Translations under genes and position numbers: made by a program
DNA from: a candidate division WWE3 bacterium
GTDB taxonomy: Bacteria > Patescibacteriota > 4484-211 > GCA-002791395
Direction: 5' to 3'
Assembly (NCBI GenBank): GCA_013335095.1
Contig: JAAXWF010000003.1
Span: 5,960 to 69,959 of the forward strand
Length of the DNA stretch: 64,000 bases
Shown here: positions 1-64,000 of the stretch, one piece after another
Layout: each line of letters begins with the position of its first letter
Position numbering within the stretch: the stretch's first letter is position 1
The notes under the pieces: model-generated
Seen by the model: the letters and a program-made list of their open reading frames with translations, nothing else
The model's database searches: none
What the model was told of the DNA's origin: nothing

Positions 1-1970
1 GCGCTGTAGCCAGGCACCCCGCGGTCGACCACCCGGGTGTCCACGATGATGTCGTGGTTCTTCGGATGGCGCTGCGTATAGGTGACTTTGACGTCGAACC
101 CGGCCTCGCTAAAGGCGCGGGGGATGACGATCACCTGGTGCTCGTTACGCAGCGGCACGTTGTACACCGGCGTCTCAGACGGGTTGCCGTCCGCGTCGAT
201 GTACTTGAACGCGAAGTCCGCGCTAAAGCTTGGGCCGCTCTCGGGGTTGCAGTGCATGCTGCCCCCGATGATCTCAATGACGTACCATTTGGCGATGTTG
301 CCGTCCTTGTTGACGGGCACCGCCCAGTCGAGCTGGCCATTCTGGACGTTGTACGGCCAGAAGTAGCGATTGTAGCAATCGCTACAAAGAGCCACGTCCA
401 GGCGCGGGTCCTGGCGGACTACCTCGGGCGTTGCCGACGGGGTCGGGGTCAGCTCTGTGCTGCCTCCGCAGTCCTCCGAGCCGCTGCCCGAGATGTCGCG
501 GGCAATGCCGTCATCGCCCGTCACCGTGCCGGTCCAGGAGAAGCTCGTCATCCCGACGAGCGTCCTTTCCCAGGGCAGGCTAACTACCCCCGAGCTCGTG
601 TTGAGGCTCAGGGTCGCCGTGATTGTGCCGGTGGCGTCTGTTGCCGTGACCGTCCCGGTCAGGCTGACGCCCTGCTCGATGGTCGCGCCGTAGACCTTAC
701 ACGTCGCGGTGATCTTACCGCTCCCCTGGTTGGGGGTCGACGTGCGGGTCGGGGTGGGCGTATTCGTCGGCGTGCTGGTCTCGGTGGGGGTGCCACCGCA
801 GACCAGATCCTTCTGCCCGACGACCTGTCGGGCGTTCCCCTGAAGCGGGGAGAAGGTTAGGTTCCACTCGATGTGGTGGGTGCTATTCAACGCCGTGGTG
901 AACGGCGTGTGATAGTCCCTCTCCTCATCGCCAGCGGTCTCGTTGACGGTGGCAACAATGTCGCCGTTGCTGGTGACGTTGCCGGTCAGCGTGCCGTTGC
1001 GGACTTTACCGAACAGTTCGGTGCAGTTCGCGTCGGCGGTCGCATTATCCGTCAGCGTGACGGTCGTCGCAGTCGGCGTATTCGTCGGCGTGGGCGTGTT
1101 GGTTGCCGTAGCCGTCGCTGTGGCCGGGGTGAAGCAGGGGTTGTGGACGTTGTACCAGTGGTACTCCGCCCGCTTGCCCCCCTTGGTCAGGGTGTCGAAC
1201 GCGGTGAACGTGATTTCACTCCAGACTGCCACGTCGGGCAGCTGGCTTTTCAGGATCTCCCACGTCCACGTATCCGTATTGAGCTCTTTGTGGAGCTCGT
1301 CGGTATTCCCGCTTACGGCCAGGAAGCCGTGCGGGTCGACCTCGCCATTCAGCACGAGACACACATCCGGTCCGGGCCCGGGGCGAAGCTCGCCGAAAAC
1401 GGGCCAGGCATCCATCAGCGTGGACGTCATGTTCACCAGCTGCTCGCCGTTGATGGCGAGCGAGAGGTGGACGACGTCCCCGTCGGACAGGCGGTTCAGC
1501 TTCTGGCTAAACGGCTTGTAACCGACGGAAACCGTCGCGGGCTTGAAGGTTATCGGCGTGCGGGCAAACTCGTTGCCCGTAGCCGACTTGACCACCCAGA
1601 TCGTGCCAGACACCTCGTCGGTGTCCTGGCAGTCACTGATGCTGGTCACTTCGAGCTCGACGTGCCGATCCCTGAACAGCCGGAGCATCAGGCCGACCTG
1701 GCAGGTCGGCTCGATCGACTGCACGCTAGGCGTGTTGTCGGCCGGCTTGGCTGGCACGGGCTCGGTGATCGTGATCGGCGTCTCTTTCGCAATCTCGTGC
1801 CCGCCCTGGGCGTAGGTGTTGGCCGCCGCAATGGCGGTCGCCTTCTGGGCGAGTTGGCCCGAGATGGGCAGGTTGGTGCCGCTGAGGGCCGCCGACGCGA
1901 AGGTGAAGATGGCCATCAAGGCCATCAGGGCCGCCATGATGGCGGCAAAGCGAGTTGATCGCTGCTTCAT
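1..1970 (-). CDS. large secreted protein with T/P-rich linkers; C-terminal part lies beyond the window start (partial)
   Basis: Hand translation of the minus strand from the ATG at 1968-1970 (AAGGAGA Shine-Dalgarno 8 nt upstream) gives MKQRSTRFAAIMAALMALMAIFTFASAALSG, a signal peptide, and an open frame to position 1. Contains TPT-type linkers (ATATATNTPTPTNTPTATT; GGTPTETSTPTNTPTPTRTSTP). Absent from the ORF track because its stop is outside the window. Plus-strand ORFs 54-860 and 873-1958 are its antisense shadow. GC ~65%. Confidence 0.55.
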   Translation of the reverse strand, partial: MKQRSTRFAAIMAALMALMAIFTFASAALSGTNLPISGQLAQKATAIAAANTYAQGGHEIAKETPITITEPVPAKPADNTPSVQSIEPTCQVGLMLRLFRDRHVELEVTSISDCQDTDEVSGTIWVVKSATGNEFARTPITFKPATVSVGYKPFSQKLNRLSDGDVVHLSLAINGEQLVNMTSTLMDAWPVFGELRPGPGPDVCLVLNGEVDPHGFLAVSGNTDELHKELNTDTWTWEILKSQLPDVAVWSEITFTAFDTLTKGGKRAEYHWYNVHNPCFTPATATATATNTPTPTNTPTATTVTLTDNATADANCTELFGKVRNGTLTGNVTSNGDIVATVNETAGDEERDYHTPFTTALNSTHHIEWNLTFSPLQGNARQVVGQKDLVCGGTPTETSTPTNTPTPTRTSTPNQGSGKITATCKVYGATIEQGVSLTGTVTATDATGTITATLSLNTSSGVVSLPWERTLVGMTSFSWTGTVTGDDGIARDISGSGSEDCGGSTELTPTPSATPEVVRQDPRLDVALCSDCYNRYFWPYNVQNGQLDWAVPVNKDGNIAKWYVIEIIGGSMHCNPESGPSFSADFAFKYIDADGNPSETPVYNVPLRNEHQVIVIPRAFSEAGFDVKVTYTQRHPKNHDIIVDTRVVDRGVPGYS

Positions 1971-2388
1971 ACGAGCACGTCTCCTTGAAGTCTAAGCTAT
2001 TCCGACTTGTGAACGTACGACGCGAGACTTTCCTGCATTTCTGCAGGTGGACGAATAGCCTTATAGGCATTCTCCTTTTTCAACGCTTAACATAGCGGAC
2101 TCAGGGTGTGTACCACTGAGTGATTCACACCCATAAGCCCACTATGAAAGGTTGATAAACATAGATTGGATTGTTAAGGTGCATGCTTGGCATGAAAGCC
2201 TAAGCAACACACAAAACAGTGAGTTATCCAGTCGGTTTATTTACCTTCTGGATAGCTTTATTATACCCTATAGTAACCAAGGTTCAAGTCCTATATTAAA
2301 TGATATGTGCTGTAATATCGCGTGGAAATAATAACACATTGTATATAGATTTATCGGAGTGAGTAAAATCGTTATACAACGTTTATGC

Positions 2389-2424
2389 AAAAAAAGGGGG
2401 TGATGGCTTGATAGCCACCACCCC
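2389..2424 (-). terminator. rho-independent terminator downstream of the sortase gene
   Basis: A 12-bp stem with 11 of 12 pairs (ggggtgatggct / agccaccacccc), then a run of 7 T on the minus strand. Lies 68 nt after the sortase stop codon. Confidence 0.6.
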
Positions 2425-2492
2425 GGTTTATGGGTACCACCTCATTGTGGTTAATTTCCGCCTTCTGGGGCGGTATCCGTTTTTGTCGTCAC

Positions 2493-3230
2493 TTAGTGAA
2501 CAATCACCGCATCCACCACCCGCGTGTGCGTGTAGTGGTCGATGATCCCGTTGACGATGATGGCGGTGCCATCACACGTCACAAGTCGTGCATCAACTCC
2601 CGACACCGGGGTGTTGAGCTCAGCGTACTGCTGGCCTCCACCCGGAATCTGGGTCGATGCAATAACTTGCAGGACTGTGGGGCAGTCCTGATCCCGCTGC
2701 CAGTATTCGAACTGATCACCCACCGCGAGGCGAGCGATCTTGCCGAACGGCGCGGGAATCGCCGCGGCATTCCGATACCGAGCGACATGACCACGGAACA
2801 CGGTGGTCGTGCCGCTACCGAAAATCCCGGTCGTAATGTCGATCATCGCGTCATGGCGAGGCGTCGACATCACCGTCCCGGTTACCACCCATGTGGCGTG
2901 GCCGAGACTCGGGAACGAGAGCATCCCGACGACATTGTCGGGAATCTCGCTCCACCTGACTGGGTTTACACATCGCGGAGCTACTGCGGCCTCGGGGACG
3001 TCCTTGTCCTCCTTGGTCGTGGTAACTATCTCCGGTACCGGGAGGTTTGATCTCCAAGGTTCCGGAGTGATTTGGGGCGGGAGGCCCGGGTCTGCCTGCA
3101 GTCCGTCTGCGGCAGGAACCGAAACCGCCGTTGGCGTAGTGTCGTTACCAAGGAGTGCTGGACGCCCGAAGGCGAGAACCAGCACCCCAAGGATGACACA
3201 CGCCAGCGCGAGGCCGCGCTGGATGTTCAT
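2493..3230 (-). CDS. sortase-family transpeptidase (class D/E-like)
   Basis: N-terminal signal/anchor MNIQRGLALACVILGVLVLAFG. The TVFRGHVARYRNAAAIPAPFGKIARLAVGDQFEY segment resembles the sortase GH(R)..APF..L..GD motif. RLVTCDG resembles the TLxTC catalytic-Cys motif, with an Arg downstream (THTRVV). The ATG abuts the stop of the upstream substrate-like gene (TAAATG). GC ~62%. Confidence 0.55.
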   Translation of the reverse strand: MNIQRGLALACVILGVLVLAFGRPALLGNDTTPTAVSVPAADGLQADPGLPPQITPEPWRSNLPVPEIVTTTKEDKDVPEAAVAPRCVNPVRWSEIPDNVVGMLSFPSLGHATWVVTGTVMSTPRHDAMIDITTGIFGSGTTTVFRGHVARYRNAAAIPAPFGKIARLAVGDQFEYWQRDQDCPTVLQVIASTQIPGGGQQYAELNTPVSGVDARLVTCDGTAIIVNGIIDHYTHTRVVDAVIVH

Positions 3231-5021
3231 TTACTCCACCTCCACCTGGGAGGTGACCTGCGTCTTGCGGCGTGGCCACATCAGGACGATGGCGAAGGTG
3301 AACAGGATCAGCGCTAAGAGCTCGCGCATGCCGGTAATCGATTTCGACGGCACCCTTGCCGCCTCAACCCGAACGAGGAGCTTCATCGCATCCTCGTCGG
3401 ACAGCTCTCCGGCTTCCGGTGTCCCCGTCAGTGTGGGCGGGGGAGTGTTGGTAGCCGTGGGAGTGTTGGTGTTGGTCGGTGTCGTGGTGACCGTAGCCGT
3501 ATTGACCGGCGTATTGGTCACCGTGGGCGTGTTGGAAGGTGTCGCCGTGTTGGTCGGCGTCGTGGTTGTACCTGTGTTTGTCGTGCTCGACGGAGTCGGG
3601 GTGGGCGGGACCTTGCGGGTCCAGCTCCCCTCGTTCGAGGAGCAATCATTAACCAGGTTAACTCGGACGCCGATGGTCGGCGCACCGTCCACTACCGGCC
3701 AGGTGTTAACTGGCGGATAGTTGATTACGATGCGCTCGCTGTTCGACGCAAGCCTTCCGGTGGCAACCATCGGGCTGCCGTCCGAAAGGGTGAGAGTGAC
3801 ACCTGTACCAGGGTTGTAGAAGGTCACGGTGTACGTGACCGGCGCGCCCTGGGTTAGGGTCACTACGTCGGTGTCATTGCCGTCCCGGCTCGCCGCGTAC
3901 TGCGGCTGAATCACCGGGCAGGCGACAGCGGTCGCTGTGGTCGATGTCGTCGTTGGCGTATTCGTGTTGGTCGGCGTATTCGTCGGCGTTGACGTCCCGG
4001 TGGGCGTCGGAGTCGACGTATTGGTCGGCGTGCTAGTCTGGGTCTGAGTTGGGGTGAGTGTGGGCAGAGGTGCGCTATAGCAGTCTGCGCCACCGCTACC
4101 GTTCCCTCCATTGGCCCAGTTGATCCAGGCGTCGAACGCCTTCAGTTGGCCGATTCTCTGCCAGCGCCACCAGGTGGCGCCATCCAGTACCACGGTGGTA
4201 AAGTCCGCGGCGCTGAGTGACAGCGTCTGGGTGACGTCGTCGGTACCGACCACGAGCGCCTGAGCCGAAACTGGCTCTAGGCTGCTCCACAACGACAGTG
4301 TCGCGGTGAGGGTTGTTGTCCCCCCAACGATACCTGTCTCTGTGGTGCACGCTGCCCGTACCGTACCCGCCACCGGAGTGGCGGTGTTGGTCGGGGTCGA
4401 CGTGTTGGTCGGCGTATCGGTGATCGTCGGTGTAAGCGTGGCCGGACGCGGTGTGCGCGTCGGCCGAGGCGTGTTGGTCGGTGTGTTGGTTGGCGACGGA
4501 CCGGACGTTCCGGTCGGCGTCGCTGTCCGAGTTGGCCGCGGCGTGTTGGTGGGACCCTGCGTGAGGGTCGCCGACGCCGTTGCCGTCTCGGTCGGAATGC
4601 TGGTGTCGGTCGGCGTGGCGGTGTTGGCCGGTGTCGAGCTGGGAAGCGGGGTCGGGCTGGGGTTTGAGGCCCCACACCGAGCGCCACCGCTCCAGTTCGA
4701 GAGGCCGATCTGTTCCGGGTAGACAATCGTCGCGGTGAAGCTGACGATGTCGCCGGTGAGCGACCAGTTGCCGACGTCGGCGGTCACCGTCTCGCTGTGC
4801 CCGTCGGCGTAGACCACCACGATGGTGGCGGTGCCGACCGGGTTCGAGCTAAGGCTGACCGTCGAGTTCCCCGGCTGATAGGCGCACTGGGCGCCGCGAA
4901 CCGGGTTGACGGACGACTGGCCAAAGGCCAGGTGGATCGACGCGGTAAACATAACCAGGGCCAAGATGCCCCGGATCCAGCTTTTCGCCGCAAGGCGGCG
5001 AAGGTTGTTGAGCGTAATCAC
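3231..5021 (-). CDS. secreted Thr/Pro-repeat cell-surface protein with C-terminal hydrophobic anchor and basic tail (putative sortase substrate)
   Basis: GTG start with AAAGGAGAG Shine-Dalgarno. Signal peptide MITLNNLRRLAAKSWIRGILALVMFTASIHLAFG. Long PTNTPT/TPTxT linker repeats. C-terminus ...VPSKSITGMRELLALILFTFAIVLMWPRRKTQ (hydrophobic stretch then RRK) resembles a cell-wall sorting signal but lacks a canonical LPXTG. GC ~65%. Confidence 0.6.
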   Translation of the reverse strand: MITLNNLRRLAAKSWIRGILALVMFTASIHLAFGQSSVNPVRGAQCAYQPGNSTVSLSSNPVGTATIVVVYADGHSETVTADVGNWSLTGDIVSFTATIVYPEQIGLSNWSGGARCGASNPSPTPLPSSTPANTATPTDTSIPTETATASATLTQGPTNTPRPTRTATPTGTSGPSPTNTPTNTPRPTRTPRPATLTPTITDTPTNTSTPTNTATPVAGTVRAACTTETGIVGGTTTLTATLSLWSSLEPVSAQALVVGTDDVTQTLSLSAADFTTVVLDGATWWRWQRIGQLKAFDAWINWANGGNGSGGADCYSAPLPTLTPTQTQTSTPTNTSTPTPTGTSTPTNTPTNTNTPTTTSTTATAVACPVIQPQYAASRDGNDTDVVTLTQGAPVTYTVTFYNPGTGVTLTLSDGSPMVATGRLASNSERIVINYPPVNTWPVVDGAPTIGVRVNLVNDCSSNEGSWTRKVPPTPTPSSTTNTGTTTTPTNTATPSNTPTVTNTPVNTATVTTTPTNTNTPTATNTPPPTLTGTPEAGELSDEDAMKLLVRVEAARVPSKSITGMRELLALILFTFAIVLMWPRRKTQVTSQVEVE

Positions 5022-5260
5022 TGCGCTCTCCTTTTTGCTGTTGACCGATCATCCGAATCGAACTTGGACGAATTACGATGTGTAATCGATAAGTTTTCCT
5101 TTCACTAAGTGGCTTGTTAATGTGCGACCGGCTTAGGGCCGGACACACCCTGATTCTGCGAATCAGGAGATAGCCACCTGCGTGGTTATCTAGTTTAATT
5201 GTATTACTATAGGATTGACGATCAAGCTGTTTAGATCGATATTATGGGTAAAATACTATG

Positions 5261-5974
5261 TTAGCGATTGATATAGTTACCATATTTATAGGTAACTGCG
5301 TTGGCCTGTTTAAAGCGTCCCAGCGCGAAAAATACTGATAGTTTAAGATAAAGTAAAAAAGTGTTATACACACCGTCGCGTCGAAATCTTCGATCTGAAA
5401 CATGGACAGAAGCTTTCAGTGTGCGATATCTGTGTCTTTTGCCTACTCGTCTGATGAATTCAATGTCTTCGTACAGCATTGCGGTATCAAAGCCGGTGTG
5501 GTCATGGAAAATGTCTCGGTAAATAATGAATGCCATTCCCGCACCCGAAGGGACGATCTTTGAAGTATGTTTAAAAATGGTGTTAAAGATCTGATAGATA
5601 CGTTTTATGGTTAGACTGGTGGTCAGCGGTATGAATGTTGGGCAGGCAGCATGTAAGTGTCTTTTTGTAAATTCATCTATAAGTTCTTGGTACTGTTTGG
5701 GAGATACTCGACTATCTGCATCGAGGAATAACAAGATCTCTCCAGTGGCGATGTCTGCCCCTTTGTTTCGTTGTCGAGCTATACCTGGCTGCTCTTGGAG
5801 CATGACGACTGAAGGATAAGATAAAAGAAGCTCTCGCGAGCGATCGGTTGATCCGCCGTCTACAACTATTATTTCATGAATATGATCAGTTGACGCTAGT
5901 AAATCATCAAGCAAGTCGGGAAAGACATGTTCTTCATTTAATACCGGAATAATTATCGATACCGTAGGTTTCAT
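5261..5974 (-). CDS. family-2 glycosyltransferase (carotenoid-cluster associated, CrtQ/CruC-like by context)
   Basis: MKPTVSIIIPVLNEE...IIVVDGGSTDRS and FLDADS motifs are typical of GT2. The gene overlaps the upstream UbiA gene by 4 nt. Confidence 0.65.
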   Translation of the reverse strand: MKPTVSIIIPVLNEEHVFPDLLDDLLASTDHIHEIIVVDGGSTDRSRELLLSYPSVVMLQEQPGIARQRNKGADIATGEILLFLDADSRVSPKQYQELIDEFTKRHLHAACPTFIPLTTSLTIKRIYQIFNTIFKHTSKIVPSGAGMAFIIYRDIFHDHTGFDTAMLYEDIEFIRRVGKRHRYRTLKASVHVSDRRFRRDGVYNTFLLYLKLSVFFALGRFKQANAVTYKYGNYINR

Positions 5975-6822
5975 ATTGGTTTCGTGCTAATAATAACAAA
6001 AAATAATATTGCGCCGATACTACTGTTTATATAGGGAAAAAGTTGATATGTGCGGAAAATATATTCTACTCGTTGAAATAACAACCAAAACATAGTAATT
6101 GGATAGACCCACATGAAGATACTAAAAGGGAAAAAGTCGGGTTTGAATGAGAGAAACAGGGCTGGAGCTAACCATAATAATCCGCAGGTTAATAGTGCTA
6201 TTCGAGGTCCAAGCAATACGGCTGAAGTATCTAGGTGCGCGGATTTATCGGCCTGAATATCTGGTATTGCTGAAAATAGATGCATAGCCATTGTCCAGCA
6301 GCAACAAACAGCAATTATTACACCGGGAACCGTGTTGTCAGAGGATAATGTATAGCCAAAGAACCCCGGTAGCGCATACAATATATTTGATAAAGAATCG
6401 AACACTGGCGTCGCCTTAAAGCGTACCGGTGGTGCGCTATATAATACACTTAGCATATTAAATCCAACCATCAAGAACTGAAGTTGCCTTGATGGAGCGA
6501 TCAGCGCGATTCCTAATCCGACAACACCGCTAATGATACTCATCATTTTAATAGTTTTGTGATGCGATTCAGATACCCGCTTTTCGTAGCTGAGTTTCTT
6601 GGGATTACGTGAGTCCGTATCTGAGTCATATAAATCATTAACTCCATATAAAAGACAATTTGCTACGATAAGAAAATAGATTGCATAAGCAAAAAAGTAA
6701 TTAGTAAAGAAATCGGTCCAATGACTAATTCCGCATGCATATCCTATTAAGTATGGCCCGATTAAATACATCCAGAAGCGCGGACGTGAAAAGTTAAGTA
6801 AAGCGATAATCCTATGTATCAT
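5971..6822 (-). CDS. UbiA-family prenyltransferase (possible lycopene elongase CrtEb/LyeJ-like)
   Basis: Polytopic membrane protein with RPRFW near the N-terminus and the NDLYDSDTD (NDxxDxxxD) motif plus a second DIQAD motif. Sits in the carotenoid cluster. Confidence 0.65.
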   Translation of the reverse strand: MIHRIIALLNFSRPRFWMYLIGPYLIGYACGISHWTDFFTNYFFAYAIYFLIVANCLLYGVNDLYDSDTDSRNPKKLSYEKRVSESHHKTIKMMSIISGVVGLGIALIAPSRQLQFLMVGFNMLSVLYSAPPVRFKATPVFDSLSNILYALPGFFGYTLSSDNTVPGVIIAVCCCWTMAMHLFSAIPDIQADKSAHLDTSAVLLGPRIALLTCGLLWLAPALFLSFKPDFFPFSIFMWVYPITMFWLLFQRVEYIFRTYQLFPYINSSIGAILFFVIISTKPI

Positions 6823-6871
6823 ATCGTCATTATATCTTTGCGGTTAGAAACAAAACTGTTAAAATCGCGGT

Positions 6872-7948
6872 ATGGCAGAGAATGTCGGCTTATCGTTTCT
6901 TCAGGATTACGCGGTGAAAACTGACCCATTGTTTGAAAAATACCTCCATCAAAAAATTGAGCAAGCCCAGGAAATCAGCAAGATACCAGGCGAATTACTT
7001 CGTCGTTTCTTAGAAATGGGACGTAAAGGTAAGAAAATACGGGGAGCATTAACTGTTTTGGGTTATCAGGCGGTCGGAGGACGTGATCTCGAAGCTATTT
7101 TTGATGCTAGTTTATTTTTAGAGCTTTTCCATGCCGGAGTCTTAGTACATGATGACATTATGGATCAGGATGATTTGAGACGGGGATTACCGACGCTTCA
7201 TGTCCAATTTGCAGAAGTCGGTACAGCATTACATGTTCATCCGAATCCCTCGCATTATGGCTATTCTATGGCAGTAAACGCGGGAGATGCTGCTTTTTAT
7301 CTCTCGTGGGAAAAACTGATGCAAAGTCATTTTGATCCAGATCGATTAATCGACGTTGGGCAAATCTACGCTGATTACGTCATTCGAGTCGTACATGGAC
7401 AAGTGCTTGATATTACCGACTCATCGATGGGAAGTATTACTCAGGAGGACGTGATGAAGGTTCGACAATATAAGACCGTTGAATATACTGGTGTGCTCCC
7501 TCTACTCGTTGGCGCAGCATTCGCTGGACCGGTATCGAAACCTCTTCATGATGCGATTCAACAGTATGGGAATGCACTAGGCTGGGCGTTTCAAATTCAG
7601 GATGATCTACTCGGGATCTTTGGTGATACCGATACGATGGGCAAACCTACTGGATCGGATATCCGTGAAGGTAAACAAACCCTACTAGTGCTACACGTGA
7701 TGGAACATGGTAATAAAGACCAGAAGGCTTTTTTACGACATGTTTTGGGCAATCAATCAATCACGCCGGCAGAGATAGATCAAACGCTCGAATTGTTTAA
7801 ACAGACCGGAGCGTATGATGTGGTGATTAAGCGTGGTTGGGATTATGTTAAGCAGGGAGCTGACGTTATACCTCACATAACTTCGGATGCTAAGATCCAG
7901 GAGATATTGAATGGATTGATTAACTACATGATGGAACGGGTCAAGTAG
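6872..7948 (+). CDS. crtE: polyprenyl (geranylgeranyl) diphosphate synthase
   Basis: First aspartate-rich motif LVHDDIMDQDD and second FQIQDDLLG, typical of trans-isoprenyl diphosphate synthases. Confidence 0.8.
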   Translation: MAENVGLSFLQDYAVKTDPLFEKYLHQKIEQAQEISKIPGELLRRFLEMGRKGKKIRGALTVLGYQAVGGRDLEAIFDASLFLELFHAGVLVHDDIMDQDDLRRGLPTLHVQFAEVGTALHVHPNPSHYGYSMAVNAGDAAFYLSWEKLMQSHFDPDRLIDVGQIYADYVIRVVHGQVLDITDSSMGSITQEDVMKVRQYKTVEYTGVLPLLVGAAFAGPVSKPLHDAIQQYGNALGWAFQIQDDLLGIFGDTDTMGKPTGSDIREGKQTLLVLHVMEHGNKDQKAFLRHVLGNQSITPAEIDQTLELFKQTGAYDVVIKRGWDYVKQGADVIPHITSDAKIQEILNGLINYMMERVK

Positions 7949-8784
7949 TTTTGTATTCCCTTACTTAAAATTCGAGTAGGAGAAGGTTTTATCTTTTTGA
8001 CAAAAACAATCAGGGGATCTTTGTAAATTTGATCGGCTGTCCAGCGGTACATATCATTTGCGGTTTGGATTGGACCCTGATATCTATTCGGAATATAGGT
8101 GAATCCCGTACGTGCTTTCTCTTCCCATGACCAATACAGTTCTATTTGTTTTTTTATACATGAGACAAAAGCTTCTTTATGTCGTGAGGTGTGCTCGTAC
8201 GATAAATCGGTAAGAGAAAATTCATCAAGCTGTTCTTGAGGAATATACTGACGACCAAAAGAATTATCTTCAGTAATATCTCGAATGAAGTTAATATATT
8301 GCATCGATTTTCCAAGTAATTGGGCCGTCGAATAGCTTTCTTCTGGCAATTTCATCATTTTTGCCATCATTAACCCGATCACTTCAGCTGATCCATACAT
8401 GTACATATCTAATTGTTCAAGTGTCTCATATTTTTTTATGGTTAAATCTGCTTCCATTGCGGCTATAAATGCATCCGGCCAGTCATAGGGGAATTGGTGC
8501 TTTATTGATAGCGCGTGGAATGATCGGATTACTTCGGACGAGCTGGGCTTGCCATTCCGATGTTCATAATATTCGTATTTAAATTGATTAAATACATTTT
8601 TCTGCTGCGGAATGGTGTCTACAAAGTTATCCACCGTACGCACAAAACTGTACAACACAAATACGTCATCTCGTAGCAATGGTGGGAAAAAAATGCTACT
8701 AAAAAAATATGTTCGGCTTCCGTTAAAAAAAATTCGACTGAGATTTGCACTAATCATATTTTTGGGCGATTTGATCTGAAACAA
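7924..8784 (-). CDS. crtB: phytoene (or dehydrosqualene) synthase
   Basis: Squalene/phytoene synthase family signature YMYGSAEVIGLMM. Arranged as crtI-crtB in tandem. Confidence 0.75.
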   Translation of the reverse strand: MFQIKSPKNMISANLSRIFFNGSRTYFFSSIFFPPLLRDDVFVLYSFVRTVDNFVDTIPQQKNVFNQFKYEYYEHRNGKPSSSEVIRSFHALSIKHQFPYDWPDAFIAAMEADLTIKKYETLEQLDMYMYGSAEVIGLMMAKMMKLPEESYSTAQLLGKSMQYINFIRDITEDNSFGRQYIPQEQLDEFSLTDLSYEHTSRHKEAFVSCIKKQIELYWSWEEKARTGFTYIPNRYQGPIQTANDMYRWTADQIYKDPLIVFVKKIKPSPTRILSKGIQNYLTRSIM

Positions 8785-10225
8785 TCTCTGAAGAAATCAG
8801 TGTAATCGGTACCCCTATCCCAGGATGAGTGTATTGACCGGTATAAAATAGATTTCCAACCTTATGACTTTGATGATGTGGACGAAAAACTGCCGTCTGA
8901 AACATCGTATGGCTGATTCCCAGTGCAGTACCTTTAAATGCGTTGTAATAGCTTATATAGTCGTTATGAGCAAACGATTGTTCTACTACAATGGCATCTC
9001 TAATGGTTGTTTGGAGTTTTTGCTCTAGATGGTCCAATATTTGTTTACGAAATGATTGACGGATCTCTGGTGTATCGGTAAGTCCCGATGCTACAGGAAC
9101 TAAGATAAATACGTTTTCACCATCTGCAGGGGCTACTGACGGATCGGTTTTAGATGGAACCGATACGTAGTATGAAGGCGAGGTAGGCCAGCTCGGATTT
9201 TCAAAGATTGCGTCAAAGTGTTTAATCCAATCCCGATCTATAAAAATATTATGATGTTCAAGACCAGGTATCTTTTTGTTTAGGCCCAAATAGAGTATGA
9301 ATGCTGATGGTGCCACCGTCCTTTTTTGCCAGTATGATTCGGGGTATGTCTGGTATTCTGGTGGAAGAAGTTTCGTTTCGGCATGATGATAATCTGCGTT
9401 CATCACGATAATATCTCCGTGGTACTCATTATTTTTCGTTTTCACACCCACAGCATTTTTATCTTTAATTATTATTGATGTTACTGGTTCATTGAGGATA
9501 AATTTTGTTCCGAATGATTCAGCTAAATTTTGGATACCTTTTACAACCGCCCCATAACCACCCATGGGATAATATACTCCTTGAGTAAAATCTACATGTG
9601 AAATTAATGAATACAAAGCAGGAGTGTTCTTTGGTGCTCCGCCAAGAAAGACAATACTATATTGCAATAGTTGTCGTAGTTTCTCATTTTCAATAAATCG
9701 TTTTGTGAATCGATCCAAATTTTCAAATAACCGTAGTTTTGTACCTTCAAGTATGAGGCGCTTGTCAAAAAGATCACTAAGGTAACGATAGTCTCGGTAC
9801 AAAAAAGTATTAAGGGCAACATTATATTTATACTCAGCATCGGCTAGATATTTTTTTAATTTAATATCGCCGTCTTTCTCATATTTTTTAAATATTTCCA
9901 AGTTTTTTCCGATATCCGGACTTACATCGATACTATCGTCATCACCAAAAAATGCCCGATATGATGGATCTAGTTTTACGAGCTTGTAGAAGTCGGTGGG
10001 CTTTTTATTAAAACGCGAGAAAAAATGTTCAAAGACTTCAGGCATAAGATACCAAGATGGTCCCATATCAAATGAGTAACCATCTATTTTAAGGATACCT
10101 GCCCTACCTCCAACCTGGTCGTTTTTTTCGATAACAGTGACGTCAAAGCCGTCTCGACTGAGCGACGCAGCTGCTGATAATCCACCGAATCCTGCACCGA
10201 CGATAATTACTTTTTTCTGTTTCAT
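8750..10225 (-). CDS. crtI: phytoene desaturase (FAD-dependent)
   Basis: N-terminal Rossmann motif VIIVGAGFGGLSAAASL...EKNDQVGGRAG. 491 aa. C-terminal region is CrtI-like. Confidence 0.8.
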   Translation of the reverse strand: MKQKKVIIVGAGFGGLSAAASLSRDGFDVTVIEKNDQVGGRAGILKIDGYSFDMGPSWYLMPEVFEHFFSRFNKKPTDFYKLVKLDPSYRAFFGDDDSIDVSPDIGKNLEIFKKYEKDGDIKLKKYLADAEYKYNVALNTFLYRDYRYLSDLFDKRLILEGTKLRLFENLDRFTKRFIENEKLRQLLQYSIVFLGGAPKNTPALYSLISHVDFTQGVYYPMGGYGAVVKGIQNLAESFGTKFILNEPVTSIIIKDKNAVGVKTKNNEYHGDIIVMNADYHHAETKLLPPEYQTYPESYWQKRTVAPSAFILYLGLNKKIPGLEHHNIFIDRDWIKHFDAIFENPSWPTSPSYYVSVPSKTDPSVAPADGENVFILVPVASGLTDTPEIRQSFRKQILDHLEQKLQTTIRDAIVVEQSFAHNDYISYYNAFKGTALGISHTMFQTAVFRPHHQSHKVGNLFYTGQYTHPGIGVPITLISSEIVSDQIAQKYD

Positions 10226-10240
10226 GTGTGACGTTCCTAC

Positions 10241-10984
10241 ATGATATTATATGTGTGCGTGACTAGAAAGCCTATTTTAAAGAAAAGCTTGAATCATATA
10301 ACGCCCTCTCGCATCGCGTTAAATAGAAAGATAATCCTCTTTGGAAAAATTATAAAACGATTTATATGGCCTTCCTTCAATGAATTGCAGGTTTATGTTG
10401 TTTTTTGCATGTGCTTTTTTAACGTAGTAGCTCATTGGGATTTTTGGTGGTCGTTTTATTGGTATTCAGATATCCAGTTACTCATAGGTGGACCGATACT
10501 CTTGGGCATATTTTCTTGGTATCTATTTAAAAATATAATTTCTCAGGAAAAAACACCGCCCAACGAAAGGAAATGGCTGATTTCGTTTTTCTATATCGCC
10601 ATGGCGGTTATTTCTGTTGATAGCTTGTCGTCATACGATTTCGTATCTACCCGAATTATGTTGATCGATTACATAAACTTTTGGTTAATTTATCTATCAA
10701 TCGGATCTTCGGTAATTAGACTAATACTTACGATTAGTTTATTTGATAAACAATATATTGAGGCCCTTTATGACCGAATGAACGATACTCAATTTTCTCC
10801 AATGTACTTCATTTTTGCGACATCGCTGTGCGGGTTTATCTATTTATTACTGGCTAATCATTATAATCAGTCAACTATTATTGTCTTGGGCTATTATTAC
10901 GTGAGCCAGATATTAAGCGTTGGGCATACGATACAAACAAAGTGGTTGGTTCAGAATAAACAAGAAACTTCGGTATTAAAATAG
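10241..10984 (+). CDS. hypothetical integral membrane protein (start uncertain, possibly ATG at 10409)
   Basis: Several hydrophobic helices. The listed ORF's 5' end overlaps the crtI promoter region. The in-frame ATG at 10409 is a plausible alternative start. No recognisable family. Confidence 0.35.
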   Translation: MILYVCVTRKPILKKSLNHITPSRIALNRKIILFGKIIKRFIWPSFNELQVYVVFCMCFFNVVAHWDFWWSFYWYSDIQLLIGGPILLGIFSWYLFKNIISQEKTPPNERKWLISFFYIAMAVISVDSLSSYDFVSTRIMLIDYINFWLIYLSIGSSVIRLILTISLFDKQYIEALYDRMNDTQFSPMYFIFATSLCGFIYLLLANHYNQSTIIVLGYYYVSQILSVGHTIQTKWLVQNKQETSVLK

Positions 10985-11114
10985 TTGTACGATTCTCGTA
11001 TGTTATTTTCCGCTTAGCGTTGCATAAAATTATTTAACCCTCGTTTAACAATAATTCGTTGGACCAAGAATCAATATGTTTAGAGAAATTGCACTAAATA
11101 AGTAGTAAAAATAA

Positions 11115-11205
11115 TGGCGGAGGAGATGGGATTCGAACCCATGGGCGGTTTTTAGACCGCCACGGTTTAGCAAACCGCTGCCTTGGACCACTCGGCCACT
11201 CCTCC
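11115..11205 (-). tRNA. tRNA-Ser (anticodon GCU), CCA encoded
   Basis: The reverse complement folds as a class II tRNA. It has a 7-bp acceptor stem (GGAGGAG), anticodon stem GCGGT/ACCGT with loop TTGCTAA, a long variable arm, T-loop GGTTCGAATCC and a 3' GCCA. Confidence 0.85.
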
Positions 11206-11291
11206 CTGCATTCATATTTTAGCATACCCTATGAATGATTCTATTTATGTATTTATTGCACATATCTATATAACCTGGTAAACTTTGGAAT

Positions 11292-12020
11292 TTGTGTACC
11301 ATGAAGCCCAGACTAATCGTATTTTCATTATCAAGCTTGGCTGAAAAGCAAGTCAATCCGTATATCTCGGTATCAGCATCCCTTGGCTGTGCATCTGAGT
11401 TCGCATACCTCTTTTCTGATTATCAGAAGGGGAATATATCGTATGGGGATCTATTAAATCGTGAATCGAACTTGTTATATTACAAATATCACGAACAGTT
11501 TGGGCATTATCCTCAAAAAGGAGATCTGGAAATGTTTCTGCCTGAAGTTACTCTAAGCTCGCAATGGCAAACTGCACTCTCTAATATTAACTTACCACAC
11601 ATTACCTTTGCAGTGATTAGTTCGGGGATTTACAAATCCATCCATCTTGATTCATTTGATGGTCTTATTCATCCGTTCAATCGATTTTTGTATAGCGAAG
11701 ACGGCGAGTTCGCCAAAATCGTTGCGACTGTGTCTGGTGATAAGATTGAGGCATTCAATCGAATTGTCGAGAAAACTCATAACCAGATTATTGATACTCT
11801 TTTGGTGGTAAATGACAACAACGATTCTGCTCTCTGTCGCTACGTGCTTGAACTAGGGGGATCAGTGTGCTTTATTGCCCACAAAAATCAAGCCATTGAC
11901 GTTCCCCGGTACGAAAAAATGCACTGGATTGATACTCTTGATAGTTTTGTTGATTTTGTTAAGTCTTCAGAACCTGTTCCGTATCGACGTGTTCCTCGGT
12001 ATCAATTACTTGCTGCCTAA
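11292..12020 (+). CDS. hypothetical protein
   Basis: 242-aa ORF in host-typical composition. No recognisable motifs. Confidence 0.4.
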   Translation: MCTMKPRLIVFSLSSLAEKQVNPYISVSASLGCASEFAYLFSDYQKGNISYGDLLNRESNLLYYKYHEQFGHYPQKGDLEMFLPEVTLSSQWQTALSNINLPHITFAVISSGIYKSIHLDSFDGLIHPFNRFLYSEDGEFAKIVATVSGDKIEAFNRIVEKTHNQIIDTLLVVNDNNDSALCRYVLELGGSVCFIAHKNQAIDVPRYEKMHWIDTLDSFVDFVKSSEPVPYRRVPRYQLLAA

Positions 12021-12076
12021 AGGCAGCGTACATGTTATTTATTGAACATTAAATAGATCGTTGATATAGTTTATCT

Positions 12077-12538
12077 ATGCTAATCTCTGAGATCTACCAT
12101 CCCTATCCGAAAACCATGAGTGGCGATGCCCATATTAGTGACGCTATTGCCGAGCTTATGAAGGATGAAGTAAATGCATTAGTGATACTAAATGACAATG
12201 GTAAGGTCATTGGTGTTTTGTCACTGCAAGATATTGCTGCTGCTACCGTACCTCGACAATTTAGGGAGAATATTCGCATGGCTGCTGCTATGTACAAACC
12301 GGGTTTCTTTACTGAGATGTGCAATCAGCTGAAAGATGTCAAAATCTCTAAGGTAATGCGGCATGAATATATTTCGGTTGGATTTAACGATAATATTATG
12401 GCTGTGACGGCCGATTTTCTAAAGAATGATCTGTATATTGTTCCGGTTATTGAAAATGGAAAACTTATGGGTGTAATTACTCGAACTGAAATTAAGAAGG
12501 CGTTATACGATTCAATGATGAACGGTGATAACGCGTAG
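12077..12538 (+). CDS. CBS-domain pair protein
   Basis: Two CBS-like repeats (NALVILNDNGKVIGVLSLQDI; LYIVPVIENGKLMGVITRTEI). Confidence 0.6.
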   Translation: MLISEIYHPYPKTMSGDAHISDAIAELMKDEVNALVILNDNGKVIGVLSLQDIAAATVPRQFRENIRMAAAMYKPGFFTEMCNQLKDVKISKVMRHEYISVGFNDNIMAVTADFLKNDLYIVPVIENGKLMGVITRTEIKKALYDSMMNGDNA

Positions 12539-12556
12539 AACTTAAGTCGTACAAAT

Positions 12557-13900
12557 ATGATGCTGCCCGAATTTATATTGAACTTGTCGATACCATCAGT
12601 AATAGCTATTTGTGTACTGCTTGTTGTCTATTTTTTTCTGATTACTGAAAAGCTACCAAAAGCATTGGTCGCTGTTCTTGGGGGGATCGCCCTGATAGTG
12701 ATGCAAGTATTTAGTTCCGAAGAAGCATCATCTCAAGAAAATGCATTTCATTTTATTAGTCATAACCTTGATATTTTAGGCTTTGTGATTGGAATGATGA
12801 TTTTAGTCGGTATTGTACGGGAATCGGGTGTGTTTGAAGCAGCAGCTATATGGCTGGTGAAAACAGTTAAAGGTAAGCCCAGAGCTTTATTAATTGCTTT
12901 AGGTTATTTGACCTTAGGTATGACAGCACTCTTTTCGAACATACCAACCATTTTGATTCTGGCACCGGTTGTACTCGTACTCATCAGACAATTGAAACTT
13001 CCAGCTCTGCCATACTTATTTATGATCGTTACTATGGCAAACATCGGGGGAGCTATGACCCCGATCTCAGATCCAACGACGTATTACCAGGCAAAAACAG
13101 TTGGTCTCTCATTTACTGAAGTCGTTACCAACTCTGGACTTATCGTTATGGTACTAAGTGTTGTAAGCACCTTATACATCTTGTTTATCTTCCGTAACGA
13201 ATTTAAGCCGGCAGATAATGCGGAAACTGATATTGCACAATTTAACCCGCTAAAAGCACTGCAAAATCGTTATGTGCTTAAAGTAGGTATCCCTATCGCC
13301 ATTAGCACAATTATTTTGATGGTTCTTAAGGAGAATATCGCCAAGTTTACAGGTGTAATGCTTGATAACGCAACTCTTACGATGGGTGCATCATTTTTGT
13401 GTATTTTACTTTTCCATAAAGAACCTCATAAAGTATTTCGTAACTTAATCGACTGGGAAATAATATTCTTTTTCATTGGACTTTTTGTGGTGGTTGGGGC
13501 ACTTGAGTTTACTCATGTGATTACGCTTTTAGCTAACGGATTAGTTACCTTAACACAAGGAAGCATGACCTATTTGCTTTTGCTTATTTCGATGGGGTCG
13601 GGGATTTTATCTACATTCATTGATAATGTTCCGTATAACATAACCATGGTAAGCGCTATTCAGGAAATGGAGAGGACTGGAATTGCTGTTTATCCGTTGT
13701 GGTGGGCGCTTAACCTAGGCACTTCGATTGGTGGTGCTGGTTCTCCAATCGCAGCTGCATGTAACGTAATTGTTTTCGGCCAAGCTGAGAAGGAAAAGAT
13801 CCACATCAACTTTATGAAATATTTGTTGTTAGCAGCTCCGTTAACGATCATAAACTCTTTAATTACGTTTGGAATTCTGTGGTTGAGGTATCTACAATAA
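12557..13900 (+). CDS. ArsB/NhaD (CitMHS)-type anion/ion permease
   Basis: About 12 TM helices. Motifs GGAMTPISDPTTYY and IDNVPYNITMVSAI resemble the ArsB/NhaD permease superfamily. Immediately downstream of the CBS protein. Confidence 0.5.
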   Translation: MMLPEFILNLSIPSVIAICVLLVVYFFLITEKLPKALVAVLGGIALIVMQVFSSEEASSQENAFHFISHNLDILGFVIGMMILVGIVRESGVFEAAAIWLVKTVKGKPRALLIALGYLTLGMTALFSNIPTILILAPVVLVLIRQLKLPALPYLFMIVTMANIGGAMTPISDPTTYYQAKTVGLSFTEVVTNSGLIVMVLSVVSTLYILFIFRNEFKPADNAETDIAQFNPLKALQNRYVLKVGIPIAISTIILMVLKENIAKFTGVMLDNATLTMGASFLCILLFHKEPHKVFRNLIDWEIIFFFIGLFVVVGALEFTHVITLLANGLVTLTQGSMTYLLLLISMGSGILSTFIDNVPYNITMVSAIQEMERTGIAVYPLWWALNLGTSIGGAGSPIAAACNVIVFGQAEKEKIHINFMKYLLLAAPLTIINSLITFGILWLRYLQ

Positions 13901-13974
13901 TTCTCTGTTGAAATTTCCATTTAAATGTATCGTGTTTTGGTGGTATATATATAAGAATTGAAATATTATTTATT

Positions 13975-13996
13975 TGGCGGAGGAGGTGGGATTCGA
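13975..13996 (-). repeat. 22-nt partial copy of a tRNA-Ser 3' end (CCA, acceptor 3' strand and T-arm half); not a functional tRNA
   Basis: tggcggaggaggtgggattcga is identical to 14087-14108, the 3' end of tRNA-Ser(UGA). The flanking sequence does not form a cloverleaf. Confidence 0.7.
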
Positions 13997-14086
13997 GTTC
14001 CGGGGATGCCCTACTCGGCATCCCGTTCAAATCTAAACTAGATCCTTAAGACAATGAAACCAGGCCAATTGAGAATGTACATTTAA

Positions 14087-14176
14087 TGGCGGAGGAGGTG
14101 GGATTCGAACCCACGATGACGTTGCCGCCATAACGGTTTTCAAGACCGTCGCACTCGACCACTATGCGACTCCTCC
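14087..14176 (-). tRNA. tRNA-Ser (anticodon UGA), CCA encoded
   Basis: Reverse complement GGAGGAGTCGCATAGTGGTCGAG...GACGGTCTTGAAAACCGTT... with anticodon loop CTTGAAA, a long variable arm, T-loop GGTTCGAATCC and a 3' GCCA. Confidence 0.85.
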
Positions 14177-14250
14177 GTAGATATATGAAGCAGATCTAAC
14201 TCAGAAACTATGTGTATTGTAGCATACAGTAGCCTTTAAAGAAGCCTTTT

Positions 14251-15603
14251 CTAAAGCTTTTTAATTGTTTCAATATAGGCATTTACGTCAAATTTACGTT
14301 TTGCGCCGTTATCGTTCATATATCGTATGTTGCCAAAAATCGGTCGTTTATTCCAGGGCCGGTCATGGACCCCACCCATGGACCATGCGATTCCGGCATA
14401 CCCGTTTGGATCTCGTCCATCGAGTTCGTATTTATCATTTAGATATATCGCATACTCCACGGCTTCCTGAGCATTTATCGTCCATTCAAGAATCTTTTTA
14501 CCCCAATACATTCTCATGTATCCATGCATCTTTCCGGTCATGGTCATTTCTTTTTGTGCCGCATTCCACAACTGGTCATGCGTGTTGGCAGACTCCAAGT
14601 CATCAATCGTATACAAATATGGACGTTTATCGGACTCATGCTCTTGCAGCGTTTGTTTTGCCCAATCCGGAAAACCATCGGTAGAATCGTAGTTTGAATT
14701 ATAAAAACAAAAGTTATCACTCAATTCTTTTCGAACGATCAGCTCTTCTAAATACCCTTCTTGAAGGGAGGGCTCTACATTTGACCGTTTTACTTCATTG
14801 GCTATCTCTTGGCTTGAGATATGTCCAAAATGTAGGTACGGAGCAATATTCGACTGACCTTTTCGTGACGGATCATTTCTATCTGCGTCATAATTGGCTA
14901 ATTTCTGTTTAATAAACTCACGAAGTGCATTTCGAGCTGCTTTTTCACCGGGATCAACTCCCTTTACAGTTGTAACCGACCGGTCTATTGTATGCCGTGT
15001 GAGGATATCCTCATACTCAAATGTGTTAGTTGTTGGGGCAATGTTAAAGGGGTGTCGTATAACATCGGGATATTGCGTTAAGAACTCGGGGAGAAGCTTT
15101 TTTATCTTCGGACGAATTGTATAGGCGCCATATTCTTGTTTTGAAGATGTTACCCAAACAGGAACGATATTATGTGCATCAACCTCGACCATGGGGATAT
15201 TTATACTTTGCGCAATATCATTACGCCAACCTCTACCTATTTTCAGCGGCGAAAAGTCGGTAACTAATACACCAGCCGTATTTTTTGTTACATAATGCGT
15301 GACCGTATCGATCGGATTACCGAATAGTAATGTCGCAGAGATGTTTAGTTTTTGGAGTTCGTTAAACGTTTCTTGAATACCATGAAGCATAAAGTCAATA
15401 TTTCGTAAATTTGCATACTGAAATTTAGTATCAAAACTAAAAATTACTGAAAGTGAAGATTTACGGGCAAGGGCCAATTCTTGGGCATATATGAGCGCCC
15501 AATTGTTATGAACGCGTTGATCGCGACTCATCCAATAAATAATAGAACCTTGTTGGTGAATTTGATTTTTATTTAATTGATGGACTCGACGCAGATCAAC
15601 CAT
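14251..15603 (-). CDS. phr: deoxyribodipyrimidine photolyase, class II
   Basis: C-terminal FAD-binding signature TGKMHGYMRMYWGKKILEW, typical of class II CPD photolyases. 450 aa. Confidence 0.8.
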   Translation of the reverse strand: MVDLRRVHQLNKNQIHQQGSIIYWMSRDQRVHNNWALIYAQELALARKSSLSVIFSFDTKFQYANLRNIDFMLHGIQETFNELQKLNISATLLFGNPIDTVTHYVTKNTAGVLVTDFSPLKIGRGWRNDIAQSINIPMVEVDAHNIVPVWVTSSKQEYGAYTIRPKIKKLLPEFLTQYPDVIRHPFNIAPTTNTFEYEDILTRHTIDRSVTTVKGVDPGEKAARNALREFIKQKLANYDADRNDPSRKGQSNIAPYLHFGHISSQEIANEVKRSNVEPSLQEGYLEELIVRKELSDNFCFYNSNYDSTDGFPDWAKQTLQEHESDKRPYLYTIDDLESANTHDQLWNAAQKEMTMTGKMHGYMRMYWGKKILEWTINAQEAVEYAIYLNDKYELDGRDPNGYAGIAWSMGGVHDRPWNKRPIFGNIRYMNDNGAKRKFDVNAYIETIKKL

Positions 15604-15615
15604 GTTGTCTGTATT

Positions 15616-16854
15616 TTATACCGGCAGCTCATCCATTTTGGTTGAATCTTTTTGCAGGAACTTGAATCCATTTACCCAGAAGTACTCTAAACTGTACTTA
15701 AAGTTATATCTTTTCCAAATTGTTAGGATCATTGACCAGACGACTATATTAATAAACCCAAACAATAAACAACCATTAATTGTTTGGGTCCAGTCGGGAT
15801 TTAGTTGTAGTAATGGGATTCGGATCAGTTCTGATACGGTTGTTTCAAGCATATAAATAGTTAAGCTTATCCGGCTAAATTGGGTTAGTAATGATAGTCT
15901 ATTCGTGAGCCATTCCATTGGTTCAAGCACCAAATACGTGACCGATACGAGTATTAGGAATATACCCAGTTCACCGTTCGTTTTGAAATACCAAAAATAA
16001 TCAGGGGTTGATATCGTTTTTTCAAAGTTCATCATCCCTGCTACTCCGTATATAAGAAAAATAACTCCCAAGGGAATGATTACTTTTTTAAGCAATCCTT
16101 TATGTCCGTTATAGATCATTAATCCTATTAGCGCACCAAAGAATCCATACGATACATAGGGGAGGAGTGGGTAGGGATTTGCGAGTGTGAATCCTAGGAT
16201 TGTTGCCGTTATAAAATTGTGGTGTTCTATTGTTGTGGGTAATAAGTGGTACAAGGGTACCCGAACGAACGACAGTACCATAATAACGATGCCGGCTACT
16301 GCGAAGACCATGTATTGTTGGGCCGATGATAGAGCCTTCTTATTTTTGTTCATGAAATATAGGATGAGCGAAACGATAAATAAGTTGAGAGCGATAGTCG
16401 AAATTGAAGATCCATCAAAATATTTAGAAATCTCTGGAGTCGAGAAATGCAACGTTCGTAATACTCGGGCGATGATTGTTAAGTCGGGTTGGTTGTTAAC
16501 AAAATCATTGTTCCATCGACCCAAGACGATATTTAGAATGTAATGGAGGATTAAATAAACCCCTAAAGTAATCGATGCTGTTTTAATACTGAATGATGGG
16601 GATTTATCCTGAATTCGGTTCACCGTTAAGAGTGAGTTAATAACCGCTGAGTAAACAATGAATATGCCTCCCCATAGAGCCATAAAGCTCATAATTACGA
16701 CAATGATGGGCGGGTTACTAAAATCAATTTTATGTATGTTCGCAAAGTTATAAATCGATGAGTGAAAAAGGATGATCAATATGAGGGCAAATCCCCTTAA
16801 TACATCTAGTGATTTGATACGGTGTTGTGTGTGAATATTAGTTTCCTGCATCAA
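15616..16854 (-). CDS. DUF418/DUF1624-like polytopic membrane protein (acyltransferase-3 superfamily-like)
   Basis: N-terminal LDVLRGFALILIILFHS motif and about 10 TM helices. Confidence 0.45.
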   Translation of the reverse strand: MMQETNIHTQHRIKSLDVLRGFALILIILFHSSIYNFANIHKIDFSNPPIIVVIMSFMALWGGIFIVYSAVINSLLTVNRIQDKSPSFSIKTASITLGVYLILHYILNIVLGRWNNDFVNNQPDLTIIARVLRTLHFSTPEISKYFDGSSISTIALNLFIVSLILYFMNKNKKALSSAQQYMVFAVAGIVIMVLSFVRVPLYHLLPTTIEHHNFITATILGFTLANPYPLLPYVSYGFFGALIGLMIYNGHKGLLKKVIIPLGVIFLIYGVAGMMNFEKTISTPDYFWYFKTNGELGIFLILVSVTYLVLEPMEWLTNRLSLLTQFSRISLTIYMLETTVSELIRIPLLQLNPDWTQTINGCLLFGFINIVVWSMILTIWKRYNFKYSLEYFWVNGFKFLQKDSTKMDELPV

Positions 16855-18208
16855 ATTCTCTTTTTATACGTATCAATTTCTGTGAGCGTGTATTTACTTC
16901 TGGCTTTTCAAATGCGATATCAACGTGGGGTTGCTGGCATTTATACTCAGTAAATACATTCATTATCGCATTTTTTAACTTCTGTTGGTCAAATGAAGTC
17001 GGCGCGATTCTCGATCGTAATTGAATTCTAACATAAATTTCGGTAGGACTCTTTTGAATCGCCTGGTATTCTTCGATGTCCTCAGAAGAAGATATTATCG
17101 CTCGACTAATATAATCGGGAAAAATAAACTGCCAAGATTCTGATCCAATCGTATGACCCCAAAACATGTCATCTGATCTTCCTTGAATGCGCTCAATAAC
17201 TCGAAATGATGATCCGCAGGTGCAAGGTGTCTTGCAAATGGTAATAATGTCATTTAATTCATATCTGATGATCGGCTGGGATCGTTTGTGTAGATCTGTT
17301 ACGAGCAATTTGTGACAAGGTTGTCCGAGTGGTGTCGGTGACCCATCTTGATTGAGTGTTTCGACAAGAACTAAATCTTCATTAATGTGTAAGTTGTCAT
17401 GTTTACATGAAATCGCAATAGCTCCTTCGGTGCATTTATAGATTTCATTAACTGAACAATTAAATATCTTAGTAAGGTACTCACGTACATCTTGATACAA
17501 CACTTCAGCATATGAGACGAGTTTAAGTGGCTTGATCTTAAGTCTATTTTGCTCCTGCTCCTGCGCTAGAAGTTTGAGCATCGACGGTGGGGCAGAGACC
17601 AGGTTGGGTTTAAGATCGTTTAATTGACGAACAATATCCTGCATTGGTTGAAGCTGAGTAATATAGGTAAGTTTGTGACCAAACATATTTAAGTTGAATG
17701 CAGGTGTGCTTACTCTAAGGATAAATGCTAAATTGATCTTCTGGTTTTTAGGAAAATTGAATCGGGCGAAAAACGCTGCTTTTAAGTAGGATTCTTCGCT
17801 ATGTGTTAATATTTCTACTCCTTTATTTCCACTTGTACCTGATGACATCCCAATATTTATATTGTTCAACCGTCGTGAATAGTCCCGTGTTTTTTCAATA
17901 TCAAGACAAAAGTTGATTATTTCATCTTTTGTTAATCCAAGAGTATTGTACTCAGTTAAGTTGTCCATCATGATTTTTTTATTCACTGTGGGAAGATGCG
18001 CGAAGTCGTTTTTATTATAGTTTGCGTAATGCTTTTTAAAAAATGATGAGTGTGCCGAAGCGTATTCAACTATCTTCTGGGTTTTTCTCTTCTGGTAAAA
18101 TTGTATATCTTTGGTTTTCCAACTATAGAAACGATATCGGCATAATAAATAAAAGAGTCCAAAATATTTCGTTTCAAAATCATCAAATACCCGCTCAATA
18201 AGTGCCAT
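16838..18208 (-). CDS. CapK / phenylacetate-CoA-ligase-like adenylate-forming enzyme
   Basis: Adenylation P-loop MSSGTSGNKG, 456 aa, F390-synthetase/PaaK-like architecture. Overlaps the downstream membrane-protein gene. Confidence 0.55.
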   Translation of the reverse strand: MALIERVFDDFETKYFGLFYLLCRYRFYSWKTKDIQFYQKRKTQKIVEYASAHSSFFKKHYANYNKNDFAHLPTVNKKIMMDNLTEYNTLGLTKDEIINFCLDIEKTRDYSRRLNNINIGMSSGTSGNKGVEILTHSEESYLKAAFFARFNFPKNQKINLAFILRVSTPAFNLNMFGHKLTYITQLQPMQDIVRQLNDLKPNLVSAPPSMLKLLAQEQEQNRLKIKPLKLVSYAEVLYQDVREYLTKIFNCSVNEIYKCTEGAIAISCKHDNLHINEDLVLVETLNQDGSPTPLGQPCHKLLVTDLHKRSQPIIRYELNDIITICKTPCTCGSSFRVIERIQGRSDDMFWGHTIGSESWQFIFPDYISRAIISSSEDIEEYQAIQKSPTEIYVRIQLRSRIAPTSFDQQKLKNAIMNVFTEYKCQQPHVDIAFEKPEVNTRSQKLIRIKREFDAGN

Positions 18209-18298
18209 TATTTACATTGTACTATTTCTTGCGTTTTAAGTTGTGATGCAAATAGGCTTGATGATTTTGGGGACGGCTTTTTCAGTTTTTTGAGTAAC

Positions 18299-18385
18299 TG
18301 GCGGAGGGAGGGGGATTCGAACCCCCGCAGACTTACGCCTACACGCTTTCCAAGCGTGCTCCATAAACCACTCGGACATCCCTCC
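18299..18385 (-). tRNA. tRNA-Ser (anticodon GGA), CCA encoded
   Basis: Reverse complement GGAGGGATGTCCGAGTGG...CACGCTTGGAAAGCGTG... with anticodon loop TTGGAAA, a long variable arm, GGTTCGAATCC and a 3' GCCA. Confidence 0.8.
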
Positions 18386-18489
18386 ATAATTAAGAATTCA
18401 ACCAGAGATTATTATACCTAATTTCCGCCATAGCTAAAGGGTATCTGTGTTTATTACTTGACACTTACAATTGATCACACTACACTAAT

Positions 18490-19641
18490 ATGGAAATGTC
18501 AGACCGCAAAATCCGTATTGCTATTAATGGTTTCGGGCGAATTGGCCGCCAATCATTCAAGGCTTGCTTTGGTGTTAGCGACGATAGCCGAATGCATCTA
18601 TCTTCCCGAATTAATCCAAGTGAAATTGAACTCGTTGCTATTAATGATTTAACCGATCCTCGAGTACTCGCCCACTTGCTTAAATATGACAGTGTCTATG
18701 GTCGATTTACCAAAGACGTTTTAGTTGAAGTCGGTGGAGAAGTTATTGATTGGGAAGGGCATACTGCAGTTGATGACCATGTCGGAGATATTACCGGAAA
18801 AGAGGCCTATTTTGTTGTTAATGGTCAACGGGTTCGTGTTCTAGCCGAAAAAGATCCAACAAAACTTCCATGGAAAGAACTCGATATCGATGTAGTTTTA
18901 GAGTCGACTGGTGTATTCGAAACTTATACGAAAGCACGAGCTCATATTGATGCCGGTGCTAAACGCGTACTGATATCGGCTCCGGCTAAGGGGGAAGAGG
19001 GGACCGAAGGTAGAACGCTAGTCTTTGGTGCAGAATCTACCGATGAGCATATTGGTGAAATGGAAGTATCTTCCAATGGTTCTTGTACAACAAACTGCAT
19101 ATCTCCCGTTATCCAAGTGCTTCATTCTCATTTCGGTGTAGAAAAATCGTTAATGACTACAGTCCATGCATATACCGCAACTCAGCGATTAACTGATTCA
19201 CCTGATCCAAAAGATCTTCGAAGAGGGCGTGCGGCGGCAGAAAATATCGTACCATCGTCAACCGGTGCTGCTGTTGCTACTACACTGGTGATTCCTGGAT
19301 TAGCTAATAAATTTGATGGAATGGCGATGCGAGTTCCGGTTTCGACAGGCTCCATCTCTGATATTACTGCATTATTATCACGGGAGACAACCGTAGAAGA
19401 GATTAATCAATTATTTAAAGATAAATCAGAACATCCTATGTATAAAGATATTCTAGTTGCCTCAAACGAACCGTTGGTTTCGACTGATATAATTGGTAAC
19501 CCGGCCAGTGCAATTGTCGACTTAGAATTTACGCGCGTCGTCGGAGGAAATCTCGTTAAGGTTATCGCATGGTATGATAATGAATGGGGATATTCAAACC
19601 GACTTGTCGAAATGGCGGTAGAAACCGGTAGACGCTTATAG
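18490..19641 (+). CDS. gap: glyceraldehyde-3-phosphate dehydrogenase
   Basis: KIRIAINGFGRIGR Rossmann motif and the active-site segment SNGSCTTNCISP. Carries an insertion of about 18 aa (FGVSDDSRMHLSSRINPS) after the NAD-binding loop. Confidence 0.85.
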   Translation: MEMSDRKIRIAINGFGRIGRQSFKACFGVSDDSRMHLSSRINPSEIELVAINDLTDPRVLAHLLKYDSVYGRFTKDVLVEVGGEVIDWEGHTAVDDHVGDITGKEAYFVVNGQRVRVLAEKDPTKLPWKELDIDVVLESTGVFETYTKARAHIDAGAKRVLISAPAKGEEGTEGRTLVFGAESTDEHIGEMEVSSNGSCTTNCISPVIQVLHSHFGVEKSLMTTVHAYTATQRLTDSPDPKDLRRGRAAAENIVPSSTGAAVATTLVIPGLANKFDGMAMRVPVSTGSISDITALLSRETTVEEINQLFKDKSEHPMYKDILVASNEPLVSTDIIGNPASAIVDLEFTRVVGGNLVKVIAWYDNEWGYSNRLVEMAVETGRRL

Positions 19642-19694
19642 ATGTCTCTTATCCTTGCGTTTCGTGTCTTCCAATTGTGCGTTGGCTTCATTTT

Positions 19695-20387
19695 ATGAAT
19701 AAATATTGGGTTGTTGCAAACTGGAAATTAAACAATACCTACAGTACCGCAGAGGAATGGTTGCGTTTTTTTTATGATACATATACCCCTTCTGACCGCA
19801 TATCGGTTGGGATTGCGCCCTCTTTTACCGAACTTGGTCTTGTATCCCATACGGTTAAAAGAAATGCTGATCTCCCGGTTCAGATAATGGCTCAAGATGT
19901 CAGTCGGTTTAATGTCGGTAAATATACGGGTGAAGTCGGCGCTTTTCAGCTTTTAGAACATGGAGTCAGTCATTGTATCGTTGGTCATAGCGAACGTCGC
20001 CAGTATTTTAATGAGTCAAATGACGTTATTAATGAGAAAATTGAACGATTGTTGAATTACGATATCACTCCGCTTATTGCAGTTAGTGAGATTGAACAAG
20101 TACAGTCAGTATGTGAAAAGGGCTTTGATCTGTCCCGACTAACTTGGGCTTATGAGCCAATTTCAGCTATCGGTACAGGTAATCCCGCCGATCCGCATGT
20201 GGTTGCATCATTTCTTAAATCAATGAATCATTTAGTTGGTGAAGATGCATACATATTGTATGGAGGAAGCGTTACCGCTGAGACCGTAAAGCCCTATTTA
20301 GCCTTCGAACAAGTGGACGGCTTCTTAGTCGGGGGGGCTTCAGTAAAGGCTAATGAATTTATCGATTTATTACATTCAATACTATGA
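19695..20387 (+). CDS. tpiA: triosephosphate isomerase
   Basis: MNKYWVVANWKLN start, IVGHSERR and AYEPISAIGTG signatures. The ORF track starts at 19677 but ATG 19695 fits the conserved N-terminus. Confidence 0.85.
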   Translation: MNKYWVVANWKLNNTYSTAEEWLRFFYDTYTPSDRISVGIAPSFTELGLVSHTVKRNADLPVQIMAQDVSRFNVGKYTGEVGAFQLLEHGVSHCIVGHSERRQYFNESNDVINEKIERLLNYDITPLIAVSEIEQVQSVCEKGFDLSRLTWAYEPISAIGTGNPADPHVVASFLKSMNHLVGEDAYILYGGSVTAETVKPYLAFEQVDGFLVGGASVKANEFIDLLHSIL

Positions 20388-21550
20388 AATATCGCAGTTA
20401 TTCGAATAAACAAGCCGTTCGGACTAATCGGAATACCGATTCAAGCCATAAACCTGTCTTGTGGAAGGCTGTATTAGTCATATCGTTAATTGCAGTAGTA
20501 TTATTTGGCGTGAAGTTATTGGTTACGCCGATTGTTTCGGTCATTGCGGGTTTAGTTAAAGACTCGAGTGATTCAATCTCATTTTTTGCCAATCCTCAAA
20601 AAATAAAAGAAACAAATGGTGTAACGAATATTTTGCTTATCGGGGTCGATGAACGTGCAAAAGGCGGTTCATCATTAACTGATACCATGATAGTCGCGAG
20701 TTATCGACATTCGGATAATCGGTTAGTCTTGCTTTCTTTTCCTCGAGACTTATGGGTAAAAGTCCCTAAATTTGATGGTGTGAATGAATTCTATACTAAA
20801 ATAAATGGTGTATATACAACTGGGGAAGATAATGGATATAGCTCTAGTGATGGTGGTCTCGGTGGGGGCGTTGGGTTATTAGCAAAGGTGCTACAGGATT
20901 ATGCCGGGGTTCCAATTCATTATTATGCCAAAATAAACTTCAATGGTTTCCAGAAGGCGATTGATGAGGTCGGCGGTGTGGATGTTTATGTTGAGAATAC
21001 CTTTACCGATTACGAATATCCTAAGATGGGGTATGAAAATGCACCATGGGAAACCCGATGGGAAGTATTGAACTTTAAACAAGGGTGGCAGCATATGGAC
21101 GGAACTACTGCGCTCAAGTATGCCCGGAGCCGTCATGCGTACGGTCCAGAAGGGTCTGATTTTGCTCGTGCTCGACGACAGCAGAAGGTTATTTTAGCCT
21201 TAAAAGAAAGAATCGTATCAAATCAAACGCTCTTCAATCCAACTCGACTTCAAAATTTATACATGGCTTTATCATCGGAGTTTGATACCAATATTTCACT
21301 AAATGAATTGCCAATTTTTTATGACCTATTTAAAGAGATCGGTGGCGATTTCTCCACAGTTAAGACATACGTGCTATCAAATGGTGATGACGAAGCTGGT
21401 ATTTTATATAACCCTGACCCAAGCCAATATGGAGGGGCATACGTGTTGATACCAAAGGATGGATGGCAAGCATTTAAGGAGTTTATCGATACGATATTAT
21501 TCAGTGAAGAAGCACTTACGCCAACTCCGACATCCGAAGATACCGAGTAG
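20384..21550 (+). CDS. LytR-CpsA-Psr (LCP) family cell-envelope glycopolymer transferase
   Basis: N-terminal TM helix and the LCP core NILLIGVDERAKGGSSLTDTMIVASY. Start overlaps the tpiA stop (ATGA). Confidence 0.75.
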   Translation: MKYRSYSNKQAVRTNRNTDSSHKPVLWKAVLVISLIAVVLFGVKLLVTPIVSVIAGLVKDSSDSISFFANPQKIKETNGVTNILLIGVDERAKGGSSLTDTMIVASYRHSDNRLVLLSFPRDLWVKVPKFDGVNEFYTKINGVYTTGEDNGYSSSDGGLGGGVGLLAKVLQDYAGVPIHYYAKINFNGFQKAIDEVGGVDVYVENTFTDYEYPKMGYENAPWETRWEVLNFKQGWQHMDGTTALKYARSRHAYGPEGSDFARARRQQKVILALKERIVSNQTLFNPTRLQNLYMALSSEFDTNISLNELPIFYDLFKEIGGDFSTVKTYVLSNGDDEAGILYNPDPSQYGGAYVLIPKDGWQAFKEFIDTILFSEEALTPTPTSEDTE

Positions 21551-21577
21551 TTTTAAATTCTGTGAGACAATAAAGAA

Positions 21578-22444
21578 ATGAAGTTACTCATATTAGGACC
21601 TGATTCTTACCGCGCCAGTAAATATATACGAAGTCTACCAGGTAATAAATTAATCTTTATTGATCATCCCAATGACATTGAGCGTTATATTCTGGAGCTA
21701 AATCAACTCGGATTATTTGGAGATCTATCATTATATGTCTTTAAAAATGTACTGATCCATTTAGAACCACATTTTGAGGTTATATTAAAAACACAGACCC
21801 CGCTTATTATTTGGGAAGAAAAAGATAAGATCGACACGCGCAAGAAAAATATCAAATCTTTCATTGATATACTCGATAAAAAAATGTTTTTGCCGTTAAC
21901 GGTACCCGAAGCGACTGAATGGTTGATTCGTAATGGGAATGATTTAAATATAGAGCTACGAAGGGATAGTGCACGAATGCTTATTGATTACCATGGTCTT
22001 GATGCGGGAACCTTGGAAAACGAACTGATCAAACTAGCACTATATGCTAAAAGTCAGGATACTCATTTAATTGAACCCAGCCATGTTAGCCTTCTGAGTC
22101 AGTCCAATACCGAAATTAGCATATTTGATATTCTGGATAATATCTTGTCAAGAAAAATTAGCCAAGCCGGACGGCAACTTATCGATTATCGCAAACGCAA
22201 TCAAGACGAATGGTATTTTTTCGTTATGTTGGTAAAACAAATGAGAATGCTACTCCAGTTAAGCTATGGTATTCAACCGGATGGACATCCTTTCGTAATT
22301 CAAAAGATATCTAAATTAACCAAGTTATGGAATAAAGAAGCTCTTGCTGATAAATATACACAACTACTAACGATTGAGCTTAAAGTAAAAAAAGGGGAAA
22401 GTGAACTTTGTCCTGAGCTTACACGCTGGCTTTATCAGAAGTAA
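21578..22444 (+). CDS. holA: DNA polymerase III delta subunit
   Basis: C-terminal HolA-like segment ISIFDILDNIL...AGRQLIDY...LVKQMRMLLQL. Sits in the common convergent neighbourhood with rpsT. Confidence 0.55.
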   Translation: MKLLILGPDSYRASKYIRSLPGNKLIFIDHPNDIERYILELNQLGLFGDLSLYVFKNVLIHLEPHFEVILKTQTPLIIWEEKDKIDTRKKNIKSFIDILDKKMFLPLTVPEATEWLIRNGNDLNIELRRDSARMLIDYHGLDAGTLENELIKLALYAKSQDTHLIEPSHVSLLSQSNTEISIFDILDNILSRKISQAGRQLIDYRKRNQDEWYFFVMLVKQMRMLLQLSYGIQPDGHPFVIQKISKLTKLWNKEALADKYTQLLTIELKVKKGESELCPELTRWLYQK

Positions 22445-22670
22445 GCAAAGCTGAAAGTCGCGATTTGATTCGGCTGGCTTTATTATCATGAATAATACCC
22501 TTTTTAGCTGCGGTATCGAGCTCTGAAAAGACCTTTTTAAGGTTTTCAACTGTTGGATTTTGGCGCATTTCGCGAATTGCAGATTTTACGGTTTTCATTA
22601 CCCGTAAATTGAATATTCTGCGCCGATTTTGCACCCGTAATGTTCGTATTGCTGACTGTCGTACTGGCAT
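22419..22670 (-). CDS. rpsT: 30S ribosomal protein S20
   Basis: 83-aa basic protein. MPVRQSAIRTLRVQNRRRIFNLRVMKTVKSAIRE...KGIIHDNKASRIKSRL aligns with S20 along its length. Confidence 0.8.
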   Translation of the reverse strand: MPVRQSAIRTLRVQNRRRIFNLRVMKTVKSAIREMRQNPTVENLKKVFSELDTAAKKGIIHDNKASRIKSRLSALLTSDKASV

Positions 22671-22713
22671 AGATTGACCTTATGTAACGAGGAGTATATC
22701 ATATTTAACGTCA

Positions 22714-24408
22714 ATGGTAAAGAAAATTCTACGTAAGAGCGTACAGAATGGAAGTAATATTCTATTCCAGAAACAGAAAACTATTCTATCAGGTGCCTTT
22801 GTCATCGCAATTATGTTATTTGCGAGTGCCATATTAGGGCTAATCCGTAAAAGATTATATGCAAGTGTAATCACTCCAGGACCAGAGTTAGACGTGTTCT
22901 TTGCTGCTTTCAGGCTTCCAGATCTAGTGTTCCAGTTCTTAATCGGTGGATCACTAAATGCAGCCTTTATTCCAATATTCTCAAGTTTTATCGCTAAGCA
23001 CGATCGCGAGAAGACCTGGGAATTTGTATCCTCAATCTTGAACATTTCAGCAATATTATTTTCGATTATGGCGGTTATTTTTTATGTATTTGCCCGACCT
23101 TTCGCTATTCTCATTGGTCCAGGTTTTAATGCGGGGCAAATCGATTTATTAGTTGATTTAATGCGGATTTTGCTTCTAGCTCCGATATTACTTGGAATCT
23201 CCAGTTTTGTTGCTGGAACCCTACAATCATTTAAGCGGTTCTTTTTACCTTTTTTTTCACCGGTAATTTACAATCTCGGGGCAATATTAGGAATAGTCTT
23301 GTTCTACCCTGCATTCGGTATGAAAGGTGCTGCCTGGGGTGTCGTAATAGGCGCTGCTGGCCACTTTTTAATCCAACTGCCAGCACTTTATCATATCGGG
23401 TTTAAATATTCCCCTAAAGTACACTTTAAAGATGTCTATCTTATGAAAATGCTTAAGTTGTCGTTGCCTCGAACCATTGGGTCCGGTATCGAACAGATCA
23501 AAAGTGTTATATTAGTAAATCTTGCCTCATTTTTGCAACCTGGGAGTATTTCGTTTTTTGATTTAGGCCAAAGTATCGCGAATGTACCCCTTTCTATACT
23601 CGGTTATTCGCTCGCTCAGGCCAGTTTTCCCCAATTTGCGGCGTTATATGCCAAAAATGATCTTGTGAACTTGAGAAAAACTTTTAGTAGCTCTTTTAAT
23701 CAAATTATGTTTTTCATTATGCCAATTAGTGTATTCTTGGTTGTTCTGAAGATTCCAGTCGTTCGTTTAATCTATGGTACTGGCGATTTTAGCTGGCAGG
23801 ATACCGTATTAACCTCTTGGGTTGTTGCATTATTTGGAGTAGGTATTTTTGCCCAAGCATTAAATAGTTTAATGTTTCGTCTCTGTTATGCCCTTCACGA
23901 AACAAAACTTCCGCTTGTACTGGCTTTTGTCAGTATGGGAGTAAGCCTTGTTTCGGCTGGAGCGATATTATTTATCTTTAAATGGTGGGATGTCAGGGCG
24001 TTAGCATTTGCCGTAACCATGGGATCCTTAGTCGAGTTCGTTTTGCTGCTGGGGGCATTAGTTAGGCGGGAATTAATAGAGCCAAAAACATTTTTAATCA
24101 CTCCAATCAAGATTTTAATGAGTTCTTTATTGATGGTTGTTATTGTTTATCTCCCAGTACAAATCTTAGATGAGGTTTTTATTGATACTAAGAGGGTTGT
24201 TAATCTAATAATTCTCGTGTGGTTAGTCTCATCACTTGGTATCACGACCTACTTATTTATGAATTGGATATTCGGGGTACCAGAGCTTAAAGTGGTATTT
24301 AAGATCCTTTTGAAAATGAAAGACTTTCGGGCGGGGGTCGAGCGTTTTGCTCGATCTACACAGCTTGTTTCAACCAATATTCTCAACGATACGAGCGAAA
24401 AAGAATAA
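22714..24408 (+). CDS. murJ: lipid II flippase MurJ
   Basis: MviN/MurJ N-terminal signature FFAAFRLPDLVFQFLIGGSLNAAFIPIF. 14 predicted TM helices. 564 aa. Confidence 0.8.
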   Translation: MVKKILRKSVQNGSNILFQKQKTILSGAFVIAIMLFASAILGLIRKRLYASVITPGPELDVFFAAFRLPDLVFQFLIGGSLNAAFIPIFSSFIAKHDREKTWEFVSSILNISAILFSIMAVIFYVFARPFAILIGPGFNAGQIDLLVDLMRILLLAPILLGISSFVAGTLQSFKRFFLPFFSPVIYNLGAILGIVLFYPAFGMKGAAWGVVIGAAGHFLIQLPALYHIGFKYSPKVHFKDVYLMKMLKLSLPRTIGSGIEQIKSVILVNLASFLQPGSISFFDLGQSIANVPLSILGYSLAQASFPQFAALYAKNDLVNLRKTFSSSFNQIMFFIMPISVFLVVLKIPVVRLIYGTGDFSWQDTVLTSWVVALFGVGIFAQALNSLMFRLCYALHETKLPLVLAFVSMGVSLVSAGAILFIFKWWDVRALAFAVTMGSLVEFVLLLGALVRRELIEPKTFLITPIKILMSSLLMVVIVYLPVQILDEVFIDTKRVVNLIILVWLVSSLGITTYLFMNWIFGVPELKVVFKILLKMKDFRAGVERFARSTQLVSTNILNDTSEKE

Positions 24409-24463
24409 TTTACATGGATAAACAAGGTAGCTCAAATTCACGATTTACGCTAAAATCATTCCC

Positions 24464-25105
24464 ATGAAAAGGGCCGGTGACATATTAAAAGAAGAACGTA
24501 TTCGTCAGGAGTTAACGCTTGATGAAATTGCCCGTCGAACTAAAGTACGCAAAGAATTTCTTGAGCTTATCGAAAATGGACAGTACGACAAATTGCCCAG
24601 TCAAGTTTATATTAGAGGCTTTATAAGTAGTTATGCAACATCCTTAGGTCTTGATGCGGATAAGGTTATTCCCTTTTATCGGCGAGAACGGAAAAAGGTT
24701 GAATCATCAAGCGAATCTACTAATATTCCACAACCGATCGCGCAGCAGAAGTTTAGATTAACTCCCGGGAAAATACTGATGGCGATCGTATCAGTTGCAT
24801 TGACTGCATTTCTAATATTCTTATTCATTCAGTATCGTAATTATGCGGGTGCCCCGGTGCTGATTGTCGATTCTCCGATTAACAATAGTTCTACCACTGA
24901 CTCAAATATTGAAGTTACTGGCAAGGCTGATTCTGAGACTGAAGTAACGATTAATGGCGAAATCGTTCCCCTCAAGATAGATGGGAGTTTCCAGGTAAGT
25001 TTTTCACTTAATGATGGAATTAACAGGATCAGAATTATAGCAACTAGCAAATTGGGTAAAAAGAATGTTATCGAACGGGTTATCGACAAAAAGCCCAGCT
25101 CATAA
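24464..25105 (+). CDS. rodZ: RodZ-like HTH (XRE family) membrane-anchored protein
   Basis: HTH segment LTLDEIARRTKVRKEFLELIENG...YIRGFISSYATSLGL. Followed by a single TM helix and an extracytoplasmic tail. Confidence 0.6.
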   Translation: MKRAGDILKEERIRQELTLDEIARRTKVRKEFLELIENGQYDKLPSQVYIRGFISSYATSLGLDADKVIPFYRRERKKVESSSESTNIPQPIAQQKFRLTPGKILMAIVSVALTAFLIFLFIQYRNYAGAPVLIVDSPINNSSTTDSNIEVTGKADSETEVTINGEIVPLKIDGSFQVSFSLNDGINRIRIIATSKLGKKNVIERVIDKKPSS

Positions 25106-25126
25106 ACTTGACGAAGGGCATGTCGA

Positions 25127-25474
25127 TTGAGTACACTGAACGTACTGCCTATGGAAACAGCTACACAAGTTGTATTGATAATAATGATTCTCCTGCTTGG
25201 TTCTACGTTATCTGCGGTCGGAATAATGTTTTTTTTCGTCCTCAAAGATATGCGTATTAGTGTTCAAAAGGTCAATACAATCCTCGATGATGTAAAGCTT
25301 GCCAGTGATAATATTACTTCAAGTAGCGAGCTTGTTAAGGAAACCGTATCCGATCTTCATAATTCAATTAAATTTATCCATAATGAACTTTCTTCTCCTG
25401 TATCAATTATGTTTAACGTTATGCGGGGATTCCGATCCATGTTTGATTCGAAAGGAGGGGAAGACGATGAGTGA
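25127..25474 (+). CDS. DUF948-like small membrane protein
   Basis: Single N-terminal TM helix followed by a coiled segment. Pairs with the downstream YtxH-like gene, as ytxG/ytxH do in Firmicutes. Confidence 0.4.
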   Translation: MSTLNVLPMETATQVVLIIMILLLGSTLSAVGIMFFFVLKDMRISVQKVNTILDDVKLASDNITSSSELVKETVSDLHNSIKFIHNELSSPVSIMFNVMRGFRSMFDSKGGEDDE

Positions 25475-25883
25475 GTCAAAAAGTAAGAGTTTCTTAGTCG
25501 GGGCTATATTAGGTGTTGCAGTTGGGTCTGTTACGGGTCTTTTATTAGCACCTAAGAAAGGCCAAGATACACGTAAGATTCTCAAGAAGAGATTTGAAAC
25601 ATACGGAAACAAAGTTAATAAAAGTATACAAGAGCTTTCTGATAAAGGTGTCACGTTACCTGAAGAAGCTATAAAAATGGGTAAAAACCTCCTTGATGCG
25701 GCCGAAAATAAATTAGAACAAGTTGTAAGTGCTGTCGAGCAAGCAGGTGGAGATATTGAGTCTCAATCTAAACCTACCCAAGAACTACCAATAGAACCAT
25801 CTCAATCGATATCCGAGGGAGATACTAATAATACACAGCAGGATCAAACTCCACGAAAAAAACGTTTTTTTAAAGGGATCTAA
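25467..25883 (+). CDS. YtxH-like protein
   Basis: ATG at 25467 with an AAGGAGGGG Shine-Dalgarno. Carries the YtxH motif GAILGVAVGSVTGLLLAPKKGQDTR. The ORF-track start at 25299 is in frame but overlaps the upstream gene. Confidence 0.5.
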   Translation: MSESKSKSFLVGAILGVAVGSVTGLLLAPKKGQDTRKILKKRFETYGNKVNKSIQELSDKGVTLPEEAIKMGKNLLDAAENKLEQVVSAVEQAGGDIESQSKPTQELPIEPSQSISEGDTNNTQQDQTPRKKRFFKGI

Positions 25884-28101
25884 TTTGACTTAAGAATTGT
25901 TGGGCTGCCTCAGTGTGGACATCACGAGGATTGCTACCATCCTGAGGCCCCACCATTCCTTTTTCCTCTAGTTCATCAAGTAATCGAGCCGCACGAGCGT
26001 ACCCAACTTTAAGACGTCTTTGCAGAAGGGAAGCTGATGCTTTGTCATGATTTAATATGACCTCGACTGCCTCAATAAACTTATCGTCTTCTGGCTGTAT
26101 CGGCGTTAACCCATTATTTACCGGTCCAGTAATCGGGTTTGATGGCGAATCTATACTTTCCGTATTTGAAAAGGTGTTTACATTAGTCATATATGGAGAT
26201 TGATATTGTGCTAGATGTTGTGTTATACGATGAATTTCTTCATCGGTTAAATAGACGCCCTGGACGCGTTTGGGTTTACCTGCATCAGAGGGCAAATAAA
26301 ACATATCACCCTTACCCAGTAGTTTTTCCGCCCCGACTGAATCTAATATCACGCGAGAATCCGTACCCGATGCCACTGCTAATGCGATACGAGTTGGTAT
26401 GTTGGCTTTGATTAAGCCTGTTATGACATCTACGCTCGGTCGCTGGGTGGCGAGAATCATAAAGATACCTGTGGCACGGGCCTTCTGAGCTATTCTGGTG
26501 ATAAGAAGTTCCATCTCGTTACCAGCAAACGCCATTAGATCAGCGAGCTCATCTACAATCATTACGATATACGGCATGTCTTCGGTATCTTCTCTACTAT
26601 TGTAATCTGCGAGGTTCCGCACCCGTACTGATTCAAAGATACGATAACGGCGTTCCATCTCCTCTACGGCCCATTTAAACGCGTTTACGACCTTATCAGG
26701 CTCTACTATGACTGGAGTTTGTAGATGGGGAATATCGTTATATTGAGTGAACTCTACACGCTTAGGATCTACCATAATAAATGAGACTTCGGTTGGCTTC
26801 GCTCTGTAAAGAATCGAACAAATTATTGTATGGAGCAAGAACGATTTACCTGATCCTGTCGAACCAGCGATCAATATATGAGGCCACTTTGCGACATCTG
26901 CGATTACCGGTTTGCCTGATACATCTTCACCCAAAGCGACGGCTAGTTTGGATTGATAATTCTTCATTTCTGGCGATAGAAGCATACTCTTCATTGATAC
27001 TAATGCGAGCGTTAAATTCGGCACTTCTATTCCAATAAGACGTTTTCCTGGAATCGGTGCTTCAATACGAACACTTCCGGTAGGGGAAGCGAGCGCGAGT
27101 GCCAAATCATTTTGTAAACTGGTAATTTTATTGCTGCGTGTACCTTCTGCTAGGTCGATTGCATACTGAGTAACTGAGGGTCCAATATTTACCTCTGCTA
27201 TTCTTGCTTGAATACCAAAGTTCTGAAGGGTTCGTTCGATAATACGAGCATTCCTTTCGATGCTTTCTTTATCAGTGGTGATCTCTTTAGGGTTATTCAA
27301 TAAGGCAATAGTGGGTGATTCATAGGGAAGATCCAAGACTGCGGTTTCGTAATTTGGTTGCTTGAGCGGTGCCGTCCCTGCAGCCGGTATTGTCGTAGAT
27401 ACAGGTTTTGTTGGAGTCTCTTCATCATCCATAACTTCTATATCAGCAATTTTTTGGGCATCTCTTCCCGATATGCTGTAAGAAGGTATATTAGTGGTTT
27501 CCACAGTCTCTTCTTGTTGGTCAGCGTCTTCGTTATCTGCAGAATCTGTAATTGGCATTCGGGCAAATAGATTATTTATTTTAGGCTTAATGCTAATAAG
27601 GTACAGGTTAACCAAACGAATGTGTGTTTGGTTGAGGATACTAAAGAAATCCTCTAATGATGCATTAAACATAATTAATAGGGCTATAGATATAATAAAA
27701 AATGTAGTTAATATCGTACCTACAGGCGTAATATATTCAGATAAGAAAGTATTAATAGTGCCTCCAATAAAACCTCCTAGTTTATTCGAGAAAACACCAA
27801 GAAATGTCGAAAAACTAATCGATAAAAGTAAGCTGCCCCACAACATATGCGGTTGTGCTATCGAATATTGGAGTTTTGTTAAATTTAAACCTAAGACAAT
27901 AAGAATAATTGGCACCAATATTGCGGCACCGCCCATAAGATAAATAACAAATTGATTTAAGAAATTATCTACCCCGAGCAAACCACCAATATAGCTGATC
28001 GCCACTAGTAGTCCTACCAATATAAGTATTAATGCAAATATTGATTGCAGGCTTGATGCATTTAACTTGAGTTTCCACCAACTTTTTTTACGTCTGGGCA
28101 T
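25870..28101 (-). CDS. ftsK: DNA translocase FtsK/SpoIIIE
   Basis: N-terminal TM segments. Walker A HILIAGSTGSGKS and the ATQRPSVDVITG motif. C-terminal gamma/winged-helix region. Confidence 0.85.
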   Translation of the reverse strand: MPRRKKSWWKLKLNASSLQSIFALILILVGLLVAISYIGGLLGVDNFLNQFVIYLMGGAAILVPIILIVLGLNLTKLQYSIAQPHMLWGSLLLSISFSTFLGVFSNKLGGFIGGTINTFLSEYITPVGTILTTFFIISIALLIMFNASLEDFFSILNQTHIRLVNLYLISIKPKINNLFARMPITDSADNEDADQQEETVETTNIPSYSISGRDAQKIADIEVMDDEETPTKPVSTTIPAAGTAPLKQPNYETAVLDLPYESPTIALLNNPKEITTDKESIERNARIIERTLQNFGIQARIAEVNIGPSVTQYAIDLAEGTRSNKITSLQNDLALALASPTGSVRIEAPIPGKRLIGIEVPNLTLALVSMKSMLLSPEMKNYQSKLAVALGEDVSGKPVIADVAKWPHILIAGSTGSGKSFLLHTIICSILYRAKPTEVSFIMVDPKRVEFTQYNDIPHLQTPVIVEPDKVVNAFKWAVEEMERRYRIFESVRVRNLADYNSREDTEDMPYIVMIVDELADLMAFAGNEMELLITRIAQKARATGIFMILATQRPSVDVITGLIKANIPTRIALAVASGTDSRVILDSVGAEKLLGKGDMFYLPSDAGKPKRVQGVYLTDEEIHRITQHLAQYQSPYMTNVNTFSNTESIDSPSNPITGPVNNGLTPIQPEDDKFIEAVEVILNHDKASASLLQRRLKVGYARAARLLDELEEKGMVGPQDGSNPRDVHTEAAQQFLSQIRSL

Positions 28102-28196
28102 AGTGATGAATATTTAATTAATTTTAACAGAATATCCGTTACTCACTTTATTATACACATTCGTCGTATCGTGAGAAATGTTAGTATGAGGCGAAA

Positions 28197-31100
28197 TTAT
28201 GCAGCTTCTACTTCTGACTGTAGTTTATCTACTTCTACCCGTGCTCGCTTACCGGTAGGAATTAGTCGCCCAATAATGACGTTTTCCTTGAGTCCTAACA
28301 GATAGTCAATTTGTGGACGTTCATTTATTGCTGCTGCAGCCAATACATTTGCTGTTTCTTCAAACGATGCTGCTGACAACCATGAATCAGTCAACAATGC
28401 CGCTCTACTTATTCCAAGAACTACTCGACTACCTTTTGCTGTTTCTTTACCGGCAGCTTCTAATTGCTTATTTTCATCAACAAATTCATAAATACTGACG
28501 TAATCACCTGGTAAGAAGCTTGAATCTCCAGAGCTTTTTACTCGTACTTTATCGCACATCTTTCGAATTATTACTTCAATATGCTTGTCGTTGATACTTA
28601 CCCCTTGGCTCTTGTAGACTGCTTGTATTTCTTTCAATAAATGTTTCTGTAAAGACAATACACCCTTGATCTCTAATATCTCTTCAAGATCAAAGTTTCC
28701 TTCTGTTAAGCTATCACCAGCTAAAATCTTATCTCCAACTTTAACCTTGATTTCTTCAGAAGTAGAGAGCGTATATCGACGTACTTCATAATCTTTTTGA
28801 TCTGCTGTTTTATCGCTTGCCTTAATTACTATTACAATTCCATCAGATTTCTCTTCAATCTCCATAACAGTACCGGTAATTTCGCTCAAAGTAGCCGATT
28901 GCTTTGGTGTTCGTGCTTCAAACAATTGTTCGACACGTGGTAAACCTTGTGTGATTTCCTTCTTAGCGACACCAGCACGGTGTTTACTATGTAAGGTTAA
29001 CTGTGTACCAGGTTCACCAATACTTTGTGCTGCAATGATACCTACAGCTTCACCAATCTCTATACGTTTCCTGGTCGATAAATCTTTACCATAACATTTA
29101 CTGCATACGCCAAAATGTGTTTCACAGGTTAAGATGCTCCTCATCGGTACTTCTTCAATGCCTGCTTCTACAATGTTATCTGCAATTTCCTGGGTAATTT
29201 CTTCACCAGCTGCGACTAAAAGATTGCCTTTAGCGTCTTTGATGTCTTTCCATGCTGTTCTACCTTCAATACGTTCTTCTAAAGTCCAGTCTTCGACACC
29301 TTCTTCAACTCGAATATATACACCTTGTTTGGTTCCACAATCAATTTCTCGAGTCATTACATCATGGGCTACGTCTACTAAGCGCCGAGTTAGGTATCCT
29401 GCAGTAGCTGTTAATAATGCCACGTCAATCAAACTCTTGCGTCCACCAATCATGTTCAAGAACCCTTCGAATGAAGTATGTCCTTCAAGCATTGAACTTG
29501 TAATAGGTGTTTCTTTGATCAAACCTTGTGAGTCGACCATTAATCCACGCATACCTTGAACCTGTCGTATTGTTTCTGGATTTACCTTAAATGAACGTGA
29601 ATTCAGGATCATTCCAATTACGCTCTCCTTATCTAATTTTTCCATAACGACCTTAGAGATCTTGCTTTGTGCGTCTTCCCATACACTAACGATCTGAAGA
29701 TGACGCTCTCGTGGAGTCATTAAGCCTAATTGGTAATTTTGTTCAATTTCATCAATCTTGGCATGAGCTTCATTAAGAATTATATTCCGTTCTTCAGGTA
29801 TATGAAGATCAAACATTGAATAGGATACACCTGCAATTGTTGAGAACTTTTGACCTTGTTCTTTAAGTCGATCGAGCATTCGACAGGTTTCATCTTCACC
29901 ATGCTGATCGAAACAGTTTGCAATTAAGTCCCGAGTAACATCTCGATTAACCTCAACATTGATGAATCGCAGGTCTTCTGGAATAAGGGTATTAAAGATA
30001 ATACGTCCAGGTGTTGTTTCAATTTCTTCGCCATTAATAATGGTACGGATAGGTGTCTGAATATCAATCTCATTATTATGATAAGCTGACAAGGCTTGTT
30101 GAGAATCTAAGAACCAAAAGCCTTTGCGTTCATCTTTATCGTTCTTAAGTGTTAGATAGTAAACACCCAAAGATATTTCATGTTTTAGGTCTACAATCGG
30201 TTGACCATGTGATAACTTTAGTAAGTTATGCGGTGTCAACAGTTTTGTACGTGCTTCTTCGATTGCTGCTTGTGATAGTGGTACGTGAATGGACATAGAG
30301 TCACCATCAAAGTCTCCGGCAAAACTTCCCACAACGCCTGGATGGAATGTGATCGCTTTACCTTCAACCAATACAGGATAAAATGCTTGAATATTTTGTC
30401 GATGTAAGGTTGGTGCTCGGTTCAATAGTACCGGATGATTTTTTGTTACTCGCTCAAGAATATCCCAAACTTCATCGCCACGTGATTCGAGAACATGTTT
30501 CGCACTCTTTAGGTTTGGTGCGTAACCTTCTAAAATAAGATCACGTAGTACAAATGGCTTGAATAATTCTAACGCCATTTCTTTTGGTACACCAACTTGA
30601 TCAATCTTCAATGTCGGACCGACAACGATAACACTTCGTCCTGAATAATCTACACGCTTACCTAATAAGTTTTGTCGGAAACGACCTTGCTTACCTTTAA
30701 GCATATCTGAAAGGCTTTGAAGCTCTTTACGTCCGCGTGTTATTTTACGTGACCCTTCGATTAGGGAATCAACAGCTTCTTGCAACATCCGCTTTTCATT
30801 TTGAAGGATAATGGACGGTGCACCTAATTGAATTAGTTCACGAAGACGATTATTACGATTTATTACTCGTCTGTAAAGGTCATTTAAATCAGATGTAGCA
30901 AAACGACCACCAGGTAGTTGAACCATTGGACGCAAATCTGGCGGGATAACTGGAAGTGCTTCCATGACTATCCAAGCTGGATTAATTTGCGCATCTTTCA
31001 TTCCCTTTATAATCTTGAGTCTTTTAATTGCTTTTAGACGTCGTGCTTTTGACTTTCCTTTTATGACTTTCTTGAGTTCTTCAATCTCTTTCTCTAAATC

Positions 31101-31964
31101 TAGTTTAGTAAGTGCTTCTAGGACAACTTCAGCACCCATTCCTGCAACGAAGAAATCACTCGCTTCCCAGAATTTTAATTCGTTCATTTCCAGTTCACTG
31201 ACAACAGAAAACATCTTAATCTTATTAATCATCTCTGTAACTTGTTTGAATGATTGCTCAAGTTGTTCTTGATTTCGAATTAATTCTTCACGCAAATATA
31301 ATATTGATCGTCGATTTTCTTTTTTAAGATTTTCCATTCTGAGCTCATCAGATTCCGCGACGTCTTTACTTGTTGAGGATTCTTTAACTGTCTTTTCTAA
31401 TTCAGACTGAAGTTGCTCAACCTGTTCGTTCGTTTCGGTTTCGAGCTGTTTCTTCTTTTCTTCAAGTTCAGCATTTAAACGTTTAAGTATTTCAGCTCGA
31501 CGATCTTCATTTATTTCAGTTACTAGAAATTGTGCAAAGTAGATAACAGATTCGAGATCACGTAAACCTACATTAAGTAATGCGGGTAATTTATTAGGGA
31601 TTCTCTTGAAGAACCATGTATGCACAACAGGAGCTGCTAATTCAATATGTCCCATTCTTTCACGTCGTACACGTGCATATGTTACTTCAACACCACACTT
31701 ATCACATACAACACCTTTATATCTTTGGCGTTTATATTTTCCACAATAACATTCTAAATCTTTGACCGGACCAAAAATACGTTCATCAAATAGGCCATCT
31801 TTTTCTGGTTTCAGTGTGCGATAGTTTATAGTCTCAGCCTTAGTAACTTCGCCATGTGACCATGAACGAATATCTTCTGCTGAAGCTAAGCTTAATTTTA
31901 ACGCATCAAAATTGATATTATTCTGCATCTTGTTGTTCTCCTTCATTTTCCGCAACTTCTTCAA
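28197..31964 (-). CDS. rpoC: DNA-directed RNA polymerase subunit beta'
   Basis: 1255 aa. Zn-binding CX2C, the NADFDGD catalytic motif and beta'-specific blocks. Start may be a downstream in-frame Met. Confidence 0.95.
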   Translation of the reverse strand: MKKLRKMKENNKMQNNINFDALKLSLASAEDIRSWSHGEVTKAETINYRTLKPEKDGLFDERIFGPVKDLECYCGKYKRQRYKGVVCDKCGVEVTYARVRRERMGHIELAAPVVHTWFFKRIPNKLPALLNVGLRDLESVIYFAQFLVTEINEDRRAEILKRLNAELEEKKKQLETETNEQVEQLQSELEKTVKESSTSKDVAESDELRMENLKKENRRSILYLREELIRNQEQLEQSFKQVTEMINKIKMFSVVSELEMNELKFWEASDFFVAGMGAEVVLEALTKLDLEKEIEELKKVIKGKSKARRLKAIKRLKIIKGMKDAQINPAWIVMEALPVIPPDLRPMVQLPGGRFATSDLNDLYRRVINRNNRLRELIQLGAPSIILQNEKRMLQEAVDSLIEGSRKITRGRKELQSLSDMLKGKQGRFRQNLLGKRVDYSGRSVIVVGPTLKIDQVGVPKEMALELFKPFVLRDLILEGYAPNLKSAKHVLESRGDEVWDILERVTKNHPVLLNRAPTLHRQNIQAFYPVLVEGKAITFHPGVVGSFAGDFDGDSMSIHVPLSQAAIEEARTKLLTPHNLLKLSHGQPIVDLKHEISLGVYYLTLKNDKDERKGFWFLDSQQALSAYHNNEIDIQTPIRTIINGEEIETTPGRIIFNTLIPEDLRFINVEVNRDVTRDLIANCFDQHGEDETCRMLDRLKEQGQKFSTIAGVSYSMFDLHIPEERNIILNEAHAKIDEIEQNYQLGLMTPRERHLQIVSVWEDAQSKISKVVMEKLDKESVIGMILNSRSFKVNPETIRQVQGMRGLMVDSQGLIKETPITSSMLEGHTSFEGFLNMIGGRKSLIDVALLTATAGYLTRRLVDVAHDVMTREIDCGTKQGVYIRVEEGVEDWTLEERIEGRTAWKDIKDAKGNLLVAAGEEITQEIADNIVEAGIEEVPMRSILTCETHFGVCSKCYGKDLSTRKRIEIGEAVGIIAAQSIGEPGTQLTLHSKHRAGVAKKEITQGLPRVEQLFEARTPKQSATLSEITGTVMEIEEKSDGIVIVIKASDKTADQKDYEVRRYTLSTSEEIKVKVGDKILAGDSLTEGNFDLEEILEIKGVLSLQKHLLKEIQAVYKSQGVSINDKHIEVIIRKMCDKVRVKSSGDSSFLPGDYVSIYEFVDENKQLEAAGKETAKGSRVVLGISRAALLTDSWLSAASFEETANVLAAAAINERPQIDYLLGLKENVIIGRLIPTGKRARVEVDKLQSEVEAA

Positions 31965-34900
31965 CAGCCCCTTGTGATTCTACCTCAACCTCGCTAGTAG
32001 AATCAACCTTACTTTCGAGTGGTTTCTGATCATCAAGTGAGGCAGCTTCTATTATCTCAGATGCGTCCAGACTCTGTGGTGCTCCTTCATTAGTAAAGTT
32101 TATTGCTTCAACCGAAAGTCCTAATGAATTCAATTCCTTAATTAAGAGCTTGAAAGCCTCTGGTAGTCGAGCTTCCGGAATTGGAAGACCTTTTACAATC
32201 GCTTCAAATGCCTTTGCTCGTCCGACAACATCATCACTCTTGATCGTAAGCATTTCTTGTAGGATATGAGCTGCACCATATGCGTCAAGTGCCCATACTT
32301 CCATTTCTCCGATTCGCTGACCACCCATTTGTGCTTTACCACCCAGTGGTTGTTGCGTGACCAAACTATATGGTCCTGTTGATCGAGCATGTACTTTATC
32401 TTCAACTAGGTGGTGTAGCTTCATAATATGAGCATACCCAACAAGTACTTTATAGTGGAATGCATTTCCTGTTCTTCCATCGTAAAGTGTCAATTTCCCA
32501 TCATCAGGAAGTCCTGCTTCTTTCAACTTGCTAGAAATTAATCCTGGTTGAATCTTATCAAATGCAGGTACTGCATAATGTTCACCCAATACTTTACCAG
32601 CCCAACTTAAATGTGTTTCAAGTATCTGTCCAACAATCATACGAGCTAGAACAGAACCAGGGTTTAAAATAATATCTACTGGGCGTCCATCCTGTGTATA
32701 CGGTAGGTCTTCAACTGGAATTATTTTTGCTACGATACCCTTTGAACCGTGACGACCTGCAATTTTATCACCAACAGCAATTTTTCGCTTCTGGGCGACC
32801 TTTACCTTCACTGTTTTCAGAACTCCAGGCCCCAATTCATCGCCATGTTCACGATCTAATACCGTGATTGATATAATTGTACCTGAATCACCATGAGGCA
32901 TTCGTAATGATGTATCGCGAATTTCACGAGCCTTCTCTCCAAAGATGGCTCGAAGCAATCGCTCTTCTGCTGTTAATTCTTGTTCACCTTTTGGTGCTAT
33001 TTTACCAACTAATATATCTCCTGGGTGAACCGTTGCGCCAACTACTACAATTCCGTCATGATCAAGATTTGCTAGAATTTCGTCTGATACGTTTGGAATA
33101 TCACGAGTAATTTCTTCAGGCCCTAATTTCGTATCCATGACCTGAGCTTCATATTCACGAATGTGAATACTTGTTAATAGGTCATCCTTTACAAGACGTT
33201 CTGAAATAGCGATTGAGTCTTCATAGTTGAATCCTTCCCAAGGCATATATGCTACAAATAAATCTCGACCTAGAGCTAATTCACCAGCTTGTGATGATGG
33301 ACCATCAGCTAAGGCTTCACCTTCAATAACTGTTTGACCTCGACGTACTCGTGGCGTTTGGTTATAGCAAGTACTGTCGTTTGTTCTCTCGAATTTAGTA
33401 AGGTAGTAAACATCTAGATCTCGGTCCTTTGTTCGAACTTCGATTCGTTCCGCATCAACATATTCGACTTCGCCCGCTCGACGAGCCAGTGCTGCTCTGC
33501 GTGCATCTTTGATGATATTCTTTTCTAAGCCTCCACCAACTACTGGAGTCTCTGGATTAATTAATGGAACGGCCTGCTTAGACATGTTTGAGCTTACTTG
33601 AGCGCGTGGGCCTGAGTCAGATGCAATGAACGGAATAGAACCAGAAGAAGCTCCGGTCATTATTGATGGATGAGCATCGACCATATCGATTTCATCAATA
33701 TAAGCCATAATAAAGTCCCCCTTGTAACGCACAGGTGCTCGATTTGCTGTTATGTATCCTTTATCGTCGACAGGTAGGGTTGCTTCTGCGATTCGGTAAT
33801 TTTCATCATCATCAGCCGTCATGTAAACTACTTCATCTGAAATTCTTGATTTTTTTCCTTCGTGAATAATCTTTCTAAATGGTGCTTCTAAGAAACCATA
33901 ATCATTAACTTTGACGTAACTTGCTAATTGTAGGTTTAATCCAATATTTTGACCTTCTGGGGTCATTATGATGTCGATACGACCGTAGTGACTTGGTTGT
34001 ACATCACGTACTGCAATACCAGCGCGACCACGATCTAATCCACCAGGCCCAAGTGTTGAAACACGTCGTAGGTGTTCTAATTCAGATAATGGGTTCGTTT
34101 GATCCATGTAATGAGATAACTGGCTTGAACCGAAAAATTCATTAAGTGCTGCTGCTATTGGACGTGCATTTACGAGCGTATTTGGTGTTAATTTAACATT
34201 ACTTGCGGTAACAGATAAACGATCACGAATATTACGTTCCAATCGAATTAATCCGACACGAAATGCTTGTTGGGCTAATTCTCCGACGCTTCGAATTCGA
34301 CGATTTGAGAGATGATCGATATTATCAGCTTGTCCTTGAGTTAAATTGAGTTCAATTAAACGACGAACAGTATTAATTAAATCTTCACGTTGTAATAACA
34401 TGAATTCTTTATCGTCTGAAAAGTTAGTACCAAACTTTTTATTGAGTTTATACCGACCGACCTTTGAGAGAGAAAAACGGCGCGGATCTCGGAATAATGC
34501 ATTAAAATAATCCTCAGCATTTTCTAAGATTCTTGGATCTCCAGGTCGCATTGTCCCATAGATCTCAAGATAGGCCTCTTCTGCATTTGTCGTTATATCT
34601 TTGGCCAGCGTATTGTTTATGTAGCTAAAATCAGAATTGGTATCGACTTCTGTGAATAGCGTAGTTATCTCTTTATGTTTAATACCAAATGCTTTTAAGA
34701 ATGTAGTCGCACTAATTCGTCGTCCACCATTAATACGTACTGAAAATGTATTATCACGATTTGTTTCAAATTCGATCCAAGCACCGCGTTCTGGACGTAT
34801 AATCGCTTTATATACATTTCGGGCTAGTCGGTTGCTAAAAGCTGATTCGTAGTATATTCCTGGTGAGCGGGTTAATTGGTGGACAATAACTCGTTCGGTA

Positions 34901-35277
34901 CCATTTATAACGAATGAACCGCGCTCTGTCATCAAAGGGATTTCGCCCAAATATACGTCTTGTGACTGGTGATAACCTGTTTCTTTATTATGAATACGTG
35001 CTGTTGCTGAAAGACGAGCACCATAAGTTAATCCTTTTTCAATCGCCTGACGCCAGTCTATTTTAGGTTTTTCTGACTTTAGCGTGTCAATCTCAAGTTG
35101 ATAATTCTCTTCTGCGTGATCTGTTATTGGTGAAATTTCGGCTAATGCCTCAGCTAGGCCCTCTTCAAGAAGCCATTTGTAAGACTGGAATTGAACACCC
35201 GCAAGGTTCGGCACCTGTAGCGGCGAGTTAATTGCAGACTGTCCTATATTAATGCGTGAAATTTGATCTTTAGCCAT
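31918..35277 (-). CDS. rpoB: DNA-directed RNA polymerase subunit beta
   Basis: 1119 aa with conserved beta-subunit blocks throughout. Acidic C-terminal tail. Confidence 0.95.
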   Translation of the reverse strand: MAKDQISRINIGQSAINSPLQVPNLAGVQFQSYKWLLEEGLAEALAEISPITDHAEENYQLEIDTLKSEKPKIDWRQAIEKGLTYGARLSATARIHNKETGYHQSQDVYLGEIPLMTERGSFVINGTERVIVHQLTRSPGIYYESAFSNRLARNVYKAIIRPERGAWIEFETNRDNTFSVRINGGRRISATTFLKAFGIKHKEITTLFTEVDTNSDFSYINNTLAKDITTNAEEAYLEIYGTMRPGDPRILENAEDYFNALFRDPRRFSLSKVGRYKLNKKFGTNFSDDKEFMLLQREDLINTVRRLIELNLTQGQADNIDHLSNRRIRSVGELAQQAFRVGLIRLERNIRDRLSVTASNVKLTPNTLVNARPIAAALNEFFGSSQLSHYMDQTNPLSELEHLRRVSTLGPGGLDRGRAGIAVRDVQPSHYGRIDIIMTPEGQNIGLNLQLASYVKVNDYGFLEAPFRKIIHEGKKSRISDEVVYMTADDDENYRIAEATLPVDDKGYITANRAPVRYKGDFIMAYIDEIDMVDAHPSIMTGASSGSIPFIASDSGPRAQVSSNMSKQAVPLINPETPVVGGGLEKNIIKDARRAALARRAGEVEYVDAERIEVRTKDRDLDVYYLTKFERTNDSTCYNQTPRVRRGQTVIEGEALADGPSSQAGELALGRDLFVAYMPWEGFNYEDSIAISERLVKDDLLTSIHIREYEAQVMDTKLGPEEITRDIPNVSDEILANLDHDGIVVVGATVHPGDILVGKIAPKGEQELTAEERLLRAIFGEKAREIRDTSLRMPHGDSGTIISITVLDREHGDELGPGVLKTVKVKVAQKRKIAVGDKIAGRHGSKGIVAKIIPVEDLPYTQDGRPVDIILNPGSVLARMIVGQILETHLSWAGKVLGEHYAVPAFDKIQPGLISSKLKEAGLPDDGKLTLYDGRTGNAFHYKVLVGYAHIMKLHHLVEDKVHARSTGPYSLVTQQPLGGKAQMGGQRIGEMEVWALDAYGAAHILQEMLTIKSDDVVGRAKAFEAIVKGLPIPEARLPEAFKLLIKELNSLGLSVEAINFTNEGAPQSLDASEIIEAASLDDQKPLESKVDSTSEVEVESQGAVEEVAENEGEQQDAE

Positions 35278-35426
35278 GCGCGATCTTTAATCTCTGTATA
35301 CTATACCATGCATGTCAACACTTCAACACTGGATGACGTGCCCAATTACTATCTCATACCATCGAGAATTTCGCAAGTAATGAAATTAATCTTATTCATA
35401 CAATAATACACTACCATCAAGGCTTT

Positions 35427-36944
35427 TTGCTATTTCCGGTAGGGCATCATATAATGACGGATATGTTGAATTATAGACGTCCTCCCATTGTTGTTGTGAT
35501 GGGACATGTAGACCACGGTAAGACCAGTATTTTAGATAAAATCCGTAATACACAAATACAACAGAAAGAAGCGGGCGGTATAACCCAATCAATTGGAGCG
35601 TATCAAGCTACCTATAATGGTGACGTTATAACATTTATAGATACACCAGGACACGAGGCTTTTACTCAGATGCGTAGCCGTGGAGGACAAATCGCCGATA
35701 TTATTGTATTAGTAGTAGCCGCAGATGATGGGGTCATGCCTCAAACAAAAGAAGCGATCCAACACGCAAAATTTTCTGGAGCACGCATTATTGTTGCCAT
35801 AAATAAGATTGATTTAGTTGGAGCAAACCTCAATAAGGTTAAGAAACAATTATCTGATAACGGCATCCTTATAGAGGAATACGCAGGAGACGTTCCCGTG
35901 GTATTAACATCAGCTACAACTGGAGCGGGTATTGACGATCTTTTAAAACAAATTGTTACCTCATCGAAGCAATTAGATCTGCAGGTCTCTGACGAAAAAA
36001 ATGATTTCATAGCTAAAATTGTAGAAAGTTATTTAGATAACCGCCGTGGTCCAATTGCTAACATGATTGTGATATCAGGTCGTTTAGCGGTACGTGACGT
36101 AGTACTAACGGACCAACATGTTGCAAAGGTTCGATCCATGCGTGATTGGCTTGGAGTTGAAGTCAAAGAAGTCTTACCTGGTACACCCGTAGAATTACTT
36201 GGATTTAGCGCTGTTCCGACTGTTGGTGCAGAGATTCGAATAGCTGAGAATATAAAAGATGCCGAAAAGCTAGTCGCGGAGAAACAACGTGATATTAAGA
36301 ATTTTACCCAGTTATCTGCTCAAGACCGGATTAGACGTGCGTTTTTTGAACCTCAAGTACGTGAAATCCCAGTGATCATTAAAGCTAGCTCTCAAGGTTC
36401 GTTGGAGGCATTAATTGAATCGGTTAACCTCCTTTCAAACGAACAGGTACGTATTAAAGTCCTTTCACAATCTGTGGGAAGTATTAGTGAGAATGATATC
36501 GTTAGCGCAATACCTATGAAGGCGTTTGTTATTGGTTTTGGGGTAGGCGTTGAAAAGAATGCCGAAACACTTGCAATTAAAGAGCGAATTATCTGTCGTC
36601 GTTATGAAATTATTTATCGACTTCTTGAAGAGCTACAGGAGGTTATTGGCATGGAAATTGAGGATTTGATCCCTCAGCCAACTGGAAAAGCTAAAGTTAA
36701 GCAGTTATTTGAACTTACAAACGGTCAGGTCGTTGCGGGGTCTGAAGTTACTGAGGGGTATTTGAAAAAGGGTTCAAAAGTATCGATAGTTCGACCTTAT
36801 GGTGAAAATATCGAGGGTAAAATCGCTTCGTTAAAGAAAAATAAGGATGATGTTGGGCAGGTAAAGCGAGGCGAAGAGTGCGGTATCCTGTTAGAGGGTG
36901 ATATCCAAATCTTAGTCGGAGACATTATTGAGGCTTTTAAATAA
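35427..36944 (+). CDS. infB: translation initiation factor IF-2 (short form lacking the N-terminal extension)
   Basis: G-domain VVVMGHVDHGKTS, DTPGHEAF and NKID. C-terminal beta-barrel domains. Only 505 aa. Confidence 0.85.
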   Translation: MLFPVGHHIMTDMLNYRRPPIVVVMGHVDHGKTSILDKIRNTQIQQKEAGGITQSIGAYQATYNGDVITFIDTPGHEAFTQMRSRGGQIADIIVLVVAADDGVMPQTKEAIQHAKFSGARIIVAINKIDLVGANLNKVKKQLSDNGILIEEYAGDVPVVLTSATTGAGIDDLLKQIVTSSKQLDLQVSDEKNDFIAKIVESYLDNRRGPIANMIVISGRLAVRDVVLTDQHVAKVRSMRDWLGVEVKEVLPGTPVELLGFSAVPTVGAEIRIAENIKDAEKLVAEKQRDIKNFTQLSAQDRIRRAFFEPQVREIPVIIKASSQGSLEALIESVNLLSNEQVRIKVLSQSVGSISENDIVSAIPMKAFVIGFGVGVEKNAETLAIKERIICRRYEIIYRLLEELQEVIGMEIEDLIPQPTGKAKVKQLFELTNGQVVAGSEVTEGYLKKGSKVSIVRPYGENIEGKIASLKKNKDDVGQVKRGEECGILLEGDIQILVGDIIEAFK

Positions 36945-36955
36945 GGATTTTACTT

Positions 36956-37972
36956 ATGTTTAAAAAGATCCCATTGGTACTGTTGATATGTTTAATTATT
37001 ATCACTGTTGGAGTGTTTATTAGTTACAAGTATGTTGAATCATCAGTACGAAATGAGCATGTTCCCGGTAATTTACCAGATTATTCTTTTAGTATAACTT
37101 CTGGAGAAGGTGTTTCATCTATATTAGCTCGTCTACAATCTCACGGCTTCATTAAAAATTCGGCAATGCTTAGCGTCTATTTAAAATTATACCCTGAATA
37201 CGTTCAGGATATTCAAGCCGGCGAGTACACGGTAACATCAGGAATCTCTGTTCTTGAGTTACTCCAATCATTACGAGGAGGGTCATTTGAACAGAAATTA
37301 ACATTTATTGAAGGCTGGCGGCGTGAACAGTATCTAACCTATTTAGTTGATCAGAAAGGTGAAGATTTTGCTCATATATTTGATGAATTAACCAAAGACG
37401 ATGAGGGGCGATTATTTCCCGATACGTATTTTATTGATGCTAATACGACTCCAGCATCTTTAGCGGCAGATATGAAGTCTAATTTCTCGACTCATGTTGA
37501 TGAAATTAATGACCGAGAGGACCTAACCCAAGGGCAGTTGATTATTGCATCAATTGTTGAGCGAGAAGTCATAAGTGATGCCGATCGAGCATTAGTTGCT
37601 GGAATATTGCTCAAACGACTCGATGAAGGAATGAACCTAGGTGCTGATGCCACTTTACAATATGCTTTAGCCAACAACAAGATTACTGAGTCAAATCGGT
37701 GGGATGTTATTCAGGATAAGATGTTTAAATGGTGGCCACAAGAAATTACTGCAGATGATTTGCAGCTCGACTCTCCTTATAACACTAGATTATATATTGG
37801 TATTCCGCCTACGCCGATATGTAATCCGGGATTAGCAGCTATTCGTGCAGTTGTTGCACCGATTATAAGTGAGTATTATTACTATATTACTGATCGTGAA
37901 GGTATTACCCGCTATGCTGCAACCCTCGATGAACATAATCACAATATCGCCACCTACGGCTTGATGCAGTAG
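36956..37972 (+). CDS. mltG: endolytic murein transglycosylase MltG (YceG family)
   Basis: N-terminal TM helix and YceG-like segments (GEYTVTSGISVLELLQSL; LYIGIPPTPICNPG). Confidence 0.75.
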   Translation: MFKKIPLVLLICLIIITVGVFISYKYVESSVRNEHVPGNLPDYSFSITSGEGVSSILARLQSHGFIKNSAMLSVYLKLYPEYVQDIQAGEYTVTSGISVLELLQSLRGGSFEQKLTFIEGWRREQYLTYLVDQKGEDFAHIFDELTKDDEGRLFPDTYFIDANTTPASLAADMKSNFSTHVDEINDREDLTQGQLIIASIVEREVISDADRALVAGILLKRLDEGMNLGADATLQYALANNKITESNRWDVIQDKMFKWWPQEITADDLQLDSPYNTRLYIGIPPTPICNPGLAAIRAVVAPIISEYYYYITDREGITRYAATLDEHNHNIATYGLMQ

Positions 37973-38021
37973 ACAAAAGATTCAACCTAGACACAAGATT
38001 AAGATTCGTTACAATAAATAG

Positions 38022-39665
38022 GTGGATTTAAAAATCGTCGAATTAATTGTCTTCTTTGCCTCATCGATCCTAACTATCACTTTTACGTTTATTGGGATTC
38101 CGAATCGTAATCTCCAGCAATTTATCGTCATTCTGATGGTTGTTCTATTATTTTTATTTAAAAAGATACTTTCGGGAGATACTGTCCTGACTCGTAAACC
38201 CAAATTATACGGTGCGGTTTTATTTATTTGTTCATTATTTGTTCAGCTATTAATTTTCTCTACCGGAGGGTTTTATAGTCCCTTCTTAATCGTTATTCAC
38301 TTATTTACACTAGGAGTTGGTTTCTTGATGTCCCTACGATCTTCAATGATTTTTCTACTGTTAACTATGACAATATTGGTAGGCCAATTGAGACTGGATC
38401 CTATTATTAAGTCGTTATTTGATAGCGATCCTTGGTCTGTCGTACTCTACTTCTTGTCGTTCGTCGCAATTATTCCTTTGTCACAGTTGCTGGTTCGTAA
38501 ATATCACCTAAAAGAGAAAATTACAGAATTTTTAAGTCAGCAGATTCAATTAAGTGAGATGAGAGAAGAGTCAATTATGCAGGGCTTAAGTGATCTTGTT
38601 ATCGTTGTTAACCGTGATCTAAAAATAATCTCGGTGAATGAATCTGTTCGACGACTATTAGATTTAACAAACGCTCAAATAATTTTCCATCCGCTTTTAG
38701 ACGTAATTACTTTGGAGAGTCAAAGTGGGGAAGTGGTAAATAAGGAATCGCTTTCTGTTGACAAAATTTTAAACGATAAATCGGCACGTATGGTCGATGG
38801 CCTGTACCTTAAGCCAAAAGTTGATGCAAAGGTAATACCAATAACAATTCAAATGCGACCAATCGTTAACTTGAATGGTCAAGTAGAACAGGTCGTATGT
38901 GTATTAAATGAAGCCAAGGAGGATGCCATTGATGAAGAACATATCCGCCAGTTGTCAAAAGCAAAAACTGAATATGAAGAACGCTTAGCTCAATTTAAAC
39001 AAACCCTTCAAGAAAAAGGGTTATCTGAATTAAATCGTCAACTTGAAGTAATACATAAAACTGAAGAAGATTTATTAACGTCTCTAGAGCTCGATGAAGG
39101 CGCTATCCATCCAAGAATGACTTTAGTTAATTTGGTCGGGCTTATCCGAAAAGTTGTCGTGATGCAAAGTGATTATTCTTTAGGTTTTGGAGTTCGTATA
39201 AATGCATTATTGCCACAAAATGATTTAACTATGCCTGCAGATGGCGTCACTAATCCCAAAGGAAGTACCGTGCCCTATCTTGTTCATCCCGAAGCAGAAT
39301 TAACTATTCCTGCTGACGCCGATTGGTTATCATTATTGTTAGTAAAATTATTAGATATATCTATATTGCTAAGTTCGGGCACCGTTGATCGAACAGTCAA
39401 TGTTCAATTGCTCCCGCTTGAATCCTCGTTGACGATACGAATCTTAACTTCTTTCAGGGCGTTGTCAGAAGAAGAAAAGAAGAGCTTGTTTAATATGTAT
39501 TATGGTGCGTTAGCCAAACAGACTAATCTTACTTATGGGAGTGGGCTCGAAGGGTATTTAGTAAAAACAATTTCCCGTCAATTAAGTATACAGGTGGAAC
39601 CAGAACAAGATAACGATACTGGATATTTAGTATTTCGAATAAATTTTAAACGTAGTATTAAATAA
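38022..39665 (+). CDS. membrane sensor histidine kinase (orphan; PAS-like plus HATPase_c)
   Basis: About 5 N-terminal TM helices, a PAS-like segment (DLVIVVNRDLKIISVNESVRRLLD), an H-containing dimerisation helix (EEHIRQLSKAKTEYEERL) and a C-terminal G2-box-like GSGLEGYLVKTISRQL. No response regulator adjacent. Confidence 0.5.
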   Translation: MDLKIVELIVFFASSILTITFTFIGIPNRNLQQFIVILMVVLLFLFKKILSGDTVLTRKPKLYGAVLFICSLFVQLLIFSTGGFYSPFLIVIHLFTLGVGFLMSLRSSMIFLLLTMTILVGQLRLDPIIKSLFDSDPWSVVLYFLSFVAIIPLSQLLVRKYHLKEKITEFLSQQIQLSEMREESIMQGLSDLVIVVNRDLKIISVNESVRRLLDLTNAQIIFHPLLDVITLESQSGEVVNKESLSVDKILNDKSARMVDGLYLKPKVDAKVIPITIQMRPIVNLNGQVEQVVCVLNEAKEDAIDEEHIRQLSKAKTEYEERLAQFKQTLQEKGLSELNRQLEVIHKTEEDLLTSLELDEGAIHPRMTLVNLVGLIRKVVVMQSDYSLGFGVRINALLPQNDLTMPADGVTNPKGSTVPYLVHPEAELTIPADADWLSLLLVKLLDISILLSSGTVDRTVNVQLLPLESSLTIRILTSFRALSEEEKKSLFNMYYGALAKQTNLTYGSGLEGYLVKTISRQLSIQVEPEQDNDTGYLVFRINFKRSIK

Positions 39666-39669
39666 CCAT

Positions 39670-40269
39670 ATGAAATATGTTCTAGTCGTGGGTCTTTCTT
39701 TTTATTTAATTATATTTCCATCTGTTTCTAGAGCAGAGGTGCGTGGTCGTATTTTTTCGGTTCCAATTTCATTTAGCTCTAATGAGTCGGTGACTGCAGT
39801 TGATTATATTGTTGATGTTAAAGGGGGGGAGGTTATCTCATTCAATTGTGGTTCTATCGAATTCACGAAGCTGATCCAGCAAGAAAATCGTTGCGTTTCT
39901 TTTAATCCACATGGTTCACGGTCCTCGACCATTGGTACTGTAAAAGTTCGAAGCGAGTCTGACGCAGCAGAACTTGTGGTTAACGTAACTGGCATGATGA
40001 GTAATGCTTTCGGTACAGAACCAACGTTGCGAGTATTTAACGGTGGTCGTTTTCCTATTACCGATCAAGAAGTTACGCATAGGATGGGTGATTTAAATGG
40101 CGATTCTCAAATAACTATTCACGATTTCGGTATATTTGCTGGTTATTATGCCAAGCGTGATATAGATAATGATTCTGCTGTCGAATTGCAGATTGCTGAT
40201 CTCGATAATAACGGTATTATATCGATCTTTGATCTGGGCAGGTTAGTTGAATTATTTCGTTCACGCTAG
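39670..40269 (+). CDS. secreted protein: signal peptide, conserved ~95-aa two-Cys module, dockerin (type-I-like, two Ca-binding repeats)
   Basis: Signal peptide MKYVLVVGLSFYLIIFPSVSRA. Module VPISFSSNESVTAVDYIVDVKGGEVISFNCGS...CVSFNPHG. Dockerin repeats GDLNGDSQITIHDFGIFAGYY and ADLDNNGIISIFDLGRLVELF. Confidence 0.7.
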   Translation: MKYVLVVGLSFYLIIFPSVSRAEVRGRIFSVPISFSSNESVTAVDYIVDVKGGEVISFNCGSIEFTKLIQQENRCVSFNPHGSRSSTIGTVKVRSESDAAELVVNVTGMMSNAFGTEPTLRVFNGGRFPITDQEVTHRMGDLNGDSQITIHDFGIFAGYYAKRDIDNDSAVELQIADLDNNGIISIFDLGRLVELFRSR

Positions 40270-40334
40270 TGTCTTAATATTCATAAAATGATTTATTGAC
40301 TCACTAATTTCAAAATGTTACGATGAACTAAGTT

Positions 40335-40892
40335 ATGCAAAGAAAGATTAAAAATAACTCAGTATTATTCGCAACCATAAGCCTTCTATCAACTGTTTTT
40401 TATATTAATTCGGCAAATCTCGTACATGCACAAGATACAGTAGATGTTCCAATCGTATTTGAATCATCTGATCCTATTACTGCTGCTGATTTTAGTGTCG
40501 AAGTTAACGGTGGTACATTAATTTCACTAAAATGTGGTGGCGATCATTTCCAATCAATTGATACAAGCATGCAGAATAAGTGTATTGTATTTAATCCATC
40601 AGGTGCGACGAGTGGTACGCTTGGTACAGCTACTGTTAGAAGTACGAATGGCGGAAAAGCAACCGTAACCCCTAGTGGAACGTTTAGTACAGCCGAAGGC
40701 GTTGAACCATCTCACTCAACGATCCGCGGAACAGACACTGCAAATGTTAATACAAATACCAATACTCAAGATCCAGTACGCGACAGTCAAGCGATTTATA
40801 TGTTCATCGTAGTTGCGTTAGTATTGGTGGTTTTAGCCATCGTGGCTGCTTACTTCTTTTTGCACAAAAAGGAATCTTCATCGACTCTGTAA
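40335..40892 (+). CDS. secreted protein: signal peptide, conserved two-Cys module, N/T-rich linker, C-terminal TM anchor
   Basis: Module VPIVFESSDPITAADFSVEVNGGTLISLKCGGDHF...CIVFNPSGATSGTLGTATV. C-terminus IYMFIVVALVLVVLAIVAAYFFLHKKE. Confidence 0.7.
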   Translation: MQRKIKNNSVLFATISLLSTVFYINSANLVHAQDTVDVPIVFESSDPITAADFSVEVNGGTLISLKCGGDHFQSIDTSMQNKCIVFNPSGATSGTLGTATVRSTNGGKATVTPSGTFSTAEGVEPSHSTIRGTDTANVNTNTNTQDPVRDSQAIYMFIVVALVLVVLAIVAAYFFLHKKESSSTL

Positions 40893-40912
40893 TTGATAAA
40901 AGCGGTCACGAA

Positions 40913-41593
40913 ATGTTTATCAATATACGTATGTCTAAAAAAAAATTATCATTTGTAGTTGTACTTGTTTTAATCTTCTTTGCTTTTATCGAAGTTAAGC
41001 ATTCAATGGCTGAATCAATTGGTGATACCTTTAATTCAACCATTACCTTTTCTGCAAGTGAAAATGTTACTGCGGCAGATTTTACGGTTACTGTCTCTGG
41101 CGGGACTCTAAACAGTCTTACGTGTGGCGGCTCTGGATTTTCTAATTTAGCGAGTAGCGGAAATAATTGTGTGGTATTTAATCCAATTGGTGCTACTAGC
41201 GGCACTCTCGCAACCGTGAATATAACCGCTACAATGGAAGGTACATTAACTGTCGTCGTCACCGGAACCCTAAGTACCTCAGGCGGCAGCCCTCCAACAA
41301 CCGGACAATTAATAGGTGAATCCTTTACCATAACTGCTTCAACCATTACGCCTACAGCGACGCCGAGCCCAACAGTTATGCCATCTGTAACAACGGCATT
41401 AACACTGACTCCATCTGCTACAGCGACACCCACAACTACGATTAGTGATGCTCCAACCGTAATGCCTACGCCGACATTGAGCGGTATTACCCGTAATTTG
41501 CCCGTTACCGGAACTTCGAGCGTAACTTCCTTATTAATCGTAATTATTACATCTGCTTTATCAATCGGGTATTTGCTGTTAAAACAAGCGTAA
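40913..41593 (+). CDS. surface protein: signal peptide, conserved two-Cys module, T/P linker, LPVTG sortase sorting signal
   Basis: Module ITFSASENVTAADFTVTVSGGTLNSLTCGGSGF...CVVFNPIGATSGTLATV. TPTATPSPT linker. LPVTG at nt 41498-41512, followed by a hydrophobic tail ending KQA. Alternative start ATG 40931. Confidence 0.7.
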   Translation: MFINIRMSKKKLSFVVVLVLIFFAFIEVKHSMAESIGDTFNSTITFSASENVTAADFTVTVSGGTLNSLTCGGSGFSNLASSGNNCVVFNPIGATSGTLATVNITATMEGTLTVVVTGTLSTSGGSPPTTGQLIGESFTITASTITPTATPSPTVMPSVTTALTLTPSATATPTTTISDAPTVMPTPTLSGITRNLPVTGTSSVTSLLIVIITSALSIGYLLLKQA

Positions 41594-41600
41594 ATTCCTA

Positions 41601-43061
41601 TTGACAATCAATAGTCAAAACAGATATTGTATTTACATCAGTATGAAAACGAGTTCACCTTCTGCACATAGAAATAATGAAAATTGGTCTGGACTTGTTA
41701 AAAAAGAACATCAAATCTTAAGTGTAATTATTGCTTCTACTGGTGGATTATTAGTACTGTTCTTTCTAGTAGCGTTTACTTTCCCCCTGCGTTCCAAATT
41801 ATTAGAATCTCTCTATCCAAAACAAAATAGTGAGGCATTTAGTGATGTCGTTGTTTTAGGTAATACCGTCGTTAGCGTTCCAATTGAACTTCAGGCGACT
41901 GAAAATGTAACTGCAATTGATGTTGATGTTAGTGTTGCTGGAGGAACTCTTGAAGGATTGACTTGTGGGGGTGCTAGTTTTGAAAATACATCAAAAAGCA
42001 CTTCAAGCAAGTGTGTTATTTTTAGCCCGTCGGGTGCTCAAAATGGTGTTGTAGCAATGGCTTTAGTAAAGTCAGGAACTAGTGGTACTCTTGCCGTGAA
42101 TGTTGACGGAAATCTCAGTACTGCTGATGGGAATGCCCCTACTCAAGGAAATGTGTATGGAGTCGTATTTAGAATAGTACAATCATTAACAACGACGGAT
42201 AAATTATATGTACCTGTTTCATTTAATGCGAGCGAAGCTGTGACAGCCGCAGATTACACCTTGTCAATTACAGGTGGCGAGTTGCTTCAGACCTCTTGTG
42301 GTGGAAGTGGATTCCGTGAGATCCTTCATAACAATAATAATTGTGTTGTGTTCAATGTGAACGGTGTAACTCAAGGAGTTATCGGATCTGCCGTTGTCAG
42401 ACCTACGACAACTTCTACATCTTTGAGTGTGAATATAACTGGTACTTTAAGTACTGAAAGTGGTCGAGCTCCTTCAACTGGTACATTCAATAATTTAACG
42501 ATACCAGTAAATCGTGCAGCTAGTGCTACGCCGACAAACATGCCCTCGCCGACTGTCACGGTTACTCCATCGCCAACGGTTGTACCAACAGCTACAACCG
42601 CACCGACACCATCGACTGCACCCGGAACATTCGGGGTCGGTAATATTACCTCACCAACATACAGCGAAACTGTAGGGGTACAAGGTACAAAAGAAGCTAA
42701 TACCTCAATTTGGCTCAATGGTACACAAATAGTGACTTCCAATACATCGACTACATGGAGTACTAATGTAACTCTTGATCTGGGTACCAATACTCTTGTC
42801 TTTTCACAGCATGCTGGTGGCGGCACTAATCGGGATTTAACACAGACTGTTGATCGACGTGGTCTTGGGGATATCAATGGCGATGAAGTTGTAAATGTCT
42901 TTGATGTCGGAATCTTTGCTGGACATTATAATGAGACAAACGTAACCGACAACAGTGTCTCAGAAGCACGACTTAGCGATATGCGAAAAAATGGAGTCAT
43001 AGATGTCTTTGATCTCGGAATCCTCGCAGGTAGATACGGAAGCCAATACACATATAATTAA
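41601..43061 (+). CDS. secreted protein: two tandem copies of the two-Cys module, T/P linker, Ig-like N-x-T-rich domain, C-terminal dockerin
   Basis: Modules at about nt 41871-42190 and 42207-42486 (VPIELQATENVTAIDVDVSVAGGTLEGLTCGG...CVIFSPSG; VPVSFNASEAVTAADYTLSITGGELLQTSCGGSGF...CVVFNVNG). Dockerin repeats GDINGDEVVNVFDVGIFAGHY and SDMRKNGVIDVFDLGILAGRYG. Confidence 0.7.
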   Translation: MTINSQNRYCIYISMKTSSPSAHRNNENWSGLVKKEHQILSVIIASTGGLLVLFFLVAFTFPLRSKLLESLYPKQNSEAFSDVVVLGNTVVSVPIELQATENVTAIDVDVSVAGGTLEGLTCGGASFENTSKSTSSKCVIFSPSGAQNGVVAMALVKSGTSGTLAVNVDGNLSTADGNAPTQGNVYGVVFRIVQSLTTTDKLYVPVSFNASEAVTAADYTLSITGGELLQTSCGGSGFREILHNNNNCVVFNVNGVTQGVIGSAVVRPTTTSTSLSVNITGTLSTESGRAPSTGTFNNLTIPVNRAASATPTNMPSPTVTVTPSPTVVPTATTAPTPSTAPGTFGVGNITSPTYSETVGVQGTKEANTSIWLNGTQIVTSNTSTTWSTNVTLDLGTNTLVFSQHAGGGTNRDLTQTVDRRGLGDINGDEVVNVFDVGIFAGHYNETNVTDNSVSEARLSDMRKNGVIDVFDLGILAGRYGSQYTYN

Positions 43062-43072
43062 TACGACTTAAA

Positions 43073-43711
43073 ATGTCTAATCTTTATCAACGTTTTTTCA
43101 TCGAACAAAATGTTATTACAAAATTAGGAATCTTTTATTTCACAAGCGCTGTTCTATCGTTTACGTATATTTCACTCACGTTTCCATTTTTTAACAATCA
43201 AAATAGTTCTCTTTATAAAAAATCACAAGCATCCGCAAATCAAGCACCGGCTGTAGTCGTTGTCCCAAGTTCAAGTCATGAATATAACAGTGATCATTCA
43301 ATATTTACCGTAGTCATTCCATATTCATTTAGTTATTCTGAATCAGTTAACATATATGGAACTGTATCAGAAGGGTATAGTCTCTCTATAAACAATAACA
43401 AAATTGATCCATATGAAGATCAAAGATGGGATTCCCAGGTAATATTGTATGGTCGCGATAACGTTATTACTATCACTGCATTTGATAATTTGGGGAACGA
43501 AGTTGAAGCATTAAATGTGCCTATTCAAAAGAGAACGAAGTGTGATATAAATGAAGATGAAGCGGTGGATAGATCCGACATTGAGCTAATTAACGGTATT
43601 GTTTCAGGATTAATCACACCAGTTATTAGCCAATTAGAAAGTGCTGATTGTAATCAAGATGGTATCGTAAATAGTAGCGATATATCGATTGTAACCAGTT
43701 TAGCGAATTAA
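43073..43711 (+). CDS. membrane-anchored protein with a unique middle domain and a C-terminal dockerin-like module
   Basis: N-terminal hydrophobic segment LGIFYFTSAVLSFTYISLTF. Dockerin-like repeats KCDINEDEAVDRSDIELINGIVSG and ADCNQDGIVNSSDISIVTSLA. Lacks the two-Cys module. Confidence 0.6.
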   Translation: MSNLYQRFFIEQNVITKLGIFYFTSAVLSFTYISLTFPFFNNQNSSLYKKSQASANQAPAVVVVPSSSHEYNSDHSIFTVVIPYSFSYSESVNIYGTVSEGYSLSINNNKIDPYEDQRWDSQVILYGRDNVITITAFDNLGNEVEALNVPIQKRTKCDINEDEAVDRSDIELINGIVSGLITPVISQLESADCNQDGIVNSSDISIVTSLAN

Positions 43712-43713
43712 TT

Positions 43714-44298
43714 ATGAGAAATACTGCCTTATTAAGTTCTTTTGTAGCTTTATTTTTAACAACTGCGTTATTAGTACCATCAGTTACCCAGGCTGAAACC
43801 GTCGGGAGTACTATTTCTGTTCCAATTACATTTACTGCGTCTGATGCTGTTACTGCTGCTGACTTTACCGTTAGTGTAACAAATGGTCAGCTGCAAGAGA
43901 TCAGTTGTGGCGGTAGCGGTTTCAGTAGCTTGAGTAGTAATGGCTCTCAGTGTGTTGTATTTAATCCCTCTGGTGCAACAAGCGGAACACTCGCAACAGT
44001 TACAGTGTTAGCTAACACTGCAGGCACACTAACTGTTAGTGCTGTTGGAACCTTAAGTACAGCAGGTGGGGTTGCCCCAACTACTGGACAGATTAATGGT
44101 TCGACCTATACTATTACGGGAAGCGGTGGTGCAACTGCTACTTCTACACCAGCTCCATCCGCCTCAACTTCTCGAACACCCACTCCGACTGCAATTGGTG
44201 CGTTACCAAGTAGCGGTGCTGTTGATGCGACCTTAATATACTCTCTTATTATCGCTTCTCTACTGGGTAGTGGCTTTTGGTTATTCCGTAAACTTTAG
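43714..44298 (+). CDS. surface protein: signal peptide, conserved two-Cys module, linker, LPSSG-type sorting signal with hydrophobic domain and RKL tail
   Basis: Module VPITFTASDAVTAADFTVSVTNGQLQEISCGGSGFSSLSSNGSQCVVFNPSGATSGTLATVTV. LPSSG at nt 44203-44217, then a hydrophobic stretch, then RKL. Confidence 0.7.
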   Translation: MRNTALLSSFVALFLTTALLVPSVTQAETVGSTISVPITFTASDAVTAADFTVSVTNGQLQEISCGGSGFSSLSSNGSQCVVFNPSGATSGTLATVTVLANTAGTLTVSAVGTLSTAGGVAPTTGQINGSTYTITGSGGATATSTPAPSASTSRTPTPTAIGALPSSGAVDATLIYSLIIASLLGSGFWLFRKL

Positions 44299-44342
44299 TA
44301 TTACTATTTATTGAAAATGCGGATGATAAAAAATAAAACAAA

Positions 44343-45356
44343 TTATGCTACAACTTCGTGTAGTTCTTGATTCTCTTGTGTTTGTTTTTCTTCTTTTCCA
44401 CTAAATACTTCACCGTTATTACTCACAATATCGATCTTGTAGCCAGTTAATTTTGATGCTAGTCTTACGTTTTGACCTTCCTTACCTATAGCTAACGACA
44501 GCTGATCATCAGGTACTTCAACCTGGGCTGCTCTTTTTTCGTCGTCAATTATTACATCACTAACATGTGCTGGTGATAGGGCATTAATTATAAACTTAGT
44601 TACGACGTCACTCCACAAGATAATGTCCATTTTTTCACCATTTAATTCATTGGTGACTGCCTGTACTCGTACACCACGTTGTCCGACCATTGATCCTACC
44701 GGATCAACCCCATCTTGCACACTCATCACGGCGATTTTAGTTCGGCTACCTGGTTCTCGTGCAATATTTTTAATCACAACTGCCTTGCTTTGAATTTCTG
44801 GTACTTCTAGTTCAAATAATGCGCGTACAAGATCTGCATCCGAACGAGATACGATAATATCGTGATGATTTTCTCGTTCAACGATTTTTTTAACATATAC
44901 TTTAAGCCTTTGATTATTTTGATAGCTTTCAGCAAAAACTTGTTCTTCGCGAGGCATCACGGCAATCGTTCGTCCGACATCTACTAACCAACTACCGCGT
45001 TCAAAACGTTGCAACATACCTGGTACGACCCGTCCTATTTTTTCTTGAAATTCTTCAAGAGCAGCATTTTTTTCTGCTTCTCGTACACCTTGAAGGATCA
45101 CTTGTTTGGCTGTCTGGGCTGCAATACGACCAAATCCAGGAGGAGTAATATCATCTCCATCTTTTGATAATGCGACTTCACCGGATTCTGGATCAATCGT
45201 TACGGTTACGCTTTCAACCTCTTCGTCTGCTAATGGATAATCTTTGCGATATGCGGCAATCATAGCCTTTTCTAAAGTTGACATTATATCTTCAGGTTTT
45301 ATCCCCCGTTCACTTGCTATTTGGCGAATGGCCGCCATAAATTCTGATTTAATCAT
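44343..45356 (-). CDS. nusA: transcription termination/antitermination factor NusA
   Basis: N-terminal NusA domain, S1 and tandem KH regions. 337 aa, so the short form without the acidic repeat. Confidence 0.85.
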   Translation of the reverse strand: MIKSEFMAAIRQIASERGIKPEDIMSTLEKAMIAAYRKDYPLADEEVESVTVTIDPESGEVALSKDGDDITPPGFGRIAAQTAKQVILQGVREAEKNAALEEFQEKIGRVVPGMLQRFERGSWLVDVGRTIAVMPREEQVFAESYQNNQRLKVYVKKIVERENHHDIIVSRSDADLVRALFELEVPEIQSKAVVIKNIAREPGSRTKIAVMSVQDGVDPVGSMVGQRGVRVQAVTNELNGEKMDIILWSDVVTKFIINALSPAHVSDVIIDDEKRAAQVEVPDDQLSLAIGKEGQNVRLASKLTGYKIDIVSNNGEVFSGKEEKQTQENQELHEVVA

Positions 45357-45426
45357 AAACGAATTATATCATCCTAACGCTTAAGTTGTCGATCCTGTCT
45401 ATAGGGTAGGGAATGAGTGCGCTAAA

Positions 45427-46560
45427 TTATCCAAATAGAGTATCAAAAATATGCTTTGGTTTACTCGCCGATTCGGATAATTGTTGATAGAGTTCCTTCT
45501 CTTTTTTTGATAATTTGGTTGGTATTTCTACCTTTACAGTGACTATCTGGTCACCTTTTTGTTGTGATTTTTGTAAATTCAGGGTTCCTTGTCCCTTTAT
45601 TTTGAATTCATTTCCAGATTGTGTTCCGGCCGGTATGGTTAAGTCGTGTTCTCCGTAAATCGTTGGTATTTTAATAGTATCACCTAATACTAATTGTGGT
45701 ATTGATACCGGTAGTACCAACAGTATGTCGGCATCTTTTCGAGTAAATATTTTATGTGGCTCAACCTTAAATAATAAGTATAAATCACCCGCAGGACTCT
45801 GGTTTTCACCGATGTTACCTTTATTTTTGAACCGCATTTTAACGCCTGTATCGACTCCCGCTGGAATATTGATTGTTAATTTCTCTTCCTGATTCCTACG
45901 GCCAGTACCCCGGCATTGTGGACATGGATCTACTACTATTTTCCCTTTACCTCTACATGTCGGACAGGGAACTACTTGAGCAAACTGTGCCCCAAGAAAT
46001 GACTGTTTGACCTGGACACGCCCATTGCCTCTACACTGTTCACATGTTTTCATTCCTGCCTTTTTCTTTTTACTGCCTGTTCCATCGCAGGTCTCGCATG
46101 CTTGCTGTCTTTGATAGCTTATGGTCTTTTCTGCCCCTAAAACAGCTTCTTCGAATGAGATTTTATATACCATCTCTAAATCTTCACCCGATGGTTGAGC
46201 CGTACCTTGGCTTGATCGACTACCACCAAAAAACTGCTCAAATATGTCAAAAGGATCTTGAAAACCGCCAAATATATCTTCAAAGTTACTGTTATATCCT
46301 GCATTACCGTATGGGTTGTAACCACCTTGCCGTGCTTGCTCAAATCCTTGGTGGCCGAGTCGATCATAGGCCGCTTTCTTTTCGGCGTTAGAGAGTACCT
46401 GATACGCTTGAGATATTTCTTTGAATTTATCTTGACTCTGAGGATCTTTATTTACATCTGGATGGTATTTTTTGGCAAGTTTTTTATATGCAGATTTGAT
46501 ATCCGCTTCACTTGCCTGCTGATTAACTCCGAGGATATCGTAATAATTTTGTGAAGCCAT
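45427..46560 (-). CDS. dnaJ: chaperone DnaJ
   Basis: J-domain with HPD (YHPDVN), a G/F-rich region and four CxxCxGxG zinc-finger repeats. Confidence 0.9.
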   Translation of the reverse strand: MASQNYYDILGVNQQASEADIKSAYKKLAKKYHPDVNKDPQSQDKFKEISQAYQVLSNAEKKAAYDRLGHQGFEQARQGGYNPYGNAGYNSNFEDIFGGFQDPFDIFEQFFGGSRSSQGTAQPSGEDLEMVYKISFEEAVLGAEKTISYQRQQACETCDGTGSKKKKAGMKTCEQCRGNGRVQVKQSFLGAQFAQVVPCPTCRGKGKIVVDPCPQCRGTGRRNQEEKLTINIPAGVDTGVKMRFKNKGNIGENQSPAGDLYLLFKVEPHKIFTRKDADILLVLPVSIPQLVLGDTIKIPTIYGEHDLTIPAGTQSGNEFKIKGQGTLNLQKSQQKGDQIVTVKVEIPTKLSKKEKELYQQLSESASKPKHIFDTLFG

Positions 46561-46571
46561 TGGTCATTGGA

Positions 46572-48458
46572 TTAATTAGACTTATTTTCGTCTTCATTTA
46601 CAATTTCGCCTTCGGCCGACTGTTCGGACGGATTTTGAGGTTGTTCTGGTGTCGTCTCAGCTGAAGGTTGGTCATACATTAACGCTCCGATTGCTTGGAT
46701 TGACTGGGATAAATCTTCAGTAAGCTTCTTTAATTGTTCTAAATCTTCAATATGAAGGTTCTCTTTTACTGCTTTTACCTTTGTTTCTATGTCTGATTTT
46801 TTATCTGCTGGAATTTTATCGGCAAATTCACGGAGAGATTTTTCGGCTGTATATACTAAATTGTCGGCCTGATTGCGATATTCGATTAATTCTTTTCTCT
46901 TGCGATCTTCTTCAGCATGAGCCTGTGCTTCCTGTTGCATTCGCGCGATCTCATCTTTCGATAAGCCAGTTGTATTTTGGATTACAATTTTTTGCTGATT
47001 GCCCGTTGCTTTATCTTTTGCCGAAACGTTGAGAATACCGTTGGCATCAATATCGAAAGTAACTTCAATCTGCGGTATTCCTCGTGGTGCTGGTGGAATA
47101 CCAGTTAATTGGAAACGTCCAAGACTCTTATTCTCTGACGCCAATGGTCTTTCTCCTTGCAATACATTAATCTCAACAGAAGTTTGGTTATCTGCTGCAG
47201 TCGAAAATACTTGAGATTGGGCTGTTGGAATTGTTGTATTGCGCTCAATTAAGGGCGTCATCACTCCACCAAGTGTTTCAATACCCAACGTAAGAGGGGT
47301 AACGTCCAAAAGAAGCACGTCCTTAACTTCACCGCCGAGTACTCCGGCTTGAATGGCTGCACCGATCGCGACTACCTCATCAGGGTTGACTCCTTTATGA
47401 GGTTCTTTACCAAAAAATGAGGCTACTTTCTGTTGGATATAGGGCATTCGAGTCTGCCCTCCGACCAAGACGACCTGGCCTATTTGATCTTTTGTTACTC
47501 CGGCATCCGATAGCGCTTGATTTAGCGCATTAAAAGTCCTTTCAACAAGATCATCAACCAGCTGTTCTAACTTTGAACGGGTAAGTGTGAGCATCAAATG
47601 TTTAGGTCCCGTGGCATCTGCTGTTATAAACGGTATATTGATTTCTGTTTCAGGCTTTGCGGATAACTCAATCTTAGCCTTCTCTGCTGCGTCTTTCAGA
47701 CGTTGTAAGGCCTGGCGGTCTTGACGTAAATTAATACCTTGTTCTGTTTGGAATGATTGCGCCAAAAATTCAATTATTTTTTGATCAAAGTCATCTCCAC
47801 CGAGATGAGTATCTCCATGAGTCGCCTTGACTTCAAATACACCATCACCGACTTCAAGAATTGATATATCAAAGGTTCCACCGCCAAGATCATACACGGC
47901 GATCGTTTCATTGACTGTTTTATCGAGCCCGTAGGCGAGTGCCGCTGCGGTCGGTTCGTTTATAATACGTTTAACCTCTAAACCAGCAATTTCTCCAGCC
48001 TGTTTTGTCGCCTGTCTTTGTGAATCATTAAAATATGCTGGTACCGTTATTACGGCAGAATCTACTGTTTCTCCAAGATAACTTTCGGCATCTTGTTTGA
48101 GCTTCATGAGAATTTTTGCCGAGATTTCTTGAGGGGTGTATGTTTTGCCAGCATACGAAACAGCCGCGGAGTTATCGTGTCCCGAAACTATCTCATATGA
48201 GAGGAATTTTTTAAGTTCTTGAACTTCAGGATCTTCTACCCTTCGTCCCATGAGTCGTTTGACTGAATAGATTGTTTTTTGTGGAGCAACCACCAACTGT
48301 CTTTTGGTTACCTCACCAACAACACCTGTTTCGATATCGACAACTGAAGGTATGGTCGTACGTCCTTCACTGGATGGGATTACTTTTGGCTGCCCACCCT
48401 CCATGACGGCGACTACTGAATTAGTTGTTCCTAAATCTATTCCTACTGTTTTTGCCAT
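46572..48458 (-). CDS. dnaK: chaperone DnaK (Hsp70)
   Basis: [16 protein letters not shown] and [11 protein letters not shown] signatures. 628 aa. Confidence 0.95.
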
Positions 48459-48459
48459 A

Positions 48460-48858
48460 TTAGTCTTTGACTCCTAATCTAACCTTTGCTGGTCGTATTA
48501 CTCGATCGTTAAGTTTATATCCCGGTGCAAGCACTTCAAGTACTATATCACTTTTTCCATCAGTATCAATAACCTCCATTGTTTCTGCGCTAAACGCGGT
48601 TCCTGGCTCTATCTGTATTCTCGAAAAACCATTCCGAGTTAATATTGTATAAAATTCTTTAGCTGTCATCTCTAGTCCATCAAGAACGCTAATCATTTGT
48701 GTCATTAACAACTCATTTGCCAATTGAACACTACCAGTAAGCTCTTTCTCGTATCGATTTTTTAGATTTGCATAGTCAGCAAGGGCTCTTTTAAGCTGTT
48801 CTTCGAGCAACTGAGTGCGATCGTTTATTTGATTGTTGTTATTATTTTCTTCGTTCAT
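48460..48858 (-). CDS. grpE: nucleotide exchange factor GrpE (short)
   Basis: Coiled N-terminus and a GrpE C-terminal beta domain ([17 protein letters not shown]). Positioned between hrcA and dnaK. Confidence 0.7.
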
Positions 48859-48877
48859 AATTTTTAATATGGATATA

Positions 48878-49693
48878 TTACCAGCTTCGGCTCATCTCGT
48901 TAACTAATCGCTGTAAATATCGCAAGGTTGGTATTACAGAAGGATAATCCAGTCGATAAGGTCCAACAACGGTGATATATCCTAGATGACCTTTTGGTAA
49001 ATCAATTCTCGTTGTTACTAAACCACACTGGGCCATTGATGGTAAGCCGGTTTCTTCTCCGAGAAGTAATCCATATTCGGCTTCTGGAGATAACTGAGAC
49101 AATATGTAATTAATTAAGTCATATTGATCAAGTAAATGCAGTACCGCACGAGTTAGATCTATATCGTAGAATTCGGGATGACGTAAAATATGGGCAGCAC
49201 CTGATGCATACATTTGACCATTGTCGGTTGTAATTACGGTTAAATTCTGCAACTCTTCAGATAATGAAAGTGCTGCTTGTCGTAATAATTGTTCTTGATC
49301 GTGGCGGTGTTGCCATAGGCGTTGTTTAATTGCAACTTCATTAACTACGGGCATTTCTTTTTCTTGCATCATATTTTTTACGTAATAACGAAAAGCGTGA
49401 GGCGTTGGGGTTCGACCTGCTGAAGAATGATCCTTTTGTAGAAAACCTAACCGAGTAAGTTCGGCCATTTCATTACGTGTAGTTGCAGGAGAAAAATCAA
49501 AATGATATTTGCCAACGAGGTTCTCTGACCCGACTGGTTGGGCAGTATGAACATATTCATCAATAATAGCTTTTAGGATATCTTGCTGGCGCGTTGATAG
49601 GTAGTCACTATTCATAACTATCAGAAGATTATCACCGGCGCTAAATGATGTCAATATGATGTCGTGTATGGGTTTCGCTTGTTTTGTAGGCAT
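48878..49693 (-). CDS. hrcA: heat-inducible transcription repressor HrcA (short form; start ambiguous: 49615, 49693 or 49807)
   Basis: LSTRQQDILKAIIDEYVHTAQPVGSENL...ATTRNEMAELTRLGFLQKDHSSAGRTPT matches the HrcA N-terminal winged-helix region. The conserved N-terminus begins at the Met at nt 49615. The longer ORF (to 49807) would run into the divergent promoter. Confidence 0.65.
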   Translation of the reverse strand: MPTKQAKPIHDIILTSFSAGDNLLIVMNSDYLSTRQQDILKAIIDEYVHTAQPVGSENLVGKYHFDFSPATTRNEMAELTRLGFLQKDHSSAGRTPTPHAFRYYVKNMMQEKEMPVVNEVAIKQRLWQHRHDQEQLLRQAALSLSEELQNLTVITTDNGQMYASGAAHILRHPEFYDIDLTRAVLHLLDQYDLINYILSQLSPEAEYGLLLGEETGLPSMAQCGLVTTRIDLPKGHLGYITVVGPYRLDYPSVIPTLRYLQRLVNEMSRSW

Positions 49694-49725
49694 CGAGATC
49701 GTCTTGACGAACGTATTTCTTTTTG

Positions 49726-49750
49726 TTAGTCTAACACTGTGCAGTGCTAA
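49726..49750. promoter_or_regulatory. CIRCE-like inverted repeat (putative HrcA operator) in the hrcA / hsp20 divergent promoter region
   Basis: TTAGTCTAACACTGTGCAGTGCTAA. The right half CAGTGCTAA matches 8 of 9 positions of the CIRCE half-site GAGTGCTAA. The left half is degenerate and the spacer is shorter than the canonical 9 nt. Located 30 nt upstream of the hsp20 start. Confidence 0.4.
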
Positions 49751-49779
49751 CTGCCAATGCGAAAGGAGGTGTATATAAA

Positions 49780-50226
49780 ATGTCACGTATTGTCCGATAT
49801 GATCCATTTCGAGAGTTACGCCGAATTATGTGGTCGGGATTTCCACTAATGGATGATGATCTCATGACCCACGGTTCCTCTTCACTATTGTCTGTTGATG
49901 CATATGAGGAAGATCAATATGTTGTTGTAAAGGCTGATATTCCTGGTGTTAAACCTGACGATGTAGATATTTCAGTATCTTCTGATAGTGTAACGATTAA
50001 AGCAAATCGTAATGAAGAAAAAGAAATAAAAAACCGTGAATATATTCGTAAAGAACGGTATAGTGGAAGTGTAGCTCGGACATTGAGCCTTCCTTCGCCA
50101 GTTATTCCAGATGAAGCCGAAGCCACTTTTATTGATGGTTCACTAACACTTCGAATCAAGAAACAACTACATAACCCATCGAAACAAGTTCAAATAAAAG
50201 TGAATTCGGAAACCAATGGACATTGA
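49780..50226 (+). CDS. small heat-shock protein (Hsp20 / alpha-crystallin family)
   Basis: ATG at 49780 with an AAAGGAGGTG Shine-Dalgarno. MSRIVRYDPFRELRR start and an alpha-crystallin domain (VKADIPGVKPDDVDISV...). The ORF-track start 49744 is an upstream in-frame ATG. Confidence 0.8.
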   Translation: MSRIVRYDPFRELRRIMWSGFPLMDDDLMTHGSSSLLSVDAYEEDQYVVVKADIPGVKPDDVDISVSSDSVTIKANRNEEKEIKNREYIRKERYSGSVARTLSLPSPVIPDEAEATFIDGSLTLRIKKQLHNPSKQVQIKVNSETNGH

Positions 50227-50275
50227 GATAGCCTAAGAAAGGAGGCCTCGTGAAGGAAAACTTACTTCACGTCGT

Positions 50276-50305
50276 AAAGAGCCCCGCCCGCGGGGCTCTT
50301 TTTAT
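50276..50305. terminator. GC-rich hairpin plus T-run, likely bidirectional terminator between the convergent hsp20 and trpS genes
   Basis: aaagaGCCCCGCccgCGGGGCtcttttt. A second 7-bp perfect inverted repeat (cgtgaag...cttcacg) lies just upstream at 50249-50270. Confidence 0.6.
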
Positions 50306-50328
50306 GGAATATAAATATGATGGATAAT

Positions 50329-51312
50329 CTATTGGCTAATGCCAATTACATTTCGAACCTGTTGTATTTTAGTAGTTGAAATTTCTTTGGCTTTATTTGC
50401 CCCATTAGTGAGCGTTTTCTCGATTGCTTTAGAATGTATAATCTCCGAATATCGTGTTTGAATTGGCGATAGATGTTGAATAATAACTTCTCCCAAATCT
50501 TGTTTGAATATTTTGTACCCTTTGCCAGAATACTCTGCATCAAGCTGTTGTGGCGTTTTACCCGAAAGTGCTTGATATATGGTAATTAGATTGGTAATCG
50601 CTGGTTTATTTTTTTTATCTATGATTATTTCATTTCCTGAATCTGTTACTGCTATTCGTAACTTTTCTCGTATTTGATCAGGTGTATCGGATAGATTAAT
50701 CGTTCCGTTCGGATCCGATTCGCTTTTTGACATTTTTTTATCCGGCTGTTGCAAACTCATAATACGTTCACCGGCAATTGGTGGCATATATTCGGGAATA
50801 GTAAAGATATGACCATATTGGCCGTTTATACGTTCGGCCACGTCCCTTGTTAGTTCAATATGCTGTTTTTGATCTTCTCCAACAGGAACGAATTGCGTAT
50901 CGTATAAAAGAATATCCGCGGCCATAAGGGCGGGATAATCAAATAACCCTACGCTCACGAACTCTGTTTTTTCTTTTTTATCTTTATACTGAGTCATGCG
51001 ACCTAACTGACCAATGCCGGTAAAACAATTTAATATCCATCCTAAATACGTATGATCTGGGTTATCGGATTGAACAAACATAATTGATTCGTCTGGATTT
51101 ATTCCTGCAGCAATATACCAGGCCGCAATTGATTTGGTCTGCTCTTGTAACCTATGTGGATTTTGTGGAACTGTTATTGCATGTAAGTCGACTATACAAA
51201 AAATATTGTCGTATTCATGTTGATGAGCTACCCATTGCGATAATGCTCCAATGTAGTTACCTAGGTGTAAATCTCCTGAGGGCTTAATACCTGAAAACAC
51301 ACGTTTTTTCAT
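50329..51312 (-). CDS. trpS: tryptophan--tRNA ligase
   Basis: Class I aaRS motifs: HLGN (HIGH-like) near the N-terminus and KMSKS. 327 aa. Confidence 0.85.
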   Translation of the reverse strand: MKKRVFSGIKPSGDLHLGNYIGALSQWVAHQHEYDNIFCIVDLHAITVPQNPHRLQEQTKSIAAWYIAAGINPDESIMFVQSDNPDHTYLGWILNCFTGIGQLGRMTQYKDKKEKTEFVSVGLFDYPALMAADILLYDTQFVPVGEDQKQHIELTRDVAERINGQYGHIFTIPEYMPPIAGERIMSLQQPDKKMSKSESDPNGTINLSDTPDQIREKLRIAVTDSGNEIIIDKKNKPAITNLITIYQALSGKTPQQLDAEYSGKGYKIFKQDLGEVIIQHLSPIQTRYSEIIHSKAIEKTLTNGANKAKEISTTKIQQVRNVIGISQ

Positions 51313-51371
51313 ATACCGATAGTATACCTAATCTTTACCCATATCGAAAGGGAACCAGTATAATATGGCAT

Positions 51372-52415
51372 ATGGTAGATATTGAAAGTTTAAAACGTAG
51401 ATTTGAGACGGTGTCACAGCGGTTGGATCGTAGCACCTTGCAAATCGAGAAGCAGAAAATAGAAGAAGAAAGTTCTTCAGCGGTTTTTTGGCAGGATCCA
51501 GAAAAGTCTGGCCGAAAGATGAAGGACTTGACCGAAATTAAGGACGAGATTGATCGTCTGGACACTGTCGAACTATTGTTGATGGAGCTTGAAGATCAGC
51601 CCAATAATGAGACGGCAAGCGCAGAAATCGAGCGTCGGCTTGCGGTGCTCGAAGAACGATTATATTTATCAGGACCTTATGATAAATCAGCTGCCATCCT
51701 ATCTATTTATCCTGGCCAGGGAGGTACTGAGGCTATGGATTGGGCGAGTATGTTACTACGTATGTATACGAGATTTGCCGAAATAAAAGATTGGGATGTG
51801 GTAATGATTCAACAAAGTCCGGGCGAAGAAGCTGGTATTAAAGAAGCTATTTTAGAAATACATGGTACATATGCATACGGTTACTTAAAACATGAAACAG
51901 GAACTCATCGTTTAGTCCGGTTATCGCCGTTTAATGCCGCTAATTTACGTCAAACAAGTTTTGCCCGTGTAGAAGTCATTCCTATGATCGAAGGCGGTAG
52001 TAGCGGTATTGAAATTAATGATGATGATCTTGAATTCGAGGCGACGCGTGCCGGTGGACCAGGTGGGCAAAATGTTAATAAAGTTTCTACCGCAGTTCGC
52101 TTAACTCACATACCCTCGGGCATTACCATTCGGGTTGCATCGGAGCGGTCTCAGCATAAGAACCGAGAGCTTGCGATGAATATTTTGATTGGTAAATTAG
52201 CTCAGATTAAAGCTGAAGAAGAAAAAAAACGTGAATCGGAAATAAAAGGCGAGTATAAGGTTCCCGGATGGGGTAATCAAATTAGATCGTATGTTTTACA
52301 ACCGTATCAGATGGTGAAAGATCATCGAACTGATGTTGAAACTTCGAATTCTGAAGGCGTGCTTGATGGTGAAATAATGGAATTTATTGATGCTGAAATC
52401 CGTTCGTTATCTTGA
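51372..52415 (+). CDS. prfB: peptide chain release factor 2
   Basis: GGQ motif (RAGGPGGQNVNKVSTAVRLTHIPSGI) and the SPF tripeptide (RLSPFNAAN) specific to RF2. Single uninterrupted ORF; no programmed +1 frameshift site evident. Confidence 0.85.
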   Translation: MVDIESLKRRFETVSQRLDRSTLQIEKQKIEEESSSAVFWQDPEKSGRKMKDLTEIKDEIDRLDTVELLLMELEDQPNNETASAEIERRLAVLEERLYLSGPYDKSAAILSIYPGQGGTEAMDWASMLLRMYTRFAEIKDWDVVMIQQSPGEEAGIKEAILEIHGTYAYGYLKHETGTHRLVRLSPFNAANLRQTSFARVEVIPMIEGGSSGIEINDDDLEFEATRAGGPGGQNVNKVSTAVRLTHIPSGITIRVASERSQHKNRELAMNILIGKLAQIKAEEEKKRESEIKGEYKVPGWGNQIRSYVLQPYQMVKDHRTDVETSNSEGVLDGEIMEFIDAEIRSLS

Positions 52416-52444
52416 TAGGTTCTTGATCTAACCTCTGATACAAT

Positions 52445-53440
52445 TTGTTTATGAAAAAGGTATTAGTTACTGGTGGTGCTGGATATATTGGATCAATTGC
52501 ATGTCGGGTATTAAAACAGGAAGGATATGAACCTATTGTTTTCGACAATCTCGAATTTGGTCATTCTCAATCCGTCGGTGAATTTGAGATTATTGAGGGT
52601 GATCTTCGTTCTTATGATTCGATTAAGAATGCCCTTGTCACGGTTCGACCTGATGCGGTTATGCATTTCGCGGCTTACTTAAGTGTGCCTGAATCAGTTG
52701 AGCATCCGATAAAATATTACGAAAATAATGTTATTGGATCACTTAATTTATTCCATGCAATGATCGAACTACAGATAAATAAGATTGTTTTTTCTTCTAC
52801 CTGTGCCACATATGGCCAGCCGACTCATTTACCGGTTACTGAAAACGAGACGTTTAAGCCGGAGAGTCCATATGGGCAAACCAAGCTCGTTGTAGAACAA
52901 ATGTTGGATTGGTTTTATCGCGCATATGGTTTGAATTCAATTCGATTAAGATATTTTAATGTTGCTGGTGCATGGCCCGACGGCTCCATCGGTGAGGATC
53001 ACAATCCTGAAGTTCATATAATTCCTTTAGCATTATTTACCTCAATGGGTAAAAGAAAATCGTTTACGATATTTGGTAACGATTACAGTACGATCGATGG
53101 AACTAATGTGCGCGATTATATCCATGTCGTTGATTTAGCGTATGCTCATGTATCTGCCCTAAACTATTTAGAAGATCATTCGGTAACTGATTACTTTAAT
53201 GTTGGGGTCGGAGCAGGCTATTCAAATTTACAAATTATTCAAATGATAAAACAGGTGACTACTATCGATTTCTCGGTCGAGATCGCCGCGCGAAGACCCG
53301 GAGATGCTCCCGAAATTTATGCGGACAATACAAAAATAAAGAACATCTTAAAGTGGGAACCAAAATACTCTTTAAGAGACATCGTCGAATCAGCATGGAA
53401 GTGGCACACTACCCATCCAGATGGATATAAGGATATGTAA
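52445..53440 (+). CDS. galE: UDP-glucose 4-epimerase
   Basis: KVLVTGGAGYIGS Rossmann motif, catalytic YGQTK and SDR-extended architecture. 331 aa. Confidence 0.8.
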   Translation: MFMKKVLVTGGAGYIGSIACRVLKQEGYEPIVFDNLEFGHSQSVGEFEIIEGDLRSYDSIKNALVTVRPDAVMHFAAYLSVPESVEHPIKYYENNVIGSLNLFHAMIELQINKIVFSSTCATYGQPTHLPVTENETFKPESPYGQTKLVVEQMLDWFYRAYGLNSIRLRYFNVAGAWPDGSIGEDHNPEVHIIPLALFTSMGKRKSFTIFGNDYSTIDGTNVRDYIHVVDLAYAHVSALNYLEDHSVTDYFNVGVGAGYSNLQIIQMIKQVTTIDFSVEIAARRPGDAPEIYADNTKIKNILKWEPKYSLRDIVESAWKWHTTHPDGYKDM

Positions 53441-53521
53441 TTATTCTTATTGCCCTTTAGATATCATGATGATTTGAACGCCCCCTGATAATTTGATAGT
53501 GTGAGGTTTTATAAGAAATAA

Positions 53522-54220
53522 ATGCCTAAGGTTTCAATAATATTCCCAGCATTAAATGAACGGAAAAGGTTGGAGAGAACCATTCGTATTTTTATTGAAC
53601 ATTTTAATAATGCGGTTGAACTTGTCATTGTTGATAACGGTTCTTCTGATGGTACTGCTGAGTATATCCGCGAGACTTATTCATCCAATCCGAATATTCG
53701 CTTAGTGTATGTAGACCGCCCGCTTGGAAAGGGTGGTGCCGTGTATCATGGATTTGATCACGTGGATGCGGAATTAGTCGGTTTTGTTGATCCTGATGGG
53801 TCTACTTCACCTCAGGAATGTGAAAAACTTATATCGGAGGCATTAAGAGTGGATTTCGTTTTAGCTTCTCGCTGGATTCCAGGAGCATCCATTGATCAAA
53901 AACAACCCATTTTGCGCCGTGTTTATGGGAGATCTTTTAATCTGTTAGTTAATACTCTGTTTAACTTGGGAATAAAAGATACTCAGTGTGGAGCAAAGTT
54001 TATAAATAGAGCAAAATACCTTCGGATCAGGCCACAACTATCAATTCGAGGGTTTGCGTTCGATGTCGAACTTATTTTGCGTAGTAAACAAGCTGGTTAT
54101 TCGATAAAAGAGATACCAATTACGTGGCATGATGTCGAAGGGTCTACGGTGTCTCAGCGTTCGGGATTTAACGCCGTAAAGGATGTCATTAAGTTGTGGT
54201 TGAGGGATTTATCGAGATAA
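53522..54220 (+). CDS. family-2 glycosyltransferase (polyprenol-phosphate sugar transferase-like)
   Basis: VSIIFPALNE...VIVDNGSSDGT and DPDGS motifs. Dpm1/GtrB-like size (232 aa). Confidence 0.7.
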   Translation: MPKVSIIFPALNERKRLERTIRIFIEHFNNAVELVIVDNGSSDGTAEYIRETYSSNPNIRLVYVDRPLGKGGAVYHGFDHVDAELVGFVDPDGSTSPQECEKLISEALRVDFVLASRWIPGASIDQKQPILRRVYGRSFNLLVNTLFNLGIKDTQCGAKFINRAKYLRIRPQLSIRGFAFDVELILRSKQAGYSIKEIPITWHDVEGSTVSQRSGFNAVKDVIKLWLRDLSR

Positions 54221-54253
54221 TTGGCATATGTATGGTAAAAATATACCTATAAT

Positions 54254-55162
54254 ATGAACAAAAAAAGAAATTTTATTTTATTACATAACAATGAACCCGT
54301 TGCTGTTGAGCTTAAGGCTTTCTGGGGGAGCGATGTCTATCTGGAAGAAATCGCGGTAAACGATCGATCCCTCGATTCATCCTTAGAGCTCCTCGATTCG
54401 TATTTAACTAAGCAGCCAGACTCAATTGTTATCGATATGGTTGATGCTCACACTCTTGATTACATTGCTCCCACGGTATTGACTGAAGAGGAACGAGATC
54501 AACAATATGTAATTAATGTTGAGTTTACCTCACAGGTTGCATCAATTTGTTTTAATCATGGCATCCATATGATTTTTTTATCGTCTGATCAAGTGTTTAA
54601 CGATGACGATATTGAAAAGACATTTAATGAAGAAGCTTTTCCATTCCCTTCAAATTGGTATGGAAAGGTGAAGTACTTAGCTGAAAGAGAGATTTTTGCA
54701 TCGGGGGTTGAATATACCATCTTACGCATTGGTTCAATTCTGTCTTCTTCACCAAATCATTTATTGGCCCAAATTCGTCGTTATTTAGAACAAAATACCT
54801 TACCGTCATTAGCCATGGATCAACAACTTTCACCAATATATCTTGGAGATATAGCAAAAAGTATTGAGCTTATTAGTGATGATTTGATGCTGTCGAGAAA
54901 TAAGATTTATCATCTTGCTGCCGATGAACTTATTACACCATACGAGCTTGCTCTTCGTATGCAAAATCAGTTAGAATCCAATTCCGAAATAGTATCTGCA
55001 TCCGTACTTGATACCGTTATTGATGAAGACCAGGAAGAGCCGAATGAATATTCATTAAACTCTGCTCTTGATAATAGTTTGTTTAAAACAGACTTTAGTA
55101 TGGTCTTTACACCGATTGATAATGCTATCGCGTTGATCGTTGATAAATGGAATGAAGCTTAG
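54254..55162 (+). CDS. RmlD-like (dTDP-4-dehydrorhamnose reductase substrate-binding domain) protein lacking the N-terminal GxxGxxG motif
   Basis: LSSDQVFNDDD...PSNWYGKVKYLAEREI contains a YxxxK catalytic-type motif. No glycine-rich Rossmann loop at the N-terminus. Confidence 0.4.
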   Translation: MNKKRNFILLHNNEPVAVELKAFWGSDVYLEEIAVNDRSLDSSLELLDSYLTKQPDSIVIDMVDAHTLDYIAPTVLTEEERDQQYVINVEFTSQVASICFNHGIHMIFLSSDQVFNDDDIEKTFNEEAFPFPSNWYGKVKYLAEREIFASGVEYTILRIGSILSSSPNHLLAQIRRYLEQNTLPSLAMDQQLSPIYLGDIAKSIELISDDLMLSRNKIYHLAADELITPYELALRMQNQLESNSEIVSASVLDTVIDEDQEEPNEYSLNSALDNSLFKTDFSMVFTPIDNAIALIVDKWNEA

Positions 55163-55539
55163 TTTGTGACAATATTGTGTCGAATTACCACAGAATTAAA
55201 ATTTATTGGAAAGAGCCAAAAGGTTGTGCCTTTATAGGGATGCAATGCTGCATCATATACCCAATATGCCAGTGCCCCCAAAAAGAGCAATACAAATATT
55301 GTTTTTCGTTGTTCTTTTTTGAACATCATCGTAAGCAAATACGCAACGAGTGTAAACGCTAAGGGGGTTTGTAACGTATATCCGACCCAGCTTAACGTAT
55401 AATTTTCGGGAAAGAAAACATTGATTATCGTTTTCACTAGTCCAGGAAGTACGAATCCTATTCCAATGTATGCTAACGATACGAGTTGGTTAACGTATTG
55501 TCTCTGTTGATTGGGTACCTTGGGATTATGTGAAGCCAT
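55159..55539 (-). CDS. small polytopic membrane protein (GtrA-like, putative)
   Basis: 126 aa with 3-4 TM helices. Context next to GT2 and flippase genes. No strong motif. Confidence 0.3.
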   Translation of the reverse strand: MASHNPKVPNQQRQYVNQLVSLAYIGIGFVLPGLVKTIINVFFPENYTLSWVGYTLQTPLAFTLVAYLLTMMFKKEQRKTIFVLLFLGALAYWVYDAALHPYKGTTFWLFPINFNSVVIRHNIVTN

Positions 55540-56017
55540 AAGATTTTTTTACTTGAATTAGCCATTTATCAATCTTTTCCTTGTTAAAAAAATAAAGTAA
55601 GCACACTGTCGAGAGTGTGCCAATTATCAGGTGCAGAAATAATTGATGTAATGGCGAATTTGCTGTCGCATAATTTTGTATTGATACCGTCGGTTTACTA
55701 TTTAAAAATTTTACCGTACCTGTTGCATTTATCGTCGCTTCAGGTGTAAGTATGCTCGGTAATCCCTCAGCATAAATGGTCATACCTCGATCATATAGTT
55801 TTATTCCATTCGAGCCTCGTTCGATTATTGATGCATTAAATGCAATAGCCTTTCCAGTATATGTACGCATGTCTGTTTTAATTTTTTTAAATGTAATTTC
55901 GGTCATTGGACCTTTATAGATTCCATAGCAGCAAAACATAGCGAGCAGAATTAATGTTAGTCGAATTTTTCGGGAACGATCTTCATCCGAGAAAATGTAG
56001 TTAAACATTGGAATCAT
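55526..56017 (-). CDS. hypothetical membrane-anchored protein
   Basis: 163-aa ORF with N- and C-terminal hydrophobic segments. Overlaps the downstream gene by 14 nt, which suggests co-translation. Confidence 0.3.
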   Translation of the reverse strand: MIPMFNYIFSDEDRSRKIRLTLILLAMFCCYGIYKGPMTEITFKKIKTDMRTYTGKAIAFNASIIERGSNGIKLYDRGMTIYAEGLPSILTPEATINATGTVKFLNSKPTVSIQNYATANSPLHQLFLHLIIGTLSTVCLLYFFNKEKIDKWLIQVKKSYGFT

Positions 56018-56064
56018 TATACAAACATTTCAGTGAATCGCATAAACCAGGTATACTAACAATA

Positions 56065-57192
56065 ATGAGCGTTGTTTATTCAATTGGTGGATGTGTATTA
56101 GGCGGAAGTGGTATCGGGCGGACCGCTGGCTTTGCTGTGGATGGTTTAGTTCGTCATAATGTACTTAATCAGGTTATTGCTGCCAATTCAACAAAGCCTA
56201 CAGTTGGCTCGATCTCTGTCACTCGTGTTCCCAGTCATATTCCGGGTCTTCGACACTTTCTTCCCCAAGTGATGGTCAATACGGTCGGTGATGCGTTACA
56301 TGGTTATCTTACTGCTCAAGTGATGCATACTGATGCCGATGCATTTCACGGTTGGGCGGGGATGGCATTACCCGCAATACAAAAAGCTAAAAAAAGAAAT
56401 ATGCGAGTCGTGTTAGAACGAGCCTCGACGCATATTCTTCAGCAGAAGCAAATCCTTGATGATGAGTACAAAGTGCGCCAAATAACATCGAATGCATATA
56501 ATATGTGGCAGGTACATCGTGAAGTCCGAGAGTATGAATTGGCTGATCAGATAATTGTTCCTTCAACATATGCAAAAAAATCGTTTGTCGATTTAGGTTT
56601 TAAGCCAGAGAGTATTACCGTTATTCCGTTTGGCGTAAGTTCTGATTTCCTTAATGAGAAACCACGTGAATCTATTCTTGATAAAGAGCCGTACTTAAAT
56701 GCACTTTATGTTGGTGAAGTCGGATTTCGTAAGGGAATACTATACGCATTAGAAGCCTGGACTAGGTTATCAGTACCTAAGGGACAATTTTACGTAGTCG
56801 GGCCGATTATTGATCAGATTAAGCCATTTTTAGGGAAATATGCACATGACGATACTATTGTATTTACTGGTTTTACTGATCCTAAGCCCTATTATACGAA
56901 GTCCCATGTTTTTCTATTTCCTTCGCTTGAAGAGGGAAGCGCGCTTGTGACATATGAAGCGATGGCACAGTGTTTAGCTTTAGTGACAACCGATAATGCG
57001 GGTTCAGTTATGAGAGATGGTACAGATGGACTTCTGGTTAAGCCTCAGAATGTAGATTCCATTGTTAATGCGCTGACAATGCTTTCCACCGATTTACCTT
57101 TGACTATTACATATGGTTTAAATGCTCGTTCTCATGTTGAAGATTACACATGGGACCGATACGGGGATACCGTCGCTTCGTTATATCAATAA
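56065..57192 (+). CDS. family-4 glycosyltransferase (GT-B, group 1)
   Basis: EX7E motif FPSLEEGSALVTYEAMAQCLALVTTDNAGS. Start taken at ATG 56065; the ORF track begins at 56008. Confidence 0.7.
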   Translation: MSVVYSIGGCVLGGSGIGRTAGFAVDGLVRHNVLNQVIAANSTKPTVGSISVTRVPSHIPGLRHFLPQVMVNTVGDALHGYLTAQVMHTDADAFHGWAGMALPAIQKAKKRNMRVVLERASTHILQQKQILDDEYKVRQITSNAYNMWQVHREVREYELADQIIVPSTYAKKSFVDLGFKPESITVIPFGVSSDFLNEKPRESILDKEPYLNALYVGEVGFRKGILYALEAWTRLSVPKGQFYVVGPIIDQIKPFLGKYAHDDTIVFTGFTDPKPYYTKSHVFLFPSLEEGSALVTYEAMAQCLALVTTDNAGSVMRDGTDGLLVKPQNVDSIVNALTMLSTDLPLTITYGLNARSHVEDYTWDRYGDTVASLYQ

Positions 57193-57197
57193 TCAAT

Positions 57198-58670
57198 ATG
57201 AGCACAAAACCGTCTTCTTCAACACGTTCAAAACCTGCATTTGGTTATATGATATTGCGGGGCACTGCCTTAGTCGTTGTCAGTGATTATCTTGTGTATG
57301 CGTTGAATTTTGTTCGTGGAATAATATTAGCCCGATTATTGGCTCCTGAGTTTTTTGGTTTAATGGCAATGGCCGAATTTTTCCGTTCAATGTTGGGTCA
57401 GTCCGCCGGAATCGGATTTGATCAAGCGCTCATTCAGCGGCAGGAAAAACTAGAAGTCGCATATAACGGGTATTATCTGATGATAAACATTCTCACAATA
57501 ATTTCGTTTATTGTGACGCTTTCTTTGCGTCAAGTCTTTCTACATTTTTATGATCCACTTATGTATAAAGTTTTGGTTGTCTTAATGGGCCTTTTAGTTA
57601 TTCAAACATTAAGTTCAACGCACATTACCTATTTGCGAAAGAATTTATCTTTTGGTCGAATAAGCATAATAATATTAGTAAGTTCATTGCTGGCTTTTGT
57701 CGTTTCGGTTTACGGAGCAATGCATGAGTGGGGCGTTTGGTCTTTGGTCTCGGTGACAGCCAGCACTACGATTGGAATTTCGGTTCTCGGTTGGATACTT
57801 TGTCCGTGGAAATTAACCTGGAAATTCGATCGTGATGTAAATAAATCATTATTAACGTTTGGCGGGATGGTTTTATTAGGCAACTTCTTTGCGTTTTTGA
57901 TGTCCCAATTTGATGACTTTCTCGTTGGGCAATATACTACATTTGTTATTCTCGGATATTATTCTAAAGCGTATGGGTTGGCGCAACAGCCGTTGGCTCT
58001 CTTTTCTCAAGTTATAAATAAAATATCAGGTCCACTGATTGCGACCGTTCAAAATGATCACTCAAAACTTAGCAAAAGCATGAACCTAACGATCGGTTCG
58101 GTATTTAAGGGTACTATATTTTTAGGGATGGTGCTCTTCATGTGGGCACCTCAAATTACGTCGCTTCTGATTGGTGAACAGTGGTTACCGATGGTCCCAT
58201 TGCTCAGAGGATTGATCGTGTACTTAATTGCACAGCCAATTTGGGATTTAGTCGGTTCATTGTTTACTTACATCGGTAAACCTCAAATATATGTTTTGGG
58301 ACAAGCGATACAGGCAATTATGTTAATTGTCTTAGGATGGATAACGGTGCGTAATTTCGGTGCATATGGAATGTCGATCATTGTGAGTATTATCGTTCTT
58401 AGTATTACCATTCTGTTCCTTATTCGGGCTGCATCATTTATCCAGATTGATTGGTGGAATACTTTTTTTGCGCCGATTATCGCCGTTTTTCTGAGTGCAT
58501 TTGGCAGTTGGTATTTAATTACTCCTCTAGACCAGAACTCGATTATCTTTTGGATCGGAATTGCCATTATCCCGACTTGCCTGTATGTGGCCTTATTATT
58601 CTTGTTGCAAGGAAAATCGTTACGAGATGACTTCAATCTATTACTTAATGTAGCACGTAAGAAAAACTAA
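57198..58670 (+). CDS. Wzx-like oligosaccharide/polysaccharide flippase (MOP superfamily)
   Basis: ATG at 57198 (MSTKPSS...). About 12-14 TM helices. The YALNFVRGIILARLLAPEFFGLMA segment is typical of polysaccharide-biosynthesis (Wzx) proteins. Confidence 0.65.
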   Translation: MSTKPSSSTRSKPAFGYMILRGTALVVVSDYLVYALNFVRGIILARLLAPEFFGLMAMAEFFRSMLGQSAGIGFDQALIQRQEKLEVAYNGYYLMINILTIISFIVTLSLRQVFLHFYDPLMYKVLVVLMGLLVIQTLSSTHITYLRKNLSFGRISIIILVSSLLAFVVSVYGAMHEWGVWSLVSVTASTTIGISVLGWILCPWKLTWKFDRDVNKSLLTFGGMVLLGNFFAFLMSQFDDFLVGQYTTFVILGYYSKAYGLAQQPLALFSQVINKISGPLIATVQNDHSKLSKSMNLTIGSVFKGTIFLGMVLFMWAPQITSLLIGEQWLPMVPLLRGLIVYLIAQPIWDLVGSLFTYIGKPQIYVLGQAIQAIMLIVLGWITVRNFGAYGMSIIVSIIVLSITILFLIRAASFIQIDWWNTFFAPIIAVFLSAFGSWYLITPLDQNSIIFWIGIAIIPTCLYVALLFLLQGKSLRDDFNLLLNVARKKN

Positions 58671-59392
58671 AATTTTATACCTAATACCGGAAGGACTTTC
58701 TTTAATATATTTCTCACAGGTTGTGGAAATTTGATTTTTCTGAGAGTGAAATAGATATCAGTACTCATCACTTTATAAACGTTTTGCACTCGTTCTAATG
58801 GAGTTATTGAGGCGACTTTTTCAAATACTGTTATTGTATCTATAAAGTGAATGTTACGAATGTGTTGAGAAGAAAGACCCGTTTCTTTGACTACTCGCCA
58901 AGGACCTTCCCAATCACTTGTTGTATCGTGAAGTGCAATAAATCCGCCGTTTACAATTTTGGGAAACCAATCGTTCAAGTCATTTCGTACGGCTTCATAT
59001 TCATGTGCTCCATCAATAAAAATTACTTCAACCGGCTGATTATATTCTCGTGCTGCTTCATAAGAAGGCTTTACTATTGGTTCCACTAATTCACTGATTT
59101 GTGCATCTTGAATATTTTTCTTGAATTCATCAAATGTCGAAAAATCACCCATCTCACGTTTATGTTCTGGGGAACCGGTGTGAGGATCTATTGCAACGAT
59201 TTTAACCTTATGCCCAGCCTTTGAACCTAATCCTAAACAAATTGTAGATTTACCTTTCCATGAACCGATCTCAACGATCGATCCTTTTCCAGTCGCTTTA
59301 TGTGCAAGATTGTACAATGTTTCTGCTTCTCTTATGGTCAGCCATCCATCTACTGTATCAATAACTTTTTGTAATTCTTCTCGTATTGGCAT
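58667..59392 (-). CDS. class I SAM-dependent methyltransferase (TylF/MycF/O-MT-like)
   Basis: SAM-binding segment GSIVEIGSWKGKSTICLG with acidic residues after beta-2. Confidence 0.5.
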   Translation of the reverse strand: MPIREELQKVIDTVDGWLTIREAETLYNLAHKATGKGSIVEIGSWKGKSTICLGLGSKAGHKVKIVAIDPHTGSPEHKREMGDFSTFDEFKKNIQDAQISELVEPIVKPSYEAAREYNQPVEVIFIDGAHEYEAVRNDLNDWFPKIVNGGFIALHDTTSDWEGPWRVVKETGLSSQHIRNIHFIDTITVFEKVASITPLERVQNVYKVMSTDIYFTLRKIKFPQPVRNILKKVLPVLGIKF

Positions 59393-60178
59393 TTAATACA
59401 CTCCTCCAATTGTTGCATGATCCATTATCGGAAGTTGTTTTCGCAGAACTAAACCAAAGTTATGACCACGATTTGTTATCTGTAAATCTTCAGGGATTTG
59501 ACGACTAAAATCAAAAAATGCTGTGTTATGGAATAAATCATCACTAGCAACAATACCTCCAACAGGAATATACGGCCATGCGGTAAGATATTCCCACATT
59601 TGGTGGACGTAACTATGGTCAGAATCATGATAGAAGAAATCTACTTTACCTAACTTTGCCAATAAAGAGGGAAGCTCGGTGATAAGTTCTGCATCAATAA
59701 ACGTCCATCGATGCTTTAATTCTTCTGGAACTAAAAAGCCACTGGATAGATTATTCGTCTTTATCCAATCACCATCGATTCTTTTATCAACACTGTGAAG
59801 ATGACCTTTATTATTTTTTTCCAGCGCATACAGAATTAATGAAGCCGTTGTCCCGGTTGCACAGCCCGTTTCTACCACAATTTCTGGTTGTTGGATACGG
59901 ATGGTGGCATAGAGTAAGGGCACCCAAGTTTGGCTACCTAATATGAAATCTTCATAAGTGGGATGAATAAATTGTTTATATTGGGCAACTGTTTTTTTTA
60001 GTCCTTCAAAATTACGGAGTTCTTGTTGGTATTGATCCCAATCTGATTGTACTTTTTCGGGTGTTTGAGGGGTCGAATATAACGAACTCAAAAACTCAAC
60101 ATCATTTTTCTGGCCGAGTTTTAGCGTTGCTTGCCACCAATATCGATAAATCGTGCTTTTTCCAAATTCACTAGGCAT
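59393..60178 (-). CDS. class I SAM-dependent methyltransferase (CmcI/sugar O-MT-like)
   Basis: VVETGCATGTTASLILYAL glycine-rich SAM loop. Abuts the previous methyltransferase gene (stop/start adjacent). Confidence 0.45.
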   Translation of the reverse strand: MPSEFGKSTIYRYWWQATLKLGQKNDVEFLSSLYSTPQTPEKVQSDWDQYQQELRNFEGLKKTVAQYKQFIHPTYEDFILGSQTWVPLLYATIRIQQPEIVVETGCATGTTASLILYALEKNNKGHLHSVDKRIDGDWIKTNNLSSGFLVPEELKHRWTFIDAELITELPSLLAKLGKVDFFYHDSDHSYVHQMWEYLTAWPYIPVGGIVASDDLFHNTAFFDFSRQIPEDLQITNRGHNFGLVLRKQLPIMDHATIGGVY

Positions 60179-60243
60179 TACTCTGTGAACTATAACATAC
60201 CCGTTAAGTGTGGTAAAGTTTTTATAATGTTACTGATTCTTAC

Positions 60244-61134
60244 ATGAGATTCTCTGTTGTATTAGCTACCTACAATCGATTGGAGTTATTAAAAGAATGT
60301 TTAGACTCATTATTTAGTCAAACCATGAGTCACGATGAGTTTGAAGTTATCGTTATTGATAATGGATCAACCGATGGTAGCCTCGATTATTTATCTTCAT
60401 TACAACAGTCGGTATTAGCCACCCGTAATGTCTCGTTTAAATTCATATCTTTACAAGCGAATCCTGGTCCAGCAATTGCTCGAAACAGGGGAATTCAGAT
60501 AGCTCAAGGTGATATTGTTGCAATGACTGATGATGATTGTGTACCTCCGTTAAATTGGCTTGAAAAGATTGATGATGGATTTAAAAGATATCCCGAAGTT
60601 ATTGGTGTTACTGGTTTTCAACAAGCACACCCCAAGGTTCTTGCTTCCAATCTAATTGCACAGTACGAGCGGTATCAAACTCGGGAGATGTATCATGCAA
60701 AGGATCGCGAGATCGTTGGGGGCTGGGATGTTCCGGCTGGAGTTACCAATAATGTTGCCTTTAAAAGATCCGTACTCATCGAAGTAAATGGATTCGACGA
60801 ACATTTTCCAGTTGCTGCTGGTGAAGATGCCGATCTAAAAAAACAAATTACTGATAAAGGTTACAAGATTTTGTATATACCGATCGGCGTTGAACATCAC
60901 CAGGAGTATTCACTTAAACGATTTTTGCATCAGCAGTATATTCGAGGAATCGGCGCTCGGCACTTTCGTCGGAAATGGGAGGGATATGATACGATAAATT
61001 GGTTATTGGTAGTAAAATCAGTACCTAAGTTTTTTATGACATTAATTCAGACAAAAAATCCTCAATTTGCGGGTCTAGAGTTTCTAGGAAGAATTTGGAT
61101 GTTTCGGGGAGAACTGAAAGGAGCAAAGAAATGA
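60244..61134 (+). CDS. family-2 glycosyltransferase
   Basis: FSVVLATYNRLELLKECLDSL...VIVIDNGSTDGS and the DDD motif (MTDDDCVPP). Confidence 0.7.
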   Translation: MRFSVVLATYNRLELLKECLDSLFSQTMSHDEFEVIVIDNGSTDGSLDYLSSLQQSVLATRNVSFKFISLQANPGPAIARNRGIQIAQGDIVAMTDDDCVPPLNWLEKIDDGFKRYPEVIGVTGFQQAHPKVLASNLIAQYERYQTREMYHAKDREIVGGWDVPAGVTNNVAFKRSVLIEVNGFDEHFPVAAGEDADLKKQITDKGYKILYIPIGVEHHQEYSLKRFLHQQYIRGIGARHFRRKWEGYDTINWLLVVKSVPKFFMTLIQTKNPQFAGLEFLGRIWMFRGELKGAKK

Positions 61135-61781
61135 GTAAGGCACTGTGGGAAAGCGTTTCTCGACCTGCACCAGGAAAAATAAAAGATATCGATACGTATG
61201 TATCTGGCAATACGCTCTTGGATATCGGGTGTGCTCAAGGATGGTATGCTCAGCACGCGATGAAAAAGGGCATGAAGGTTCTTGGCACTGATCTGGAAAA
61301 TTTTATGGTGGTTAAAGATGTTCCATTTCAACAAATTTCATTTGGACAGGTTGATCCAGGTGGAGATCGTACCTTTGATACGGTGCTTATGTATGACGTT
61401 TTAGAACACATTGTTGATGAAGATGATGCGCTAAGACAGTTACAAAAAATATGTAATAAGCGTTTGCTGTTATCGGTTCCAAACGCTGATGATAAAAATT
61501 TAACCGATTATAATGTAACGTTAACCAACCGTAAGGACATGACTCATCAGCGGTATTACACACCCGATTATCTACGAAAAAAACTTGCTGAGCACGGATT
61601 TGAAGTAATTCATATGCGGTACGATGGCGCTGTTTTACCCGGAATTATTGGTGAGTTCATTCGTCCAAAGTTACTCGGTAAGGTTATCAGTAAAATTTTC
61701 AACAAATTATTATTTATCGGAGCATTAAAGAGCCCTTATTTTGGCGATTTGTATGTTGTGGCAGATAAAAAACACTCATGA
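61131..61781 (+). CDS. class I SAM-dependent methyltransferase
   Basis: ATG 61131 overlaps the preceding stop (ATGA), with GAAAGGAG upstream. SAM motif LLDIGCAQGWYAQHA. Acidic residue after beta-2 (VLGTDLE). Confidence 0.6.
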   Translation: MSKALWESVSRPAPGKIKDIDTYVSGNTLLDIGCAQGWYAQHAMKKGMKVLGTDLENFMVVKDVPFQQISFGQVDPGGDRTFDTVLMYDVLEHIVDEDDALRQLQKICNKRLLLSVPNADDKNLTDYNVTLTNRKDMTHQRYYTPDYLRKKLAEHGFEVIHMRYDGAVLPGIIGEFIRPKLLGKVISKIFNKLLFIGALKSPYFGDLYVVADKKHS

Positions 61782-62959
61782 GTAAAAGATTGTTCTATTT
61801 TATTCAAGATCCTTATTATGGTGGCGGTCTTAAATCGATGAATGCGTTCATTGAACAATTCTTAGTGAAGCGTGGGGTTATGTTTAGTCAGGTTTTTTTG
61901 TCGGCCCAGAAAGCTTTGTCGTTAAACCGGATACTATCCTTAAAACTTCGATTAAATCATGAGGTAATCGACAAACCATTTCGCAAGGTGTTTGTTTCAT
62001 CGTTTCCCTATATTGAACCTTTGGCATTTGTTTTGCCGCGGCATTTTTTACAAAAAGAGATTAAACAGCATGATTTCTTTTTTGGCGTGACGGGTTATGC
62101 TACACCGCTGTATTTTTTTAAATGTGCTGGTGTTTCATATAAAATGTGGTTAGCCACAACGCTCGATTCAGAAAAAAAGGCTCAGCCGAAATTCACTAAT
62201 TTCCGCCAAAAAGTTGTCCACTTTTTAAATAGTCTATTTATTCCGTTATCTCGATATCAGGAGAAGCAAGCTTTATTAGGTGCGTCAAAAATATATACCT
62301 TAAGTACTCAGTCGAAAAAAGAGATGGTTGAAATCGGTGTTCCCGAAGATCGAATCGAAATTATGTGTCCTCCCGTTGATACTAAAAAATTTATTCCACC
62401 ACAGGATGAACACTTTCGTGAGCCGATTATGCTGTGTGTATGTCGACTCGATGATCCTCGAAAAAATATTCCCTTACTGTTAGACGCATATGCTTTAATA
62501 AAAAATGATTGCCCGGAGTATCGATTAGTACTAGCGGGACCGTATGATAAAACCGTAGTTGATATGGTTGCTGAACGTCAGTTAGAATCTTCGGTTGAAC
62601 TTATTGGACTACAAACTCAAGAGCAACTGGTTCTGTTGTATCAAAAAGCTGCGTTTTTTGTTCTGTCTTCTCGCCAAGAGGGCTTCGGAATCGTCCTTGC
62701 TGAAGCTATGGCAGCAGGTCTTCCGGTTATTTCTACAAAAAGTGGCGGTCCAGAAGATGTGGTTGTCGATGGACAAACCGGTTATTTAGTTGATCATGAG
62801 ATCAATTCATTAGCCGAGAAAATGAAAGCTTTAGCCACCGATGCAAGTAAGCGTGAGTTGTTTGGGAAAAACTCTTTAGAACGAGTTCGGTCGTTATATT
62901 CATATGATGCTGTCGAAGCACAGCTTGAAGATATTTTTGCTGACGTATTACCTTCCTAA
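61778..62959 (+). CDS. family-4 glycosyltransferase (GT-B, group 1)
   Basis: EX7E motif LSSRQEGFGIVLAEAMAAGLPVISTKSGGPEDVV. Start overlaps the upstream stop. Confidence 0.7.
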   Translation: MSKRLFYFIQDPYYGGGLKSMNAFIEQFLVKRGVMFSQVFLSAQKALSLNRILSLKLRLNHEVIDKPFRKVFVSSFPYIEPLAFVLPRHFLQKEIKQHDFFFGVTGYATPLYFFKCAGVSYKMWLATTLDSEKKAQPKFTNFRQKVVHFLNSLFIPLSRYQEKQALLGASKIYTLSTQSKKEMVEIGVPEDRIEIMCPPVDTKKFIPPQDEHFREPIMLCVCRLDDPRKNIPLLLDAYALIKNDCPEYRLVLAGPYDKTVVDMVAERQLESSVELIGLQTQEQLVLLYQKAAFFVLSSRQEGFGIVLAEAMAAGLPVISTKSGGPEDVVVDGQTGYLVDHEINSLAEKMKALATDASKRELFGKNSLERVRSLYSYDAVEAQLEDIFADVLPS

Positions 62960-63001
62960 TAATTATCAACGCACATGATATTATGATAGAGATATTAACG
63001 T

Positions 63002-64000
63002 ATGTGCGGAATCGCTGGAATATATCATTATCATAATCAATTAAACGCCCAGCCTGAAATCCTCGAAGCGATGGCCAATGAAATTAAACATCGCGGCCCA
63101 AATAATTCCGGAGTTTTTACCCACGGTCCCGGTGGCCTGGCTTATCGTCGTTTGTCGATTATTGATACAAAAGAACAAGATCAGCCGATCTTAACGAATG
63201 AGGATCAAACATTACGGATATCCTTTAACGGTGAAATATATAACTTTCCCGAATTAAAGGAAGAACTGTTAGCTAAGGGACATCGATTTTATACCGGCAC
63301 CGATACCGAGATGGTGTTACATCTGTATGAAGAAAAGGGAATTGATTGTGTTAAACGGTTAAACGGTATATTTGCATTTGCCATCTTGGACTTAAGAGAT
63401 AATTCAATGTTTGTTGCTCGTGATCAGATGGGTATTAAGCCGCTTTATTACACCGAGTTCGATAATAAAATCGCATTCGCTTCCGAAATCAAATCATTAC
63501 TTACTCTTCCGAATTTACCTCGCCATGTTGACCCGTATGCAATGAATTTGTATTTCAAATATCGTTTTGTTCCGGATCCATTAACAATGTTTGATGGAAT
63601 CTACAAACTTCCTCCAGGCCATTGTATGAAAATTAGCGAAAATGGAAAAAAGATCGTAAAGTATTATGACCTCCGCTCTCGGTTTTATGCATCGGATTCT
63701 CGGTATGCGGGTAAGATAAAATCCGAAGCCGAGGCTATTTCATTAATTAGGGAGGTCGTAAAAGATGCGGTTAAGCGACAATTGCTTGCCGATGTACCTC
63801 TCGGAGCCTTTTTGTCAGGAGGCCTTGATAGTTCAATTGTAGTTGGGATTATGTCGCAGCTCGGGTCTGATCCGGTAAAAACATTTTCGATTGGTTTTTC
63901 TGAAAATGAATACGACGAACTCTCTTTTGCCAAGCAGATAGGTCAACGATATGGCACCGACCATCATGAGATTATCTTGTCGCCAGATCATGTTAAGTCA
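63002..64000 (+). CDS. asnB: asparagine synthase (glutamine-hydrolysing)-like amidotransferase, 3' partial
   Basis: MCGIAGIYHY N-terminal nucleophile start, GPNNSGVF and YNFPELK signatures. Open frame to the window end, so absent from the ORF track. Confidence 0.8.
   Translation, partial: MCGIAGIYHYHNQLNAQPEILEAMANEIKHRGPNNSGVFTHGPGGLAYRRLSIIDTKEQDQPILTNEDQTLRISFNGEIYNFPELKEELLAKGHRFYTGTDTEMVLHLYEEKGIDCVKRLNGIFAFAILDLRDNSMFVARDQMGIKPLYYTEFDNKIAFASEIKSLLTLPNLPRHVDPYAMNLYFKYRFVPDPLTMFDGIYKLPPGHCMKISENGKKIVKYYDLRSRFYASDSRYAGKIKSEAEAISLIREVVKDAVKRQLLADVPLGAFLSGGLDSSIVVGIMSQLGSDPVKTFSIGFSENEYDELSFAKQIGQRYGTDHHEIILSPDHVKS

What the first reader, a model, noticed from the sequence alone, without database searches (positions are those of the whole stretch)
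2493..5021. Translationally coupled surface protein and sortase pair with a non-canonical C-terminal sorting signal and its own terminator
The substrate-like gene ends TAA directly abutting the ATG of the sortase-family gene (TAAATG at 3228-3233). A strong hairpin plus a 7-T run follows the sortase. The 596-aa protein is mostly PTNTPT-type linker with two globular regions and ends VPSKSITGMRELLALILFTFAIVLMWPRRK. This is a hydrophobic domain with a basic tail and no LPXTG or LAXTG. The nearest motifs are SITG, and LTGTP about 35 residues upstream. That points to a dedicated sortase recognising an unusual motif, or to a different sorting mechanism.
Basis: partly seen in the sequence, partly recalled or inferred. 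Interest (0 to 1): 0.55.

Follow-up and report, generated by a model that had tools for sequence, protein, structure and literature searches.

The report
Orphan sortase and surface-protein operon
A two-gene operon in a tiny-genome WWE3 (CPR) bacterium encodes a secreted modular surface protein and a very divergent cell-wall-anchoring enzyme (sortase); it sits in a GC-rich stretch of apparently foreign DNA, and the anchoring signal is not the usual LPXTG and could not be identified.

Summary
Both genes lie on the minus strand: a 596-aa gene (3231-5021) and a 245-aa gene (2493-3230). They are joined by TAAATG, with a GGAGG ribosome-binding site inside the end of the first gene. A 12-bp hairpin plus seven T's follows.

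The 245-aa protein has no Pfam match and only 12 bits to NCBIfam class F. It is nevertheless a sortase: hhalign gives 97% probability against Pfam-positive sortases, His148/Cys219/Arg237 are present, and an AlphaFold model (pLDDT 82) matches only sortases in the PDB.

The 596-aa protein has a signal peptide, three Cys-bracketed modules, Thr/Pro linkers and a hydrophobic segment plus PRRK. It has no LPXTG-like motif and no homologues.

The pair is the first of two tandem modules of this kind. The second is a 915-aa protein plus a Pfam-positive 247-aa sortase. Both lie in a roughly 7-kb island with GC3 of 0.70-0.86, inside a 39% GC candidate division WWE3 genome. The nearest sortases are from Chloroflexota.

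That the 596-aa protein is a sortase substrate is inferred from gene order only. The motif could not be derived, because all four proteins are singletons. Verdict: a new variant of a known kind, of moderate interest.

The parts
5198..5233 (-). Two overlapping sigma-70-like promoter matches upstream of the operon: TAAACA-16-TATAGT and TTGATC-16-TACAAT.
   Evidence: These are consensus matches only (6 found in the region against 1.4 expected). They lie in a 42.7% GC spacer.
5022..5197 (-). Putative 5' leader with three consecutive short hairpins.
   Evidence: minimum free energy -55.9 kcal/mol, z = -3.29, 0 of 200 shuffles fold as well. No Rfam family reaches its gathering score. Function unknown.
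5028..5033 (-). Shine-Dalgarno AAGGAG, 6 nt before the GTG start of the 596-aa gene.
   Evidence: Read from the sequence.
3231..5021 (-). Gene for the 596-aa secreted modular protein (NCBI NTV31210.1, annotated as hypothetical protein, WWE3).
   Evidence: 64.4% GC, GC3 0.786. No Pfam, NCBIfam, PHROG or PDB match.
4917..5021 (-). Sec-type signal peptide, aa 1-35: basic n-region, hydrophobic core GILALVMFTASIHLAF, then G|Q.
   Evidence: Read from the translation. Inferred; no signal-peptide predictor was available.
4668..4916 (-). Globular module 1 (aa 36-118), bracketed by C46 and C116.
4377..4667 (-). Thr/Pro/Asn-rich linker 1 (aa 119-215).
   Evidence: degenerate 6/12/18-nt periodic repeats.
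4077..4376 (-). Globular module 2 (aa 216-315), bracketed by C225 and C314.
3936..4076 (-). Linker 2 (aa 316-362).
3618..3935 (-). Globular module 3 (aa 363-468), bracketed by C368 and C460.
3432..3617 (-). Linker 3 (aa 469-530), in the position of a wall-spanning segment.
3423..3434 (-). TLTG (aa 530-533) at the end of linker 3. Candidate cleavage motif number 2, 35 residues before the hydrophobic segment.
   Evidence: Sequence. Speculative.
3330..3341 (-). SITG (aa 561-564), three residues before the hydrophobic segment. Candidate cleavage motif number 1, in the position LPXTG usually occupies.
   Evidence: Sequence. The 915-aa neighbour has DAG-MID-L in the same register, giving a shared [TA]GM.[DE]L. 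With n = 2 this is not statistically significant.
3264..3320 (-). Hydrophobic segment LLALILFTFAIVLMW (aa 568-582) followed by PRRK (aa 583-586). Ten further residues, TQVTSQVEVE, follow to the stop.
   Evidence: mean Kyte-Doolittle hydropathy 2.78 over 15 residues.
3228..3243 (-). Coupling junction: SD GGAGGTGGAG (3243..3234) inside the last codons of gene 1, then TAA (3233..3231) abutting ATG (3230..3228).
2493..3230 (-). Gene for the 245-aa divergent sortase. NCBI annotates only its last 125 aa, as hypothetical protein NTV31209.1.
3168..3215 (-). N-terminal membrane anchor of the sortase (aa 6-21, GLALACVILGVLVLAF).
   Evidence: Translation. Predicted as a helix, residues 2-21, in the model.
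2946..3167 (-). Pro-rich stalk (aa 22-95) between the anchor and the catalytic domain.
   Evidence: Translation. Low pLDDT.
2496..2945 (-). Sortase beta-barrel catalytic domain (aa 96-245). His148 is at 2787-2789, Cys219 of LVTC at 2574-2576, and Arg237 at 2520-2522.
   Evidence: Alignments. hhalign gives 97.2% probability and E = 2.9e-11. The AF2 model has pLDDT 81.8 and pTM 0.80. The top 50 Foldseek hits are all sortases, with TM 0.59-0.69.
2389..2424 (-). Intrinsic terminator: 12-bp stem, 4-nt loop and a T7 run.
1..1970 (-). 5' two-thirds of the next gene (915 aa, NTV31208.1), the surface protein of a second module. Its sortase (247 aa, NTV31207.1) lies beyond the window edge, at L001 4596-5339.

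Best explanation
This is a self-contained two-gene operon: a promoter-like region, a structured leader, gene 1, gene 2 and a terminator.

Gene 1 encodes a Sec-exported 596-aa protein. It is built from three small disulphide-bracketed modules strung on Thr/Pro-rich linkers. It ends in a short hydrophobic segment and a basic stop-transfer (PRRK).

Gene 2 is translationally coupled through TAAATG and an internal Shine-Dalgarno sequence. It encodes a membrane-anchored, very divergent sortase: an N-terminal anchor, a stalk of about 70 residues, and a beta-barrel carrying His148, Cys219 and Arg237.

The most likely mechanism runs as follows. The hydrophobic tail holds the exported protein in the membrane. 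The co-expressed sortase cleaves it at a non-LPXTG site, forming a thioester on Cys219. The enzyme then transfers the protein to a cell-wall precursor amine, displaying the protein on the cell surface. Candidate sites are SIT|G564, three residues before the hydrophobic segment, or TLT|G533 at the end of the last linker.

The operon is the first of two tandem surface-protein/sortase modules. They lie in a roughly 7-kb block of GC-rich genes that a 39% GC candidate division WWE3 bacterium most probably acquired from a GC-rich donor, with Chloroflexota-type sortases as the nearest relatives.

Shown: operon anatomy, sortase fold and catalytic residues, absence of canonical motifs, foreign codon composition, and the second module. 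Inferred: the substrate relationship, the cleavage site, wall attachment and the identity of the donor.
For: Operon anatomy.

Sortase identity:
- A full HMMER scan of 1.8e9 representative proteins found only three true relatives (E = 7e-5 to 8e-4, 28-33% identity). All three are Pfam PF04203 sortases.
- hhalign against 18 Pfam-positive sortases gives 97.2% probability and E = 2.9e-11.
- His148 and Cys219 are invariant in the alignments; Arg237, in HTR, sits within about two residues of the relatives' HR in those alignments, so its assignment is by position.
- The AF2 model has pLDDT 81.8. The 50 listed Foldseek PDB hits (of 117 with E <= 0.001) are all sortases.

Substrate-like tail: a 15-residue hydrophobic segment plus PRRK, with no canonical motif.

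Dedicated-pair logic: the same arrangement recurs immediately downstream. A 915-aa Thr/Pro-linker protein with a hydrophobic tail and RRRG is followed by a 247-aa sortase that scores 31.6 bits against Pfam's 26.6 cut-off. That sortase relates to the same Chloroflexota clade.

Foreign origin:
- Island genes have GC3 of 0.70-0.86, against 0.25-0.39 for host genes.
- NCBI names the contig's proteins candidate division WWE3.
- The nearest sortases are from Chloroflexaceae, Oscillochloris and Kallotenue, in loci of 59-64% GC.

WWE3 genomes are reported to encode sortases and predicted sorted proteins (PMC3812714).
Against: - No experiment and no comparative evidence links the tail to the sortase.
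- Pfam does not recognise the enzyme, and it is far below every NCBIfam class cut-off.
- The two tails in the island do not align significantly: 486 of 500 shuffles score at least as well. The shared [TA]GM.[DE]L is therefore only a lead.
- The nearest Chloroflexota sortases are solitary genes with no substrate-like neighbours, so they say nothing about the motif.
- The AF2 model depends on an alignment made of sortases. The single-sequence model failed, with pLDDT 36.
- The island's spacers are host-like in GC (42-43%) rather than donor-like (54-62%). Simple block transfer does not predict this.
Confidence: 0.55

Rival explanations
1. The 596-aa protein is simply a C-terminally membrane-anchored surface protein that is never cleaved. 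The adjacent sortase would then act on other proteins that carry a conventional signal elsewhere in the genome.
For: No recognisable sortase motif is present. The tail carries 14 residues after the hydrophobic segment, which is somewhat long for a sorting signal. The tails of the two island proteins are not significantly similar. WWE3 genomes are reported to have LPXTG proteins (PMC3812714).
Against: Translational coupling through TAAATG and an internal SD implies co-expression. The same gene order occurs twice in tandem, with two different sortases. The 15-residue hydrophobic segment is short for a permanent membrane helix. The island sortases are foreign and would be unlikely to be tuned to host substrates.
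Confidence: 0.25
2. The GC-rich block does not belong to the WWE3 genome. It would be an assembly or binning chimera that joins a Chloroflexota-like fragment to a CPR contig.
For: GC3 jumps from about 0.3 to about 0.8 exactly at the block. All four proteins are singletons seen on one NCBI contig and one Logan contig, and the two may derive from the same reads.
Against: Host-composition DNA flanks the block on both sides within single contigs: groEL/groES on one side and the carotenoid cluster on the other. The Logan contig is identical to the window over 3562 bp. GC-rich and AT-rich segments alternate four times, exactly at gene borders, with host-like spacers inside the block. A chimera at one repeat would not produce that pattern.
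Confidence: 0.1
3. The two sortases are pilus-type (class C-like) polymerases. They would join the 596-aa and 915-aa proteins into a covalent fibre rather than anchoring them singly.
For: The best structural matches are class C pilus sortases, with TM about 0.68. Two sortases and two large modular proteins sit in one cluster, which resembles a pilus island.
Against: Class A, D and E sortases score almost equally well. No YPKN-type pilin motif or LPXTG is present. Neither sortase shows the C-terminal membrane anchor typical of class C. NCBIfam class C scores are nil for this protein.
Confidence: 0.1

Closest known systems
Chloroflexota clade of Pfam PF04203 sortases (for example the Kallotenue papyrolyticum sortase P0020, and Oscillochloris and Chloroflexaceae MAG sortases P0008 and P0011)
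   Same: These are the only detectable sequence relatives, at 26-39% identity over the catalytic domain. They share the GHV-R-x6-(I/L)PAPF block after the catalytic His, the LV(S/T)C-G-x-x-I-x-x-G motif, and the closing Arg followed by a beta-strand. Their loci have a similar GC content, 59-64%.
   Different: The relatives appear to be lipoproteins: their N-termini end in ...SGC / ...AGC (read by eye as a lipobox, not tested), which the 245-aa protein lacks. They are solitary genes among unrelated genes, not coupled to a substrate. They pass Pfam's threshold, and this protein does not.
Class F sortases (NCBIfam NF033748; the characterised example is Propionibacterium acnes SrtF, which recognises LPXTG; cited in PMC13251363, where the physiological role of the class is stated to be unknown)
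   Same: This is the best-scoring named class for the protein and for its relatives. Both have an N-terminal anchor.
   Different: The score is 12.1 bits against a cut-off of 166, so the protein is not a member by NCBI's criterion. The adjacent candidate substrate has no LPXTG.
Dedicated sortase-substrate gene pairs with non-LPXTG signals: class B SrtB/IsdC (NPQTN), class D (LPNTA), and class GN 'marine' sortase TIGR03784 with its single target (from general knowledge of these families)
   Same: A sortase gene sits directly beside one candidate substrate that carries a hydrophobic segment, a basic tail and a non-LPXTG sequence. This is the same operating logic as those pairs.
   Different: The protein does not match any of those class models by sequence. 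The tail contains none of their motifs. The substrate is an orphan.
Class C pilus sortases (for example Streptococcus agalactiae SrtC1, PDB 3O0P and 4D7W)
   Same: These are the top structural neighbours of the predicted catalytic domain, with TM about 0.68, rmsd 2.8 A and E = 4e-9.
   Different: Sequence identity is 16-24%. No lid motif or C-terminal anchor was demonstrated. The neighbouring proteins have no pilin motifs.

Membership tests
Sortase superfamily (Pfam PF04203 / peptidase C60) | Scores above Pfam's gathering threshold for PF04203. | tested here: not met
   No Pfam family is found even at E <= 1.
Sortase superfamily (Pfam PF04203 / peptidase C60) | Detectable homology to bona fide sortases. 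| tested here: met
   The only true hits among 1.8e9 representatives are three PF04203 proteins. hhalign against 18 PF04203 proteins gives 97.2% probability and E = 2.9e-11.
Sortase superfamily (Pfam PF04203 / peptidase C60) | Catalytic His, Cys (TLxTC-type motif) and Arg. | tested here: met
   His148 (GH) and Cys219 (RLVTC) are invariant columns. Arg237 (HTR followed by a beta-strand) aligns within 2 residues of the relatives' HR.
Sortase superfamily (Pfam PF04203 / peptidase C60) | Eight-stranded beta-barrel sortase fold. | tested here: met
   The AF2 model has pLDDT 81.8 and pTM 0.80. The top 50 Foldseek PDB hits are all sortases, with TM 0.59-0.69. Caveat: the model was built from an alignment of sortases.
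Sortase superfamily (Pfam PF04203 / peptidase C60) | Cys-dependent cleavage and transpeptidation of a sorting signal. | not testable with these tools
   This needs biochemistry.
Class F sortase (NF033748) | Whole-protein score of at least 166 bits. | tested here: not met
   12.1 bits, E = 0.11.
Class C (pilus) sortase | Class model match, a lid over the active site, a C-terminal anchor, and pilin substrates with LPXTG and YPKN. | tested here: not met
   There is no class C hit. No LPXTG-type motif occurs in the neighbouring proteins; a YPKN-type pilin motif and a C-terminal hydrophobic segment in the sortase were looked for by eye only (translations) and not seen. The lid was not assessable.
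LPXTG-type cell-wall sorting signal (for the 596-aa protein) | LPXTG-like pentapeptide (LPXTG, LAXTG, NPXTN, LPXTA or [SP]PXTG). | tested here: not met
   The regex scan finds none in either the 596-aa or the 915-aa protein. The NCBIfam models do not hit the tails.
LPXTG-type cell-wall sorting signal (for the 596-aa protein) | C-terminal hydrophobic segment followed by basic residues, with an N-terminal signal peptide. | tested here: met
   LLALILFTFAIVLMW followed by PRRK. The N-terminus resembles a signal peptide.
Other C-terminal sorting systems (PEP-CTERM/exosortase, GlyGly-CTERM/rhombosortase, PGF-CTERM/archaeosortase) | Tail matches a CTERM model and the cognate enzyme is nearby. | tested here: not met
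   No NCBIfam hit is found for either tail at E <= 10. The adjacent enzymes are sortases. The rest of the genome was not examined.

The most novel reading that the evidence does not exclude
The two island sortases would define a new sortase lineage with a new, non-LPXTG recognition signal, possibly x-[TA]-G directly followed by M-x-[DE]-L and the hydrophobic segment. A host-dependent CPR bacterium would have acquired this lineage, together with its private substrates, from a GC-rich Chloroflexota-like donor as ready-made surface-display cassettes. The cassettes would since have been re-equipped with host-type promoters and terminators.
Probability: 0.25. Interest if true: 0.6.

Novelty: new variant of a known kind. 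Interest (0 to 1): 0.4.

Why it matters
If the pairing is functional, it adds a sortase specificity outside the LPXTG/LAXTG/NPXTN repertoire. That bears on how sortases read their signals, and it would offer orthogonal tools for sortase-mediated protein ligation.

It would also be a concrete case of a CPR bacterium importing complete cassettes, each combining a surface protein with its own anchoring enzyme. CPR bacteria have small genomes and are thought to live attached to other cells, so such cassettes could shape how they attach.

On the practical side, the public annotation is incomplete. The sortase gene is truncated to 125 aa and labelled hypothetical. Motif-based LPXTG screens would miss both candidate substrates.

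Tried and rejected
1. Direct family assignment. Pfam gave nothing, NCBIfam gave a sub-threshold class F hit only, phmmer against PDB gave nothing relevant, and PHROGs gave nothing for the pair.
2. Word-indexed homologue search with the sortase found no hits.
3. Single-sequence AlphaFold produced an unusable model, pLDDT 36.
4. Homologues of the 596-aa protein. A search with the linkers removed found only the protein itself, and the PDB sequence search found nothing.
5. Related loci. The 245-aa protein was searched in genome and metagenome contigs. The 247-aa sortase was searched in genomes, the 915-aa protein in metagenomes, and the sortase alignment in viral contigs. All were empty.
6. Deriving the motif from neighbours of the nearest sortases. 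Five Chloroflexota sortases (eight loci) were examined; five loci were scanned for sorting-signal-like tails and none was found near a sortase.
7. Aligning the two tails within the island. The alignment was not significant, so [TA]GM.[DE]L is kept only as a lead.
8. C-terminal sorting-domain models on the isolated tails gave no hit.
9. Signs of a mobile element at the island borders. No direct repeat of 11 nt or more was found; no integrase-like gene or tRNA was noticed among the listed ORFs and tRNA hits near the borders. The spacers match nothing elsewhere in the window.
10. Homology between modules of the 596-aa and 915-aa proteins gave only marginal matches, E >= 0.002.
Full report
**What is there**

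The region 2389-5233 holds a compact minus-strand operon. ORF 3231..5021 (596 aa) starts at a GTG, with AAGGAG 6 nt upstream. ORF 2493..3230 (245 aa) starts at an ATG. The plus strand reads CATTTA at 3228-3233, so on the coding strand the TAA stop of the first gene abuts the ATG of the second. GGAGGTGGAG (3243..3234) lies inside the last codons of the first gene and provides a Shine-Dalgarno sequence for the second. This is the classic arrangement for translational coupling.

Downstream is a 12-bp stem with 8 G-C pairs at 2424..2397, followed by C and seven T's. The region folds with z = -4.56. Upstream, two overlapping sigma-70-like matches (5233..5198) precede a leader of about 175 nt. The leader contains three hairpins (z = -3.29) and matches no Rfam family.

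- The protein has three Cys-bracketed globular modules, not two.
- The linkers make up about 35% of the protein, not most of it.
- Ten residues follow PRRK.

**Is the 245-aa protein a sortase?**

Direct profile tests fail. Pfam gives no hit at E <= 1. NCBIfam gives only class F at E = 0.11 and 12.1 bits against a cut-off of 166. phmmer against PDB gives nothing relevant, and a word-indexed search of 5.8e9 proteins gives nothing.

An exhaustive HMMER scan of 1.8e9 cluster representatives found the protein's own truncated NCBI version, one repeat-protein artefact, and three real hits at E = 7e-5 to 8e-4. All three real hits are Pfam PF04203 sortases. They are closest to class F but fall below its cut-off.

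A search seeded with the resulting alignment returned 25 proteins. Apart from the query's own truncated NCBI version (P0001), all are PF04203-positive. Those that carry organism names are from Chloroflexaceae, Oscillochloris, Kallotenue and Streptomyces.

Against 18 of these, the 245-aa protein gives hhalign probability 97.2% and E = 2.9e-11. His148 (in GH) and Cys219 (in RLVTC) fall in invariant columns. Arg237 (in HTR, followed by a beta-strand) sits where sortases carry their catalytic Arg.

AlphaFold without an alignment failed, with pLDDT 36. With the 25-sequence alignment it gave pLDDT 81.8 and pTM 0.80 for residues 80-245. The 50 listed Foldseek matches in the PDB (117 had E <= 0.001) are all sortases, with TM 0.59-0.69. 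Class C sortases rank first, and classes A, D and E follow closely.

The N-terminus (GLALACVILGVLVLAF) is a membrane anchor, followed by a Pro-rich stalk of about 70 residues. I conclude with high confidence that this is a sortase-fold cysteine transpeptidase. It is too divergent for the curated models and cannot be assigned to classes A-F.

NCBI's annotation starts the gene at Met121 and calls it hypothetical (NTV31209.1). That start would delete the anchor and the first strands of the barrel. The coupled ATG at 3230 is the better start.

**The 596-aa protein**

Its layout is as follows:

| Residues | Feature |
|---|---|
| 1-35 | Signal-peptide-like N-terminus |
| 36-118 | Module 1 (C46...C116) |
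| 119-215 | Thr/Pro/Asn-rich linker 1 |
| 216-315 | Module 2 (C225...C314) |
| 316-362 | Linker 2 |
| 363-468 | Module 3 (C368...C460) |
| 469-530 | Linker 3 |
| 531-596 | C-terminal tail |

The tail reads ...PPPTLTGTPEAGELSDEDAMKLLVRVEAARVPSKSITGMRE-LLALILFTFAIVLMW-PRRK-TQVTSQVEVE.

No LPXTG, LAXTG, NPXTN, LPXTA or [SP]PXTG occurs anywhere in the protein. No NCBIfam C-terminal sorting model hits the tail. The protein has no Pfam, NCBIfam, PHROG or PDB match. With the linkers removed, a search found no homologue except the protein itself.

**Context changes the picture**

An exact-match lookup found an 8.4-kb Logan contig (SRR11449211). It is identical to the window over 3562 bp and extends past the window's left edge.

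Directly after the terminator comes a second module:
- A 915-aa protein, whose first two-thirds occupy window 1970..1. It again has a signal peptide, Cys-bracketed modules, TPTPTNTPT linkers and a tail...SPACTAGDAGMID-LSLLWLLVVFPGLLACIPVFLHL-RRRGWFSVRKRTV. It has no canonical motif.
- A 247-aa sortase that passes Pfam, at 31.6 bits against a cut-off of 26.6. It relates to the same Chloroflexota clade, with hhalign probability 97.8%.

The two sortases are not detectably similar to each other by BLAST. A pattern of surface protein followed by its own sortase, occurring twice in a row, is the strongest available argument that the large proteins are the sortases' substrates.

The two tails share [TA]-G-M-x-[DE]-L immediately before the hydrophobic segment (SITGMREL and GDAGMIDL). 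This is the position LPXTG normally occupies. With two sequences, and no significant tail alignment, it is a lead and not a result. TLTG533, at the end of the last linker, is an alternative candidate site.

**Origin**

NCBI names the proteins of this contig (260,013 bp) candidate division WWE3.

| Sequence class | GC | GC3 |
|---|---|---|
| Host genes in the window | 38-44% | 0.25-0.39 |
| Four island genes | 61-64% | 0.70-0.86 |

The block runs about 6.8 kb, from 5021 to the stop of the 247-aa gene. It lies between a host-composition carotenoid cluster and groES/groEL.

The nearest sortases lie in Chloroflexota loci of 59-64% GC. The PT(R/N)TPT linker style recurs in the N-terminal regions of those sortases. 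Horizontal acquisition from a GC-rich, Chloroflexota-like donor is the best reading.

An assembly chimera is unlikely. GC-rich and AT-rich segments alternate at gene borders, with host-like flanks on both sides of single contigs. Read-level confirmation was not possible.

One feature remains unexplained. The spacers inside and beside the island are 42-43% GC, like host intergenic DNA (38.6%). Chloroflexota intergenic DNA is 54-62%. No flanking repeat, integrase or tRNA marks the borders.

**Comparative motif derivation failed for lack of relatives**

All four island proteins are singletons at 90% identity among about 15e9 proteins. Scans of genome, metagenome and viral contigs found nothing. 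The nearest Chloroflexota sortases are solitary genes with no sorting-signal-like neighbours.

**Relation to what is known**

In operation, the pair resembles the dedicated sortase-substrate pairs of classes B, D and GN, which have a private substrate and a non-LPXTG signal. By sequence, it belongs to none of those classes.

Class F, its nearest named class, has one characterised member, which uses LPXTG, and its physiological role is unknown (PMC13251363). WWE3 genomes were reported to carry sortases and LPXTG-predicted proteins (PMC3812714), so the host envelope is compatible with sortase chemistry.

**Verdict**

The locus is a real, well-formed operon encoding a highly divergent sortase and an orphan modular surface protein that lacks any known sorting motif. 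It is one of two such modules in a foreign GC-rich island of a CPR genome.

Its central functional claim, a non-canonical sorting signal read by this sortase, remains inferred. My confidences are:
- About 0.9 that the enzyme is a sortase.
- About 0.5 that the 596-aa protein is its substrate through a non-LPXTG signal.
- About 0.8 that the island is horizontally acquired.

I rate the novelty as a new variant of a known kind, and the interest at 0.4.

Noticed in passing
window 1-5021, continuing to L001 5339: A block of about 6.8 kb holds four genes at 61-64% GC (GC3 0.70-0.86) inside a 39% GC WWE3 genome (GC3 0.25-0.39). This is probably horizontal acquisition from a Chloroflexota-like donor.
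   Followed up: partly
window 1971-2492 and 5022-5260: Spacers inside and beside the GC-rich block are 42-43% GC, like host intergenic DNA (38.6%). Intergenic DNA in the Chloroflexota loci that carry the nearest sortases is 54-62%. Donor-like ORFs therefore sit in host-like non-coding DNA. This is unexplained.
   Followed up: partly
window 1-1970 (-) and L001 1593-5339: A second surface-protein/sortase module: a 915-aa Thr/Pro-linker protein whose tail ends ...CTAGDAGMIDLSLLWLLVVFPGLLACIPVFLHLRRRG..., plus a 247-aa Pfam-positive sortase. In this module a 255-bp spacer separates the sortase from its partner, so they are not coupled.
   Followed up: partly
window 2493-3230 (-): The public annotation (NTV31209.1) starts this gene at Met121, giving 125 aa labelled 'hypothetical protein'. 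That start removes the membrane anchor and part of the sortase barrel.
   Followed up: yes
window 5261-10225: A host-composition gene cluster resembling glycosylated or elongated carotenoid synthesis: GT2 glycosyltransferase, UbiA prenyltransferase, polyprenyl synthetase, phytoene synthase and phytoene desaturase-like oxidase. This is unusual for a CPR bacterium with a reduced metabolism.
   Followed up: partly
window 5022-5197 (-): A leader of about 175 nt upstream of the 596-aa gene has three consecutive G+C-rich hairpins (z = -3.29). It has no Rfam match and its function is unknown.
   Followed up: partly
window 2095-2111 and 5143-5159: A 17-nt inverted match (88% complementary) links the upstream regions of the two modules. 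GATAGCCACC is also shared by the terminator hairpin (2410-2419) and a leader hairpin (5169-5178). Both may be chance.
   Followed up: no
L001 5482-5829: A 115-aa multi-pass membrane protein of intermediate GC (48.6%, GC3 0.52) lies directly after the second sortase. It has no family match. It may mark the edge of the island or be a fifth island gene.
   Followed up: no
L001 2772-3173 (aa 394-527 of the 915-aa protein): A weak match to phrog_15511 (unknown function, E = 1e-4). It is the only phage-family hit among the island proteins.
   Followed up: no
window 40335-40892 (+): A host-composition 185-aa ORF has a C-terminal hydrophobic anchor and a short basic tail (...IYMFIVVALVLVVLAIVAAYFFLHKKESSSTL). 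It has no Pfam match and no sortase motif.
   Followed up: no

Follow-up and report, generated by a model that had tools for sequence, protein, structure and literature searches.

A LyeJ-type carotenoid gene cluster from a WWE3 bacterium with a putative GT2 glycosyltransferase gene in the usual position of cruF

The analyzed stretch of DNA (hereafter, the window; 64 kb) is derived from a WWE3 bacterium, a member of the CPR with a tiny genome of low GC content; identical UbiA, GT2, and neighboring proteins are in NCBI under "candidate division WWE3 bacterium." Five intact carotenoid genes are located at positions 5261–10,225, and all five ORFs were found at the positions, on the strands, and with the domains listed in a preliminary description of the sequence. 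They encode a GT2 glycosyltransferase with a GT-A fold (5261–5974, minus strand, 237 aa; PF00535, E = 7e-26), a UbiA-superfamily prenyltransferase (5971–6822, minus strand, 283 aa; PF01040, E = 3e-20), a polyprenyl-diphosphate synthase at the position of CrtE (6872–7948, plus strand, 358 aa; PF00348, E = 3e-56), the phytoene synthase CrtB (SQS_PSY; 7924–8757, minus strand, 277 aa; PF00494, E = 2e-48), and a CrtI-family desaturase (8750–10,225, minus strand, 491 aa). The UbiA and GT2 genes overlap by 4 nt and are therefore translationally coupled. The crtB frame is open up to a TTG at 8784 (7924–8784), and an independent gene call uses the ATG at 8757; with the latter start, crtB and crtI have 8 nt in common. 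The crtE gene, which is inverted relative to the other cluster genes, is convergent with crtB and shares 25 nt with it, and only 49 nt separate it from the UbiA gene.

At 4950–5250, bordering the 3′ end of GT2, the GC content falls from ~63% to ~39%. Such an abrupt change right beside the cluster may suggest that the carotenoid genes are foreign to the WWE3 genome, because of a chimeric assembly or contamination, but we regard this explanation as very improbable. The GC3 values of the cluster genes (0.31–0.39) are like those of the housekeeping genes rpoC and dnaK in the window, whereas the genes on the left-hand side deviate (0.70–0.79). Moreover, the junction was reproduced with 100% identity in an independent assembly, and the cluster recurs in a related genome (L002), again with the CBS and CitMHS genes as neighbors. 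Judging from base composition and neighborhood, the cluster is native, and it is the leftmost 5 kb of the window that looks foreign.

The desaturase had been described as crtI. Its membership in the CrtI family was upheld (TIGR02734, 470 bits), but its type is corrected here, as it also passed the model of the bifunctional CrtI + CrtD enzyme, CrtID (NF058655; 687.5 bits, cutoff 640). The LyeJ-adjacent desaturases of Halococcus, Halorubrum, Fimbriimonadales, and the loci L002 and L005 scored 656–772 bits on the same model, and both CrtI and CrtD activities have been demonstrated experimentally for the type enzyme, C0507 of Haloarcula japonica (PMC11946383). Because the enzyme in the window is predicted to be a bifunctional phytoene desaturase/3,4-desaturase, a separate crtD would not be needed, and one desaturase would be enough. 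CrtB shares 41–51% identity with the CrtB proteins of crtI–crtB–UbiA clusters in CPR, Armatimonadota, and methanogens. The protein at the CrtE position reached no NCBIfam equivalog cutoff (top scores, 154–199 bits). It has both Asp-rich motifs (DDIMD and DDLLGIFGD), and homologs with 28–36% identity are found between crtB and the UbiA gene in many related loci. It probably makes GGPP.

Enzymes of the LyeJ/Lye family are lycopene elongases/1,2-hydratases. The UbiA protein scored 277.7 bits on the curated HMM of this family (NF009516), above the cutoff of 205, in agreement with its previous description as a lycopene-elongase type. The LyeJ orthologs of Halococcus and Halorubrum, whose genes are in the canonical crtD–lyeJ–cruF arrangement, scored 442–444 bits. 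The UbiA protein is 36–39% identical to 14 haloarchaeal orthologs and retains 71 of their 92 invariant residues, as compared with 27 in a distant UbiA protein. The NDLYDSDTD motif corresponds to residues 62–70, and N62-D63-x2-D66-x3-D70 and D188-x3-D192 are invariant across the family. In a neighbor-joining tree, the haloarchaeal orthologs nest within the same tight family as the UbiA protein, which is on a long, unplaced branch with at most 45% identity to any relative. On NF009608 and NF010119, models of sister prenyltransferases of which one may represent CrtEb, it scored 106–118 bits, under their cutoffs. At the level of sequence, the assignment to the LyeJ/Lye lycopene elongase/hydratase family is thus confirmed. 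LyeJ genes with a GT2 partner do not form their own clade, and therefore no sequence signature links the LyeJ of the window to a glycosylated product.

An alternative is that the UbiA protein and the polyprenyl synthase serve in the biosynthesis of a quinone, haem O, or an ether lipid (the last raised, and argued against, in the preliminary description), with the GT2 as a wall enzyme. Membership in the UbiA superfamily (PF01040) is all that speaks for this role, which is effectively refuted. The UbiA protein did not match these prenyltransferases, with roughly 22–29 bits on the models of MenA (22.5; cutoff, 264), DGGGP synthase (24.8; 296), and chlorophyll synthase (29–30; 212–313), and 47.9 bits on that of homogentisate phytyltransferase (226), whereas the Lye model was passed. 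In addition, its gene is embedded among crtE, crtB, and crtI, and a CrtI-type gene adjoins the UbiA gene in 76 of 87 related loci.

When every ORF in the window with a length of 90 aa or more (54 in total) was compared with Pfam, none matched a cyclase, CruF, Blh, or rhodopsin, and a tblastn search of the window with CruF was negative. The earlier statement that no lycopene cyclase is present thus holds within the 64-kb window of the 260-kb contig and is narrowed to it; a cyclase or a cruF may be located elsewhere in the genome.

The GT2 had been likened to the carotenoid glycosyltransferases CrtQ and CruC. This resemblance was not borne out, and the protein falls outside all known carotenoid glycosyltransferase families: it scored 24 bits on the CruG model (cutoff, 600), contains no GT1/CrtX (UDP-glycosyltransferase) domain, and shares with CrtQ and CruC only the GT2 superfamily. 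The best named family was TIGR04283 (148.6 bits), and every LyeJ-linked GT2 scored 117–149 bits on this model, all under the cutoff of 182. TIGR04283 is the "rSAM/selenodomain-associated transferase 2," an arsenosugar biosynthesis glycosyltransferase annotated for a different pathway. The GT2 resembles it in size (about 235 aa) and in having a single GT-A domain, but the context is a carotenoid cluster, and a radical-SAM partner was not seen beside the gene in the window or the related loci examined. The AF2 model (pLDDT 95) displays a generic GT-A fold, and its structural neighbors are generic GT-A enzymes (TM about 0.65). The predicted catalytic motifs are retained across 41 relatives, the conserved residues being D85-A-D87, D39, E14, D170 (within YEDIEF), and R195-R196, and the C-terminal helix (residues 202–217, YNTFLLYLKLSVFFAL) is hydrophobic.

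GT2 relatives are located immediately 3′ of a LyeJ-type UbiA gene in 17 loci of CPR and Armatimonadota, with overlapping or nearly abutting frames. All six of the nearer homologs looked up (35–46% identity, ≥146 bits) are directly 3′ of a LyeJ gene; accordingly, clustering with cell-wall glycosyltransferases was not found, and a generic wall enzyme is rejected. Two homologs at 116–121 bits are not beside LyeJ. Because the more distant relatives lose the carotenoid context, the near group, which is small and related to TIGR04283, is marked as a pathway-specific, LyeJ-associated subfamily. In the 87 related loci, counted within about 6 kb on each side of the gene and without regard to phylogeny, GT2 was present in 15, CruF in 46, and both in none; the two are mutually exclusive in this set. 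LyeJ uses DMAPP, made by IPP isomerase, as the prenyl donor, and the GT2 is fused to an IPP isomerase in four Armatimonadota loci (two were scored; 211–215 bits on NF002995, cutoff 127). The tie of the GT2 to the carotenoid pathway rests on this synteny and fusion, not on resemblance. We propose that it is a putative carotenoid 1-O-glycosyltransferase in the position usually taken by CruF, with a predicted acceptor.

The GT2 may instead be merely cotranscribed and use a different lipid acceptor, forming for instance a polyprenyl-phosphate sugar, or modify an envelope glycan, leaving an unglycosylated C50 (or C45) product of the bisanhydrobacterioruberin type. Its sequence matches in the PDB include the polyprenyl-phosphate glycosyltransferases ArnC, DPMS, and the GtrB-like sll0501 (~26 bits), a hydrophobic C-terminal helix on a small soluble GT2 is typical of that class, and TIGR04283 is not a carotenoid-related family. 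Strict adjacency to LyeJ across at least two phyla, zero co-occurrence with CruF, the isomerase fusion, and the loss of carotenoid context in more distant relatives argue against another acceptor, which we consider possible but unlikely.

Here, we propose a native and complete LyeJ-type (bacterioruberin-series) pathway in WWE3, in which a dedicated GT2 glycosyltransferase replaces the terminal C50 hydratase CruF, and we hold this reading to be the probable one, with moderate confidence. We infer every catalytic step, as well as the product chain length, the sugar, and the glycosylation site, as follows. CrtE would supply GGPP, and CrtB would condense two GGPP molecules to phytoene. The single CrtID would convert phytoene to lycopene and later introduce the 3,4 and 3′,4′ double bonds. 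The LyeJ-type UbiA protein would transfer C5 from DMAPP onto C-2 (and C-2′) and place a hydroxyl on C-1 (and C-1′), yielding first C45 and later C50 intermediates, with bisanhydrobacterioruberin as the end point of the series. The GT2, which has a DAD motif and the hydrophobic helix at its C-terminus and is predicted to be an inverting GT-A enzyme, would then use an NDP-sugar as the donor and glycosylate the tertiary hydroxyl at C-1 (C-1′). The end product may be an acyclic C45/C50 carotenoid mono- or diglycoside of the bisanhydrobacterioruberin type in the membrane. The LyeJ family membership and the GT2 synteny support the preliminary prediction of an acyclic, elongated and/or glycosylated carotenoid made with an elongase-type UbiA protein and a dedicated GT2, the product itself being predicted.

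A pathway without elongation, in which the UbiA protein is only a hydratase or acts on another acceptor and the product is a C40 acyclic hydroxy-carotenoid glycoside (rhodopin-glycoside type), is rather improbable. The isolated branch of the UbiA protein would be compatible with it, as would the window, in which no IPP isomerase or other isoprenoid-precursor pathway gene was found. On the other hand, both Asp-rich prenyl-diphosphate-binding motifs and most LyeJ-invariant residues are retained, and sister clusters have IPP isomerase as a fusion partner or neighbor, which suggests that DMAPP is required. As described by Yang et al. (2015), cited through PMC10892129, hydration is coupled to prenyl transfer in characterized LyeJ.

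Among the known systems closest to the pathway proposed above is the haloarchaeal crtD(crtID)–lyeJ–cruF cluster (c0507–c0506–c0505 of Ha. japonica; lye of Halobacterium salinarum). Both have a LyeJ passing NF009516, a directly linked desaturase passing NF058655 (45–48% identity), and an acyclic substrate with no cyclase in the cluster. Unlike the haloarchaeal cluster, that of the window contains crtB and crtE, belongs to a low-GC CPR host, and has GT2 in the place of CruF; therefore, the predicted end product is a bisanhydro-type C45/C50 glycoside and not the tetra-hydroxy bacterioruberin. Glycosylated C50 carotenoids are also known in Actinobacteria, as the decaprenoxanthin glucosides of Corynebacterium glutamicum (crtEb and crtX) and the bacterioruberin glycosides of Arthrobacter. 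These pathways likewise combine a UbiA-type C5 elongase with subsequent glycosylation of a tertiary hydroxyl, but the window lacks C50 cyclase genes. A putative operon of lyeJ, crtD, and a glycosyltransferase ("crtQ?") has been described for Ca. Kariarchaeum, a member of the Asgard archaea (bioRxiv 10.1101/2024.09.18.613612), and it shares with the window a LyeJ-type gene, a desaturase, a putative carotenoid glycosyltransferase, and a predicted linear product of the bacterioruberin series. The Asgard loci that we retrieved (Thor-, Hermod-, and Promethearchaeota) have CruF, not GT2.

A pigment cluster is not as unusual for CPR as was first thought. The genes lyeJ, crtD, and cruF have been reported in Patescibacteria of Lake Baikal (PMC9948471), and clusters related to that of the window were encountered in our scan among Levyi-, Magasanik-, Gracili-, Doudna-, and Saccharibacteria. 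The Baikal genes and the crtI–crtB–crtE–UbiA–CruF clusters L003, L005, and L083 also have CPR hosts and the same LyeJ (37–45% identity), CrtID, and CrtB families. CruF is present in them, in some cases together with a second desaturase and IPP isomerase, whereas the window has GT2, one desaturase, and no CruF within 64 kb. Because earlier work had described LyeJ-type genes in CPR, only the exchange of CruF for GT2 is new; it is an uncharacterized variant of a known pathway and recurs in other bacteria.

The class II CPD photolyase recognized earlier at 14,251–15,603 (minus strand, 450 aa) was verified with TIGR00591 (606 bits, cutoff 550). It is 4 kb from the cluster, a loose linkage, but class II photolyase genes are recurrently linked to LyeJ-type clusters. 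The likely roles of the pigment are photoprotection and membrane reinforcement, which fit this recurrent link. Photolyase genes are directly beside the LyeJ cluster in five loci; those of L008, L069, L071, and L072 encode homologs with 46–55% identity, and that of L090 was recognized by the PF00875 domain only.

The carotenoid cluster occupies positions 5261–10225, and the gene and domain check confirmed the five-gene content and domains given in the preliminary description, with all five genes intact. Domain searches identified a GT2 glycosyltransferase (5261–5974, minus strand), a polyprenyl-diphosphate synthase (crtE; 6872–7948, plus strand), a phytoene/squalene-synthase family protein (crtB; 7924–8784, minus strand), and a CrtI-family desaturase (8750–10225, minus strand). 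The UbiA-superfamily prenyltransferase gene (5971–6822, minus strand; NDLYDSDTD at residues 62–70) overlaps the GT2 gene by 4 nt. When crtB is started from the ATG at 8757, as in an independent gene call, its overlap with crtI is 8 nt. The strand of crtE is opposite to that of the other four genes. Related LyeJ-type loci from other genomes have the colinear order crtI–crtB–crtE–UbiA, and crtE of the window is inverted in place, leaving a divergent gap of 49 nt between the UbiA start and crtE (6823–6871) and a convergent 25-nt overlap of the 3′ ends of crtE and crtB (7924–7948). Transcription of UbiA–GT2 may start from a promoter within crtE; alternatively, crtE may be crossed in antisense by a long transcript of the minus strand. 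A promoter and terminator scan of 5000–10500 gave nothing beyond the shuffled expectation. NCBI entries for a candidate division WWE3 bacterium (260-kb contig) match the UbiA and GT2 proteins exactly and cover 77% of the 247-aa ORF beside crtI.

The UbiA protein matched PF01040 (E 3e-20), and its two Asp-rich motifs for prenyl diphosphate and Mg2+ (N62-D63-x2-D66-x3-D70 and D188-x3-D192) were invariant among 38 relatives. The sole PDB relative by sequence was the AfUbiA prenyltransferase 4tq3. The protein passed the NCBIfam equivalog model NF009516 (PRK12875; 277.7 bits, cutoff 205). Because this model carries only the uninformative name "prenyltransferase," its meaning was tested through haloarchaeal loci. 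An alignment of UbiA relatives was scanned over 185,579 species genomes, and the 587 relatives found included cultured Halobacteria (Halorubrum, Halococcus, Halosimplex, Haladaptatus, and Halovenus), in which the UbiA-type gene is flanked by a CrtI-type desaturase gene on one side and by that of CruF, the terminal C50 hydratase, on the other. The order crtD–lyeJ–cruF is the canonical bacterioruberin arrangement. The two proteins in this synteny that were scored, from Halococcus and Halorubrum, gave 442–444 bits on NF009516. The window UbiA showed 36–39% identity with 14 haloarchaeal orthologues; of 92 positions that do not vary among the latter, 71 are retained in the window protein and 27 in P0063, a distant UbiA used for comparison. 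The stretches conserved with haloarchaeal LyeJ include NPKK, YSAPPxRxK, DSxSN, and MHxFSAIPD. In a neighbor-joining tree, the haloarchaeal LyeJ group was nested in one tight family remote from the outgroup, and the window protein was on a long, unplaced branch; its nearest relative anywhere has only 45% identity. Linkage to a CrtI-type desaturase is seen in the window, with crtI and crtB within 2 kb, and a CrtI-type neighbor was present in 76 of 87 related loci.

The alternative is that the UbiA protein serves quinone or ether-lipid synthesis, and placement in the MenA or DGGGP synthase clades had been considered in the preliminary description. The scores on the corresponding models were all far below the cutoffs: 22.5 bits for MenA (cutoff 264), 24.8 for DGGGPS (296), 29–30 for BchG/ChlG (212–313), and 47.9 for homogentisate phytyltransferase (226), that is, 22–48 bits against cutoffs of 212–313. 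This alternative is effectively excluded, and the lycopene-elongase-type reading of the preliminary description is upheld by the NF009516 match and the retained LyeJ-invariant residues. On sequence grounds, the UbiA protein is a homologue of the lycopene elongase/hydratases of the LyeJ family, and the locus is very probably a LyeJ-family elongase cluster.

The CrtI-family protein passed NF058655 (687.5 bits, cutoff 640), the equivalog model named "bifunctional phytoene desaturase/3,4-desaturase CrtID," which traces to Yatsunami et al. 2024 (PMC11946383). By knockout and complementation, C0507 and D1086 of Ha. japonica were each found to have CrtI and CrtD activities, and C0507 is the "crtD" adjoining lyeJ (PMC11946383). 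The LyeJ-adjacent desaturases of Halococcus, Halorubrum, a Fimbriimonadales MAG, L002 (the related genome that shares the cluster neighborhood), and L005 (a CPR locus with CruF) also passed this model at 656–772 bits, the haloarchaeal ones at 734–772 bits. One desaturase, predicted to be a bifunctional CrtID, would thus be enough for the pathway.

The canonical linkage of LyeJ to CruF is absent in the window, and the GT2 holds the position of CruF. Neither a PF04240 protein nor a tblastn match to CruF was found within the 64 kb. This absence bears on the end product and not on the identity of the UbiA protein. In a census of 87 UbiA-related loci, GT2 was directly downstream of UbiA in 15 and CruF was present in 46; no locus had both, and 26 had neither within ~6 kb (Fisher p = 2.4e-6 for the exclusion, uncorrected for phylogeny).

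The GT2 protein has GT2-type Pfam domains only (PF00535, PF10111, PF13632, and PF13641). Resemblance to known carotenoid glycosyltransferases did not hold for the CrtX and CruG types, as Pfam detected no GT1/UDP-glycosyltransferase domain of the CrtX type, and the score on the CruG equivalog NF045692 was 24.3 bits against a cutoff of 600, the match covering only the N-terminal nucleotide-binding segment. No CrtQ or CruC model matched at E ≤0.01 among the NCBIfam and Pfam models. The best named match was TIGR04283 (148.6 bits), on which other LyeJ-linked GT2s scored 117–135 bits, all below the cutoff of 182. The LyeJ-linked GT2s occur in crt clusters rather than in a radical-SAM/selenodomain context. 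A protein-database search gave ~30 nearer relatives (35–56% identity, at least ~130 bits), beyond which lies a continuum of generic TIGR04283-like proteins. All six nearer relatives whose contigs were examined (L002, L006, L007, L008, L009, and L090) are encoded in crt clusters, in each case by the next gene 3′ of a LyeJ-type UbiA, and two relatives at 116–121 bits are not 3′ of such a gene. This GT2 type was found in CPR (Levyibacteriota, Gracilibacteria, and unclassified Patescibacteria) and Armatimonadota, and the LyeJ–GT2 pair is conserved in 17 loci. The idea that the GT2-linked LyeJ proteins form a separate clade was rejected, as they were not one clade in the neighbor-joining tree.

Across 41 relatives, the GT2 keeps the DAD motif (85–87), D39, E14, D170, and R195-R196. 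Its predicted structure (pLDDT 95) shows the canonical GT-A fold, and the C-terminal helix is hydrophobic. The structural neighbors are generic GT-A proteins (TM ~0.65, ≤22% identity) and, for this reason, do not identify the acceptor. The main rival explanation, in which the GT2 would use a different lipid acceptor, has the genomic pairing against it, and we regard it as unlikely.

In four Armatimonadota loci, the LyeJ-adjacent GT2 is part of a 418–430-aa fusion with a type-1 IPP isomerase (L010, 1280–2536; L013, 5369–6661; L014, 6822–8081; L016, 6813–8078). The isomerase segment was located by tblastn in all four, and the two fusions that were scored (L013 and L010) gave 211–215 bits on NF002995 (cutoff 127). 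DMAPP, the product of IPP isomerase, is the prenyl donor of LyeJ, and the fusion therefore links the GT2 to this isoprenoid pathway. Stand-alone IPP isomerase genes were observed beside LyeJ–CruF clusters in Acidobacteria and in L003, a CPR locus. The GT2 appears to be dedicated to the pathway and, as judged by the NCBIfam and Pfam models, probably falls in no known carotenoid glycosyltransferase family. We tentatively suggest, at somewhat below even chances, that the LyeJ-adjacent GT2 represents an unrecognised carotenoid glycosyltransferase family that has been repeatedly swapped with CruF in CPR and Armatimonadota, fused to IPP isomerase in the latter.

Here, we propose a pathway from the observed family assignments and genomic linkage; its chemistry throughout, as well as the chain length, the sugar, and the glycosylation site, is inferred. 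CrtE would supply GGPP, from which CrtB would form phytoene, and CrtID would convert it to lycopene. LyeJ would then attach C5 to C-2 and a hydroxyl to C-1, first at one end of the molecule and afterwards at the other as well, and CrtID would desaturate the 3,4 bonds to give a bisanhydrobacterioruberin-type C50 (or C45) diol. In the last step, CruF being absent, the GT2 may glycosylate the tertiary C-1 hydroxyl(s). A product that is both elongated and glycosylated is the outcome we consider reasonably probable. A C40-only product is improbable, less likely than glycosylation of another lipid by the GT2.

Acylation of the carotenoid glycoside was considered by analogy with carotenoid glycoside esters. 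An AMP-binding-like protein (16838–18208, minus strand; weak PF00501) and an acyltransferase-3-like membrane protein (15616–16854, minus strand; PF01757 25.7 bits, below the cutoff) are encoded head-to-tail just upstream of the photolyase gene on the same strand, with an operon-like look. The idea was dropped because neither gene is conserved near other clusters.

The 3′ end of the GT2 gene coincides exactly with a fall in GC content from ~63% to ~39%, which raises the question of whether the cluster is native. The GC3 of the cluster genes (0.31–0.39) is similar to that of rpoC and dnaK, as opposed to 0.70–0.79 in the genes to the left. The GC junction was reproduced at 100% identity in an independent Logan assembly, and in L002 the same cluster adjoins the same CBS and CitMHS genes. 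A chimeric origin of the cluster was ruled out by codon composition and the synteny with L002, and contamination as its source is effectively excluded; it is the left flank, rather than the carotenoid cluster, that stands out as anomalous. Positions 1–5100 form a block of 62–70% GC against 38–40% in the rest of the window, and its genes have a GC3 of 0.70–0.79 against 0.27–0.40 elsewhere; the intergenic stretches of the flank are AT-rich. The flank encodes, on the minus strand, two secreted surface proteins with Thr/Pro linkers (3 to ~1980, running past the window end, and 3231–5021, with a C-terminal TM segment and basic tail) and a divergent sortase-like protein (2493–3230); two plus-strand ORFs (54–860 and 873–1958) are shadow ORFs. 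A full HMMER scan with the sortase-like protein, seeking the donor of the flank, gave only weak relatives, two of them with PF04203. The block looks like a recent transfer of a sortase/surface-protein cassette from a high-GC donor, possibly a host lineage, or a chimeric join.

The photolyase encoded 4 kb from the cluster passed TIGR00591 (class II CPD photolyase; 606.4 bits, cutoff 550). In five unrelated loci, a class II photolyase gene is the direct neighbor of a LyeJ cluster (L008, 7714–9063; L090, 5345–6694; L072, 6814–8136; L071, 3–1256; L069, 1248–2591). In L008 and L090, the photolyase gene immediately follows the GT2 gene, with an overlap in L090, and the two appear to share an operon. 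The enzymes of L008, L069, L071, and L072 show 46–55% identity with that of the window. These neighbors support a light- or UV-related role of the cluster, in line with the light-related role first proposed. Within the window, no rhodopsin or retinal-forming gene was found. A 247-aa multi-TM membrane protein (10241–10984, divergent from crtI; called by NCBI as 191 aa from 10409) was examined as a hidden CruF, Blh, or rhodopsin analogue and rejected, as it had no Pfam or NCBIfam match. Among 5.8 billion proteins, its only homologue was itself, and none was found in related loci, so it is treated as an orphan outside the carotenoid module. A 242-aa orphan near crtI (11292–12020) likewise had no family match and no counterpart in related loci.

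A LyeJ-type cluster in a CPR genome is not new in kind, since LyeJ, CrtD, and CruF genes have been reported in Lake Baikal Patescibacteria (PMC9948471), and a lyeJ–crtD–"crtQ?" grouping was noted in an Asgard archaeon (bioRxiv 10.1101/2024.09.18.613612). Our literature searches found no description of a recurrent LyeJ–GT2 module as an alternative to LyeJ–CruF, of the identity of the LyeJ-linked GT2 subfamily, or of the GT2–IPP isomerase fusion. The known pathway is incrementally extended, and no new principle is involved. CPR bacteria are regarded as reliant on hosts for the bulk of their lipids. Against this background, a complete C50-type pigment pathway of five genes with native composition, whose product would span the bilayer and which is repeatedly linked to a photolyase, would be informative. 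If the proposal is true, many uncultured bacteria with tiny genomes produce for themselves glycosylated C50 carotenoids that span the membrane; these would protect against light and act as rivets in membranes composed otherwise of scavenged lipids. At least some CPR bacteria would then put resources into a membrane and photoprotective chemistry of their own, in habitats where light or oxidative stress is important. The LyeJ–GT2 pair, with its 17 loci, mutual exclusion with CruF, and IPP isomerase fusion as evidence, is a concrete and cheaply testable candidate for a new carotenoid glycosyltransferase family, which would open a route to glycosylated C45/C50 carotenoids.

Clusters of crtI–crtB–LyeJ were also observed in Asgard archaea and in methanogens, as in L037 (Methanobacterium sp. 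ACI-7, complete chromosome; 3641–7529), with further such loci being L034, L048, L067, L079, L081, L019, L039, L066, L087, and L089. The Methanobacteriaceae loci have CruF within ~6 kb of the cluster; within the same distance, none was found in Methanomassiliicoccales (L019, L039, L066, and L087) and Methanosarcinaceae (L089). To our knowledge, a C50-carotenoid pathway in strict anaerobes is unexpected.

The remainder of the window is of housekeeping character (rpoBC, infB, ftsK, the dnaK operon, nusA, murJ, gap, and tpi). A polysaccharide-biosynthesis cluster (52445–62959) encodes an NDP-sugar epimerase/dehydratase, an RmlD-like protein, two GT2s, two GT4s, a flippase, and methyltransferases; both of its GT2s show only 27–35% identity, over partial length, with the carotenoid-linked GT2. 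A small protein with a type I dockerin domain is encoded at 43073–43711. Between the carotenoid cluster and gap/tpi, a 7-kb stretch of the minus strand contains three tRNA-Ser genes (11115–11205, 14087–14176, and 18299–18385; anticodons GCT, TGA, and GGA).

Follow-up and report, generated by a model that had tools for sequence, protein, structure and literature searches.

A gene cluster of a candidate division WWE3 bacterium that probably encodes the scaffold of a non-cellulosomal cohesin–dockerin system

Gene organization of the locus

An ORF check of the window, that is, the whole 64-kb stretch of DNA that was analysed, confirmed the six co-directional genes of small secreted proteins (P1–P6) that a first-pass annotation had described at positions 39670–44298, all on the plus strand (Table 1). 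The genes are separated, in order, by gaps of 65, 20, 7, 11 and 2 nt. All six products carry the NCBI label 'hypothetical protein' (candidate division WWE3), and the NCBI start codons of P3 (40931) and P4 (41643) differ from those of the longest ORFs (40913 and 41601, respectively). Comparison of P4 and P6 with their orthologues in a related locus, L004, yielded a pN of ~0.19 and a pS of ~0.75; the large excess of pS over pN indicates that both are real genes under purifying selection. A Pfam profile scan detected no catalytic domain in any of the six proteins, as had been proposed from the sequence. A scan for promoters and terminators gave only chance-level matches and defined no operon boundaries.

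The gene of a membrane protein, NTV31237.1, stops 4 nt upstream of P1, and its PAS domain scores 33.9 bits against Pfam. The position of the locus is kept in relatives, in the order infB, yceG, PAS protein, locus. Homologues of the PAS protein adjoin module genes in the related loci L001 (29% identity, E-value 2e-65), L003 (E-value 4.6e-143) and L012, and in L012 the PAS protein lies directly upstream of the P1 orthologue. This synteny suggests that NTV31237.1 may play a role in the system.

Table 1 Features of the P1–P6 locus and the adjoining gene (window positions).
Feature	Position (nt)	Strand	Description
PAS membrane protein NTV31237.1	38022..39665	+	Multi-pass; PAS domain; histidine-kinase-like C-terminal region
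P1, putative adaptor, 199 aa	39670..40269	+	Short signal peptide, one two-Cys cohesin-like module, dockerin
P1 module	39748-40062
P1 dockerin	40087-40257
P2, putative membrane-anchored cohesin, 185 aa	40335..40892	+	Signal peptide, module, TM helix, charged tail
P2 module	40434-40748
P2 TM helix	40791-40862		C-terminal
P3, putative wall-anchored cohesin, 220 aa	40931..41593	+	NCBI start; signal peptide, module, Pro/Thr-rich linker, LPVTG
P3 module	41024-41335
P3 LPVTG	41498-41512		Followed by hydrophobic tail, then KQA
P4, putative main adaptor, 472 aa	41643..43061	+	NCBI start; long leader, two modules, Ig-like domain, dockerin
P4 leader, TM helix	41715-41783		Leader conserved, long
P4 leader, motif	41784-41837		PLRSKLLESLYPKQNSEA
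P4 modules	41862-42179; 42198-42512		Followed by Pro/Thr linker
P4 Ig-like domain	42630-42860
P4 dockerin	42867-43040
P5, putative cargo or X-dockerin-like, 212 aa	43073..43711	+	P4-type leader, Ig-like domain, dockerin; no module
P5 leader	43115-43237
P5 Ig-like domain	43301-43534
P5 dockerin	43541-43708		Two-Cys
P6, putative wall-anchored cohesin, 194 aa	43714..44298	+	Signal peptide, module, Ser/Thr/Pro linker, LPSSG
P6 module	43807-44118
P6 LPSSG	44203-44217		Followed by hydrophobic tail, then RKL

The two-Cys module family

Six copies of the two-Cys module are spread over five proteins, with two copies in P4 and none in P5. The copies are mutually 35–40% identical over ~105 aa and share 15 invariant columns that include both cysteines, which may form a disulfide bond. 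Against the family profile their domain E-values range from 1e-34 to 5.5e-43. At the sequence level, the common module of P1–P4 and P6 is thus a case of true paralogy rather than chance similarity; the sharing of a module by five proteins stands as first described, and the length of ~95 aa originally given is replaced by the measured ~105 aa.

The family is small. An exhaustive search of 1.84 billion representative proteins returned 49 members, and only this search brought the family to light; a word-indexed protein search found almost no module proteins besides those of the window. The module was found at one locus in a scan of GTDB genomes and at none in a scan of metagenomes. The P2 module is 62% identical to that of the orthologue class P0012, the P6 module is 58–70% identical to the modules of relatives anchored by LPx[ST]G signals, and P4 is 72% identical to its orthologue P0002.

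Relationship of the module to cohesins

The predicted structure of the module takes the cohesin fold, a nine-stranded jelly-roll β-sandwich. In structural comparisons, cohesins scored higher than the Ig-fold adhesins and pilins of Gram-positive bacteria that are anchored by sortase (UafA, ClfA, RrgB and BcpA), with the pilin folds well below the cohesins. At the sequence level, Pfam Cohesin (PF00963) is the family matched by most module copies (8 of 49, best E-value 3.3e-6). One relative, P0016, scores 28.5 bits against a gathering score of 24.1, and its match covers profile positions 10–133 of 139. As P0016 lies above the cut-off and shares 54% identity with the P6 module, it provides a transitive sequence link between the window modules and Pfam Cohesin, and this bears out the earlier guess that the module is cohesin-like. 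The hmmscan with the Cohesin profile that had been suggested as a check succeeded for this relative and failed for the window's own modules, all of which fall below threshold; among them P6 alone matches, with 16.4–16.9 bits (E-value 0.011 at 16.4 bits).

Other sequence comparisons gave weaker signals. Profiles built from 6 and 49 module sequences retrieved no cohesin, and nothing significant, from the PDB sequences. An hhalign comparison of the 49-sequence profile with a CipA cohesin was weak (E-value 0.017, probability 2.7%); the CipA sequence itself was verified as a cohesin at 134.8 bits against PF00963. An alignment intended as a bridge, via the longer cohesin-like domain in L003, spanned only 26 columns (E-value 0.05), and that domain had zero matches among the PDB sequences. 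An identity as a GspH pseudopilin, matched by 7 of the 49 members (best E-value 0.006), was rejected as noise because the matches are restricted to the last 40 profile positions and the prepilin leader is absent.

The module is best read as a miniaturised, previously unrecognised type of cohesin. With ~105 aa, it is among the smallest cohesin-fold domains in this analysis; the matched cohesin chains comprise 135–144 aa, and the usual cohesin has ~140 residues. Relative to canonical cohesins the module lacks ~35 residues, and its dockerin-binding face may therefore have been lost. Should the module bind dockerins, it could serve as a minimal part for protein-assembly engineering.

Dockerins and Ig-like domains

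Direct reading of the sequence shows that each dockerin of P1, P4 and P5 consists of two tandem segments, in which a 12-residue EF-hand-like loop is followed by a helix. Taking a canonical Ca2+ loop to have Asp/Asn at positions 1, 3, 5 and 9 and Asp at position 12, five of the six loops retain the canonical ligands; the exception is loop 2 of P4, with Arg at position 3 (DMRKNGVIDVFD). P1 has the canonical residues in both of its loops (D-N-D-T-D and D-D-N-S-D at positions 1, 3, 5, 9 and 12). The Gly that precedes the first Asp is kept in the P1 and P4 dockerins. In a six-frame search of the window, matches to the dockerin profile and a strict loop pattern were confined to P1, P4 and P5.

P5 scores 33.0 bits against Pfam Dockerin_1 (PF00404), above the cut-off of 22.9 bits, and P1 (19.4) and P4 (19.3) score below it. 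Orthologues and paralogues score 26.0 (P0010), 24.6 (P0014), 25.7 (in L003) and 37.4 bits (in L004), and the P1 orthologue P0021 in L012 is above the cut-off among precomputed hits. The L004 protein with 37.4 bits is the P5 orthologue, yet it is only 36% identical to P5. A family dockerin profile (A5, 14 sequences) retrieved 90 proteins, nearly all of them with PF00404. Judged by these profiles and motifs, the dockerins of P1, P4 and P5 are genuine, as the first-pass annotation had proposed. The Ig-like and dockerin region of P5 and the C-terminal part of P4 are homologous (23% identity, E-value 1e-6). In a model of full-length P1 (pLDDT 54 overall), the dockerin part was predicted as three helices with pLDDT below 50, a confidence too low to judge whether the dockerin docks in cis on the module.

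Surface anchors and leaders

The three anchors are as described in the first-pass annotation. P2 ends in a hydrophobic helix followed by a charged tail. By direct reading, LPVTG in P3 and LPSSG in P6 are each followed by 23 hydrophobic residues, and then by KQA and RKL, respectively. The LPXTG_anchor profile TIGR01167 (cut-off 15.9) gave 13.3 bits for P3, and the other score was 13.1, both below the cut-off. LPSSG is a non-canonical sorting signal; the motifs among relatives are LPQSG, LPVSG, LPRTG, LPKSG, LPNSG, LPDTG and LPDAG. A motif search found no TLxTC-type sortase motif in a plausible ORF of the window. Sortases and sorted proteins have been reported for a WWE3 genome (PMC3812714). The long leaders of P4 and P5 contain an L(Y/F)PK motif between the TM helix and an invariant Ala; among the leaders of this type, two lack the conserved Lys.

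Related loci and their cargo

Of the 41 family representatives examined, 9 combine module and dockerin in a single polypeptide; the two also share a locus in the window and in L002, L003, L004, L012 and L014. In some relatives, module genes stand beside genes of dockerin-bearing phytase/metallophosphoesterase, alginate-lyase-like and β-helix proteins. L002 and L014 each have one phytase-dockerin-metallophosphoesterase gene adjoining anchored module genes, and L014 has, in addition, two dockerin-plus-alginate-lyase-like genes. In these two loci the dockerin alone connects the enzyme genes with the anchor genes. A weak Malectin match was also seen in related loci. These dockerin-bearing proteins weaken the earlier stress on the lack of a catalytic domain and on a role purely as lattice or adhesin. 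The recurrence of dockerin-tagged phytase/metallophosphoesterase points to phosphate scavenging tethered to the surface, which, to our knowledge, is not the usual job of cohesin–dockerin systems.

A tblastn search of the window with the relatives' cargo matched dockerin and leader segments only, and hence the window holds no enzyme cargo. Any enzyme cargo in this genome must be encoded outside the window.

Proposed assembly and alternative explanations

The locus is probably the scaffold gene cluster of a non-cellulosomal cohesin–dockerin system on the cell surface of the WWE3 (Katanobacteria, CPR) bacterium. Ordinary signal peptides would direct the export of P3 and P6, whose LPVTG and LPSSG signals would let a sortase link them to the peptidoglycan, and P2 would be held in the membrane by its C-terminal helix, so that all three display single cohesins on the cell surface. 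The adaptors would be P1 (cohesin-dockerin) and P4 (cohesin-cohesin-Ig-dockerin). Their Ca2+-dependent dockerins would plug into the anchored cohesins, and the cohesins that they carry themselves would serve as additional sockets, resulting in a branched, multi-layer assembly. P5 (Ig-dockerin) may represent non-enzymatic cargo. As relatives carry such sockets beside dockerin-tagged enzymes and β-helix proteins, the general job of the system may be to keep exported enzymes and binding proteins tethered to the cell. Given genuine dockerins, the anchors and the link to cohesins, the self-assembling surface complex suggested by the first-pass annotation is the natural reading of the locus.

It is unlikely that the modules are instead unspecialised Ig-like domains, such as form the stalks or adhesive parts of surface proteins of the MSCRAMM, Als or fibrillar-adhesin type, and themselves bind host or environmental ligands. 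The dockerins would then bind something else, such as glycans or canonical cohesins encoded elsewhere, and the co-occurrence would reflect a shared surface location rather than a plug-and-socket pair. Sortase-anchored Ig-fold adhesins and pilins (UafA, ClfA, RrgB and BcpA) score below cohesins in the structural comparison; the module differs from them in its association with dockerins, in a cluster that lacks a sortase and a pilin motif inside a folded domain. A covalent polymer assembled by sortase, akin to a minimal Gram-positive pilus in which the Thr or Ser of LPVTG or LPSSG (P3, P6) is joined to the conserved Lys of L(Y/F)PK in the P4 and P5 leaders, is highly improbable. L(Y/F)PK does resemble the YPKN pilin motif, but it precedes an invariant Ala that resembles a signal-peptidase −1 site and may therefore be lost with the leader, and its Lys is not kept in all leaders. 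Moreover, the motif search revealed no sortase gene in the cluster or in the window, pilin folds score well below cohesins, and there is no sign of a pilin-type E-box or an isopeptide signature; neither a class C sortase in the cluster nor CnaA/CnaB-type pilin domains with a pilin motif were found.

The chance that the locus encodes a classical cellulosome that degrades plant cell walls is slighter still, this possibility being largely refuted by domain content. Cohesin-fold modules, dockerins and a layout of sortase-anchored scaffoldins are present, and other CPR genomes have been suggested to contain 'cellulosome-related' clusters (PMC3812714). However, neither the window nor any of the related loci examined contains a glycoside hydrolase, a CBM or a scaffoldin with more than two cohesins, and the cargo of the relatives consists of phytase/metallophosphoesterase, alginate-lyase-like and β-helix proteins.

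A more specific version of the cohesin–dockerin reading is possible but doubtful: the locus could encode a minimal 'enzyme and adhesin rack' specific to CPR bacteria, made of the mini-cohesin socket, the anchored layer (P2/P3/P6), the adaptors (P1/P4) and dockerin-tagged cargo exported by a dedicated long leader. In this locus the cargo would include Ig-like binders; in relatives it would include phytase/phosphoesterase and polysaccharide lyases. The rack would be used for attachment and for phosphate and sugar scavenging on a host or biofilm surface, with the PAS membrane sensor in control.

Comparison with known systems

CPR bacteria (Patescibacteria) rely on other cells, and the organisation of their surface is little understood. 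In other bacteria, cellulosomes are built with the plug-and-socket pair of dockerin and cohesin. On the preferred explanation, at least one CPR lineage would possess a complete and compact cohesin–dockerin toolkit of anchors, adaptors and cargo, which standard annotation misses wholly.

The first-pass remark that no named system with this architecture was known finds no support in the literature. Non-cellulosomal cohesin–dockerin systems are well documented (PMC9012536 and PMC10066038, each with reference to Peer et al. 2009). The sca cluster of Ruminococcus flavefaciens (ScaC/ScaA/ScaB adaptors, CttA, ScaE) consists of linked non-catalytic scaffoldin genes and includes the single-cohesin ScaE, attached covalently to peptidoglycan (PMC3821032). 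The putative wall-anchored single cohesins of the window follow an anchoring plan like that of the sortase-anchored ScaE. In contrast to the sca cluster, with cohesins of ~140 residues, the window locus has ~105-aa putative cohesins with an invariant Cys pair, at most two of them per protein, an extra TM-anchored one, and dockerin proteins with a conserved long TM leader; its known or likely cargo is non-cellulolytic and its host is a small-genome CPR bacterium. The cohesins of Archaeoglobus fulgidus (2xdh) and of Clostridium perfringens toxins and glycosidases (2vo8, 2jh2, 2w1n) are of full length and recognised by Pfam, whereas the window modules escape Pfam, are marked by the putative disulfide and lie in a putative operon dedicated to anchors and adaptors.

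SEML1_0315 of Southlakia epibionticum, the one genetically tractable epibiont, is likewise a dockerin-bearing envelope protein of a CPR bacterium; it is essential and is thought to act in host interaction (PMC10633639). It differs in that no cohesin partner is named, and the word 'cohesin' is absent from that paper. With 49 representatives, the module family is so small that it is probably not the general partner of Patescibacterial dockerins. The rack arrangement, if true, would serve as a model in the search for the cohesin partners that are missing for essential dockerin proteins of Patescibacteria.

A metagenome scan with the dockerin returned three loci, none of which carries the two-Cys module. 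In one of these, L006, the gene of a giant HYR-repeat protein with a similar dockerin adjoins a gene whose product, on inspection by eye, looks cohesin-like and appears to have a C-terminal domain of the T9SS type, which suggests a Bacteroidota origin.

A six-gene locus sharing a two-Cys module

The six forward-strand reading frames of the first-pass annotation, here designated P1 to P6 after their proteins, were all found in place. GenBank labels each product 'hypothetical protein', 'candidate division WWE3 bacterium' (NTV31238.1-NTV31243.1, HGA91_04670-04695; 260-kb contig). The module that the annotation described as common to these proteins is genuine: the locus contains six copies of ~105 aa, since P4 has two and P5 none, which are 35-40% identical and retain 15 invariant columns, two Cys among these. 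When the whole window was scanned in six frames, module and dockerin profiles matched only the locus genes. Orthologues of P4, P5 and P6 occur in the same order on the related contig L004. Measured against these orthologues, pN (~0.19) and pS (~0.75) of P4 and P6 indicate purifying selection. The P5 pair is 36% identical and the flanking P4 and P6 pairs 72%; the Ig-dockerin cargo is evolving much faster than the scaffold.

Coordinates of features in the window and on related or unrelated (L006) contigs
Feature	Contig	Position	Strand	Remarks
High-GC stretch	window	1-5200		GC 0.54-0.64 vs 0.37-0.42 over remaining window
Carotenoid-type gene set	window	5261-10225
tRNA-Ser (GCT, TGA, GGA)	window	11115-18385	-	within ~7 kb; only tRNAs of the window
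infB	window	35427-36944	+	short IF-2, 505 aa
PAS protein	window	38022-39665		ends 4 nt upstream of P1
P1	window	39670-40269	+	NTV31238.1-NTV31243.1 set
P2	window	40335-40892	+	65 nt after P1; C-terminal TM helix, read from sequence
P3	window	40913-41593	+	20 nt after P2; NCBI start 40931; LPVTG, hydrophobic stretch, basic tail, read from sequence
P4	window	41601-43061	+	7 nt after P3; NCBI start 41643
P4 long leader	window	41715-41837		conserved sequence
P5	window	43073-43711	+	11 nt after P4
P5 long leader	window	43115-43237		conserved sequence
P6	window	43714-44298	+	2 nt after P5; LPSSG, hydrophobic stretch, basic tail, read from sequence
nusA	window	44343-45356	-
P0025	L001	117-1487		module with ~300-aa domain
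Phytase-dockerin-metallophosphoesterase	L002	1567-3960
Phytase-dockerin-metallophosphoesterase	L014	4374-6785
P5 orthologue	L004	1520-2170
P0042	L009	1303-3870
HYR-repeat protein	L006	2-4727		on a low-GC contig (0.32)

Fold and distribution of the module

Built from the six paralogues alone, an AlphaFold2 model of the module is confident and all-β (pLDDT 95.2, pTM 0.83), and Foldseek comparison of this model was in agreement. Profile searches of PDB sequences with the module returned no match, and hhalign of its profile against a verified CipA cohesin gave a weak one. The P6 module is the only one in the window to touch Pfam Cohesin (16.4 bits, cut-off 24.1). Across the family's 49 module copies, Cohesin is the most frequent Pfam match (8/49), and P0016, a family member sharing 54% identity with the P6 module, exceeds the gathering score with 28.5 bits over almost the entire profile. 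We conclude that the module is a trimmed domain of cohesin fold, very probably a divergent cohesin homologue. The two Cys are the sole invariant columns over all 49 copies, and the obvious reading of the sequences would be that they form a disulfide.

The family is very small, with 49 matches at E <=1e-3 and 34 at <=1e-10 among 1.84 billion representative proteins, each found on one or two metagenomic contigs. The 41 representatives retrieved and examined include nine with module(s) plus a dockerin, ten with an LPx[ST]G-type anchor (the most conserved module class, 58-70% identity) and 14 with a C-terminal TM helix. The last include a group (P0022, P0024, P0025, P0026, P0030-P0032) in which one module is followed by a Pro/Thr linker, a ~300-aa unknown domain and the TM helix; this domain has no Pfam match and a conserved 'KHFT(T/K)FF'-like motif.

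Dockerins, anchors and leader

The P5 dockerin passes Pfam Dockerin_1 with 33.0 bits, and those of P1 and P4 score 19.4 and 19.3. Canonical Ca ligands occupy five of the six 12-residue loops, the exception being P4 loop 2 with Arg at position 3; a strict loop pattern matched only P1 and P5 in the window. A profile of 14 family dockerins retrieved 90 proteins, nearly all already annotated PF00404. P4 and P5 share an Ig-like domain immediately N-terminal of the dockerin, an order that presumably recalls X-dockerin dyads.

The LPXTG HMM scores marginally under its cut-off, and a search of the window for a sortase motif was negative. The anchored cohesin-only proteins have short ordinary signal peptides. 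All dockerin-bearing proteins but P1, including those of L002, L003 and L014, share a long N-terminal leader consisting of a TM helix ending F(T/S)(F/L)P, then xxxxLLxxL(Y/F)PK and an invariant Ala ~5 residues on. Enzyme cargo of relatives matches the P4 leader with E down to 6e-8 (tblastn against the window). The leader may act as a sortase-acceptor motif, anchor the protein in the membrane, or be a special signal that is cleaved off.

Gene neighbours and cargo in relatives

infB and nusA, on opposite strands, enclose the six genes together with yceG/mltG and the PAS protein; L012 keeps the order infB, yceG, PAS protein and P1 orthologue, followed by three further module genes. The PAS protein spans the membrane several times, has a kinase-like C-terminal region in addition to its PAS domain, and also adjoins module genes in L001 and L003. 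It has no HisKA or HATPase Pfam match. The protein may serve the system as a sensor or regulator, but its surroundings showed no response regulator.

The first-pass emphasis on missing enzymes fails at the family level, where dockerin-tagged enzymes lie beside module genes; in the window itself, tblastn found none of the relatives' enzyme cargo domains. In L002 and L014 a phytase-dockerin-metallophosphoesterase gene adjoins module genes with TM and LPx[ST]G anchors (L014: Phytase 195 bits, Dockerin 27.7 bits). These fusions, which recur beside module genes, have a β-propeller phytase and a calcineurin-like metallophosphoesterase. L014 also encodes two dockerin plus alginate-lyase-like proteins, and L003 a dockerin plus β-helix protein. 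In P0042, two modules and an Ig domain are joined to a dockerin and a metallophosphoesterase; the gene after it encodes a Pel9A/chondroitinase-B-like β-helix protein. The fusions with phytase or metallophosphoesterase suggest that relatives scavenge phosphate with enzymes tethered at the surface.

Proposed assembly and its alternatives

In the best-supported reading, the locus is a gene cluster for the scaffold of a cohesin-dockerin system that is not cellulosomal. Wall-anchored P3 and P6 and membrane-anchored P2 would display single sockets, P1 and P4 would act as adaptors with sockets and plug in the same protein, and P5 would be Ig-like cargo; the dockerin-tagged enzymes of relatives would likewise be held at the cell surface. 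We infer that modules bind dockerins, which of them pair, that the two Cys form a disulfide and that a sortase acts; modelling of one cohesin plus dockerin chain (P1) yielded no usable model. It is unlikely that the modules are generic Ig-like adhesin domains and the dockerins engage unrelated partners. A covalent sortase polymer formed through the YPK-like Lys of the leader is very improbable, and a classical cellulosome, which the lack of GH and CBM domains in the six proteins and the related loci contradicts, is the least probable.

The cohesin-like modules, dockerins, anchors and self-assembly proposed from sequence were mostly right, but the uniqueness of the system was overstated. Non-cellulosomal cohesins and dockerins are known across bacteria and archaea (PMC9012536; PMC10066038; Peer et al. 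2009 is cited in both), and the closest analogue in organisation, the R. flavefaciens sca cluster, combines adaptor scaffoldins with the peptidoglycan-linked single-cohesin ScaE (PMC3821032). In contrast to known systems, the cohesin here is ~105 aa with a Cys pair and is unrecognised by Pfam, proteins have at most two cohesins, one further cohesin is TM-anchored, dockerin proteins have the conserved long TM leader, a PAS membrane protein is co-conserved, cargo in relatives is non-cellulolytic and the host belongs to the CPR. A WWE3 genome with sortases and sorted proteins, and other CPR genomes with 'cellulosome-related' genes, were reported by Kantor et al. (PMC3812714), and a dockerin-domain envelope protein is essential in a Saccharibacteria epibiont (Wang et al., PMC10633639); a literature search for cohesins in WWE3/Katanobacteria found no linking paper. 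On the scaffold-cluster reading, the locus would bring to light a compact cohesin family that had been hidden, and with it a CPR lineage's complete toolkit for surface assembly.

Other features

Reading frames of the high-GC stretch have no Pfam match, and it contains no rRNA or other Rfam family. L005, an independent Logan assembly contig, overlaps the window from ~3553 and ends within this stretch. The stretch may be of foreign origin, represent an unusual gene or mark a join in the assembly. The carotenoid-type set comprises a GT2 glycosyltransferase, UbiA prenyltransferase, polyprenyl synthase, squalene/phytoene synthase and CrtI-like amino-oxidase; a heliorhodopsin is encoded on L002. The giant HYR-repeat protein of the unrelated contig L006 has a C-terminal dockerin that shares the 'DxFDLGIFAG' flavour. 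Read by eye, the next gene may encode a cohesin carrying a C-terminal domain of T9SS type, which suggests a Bacteroidota origin and, if true, would add another adjacent non-cellulosomal plug-socket pair.
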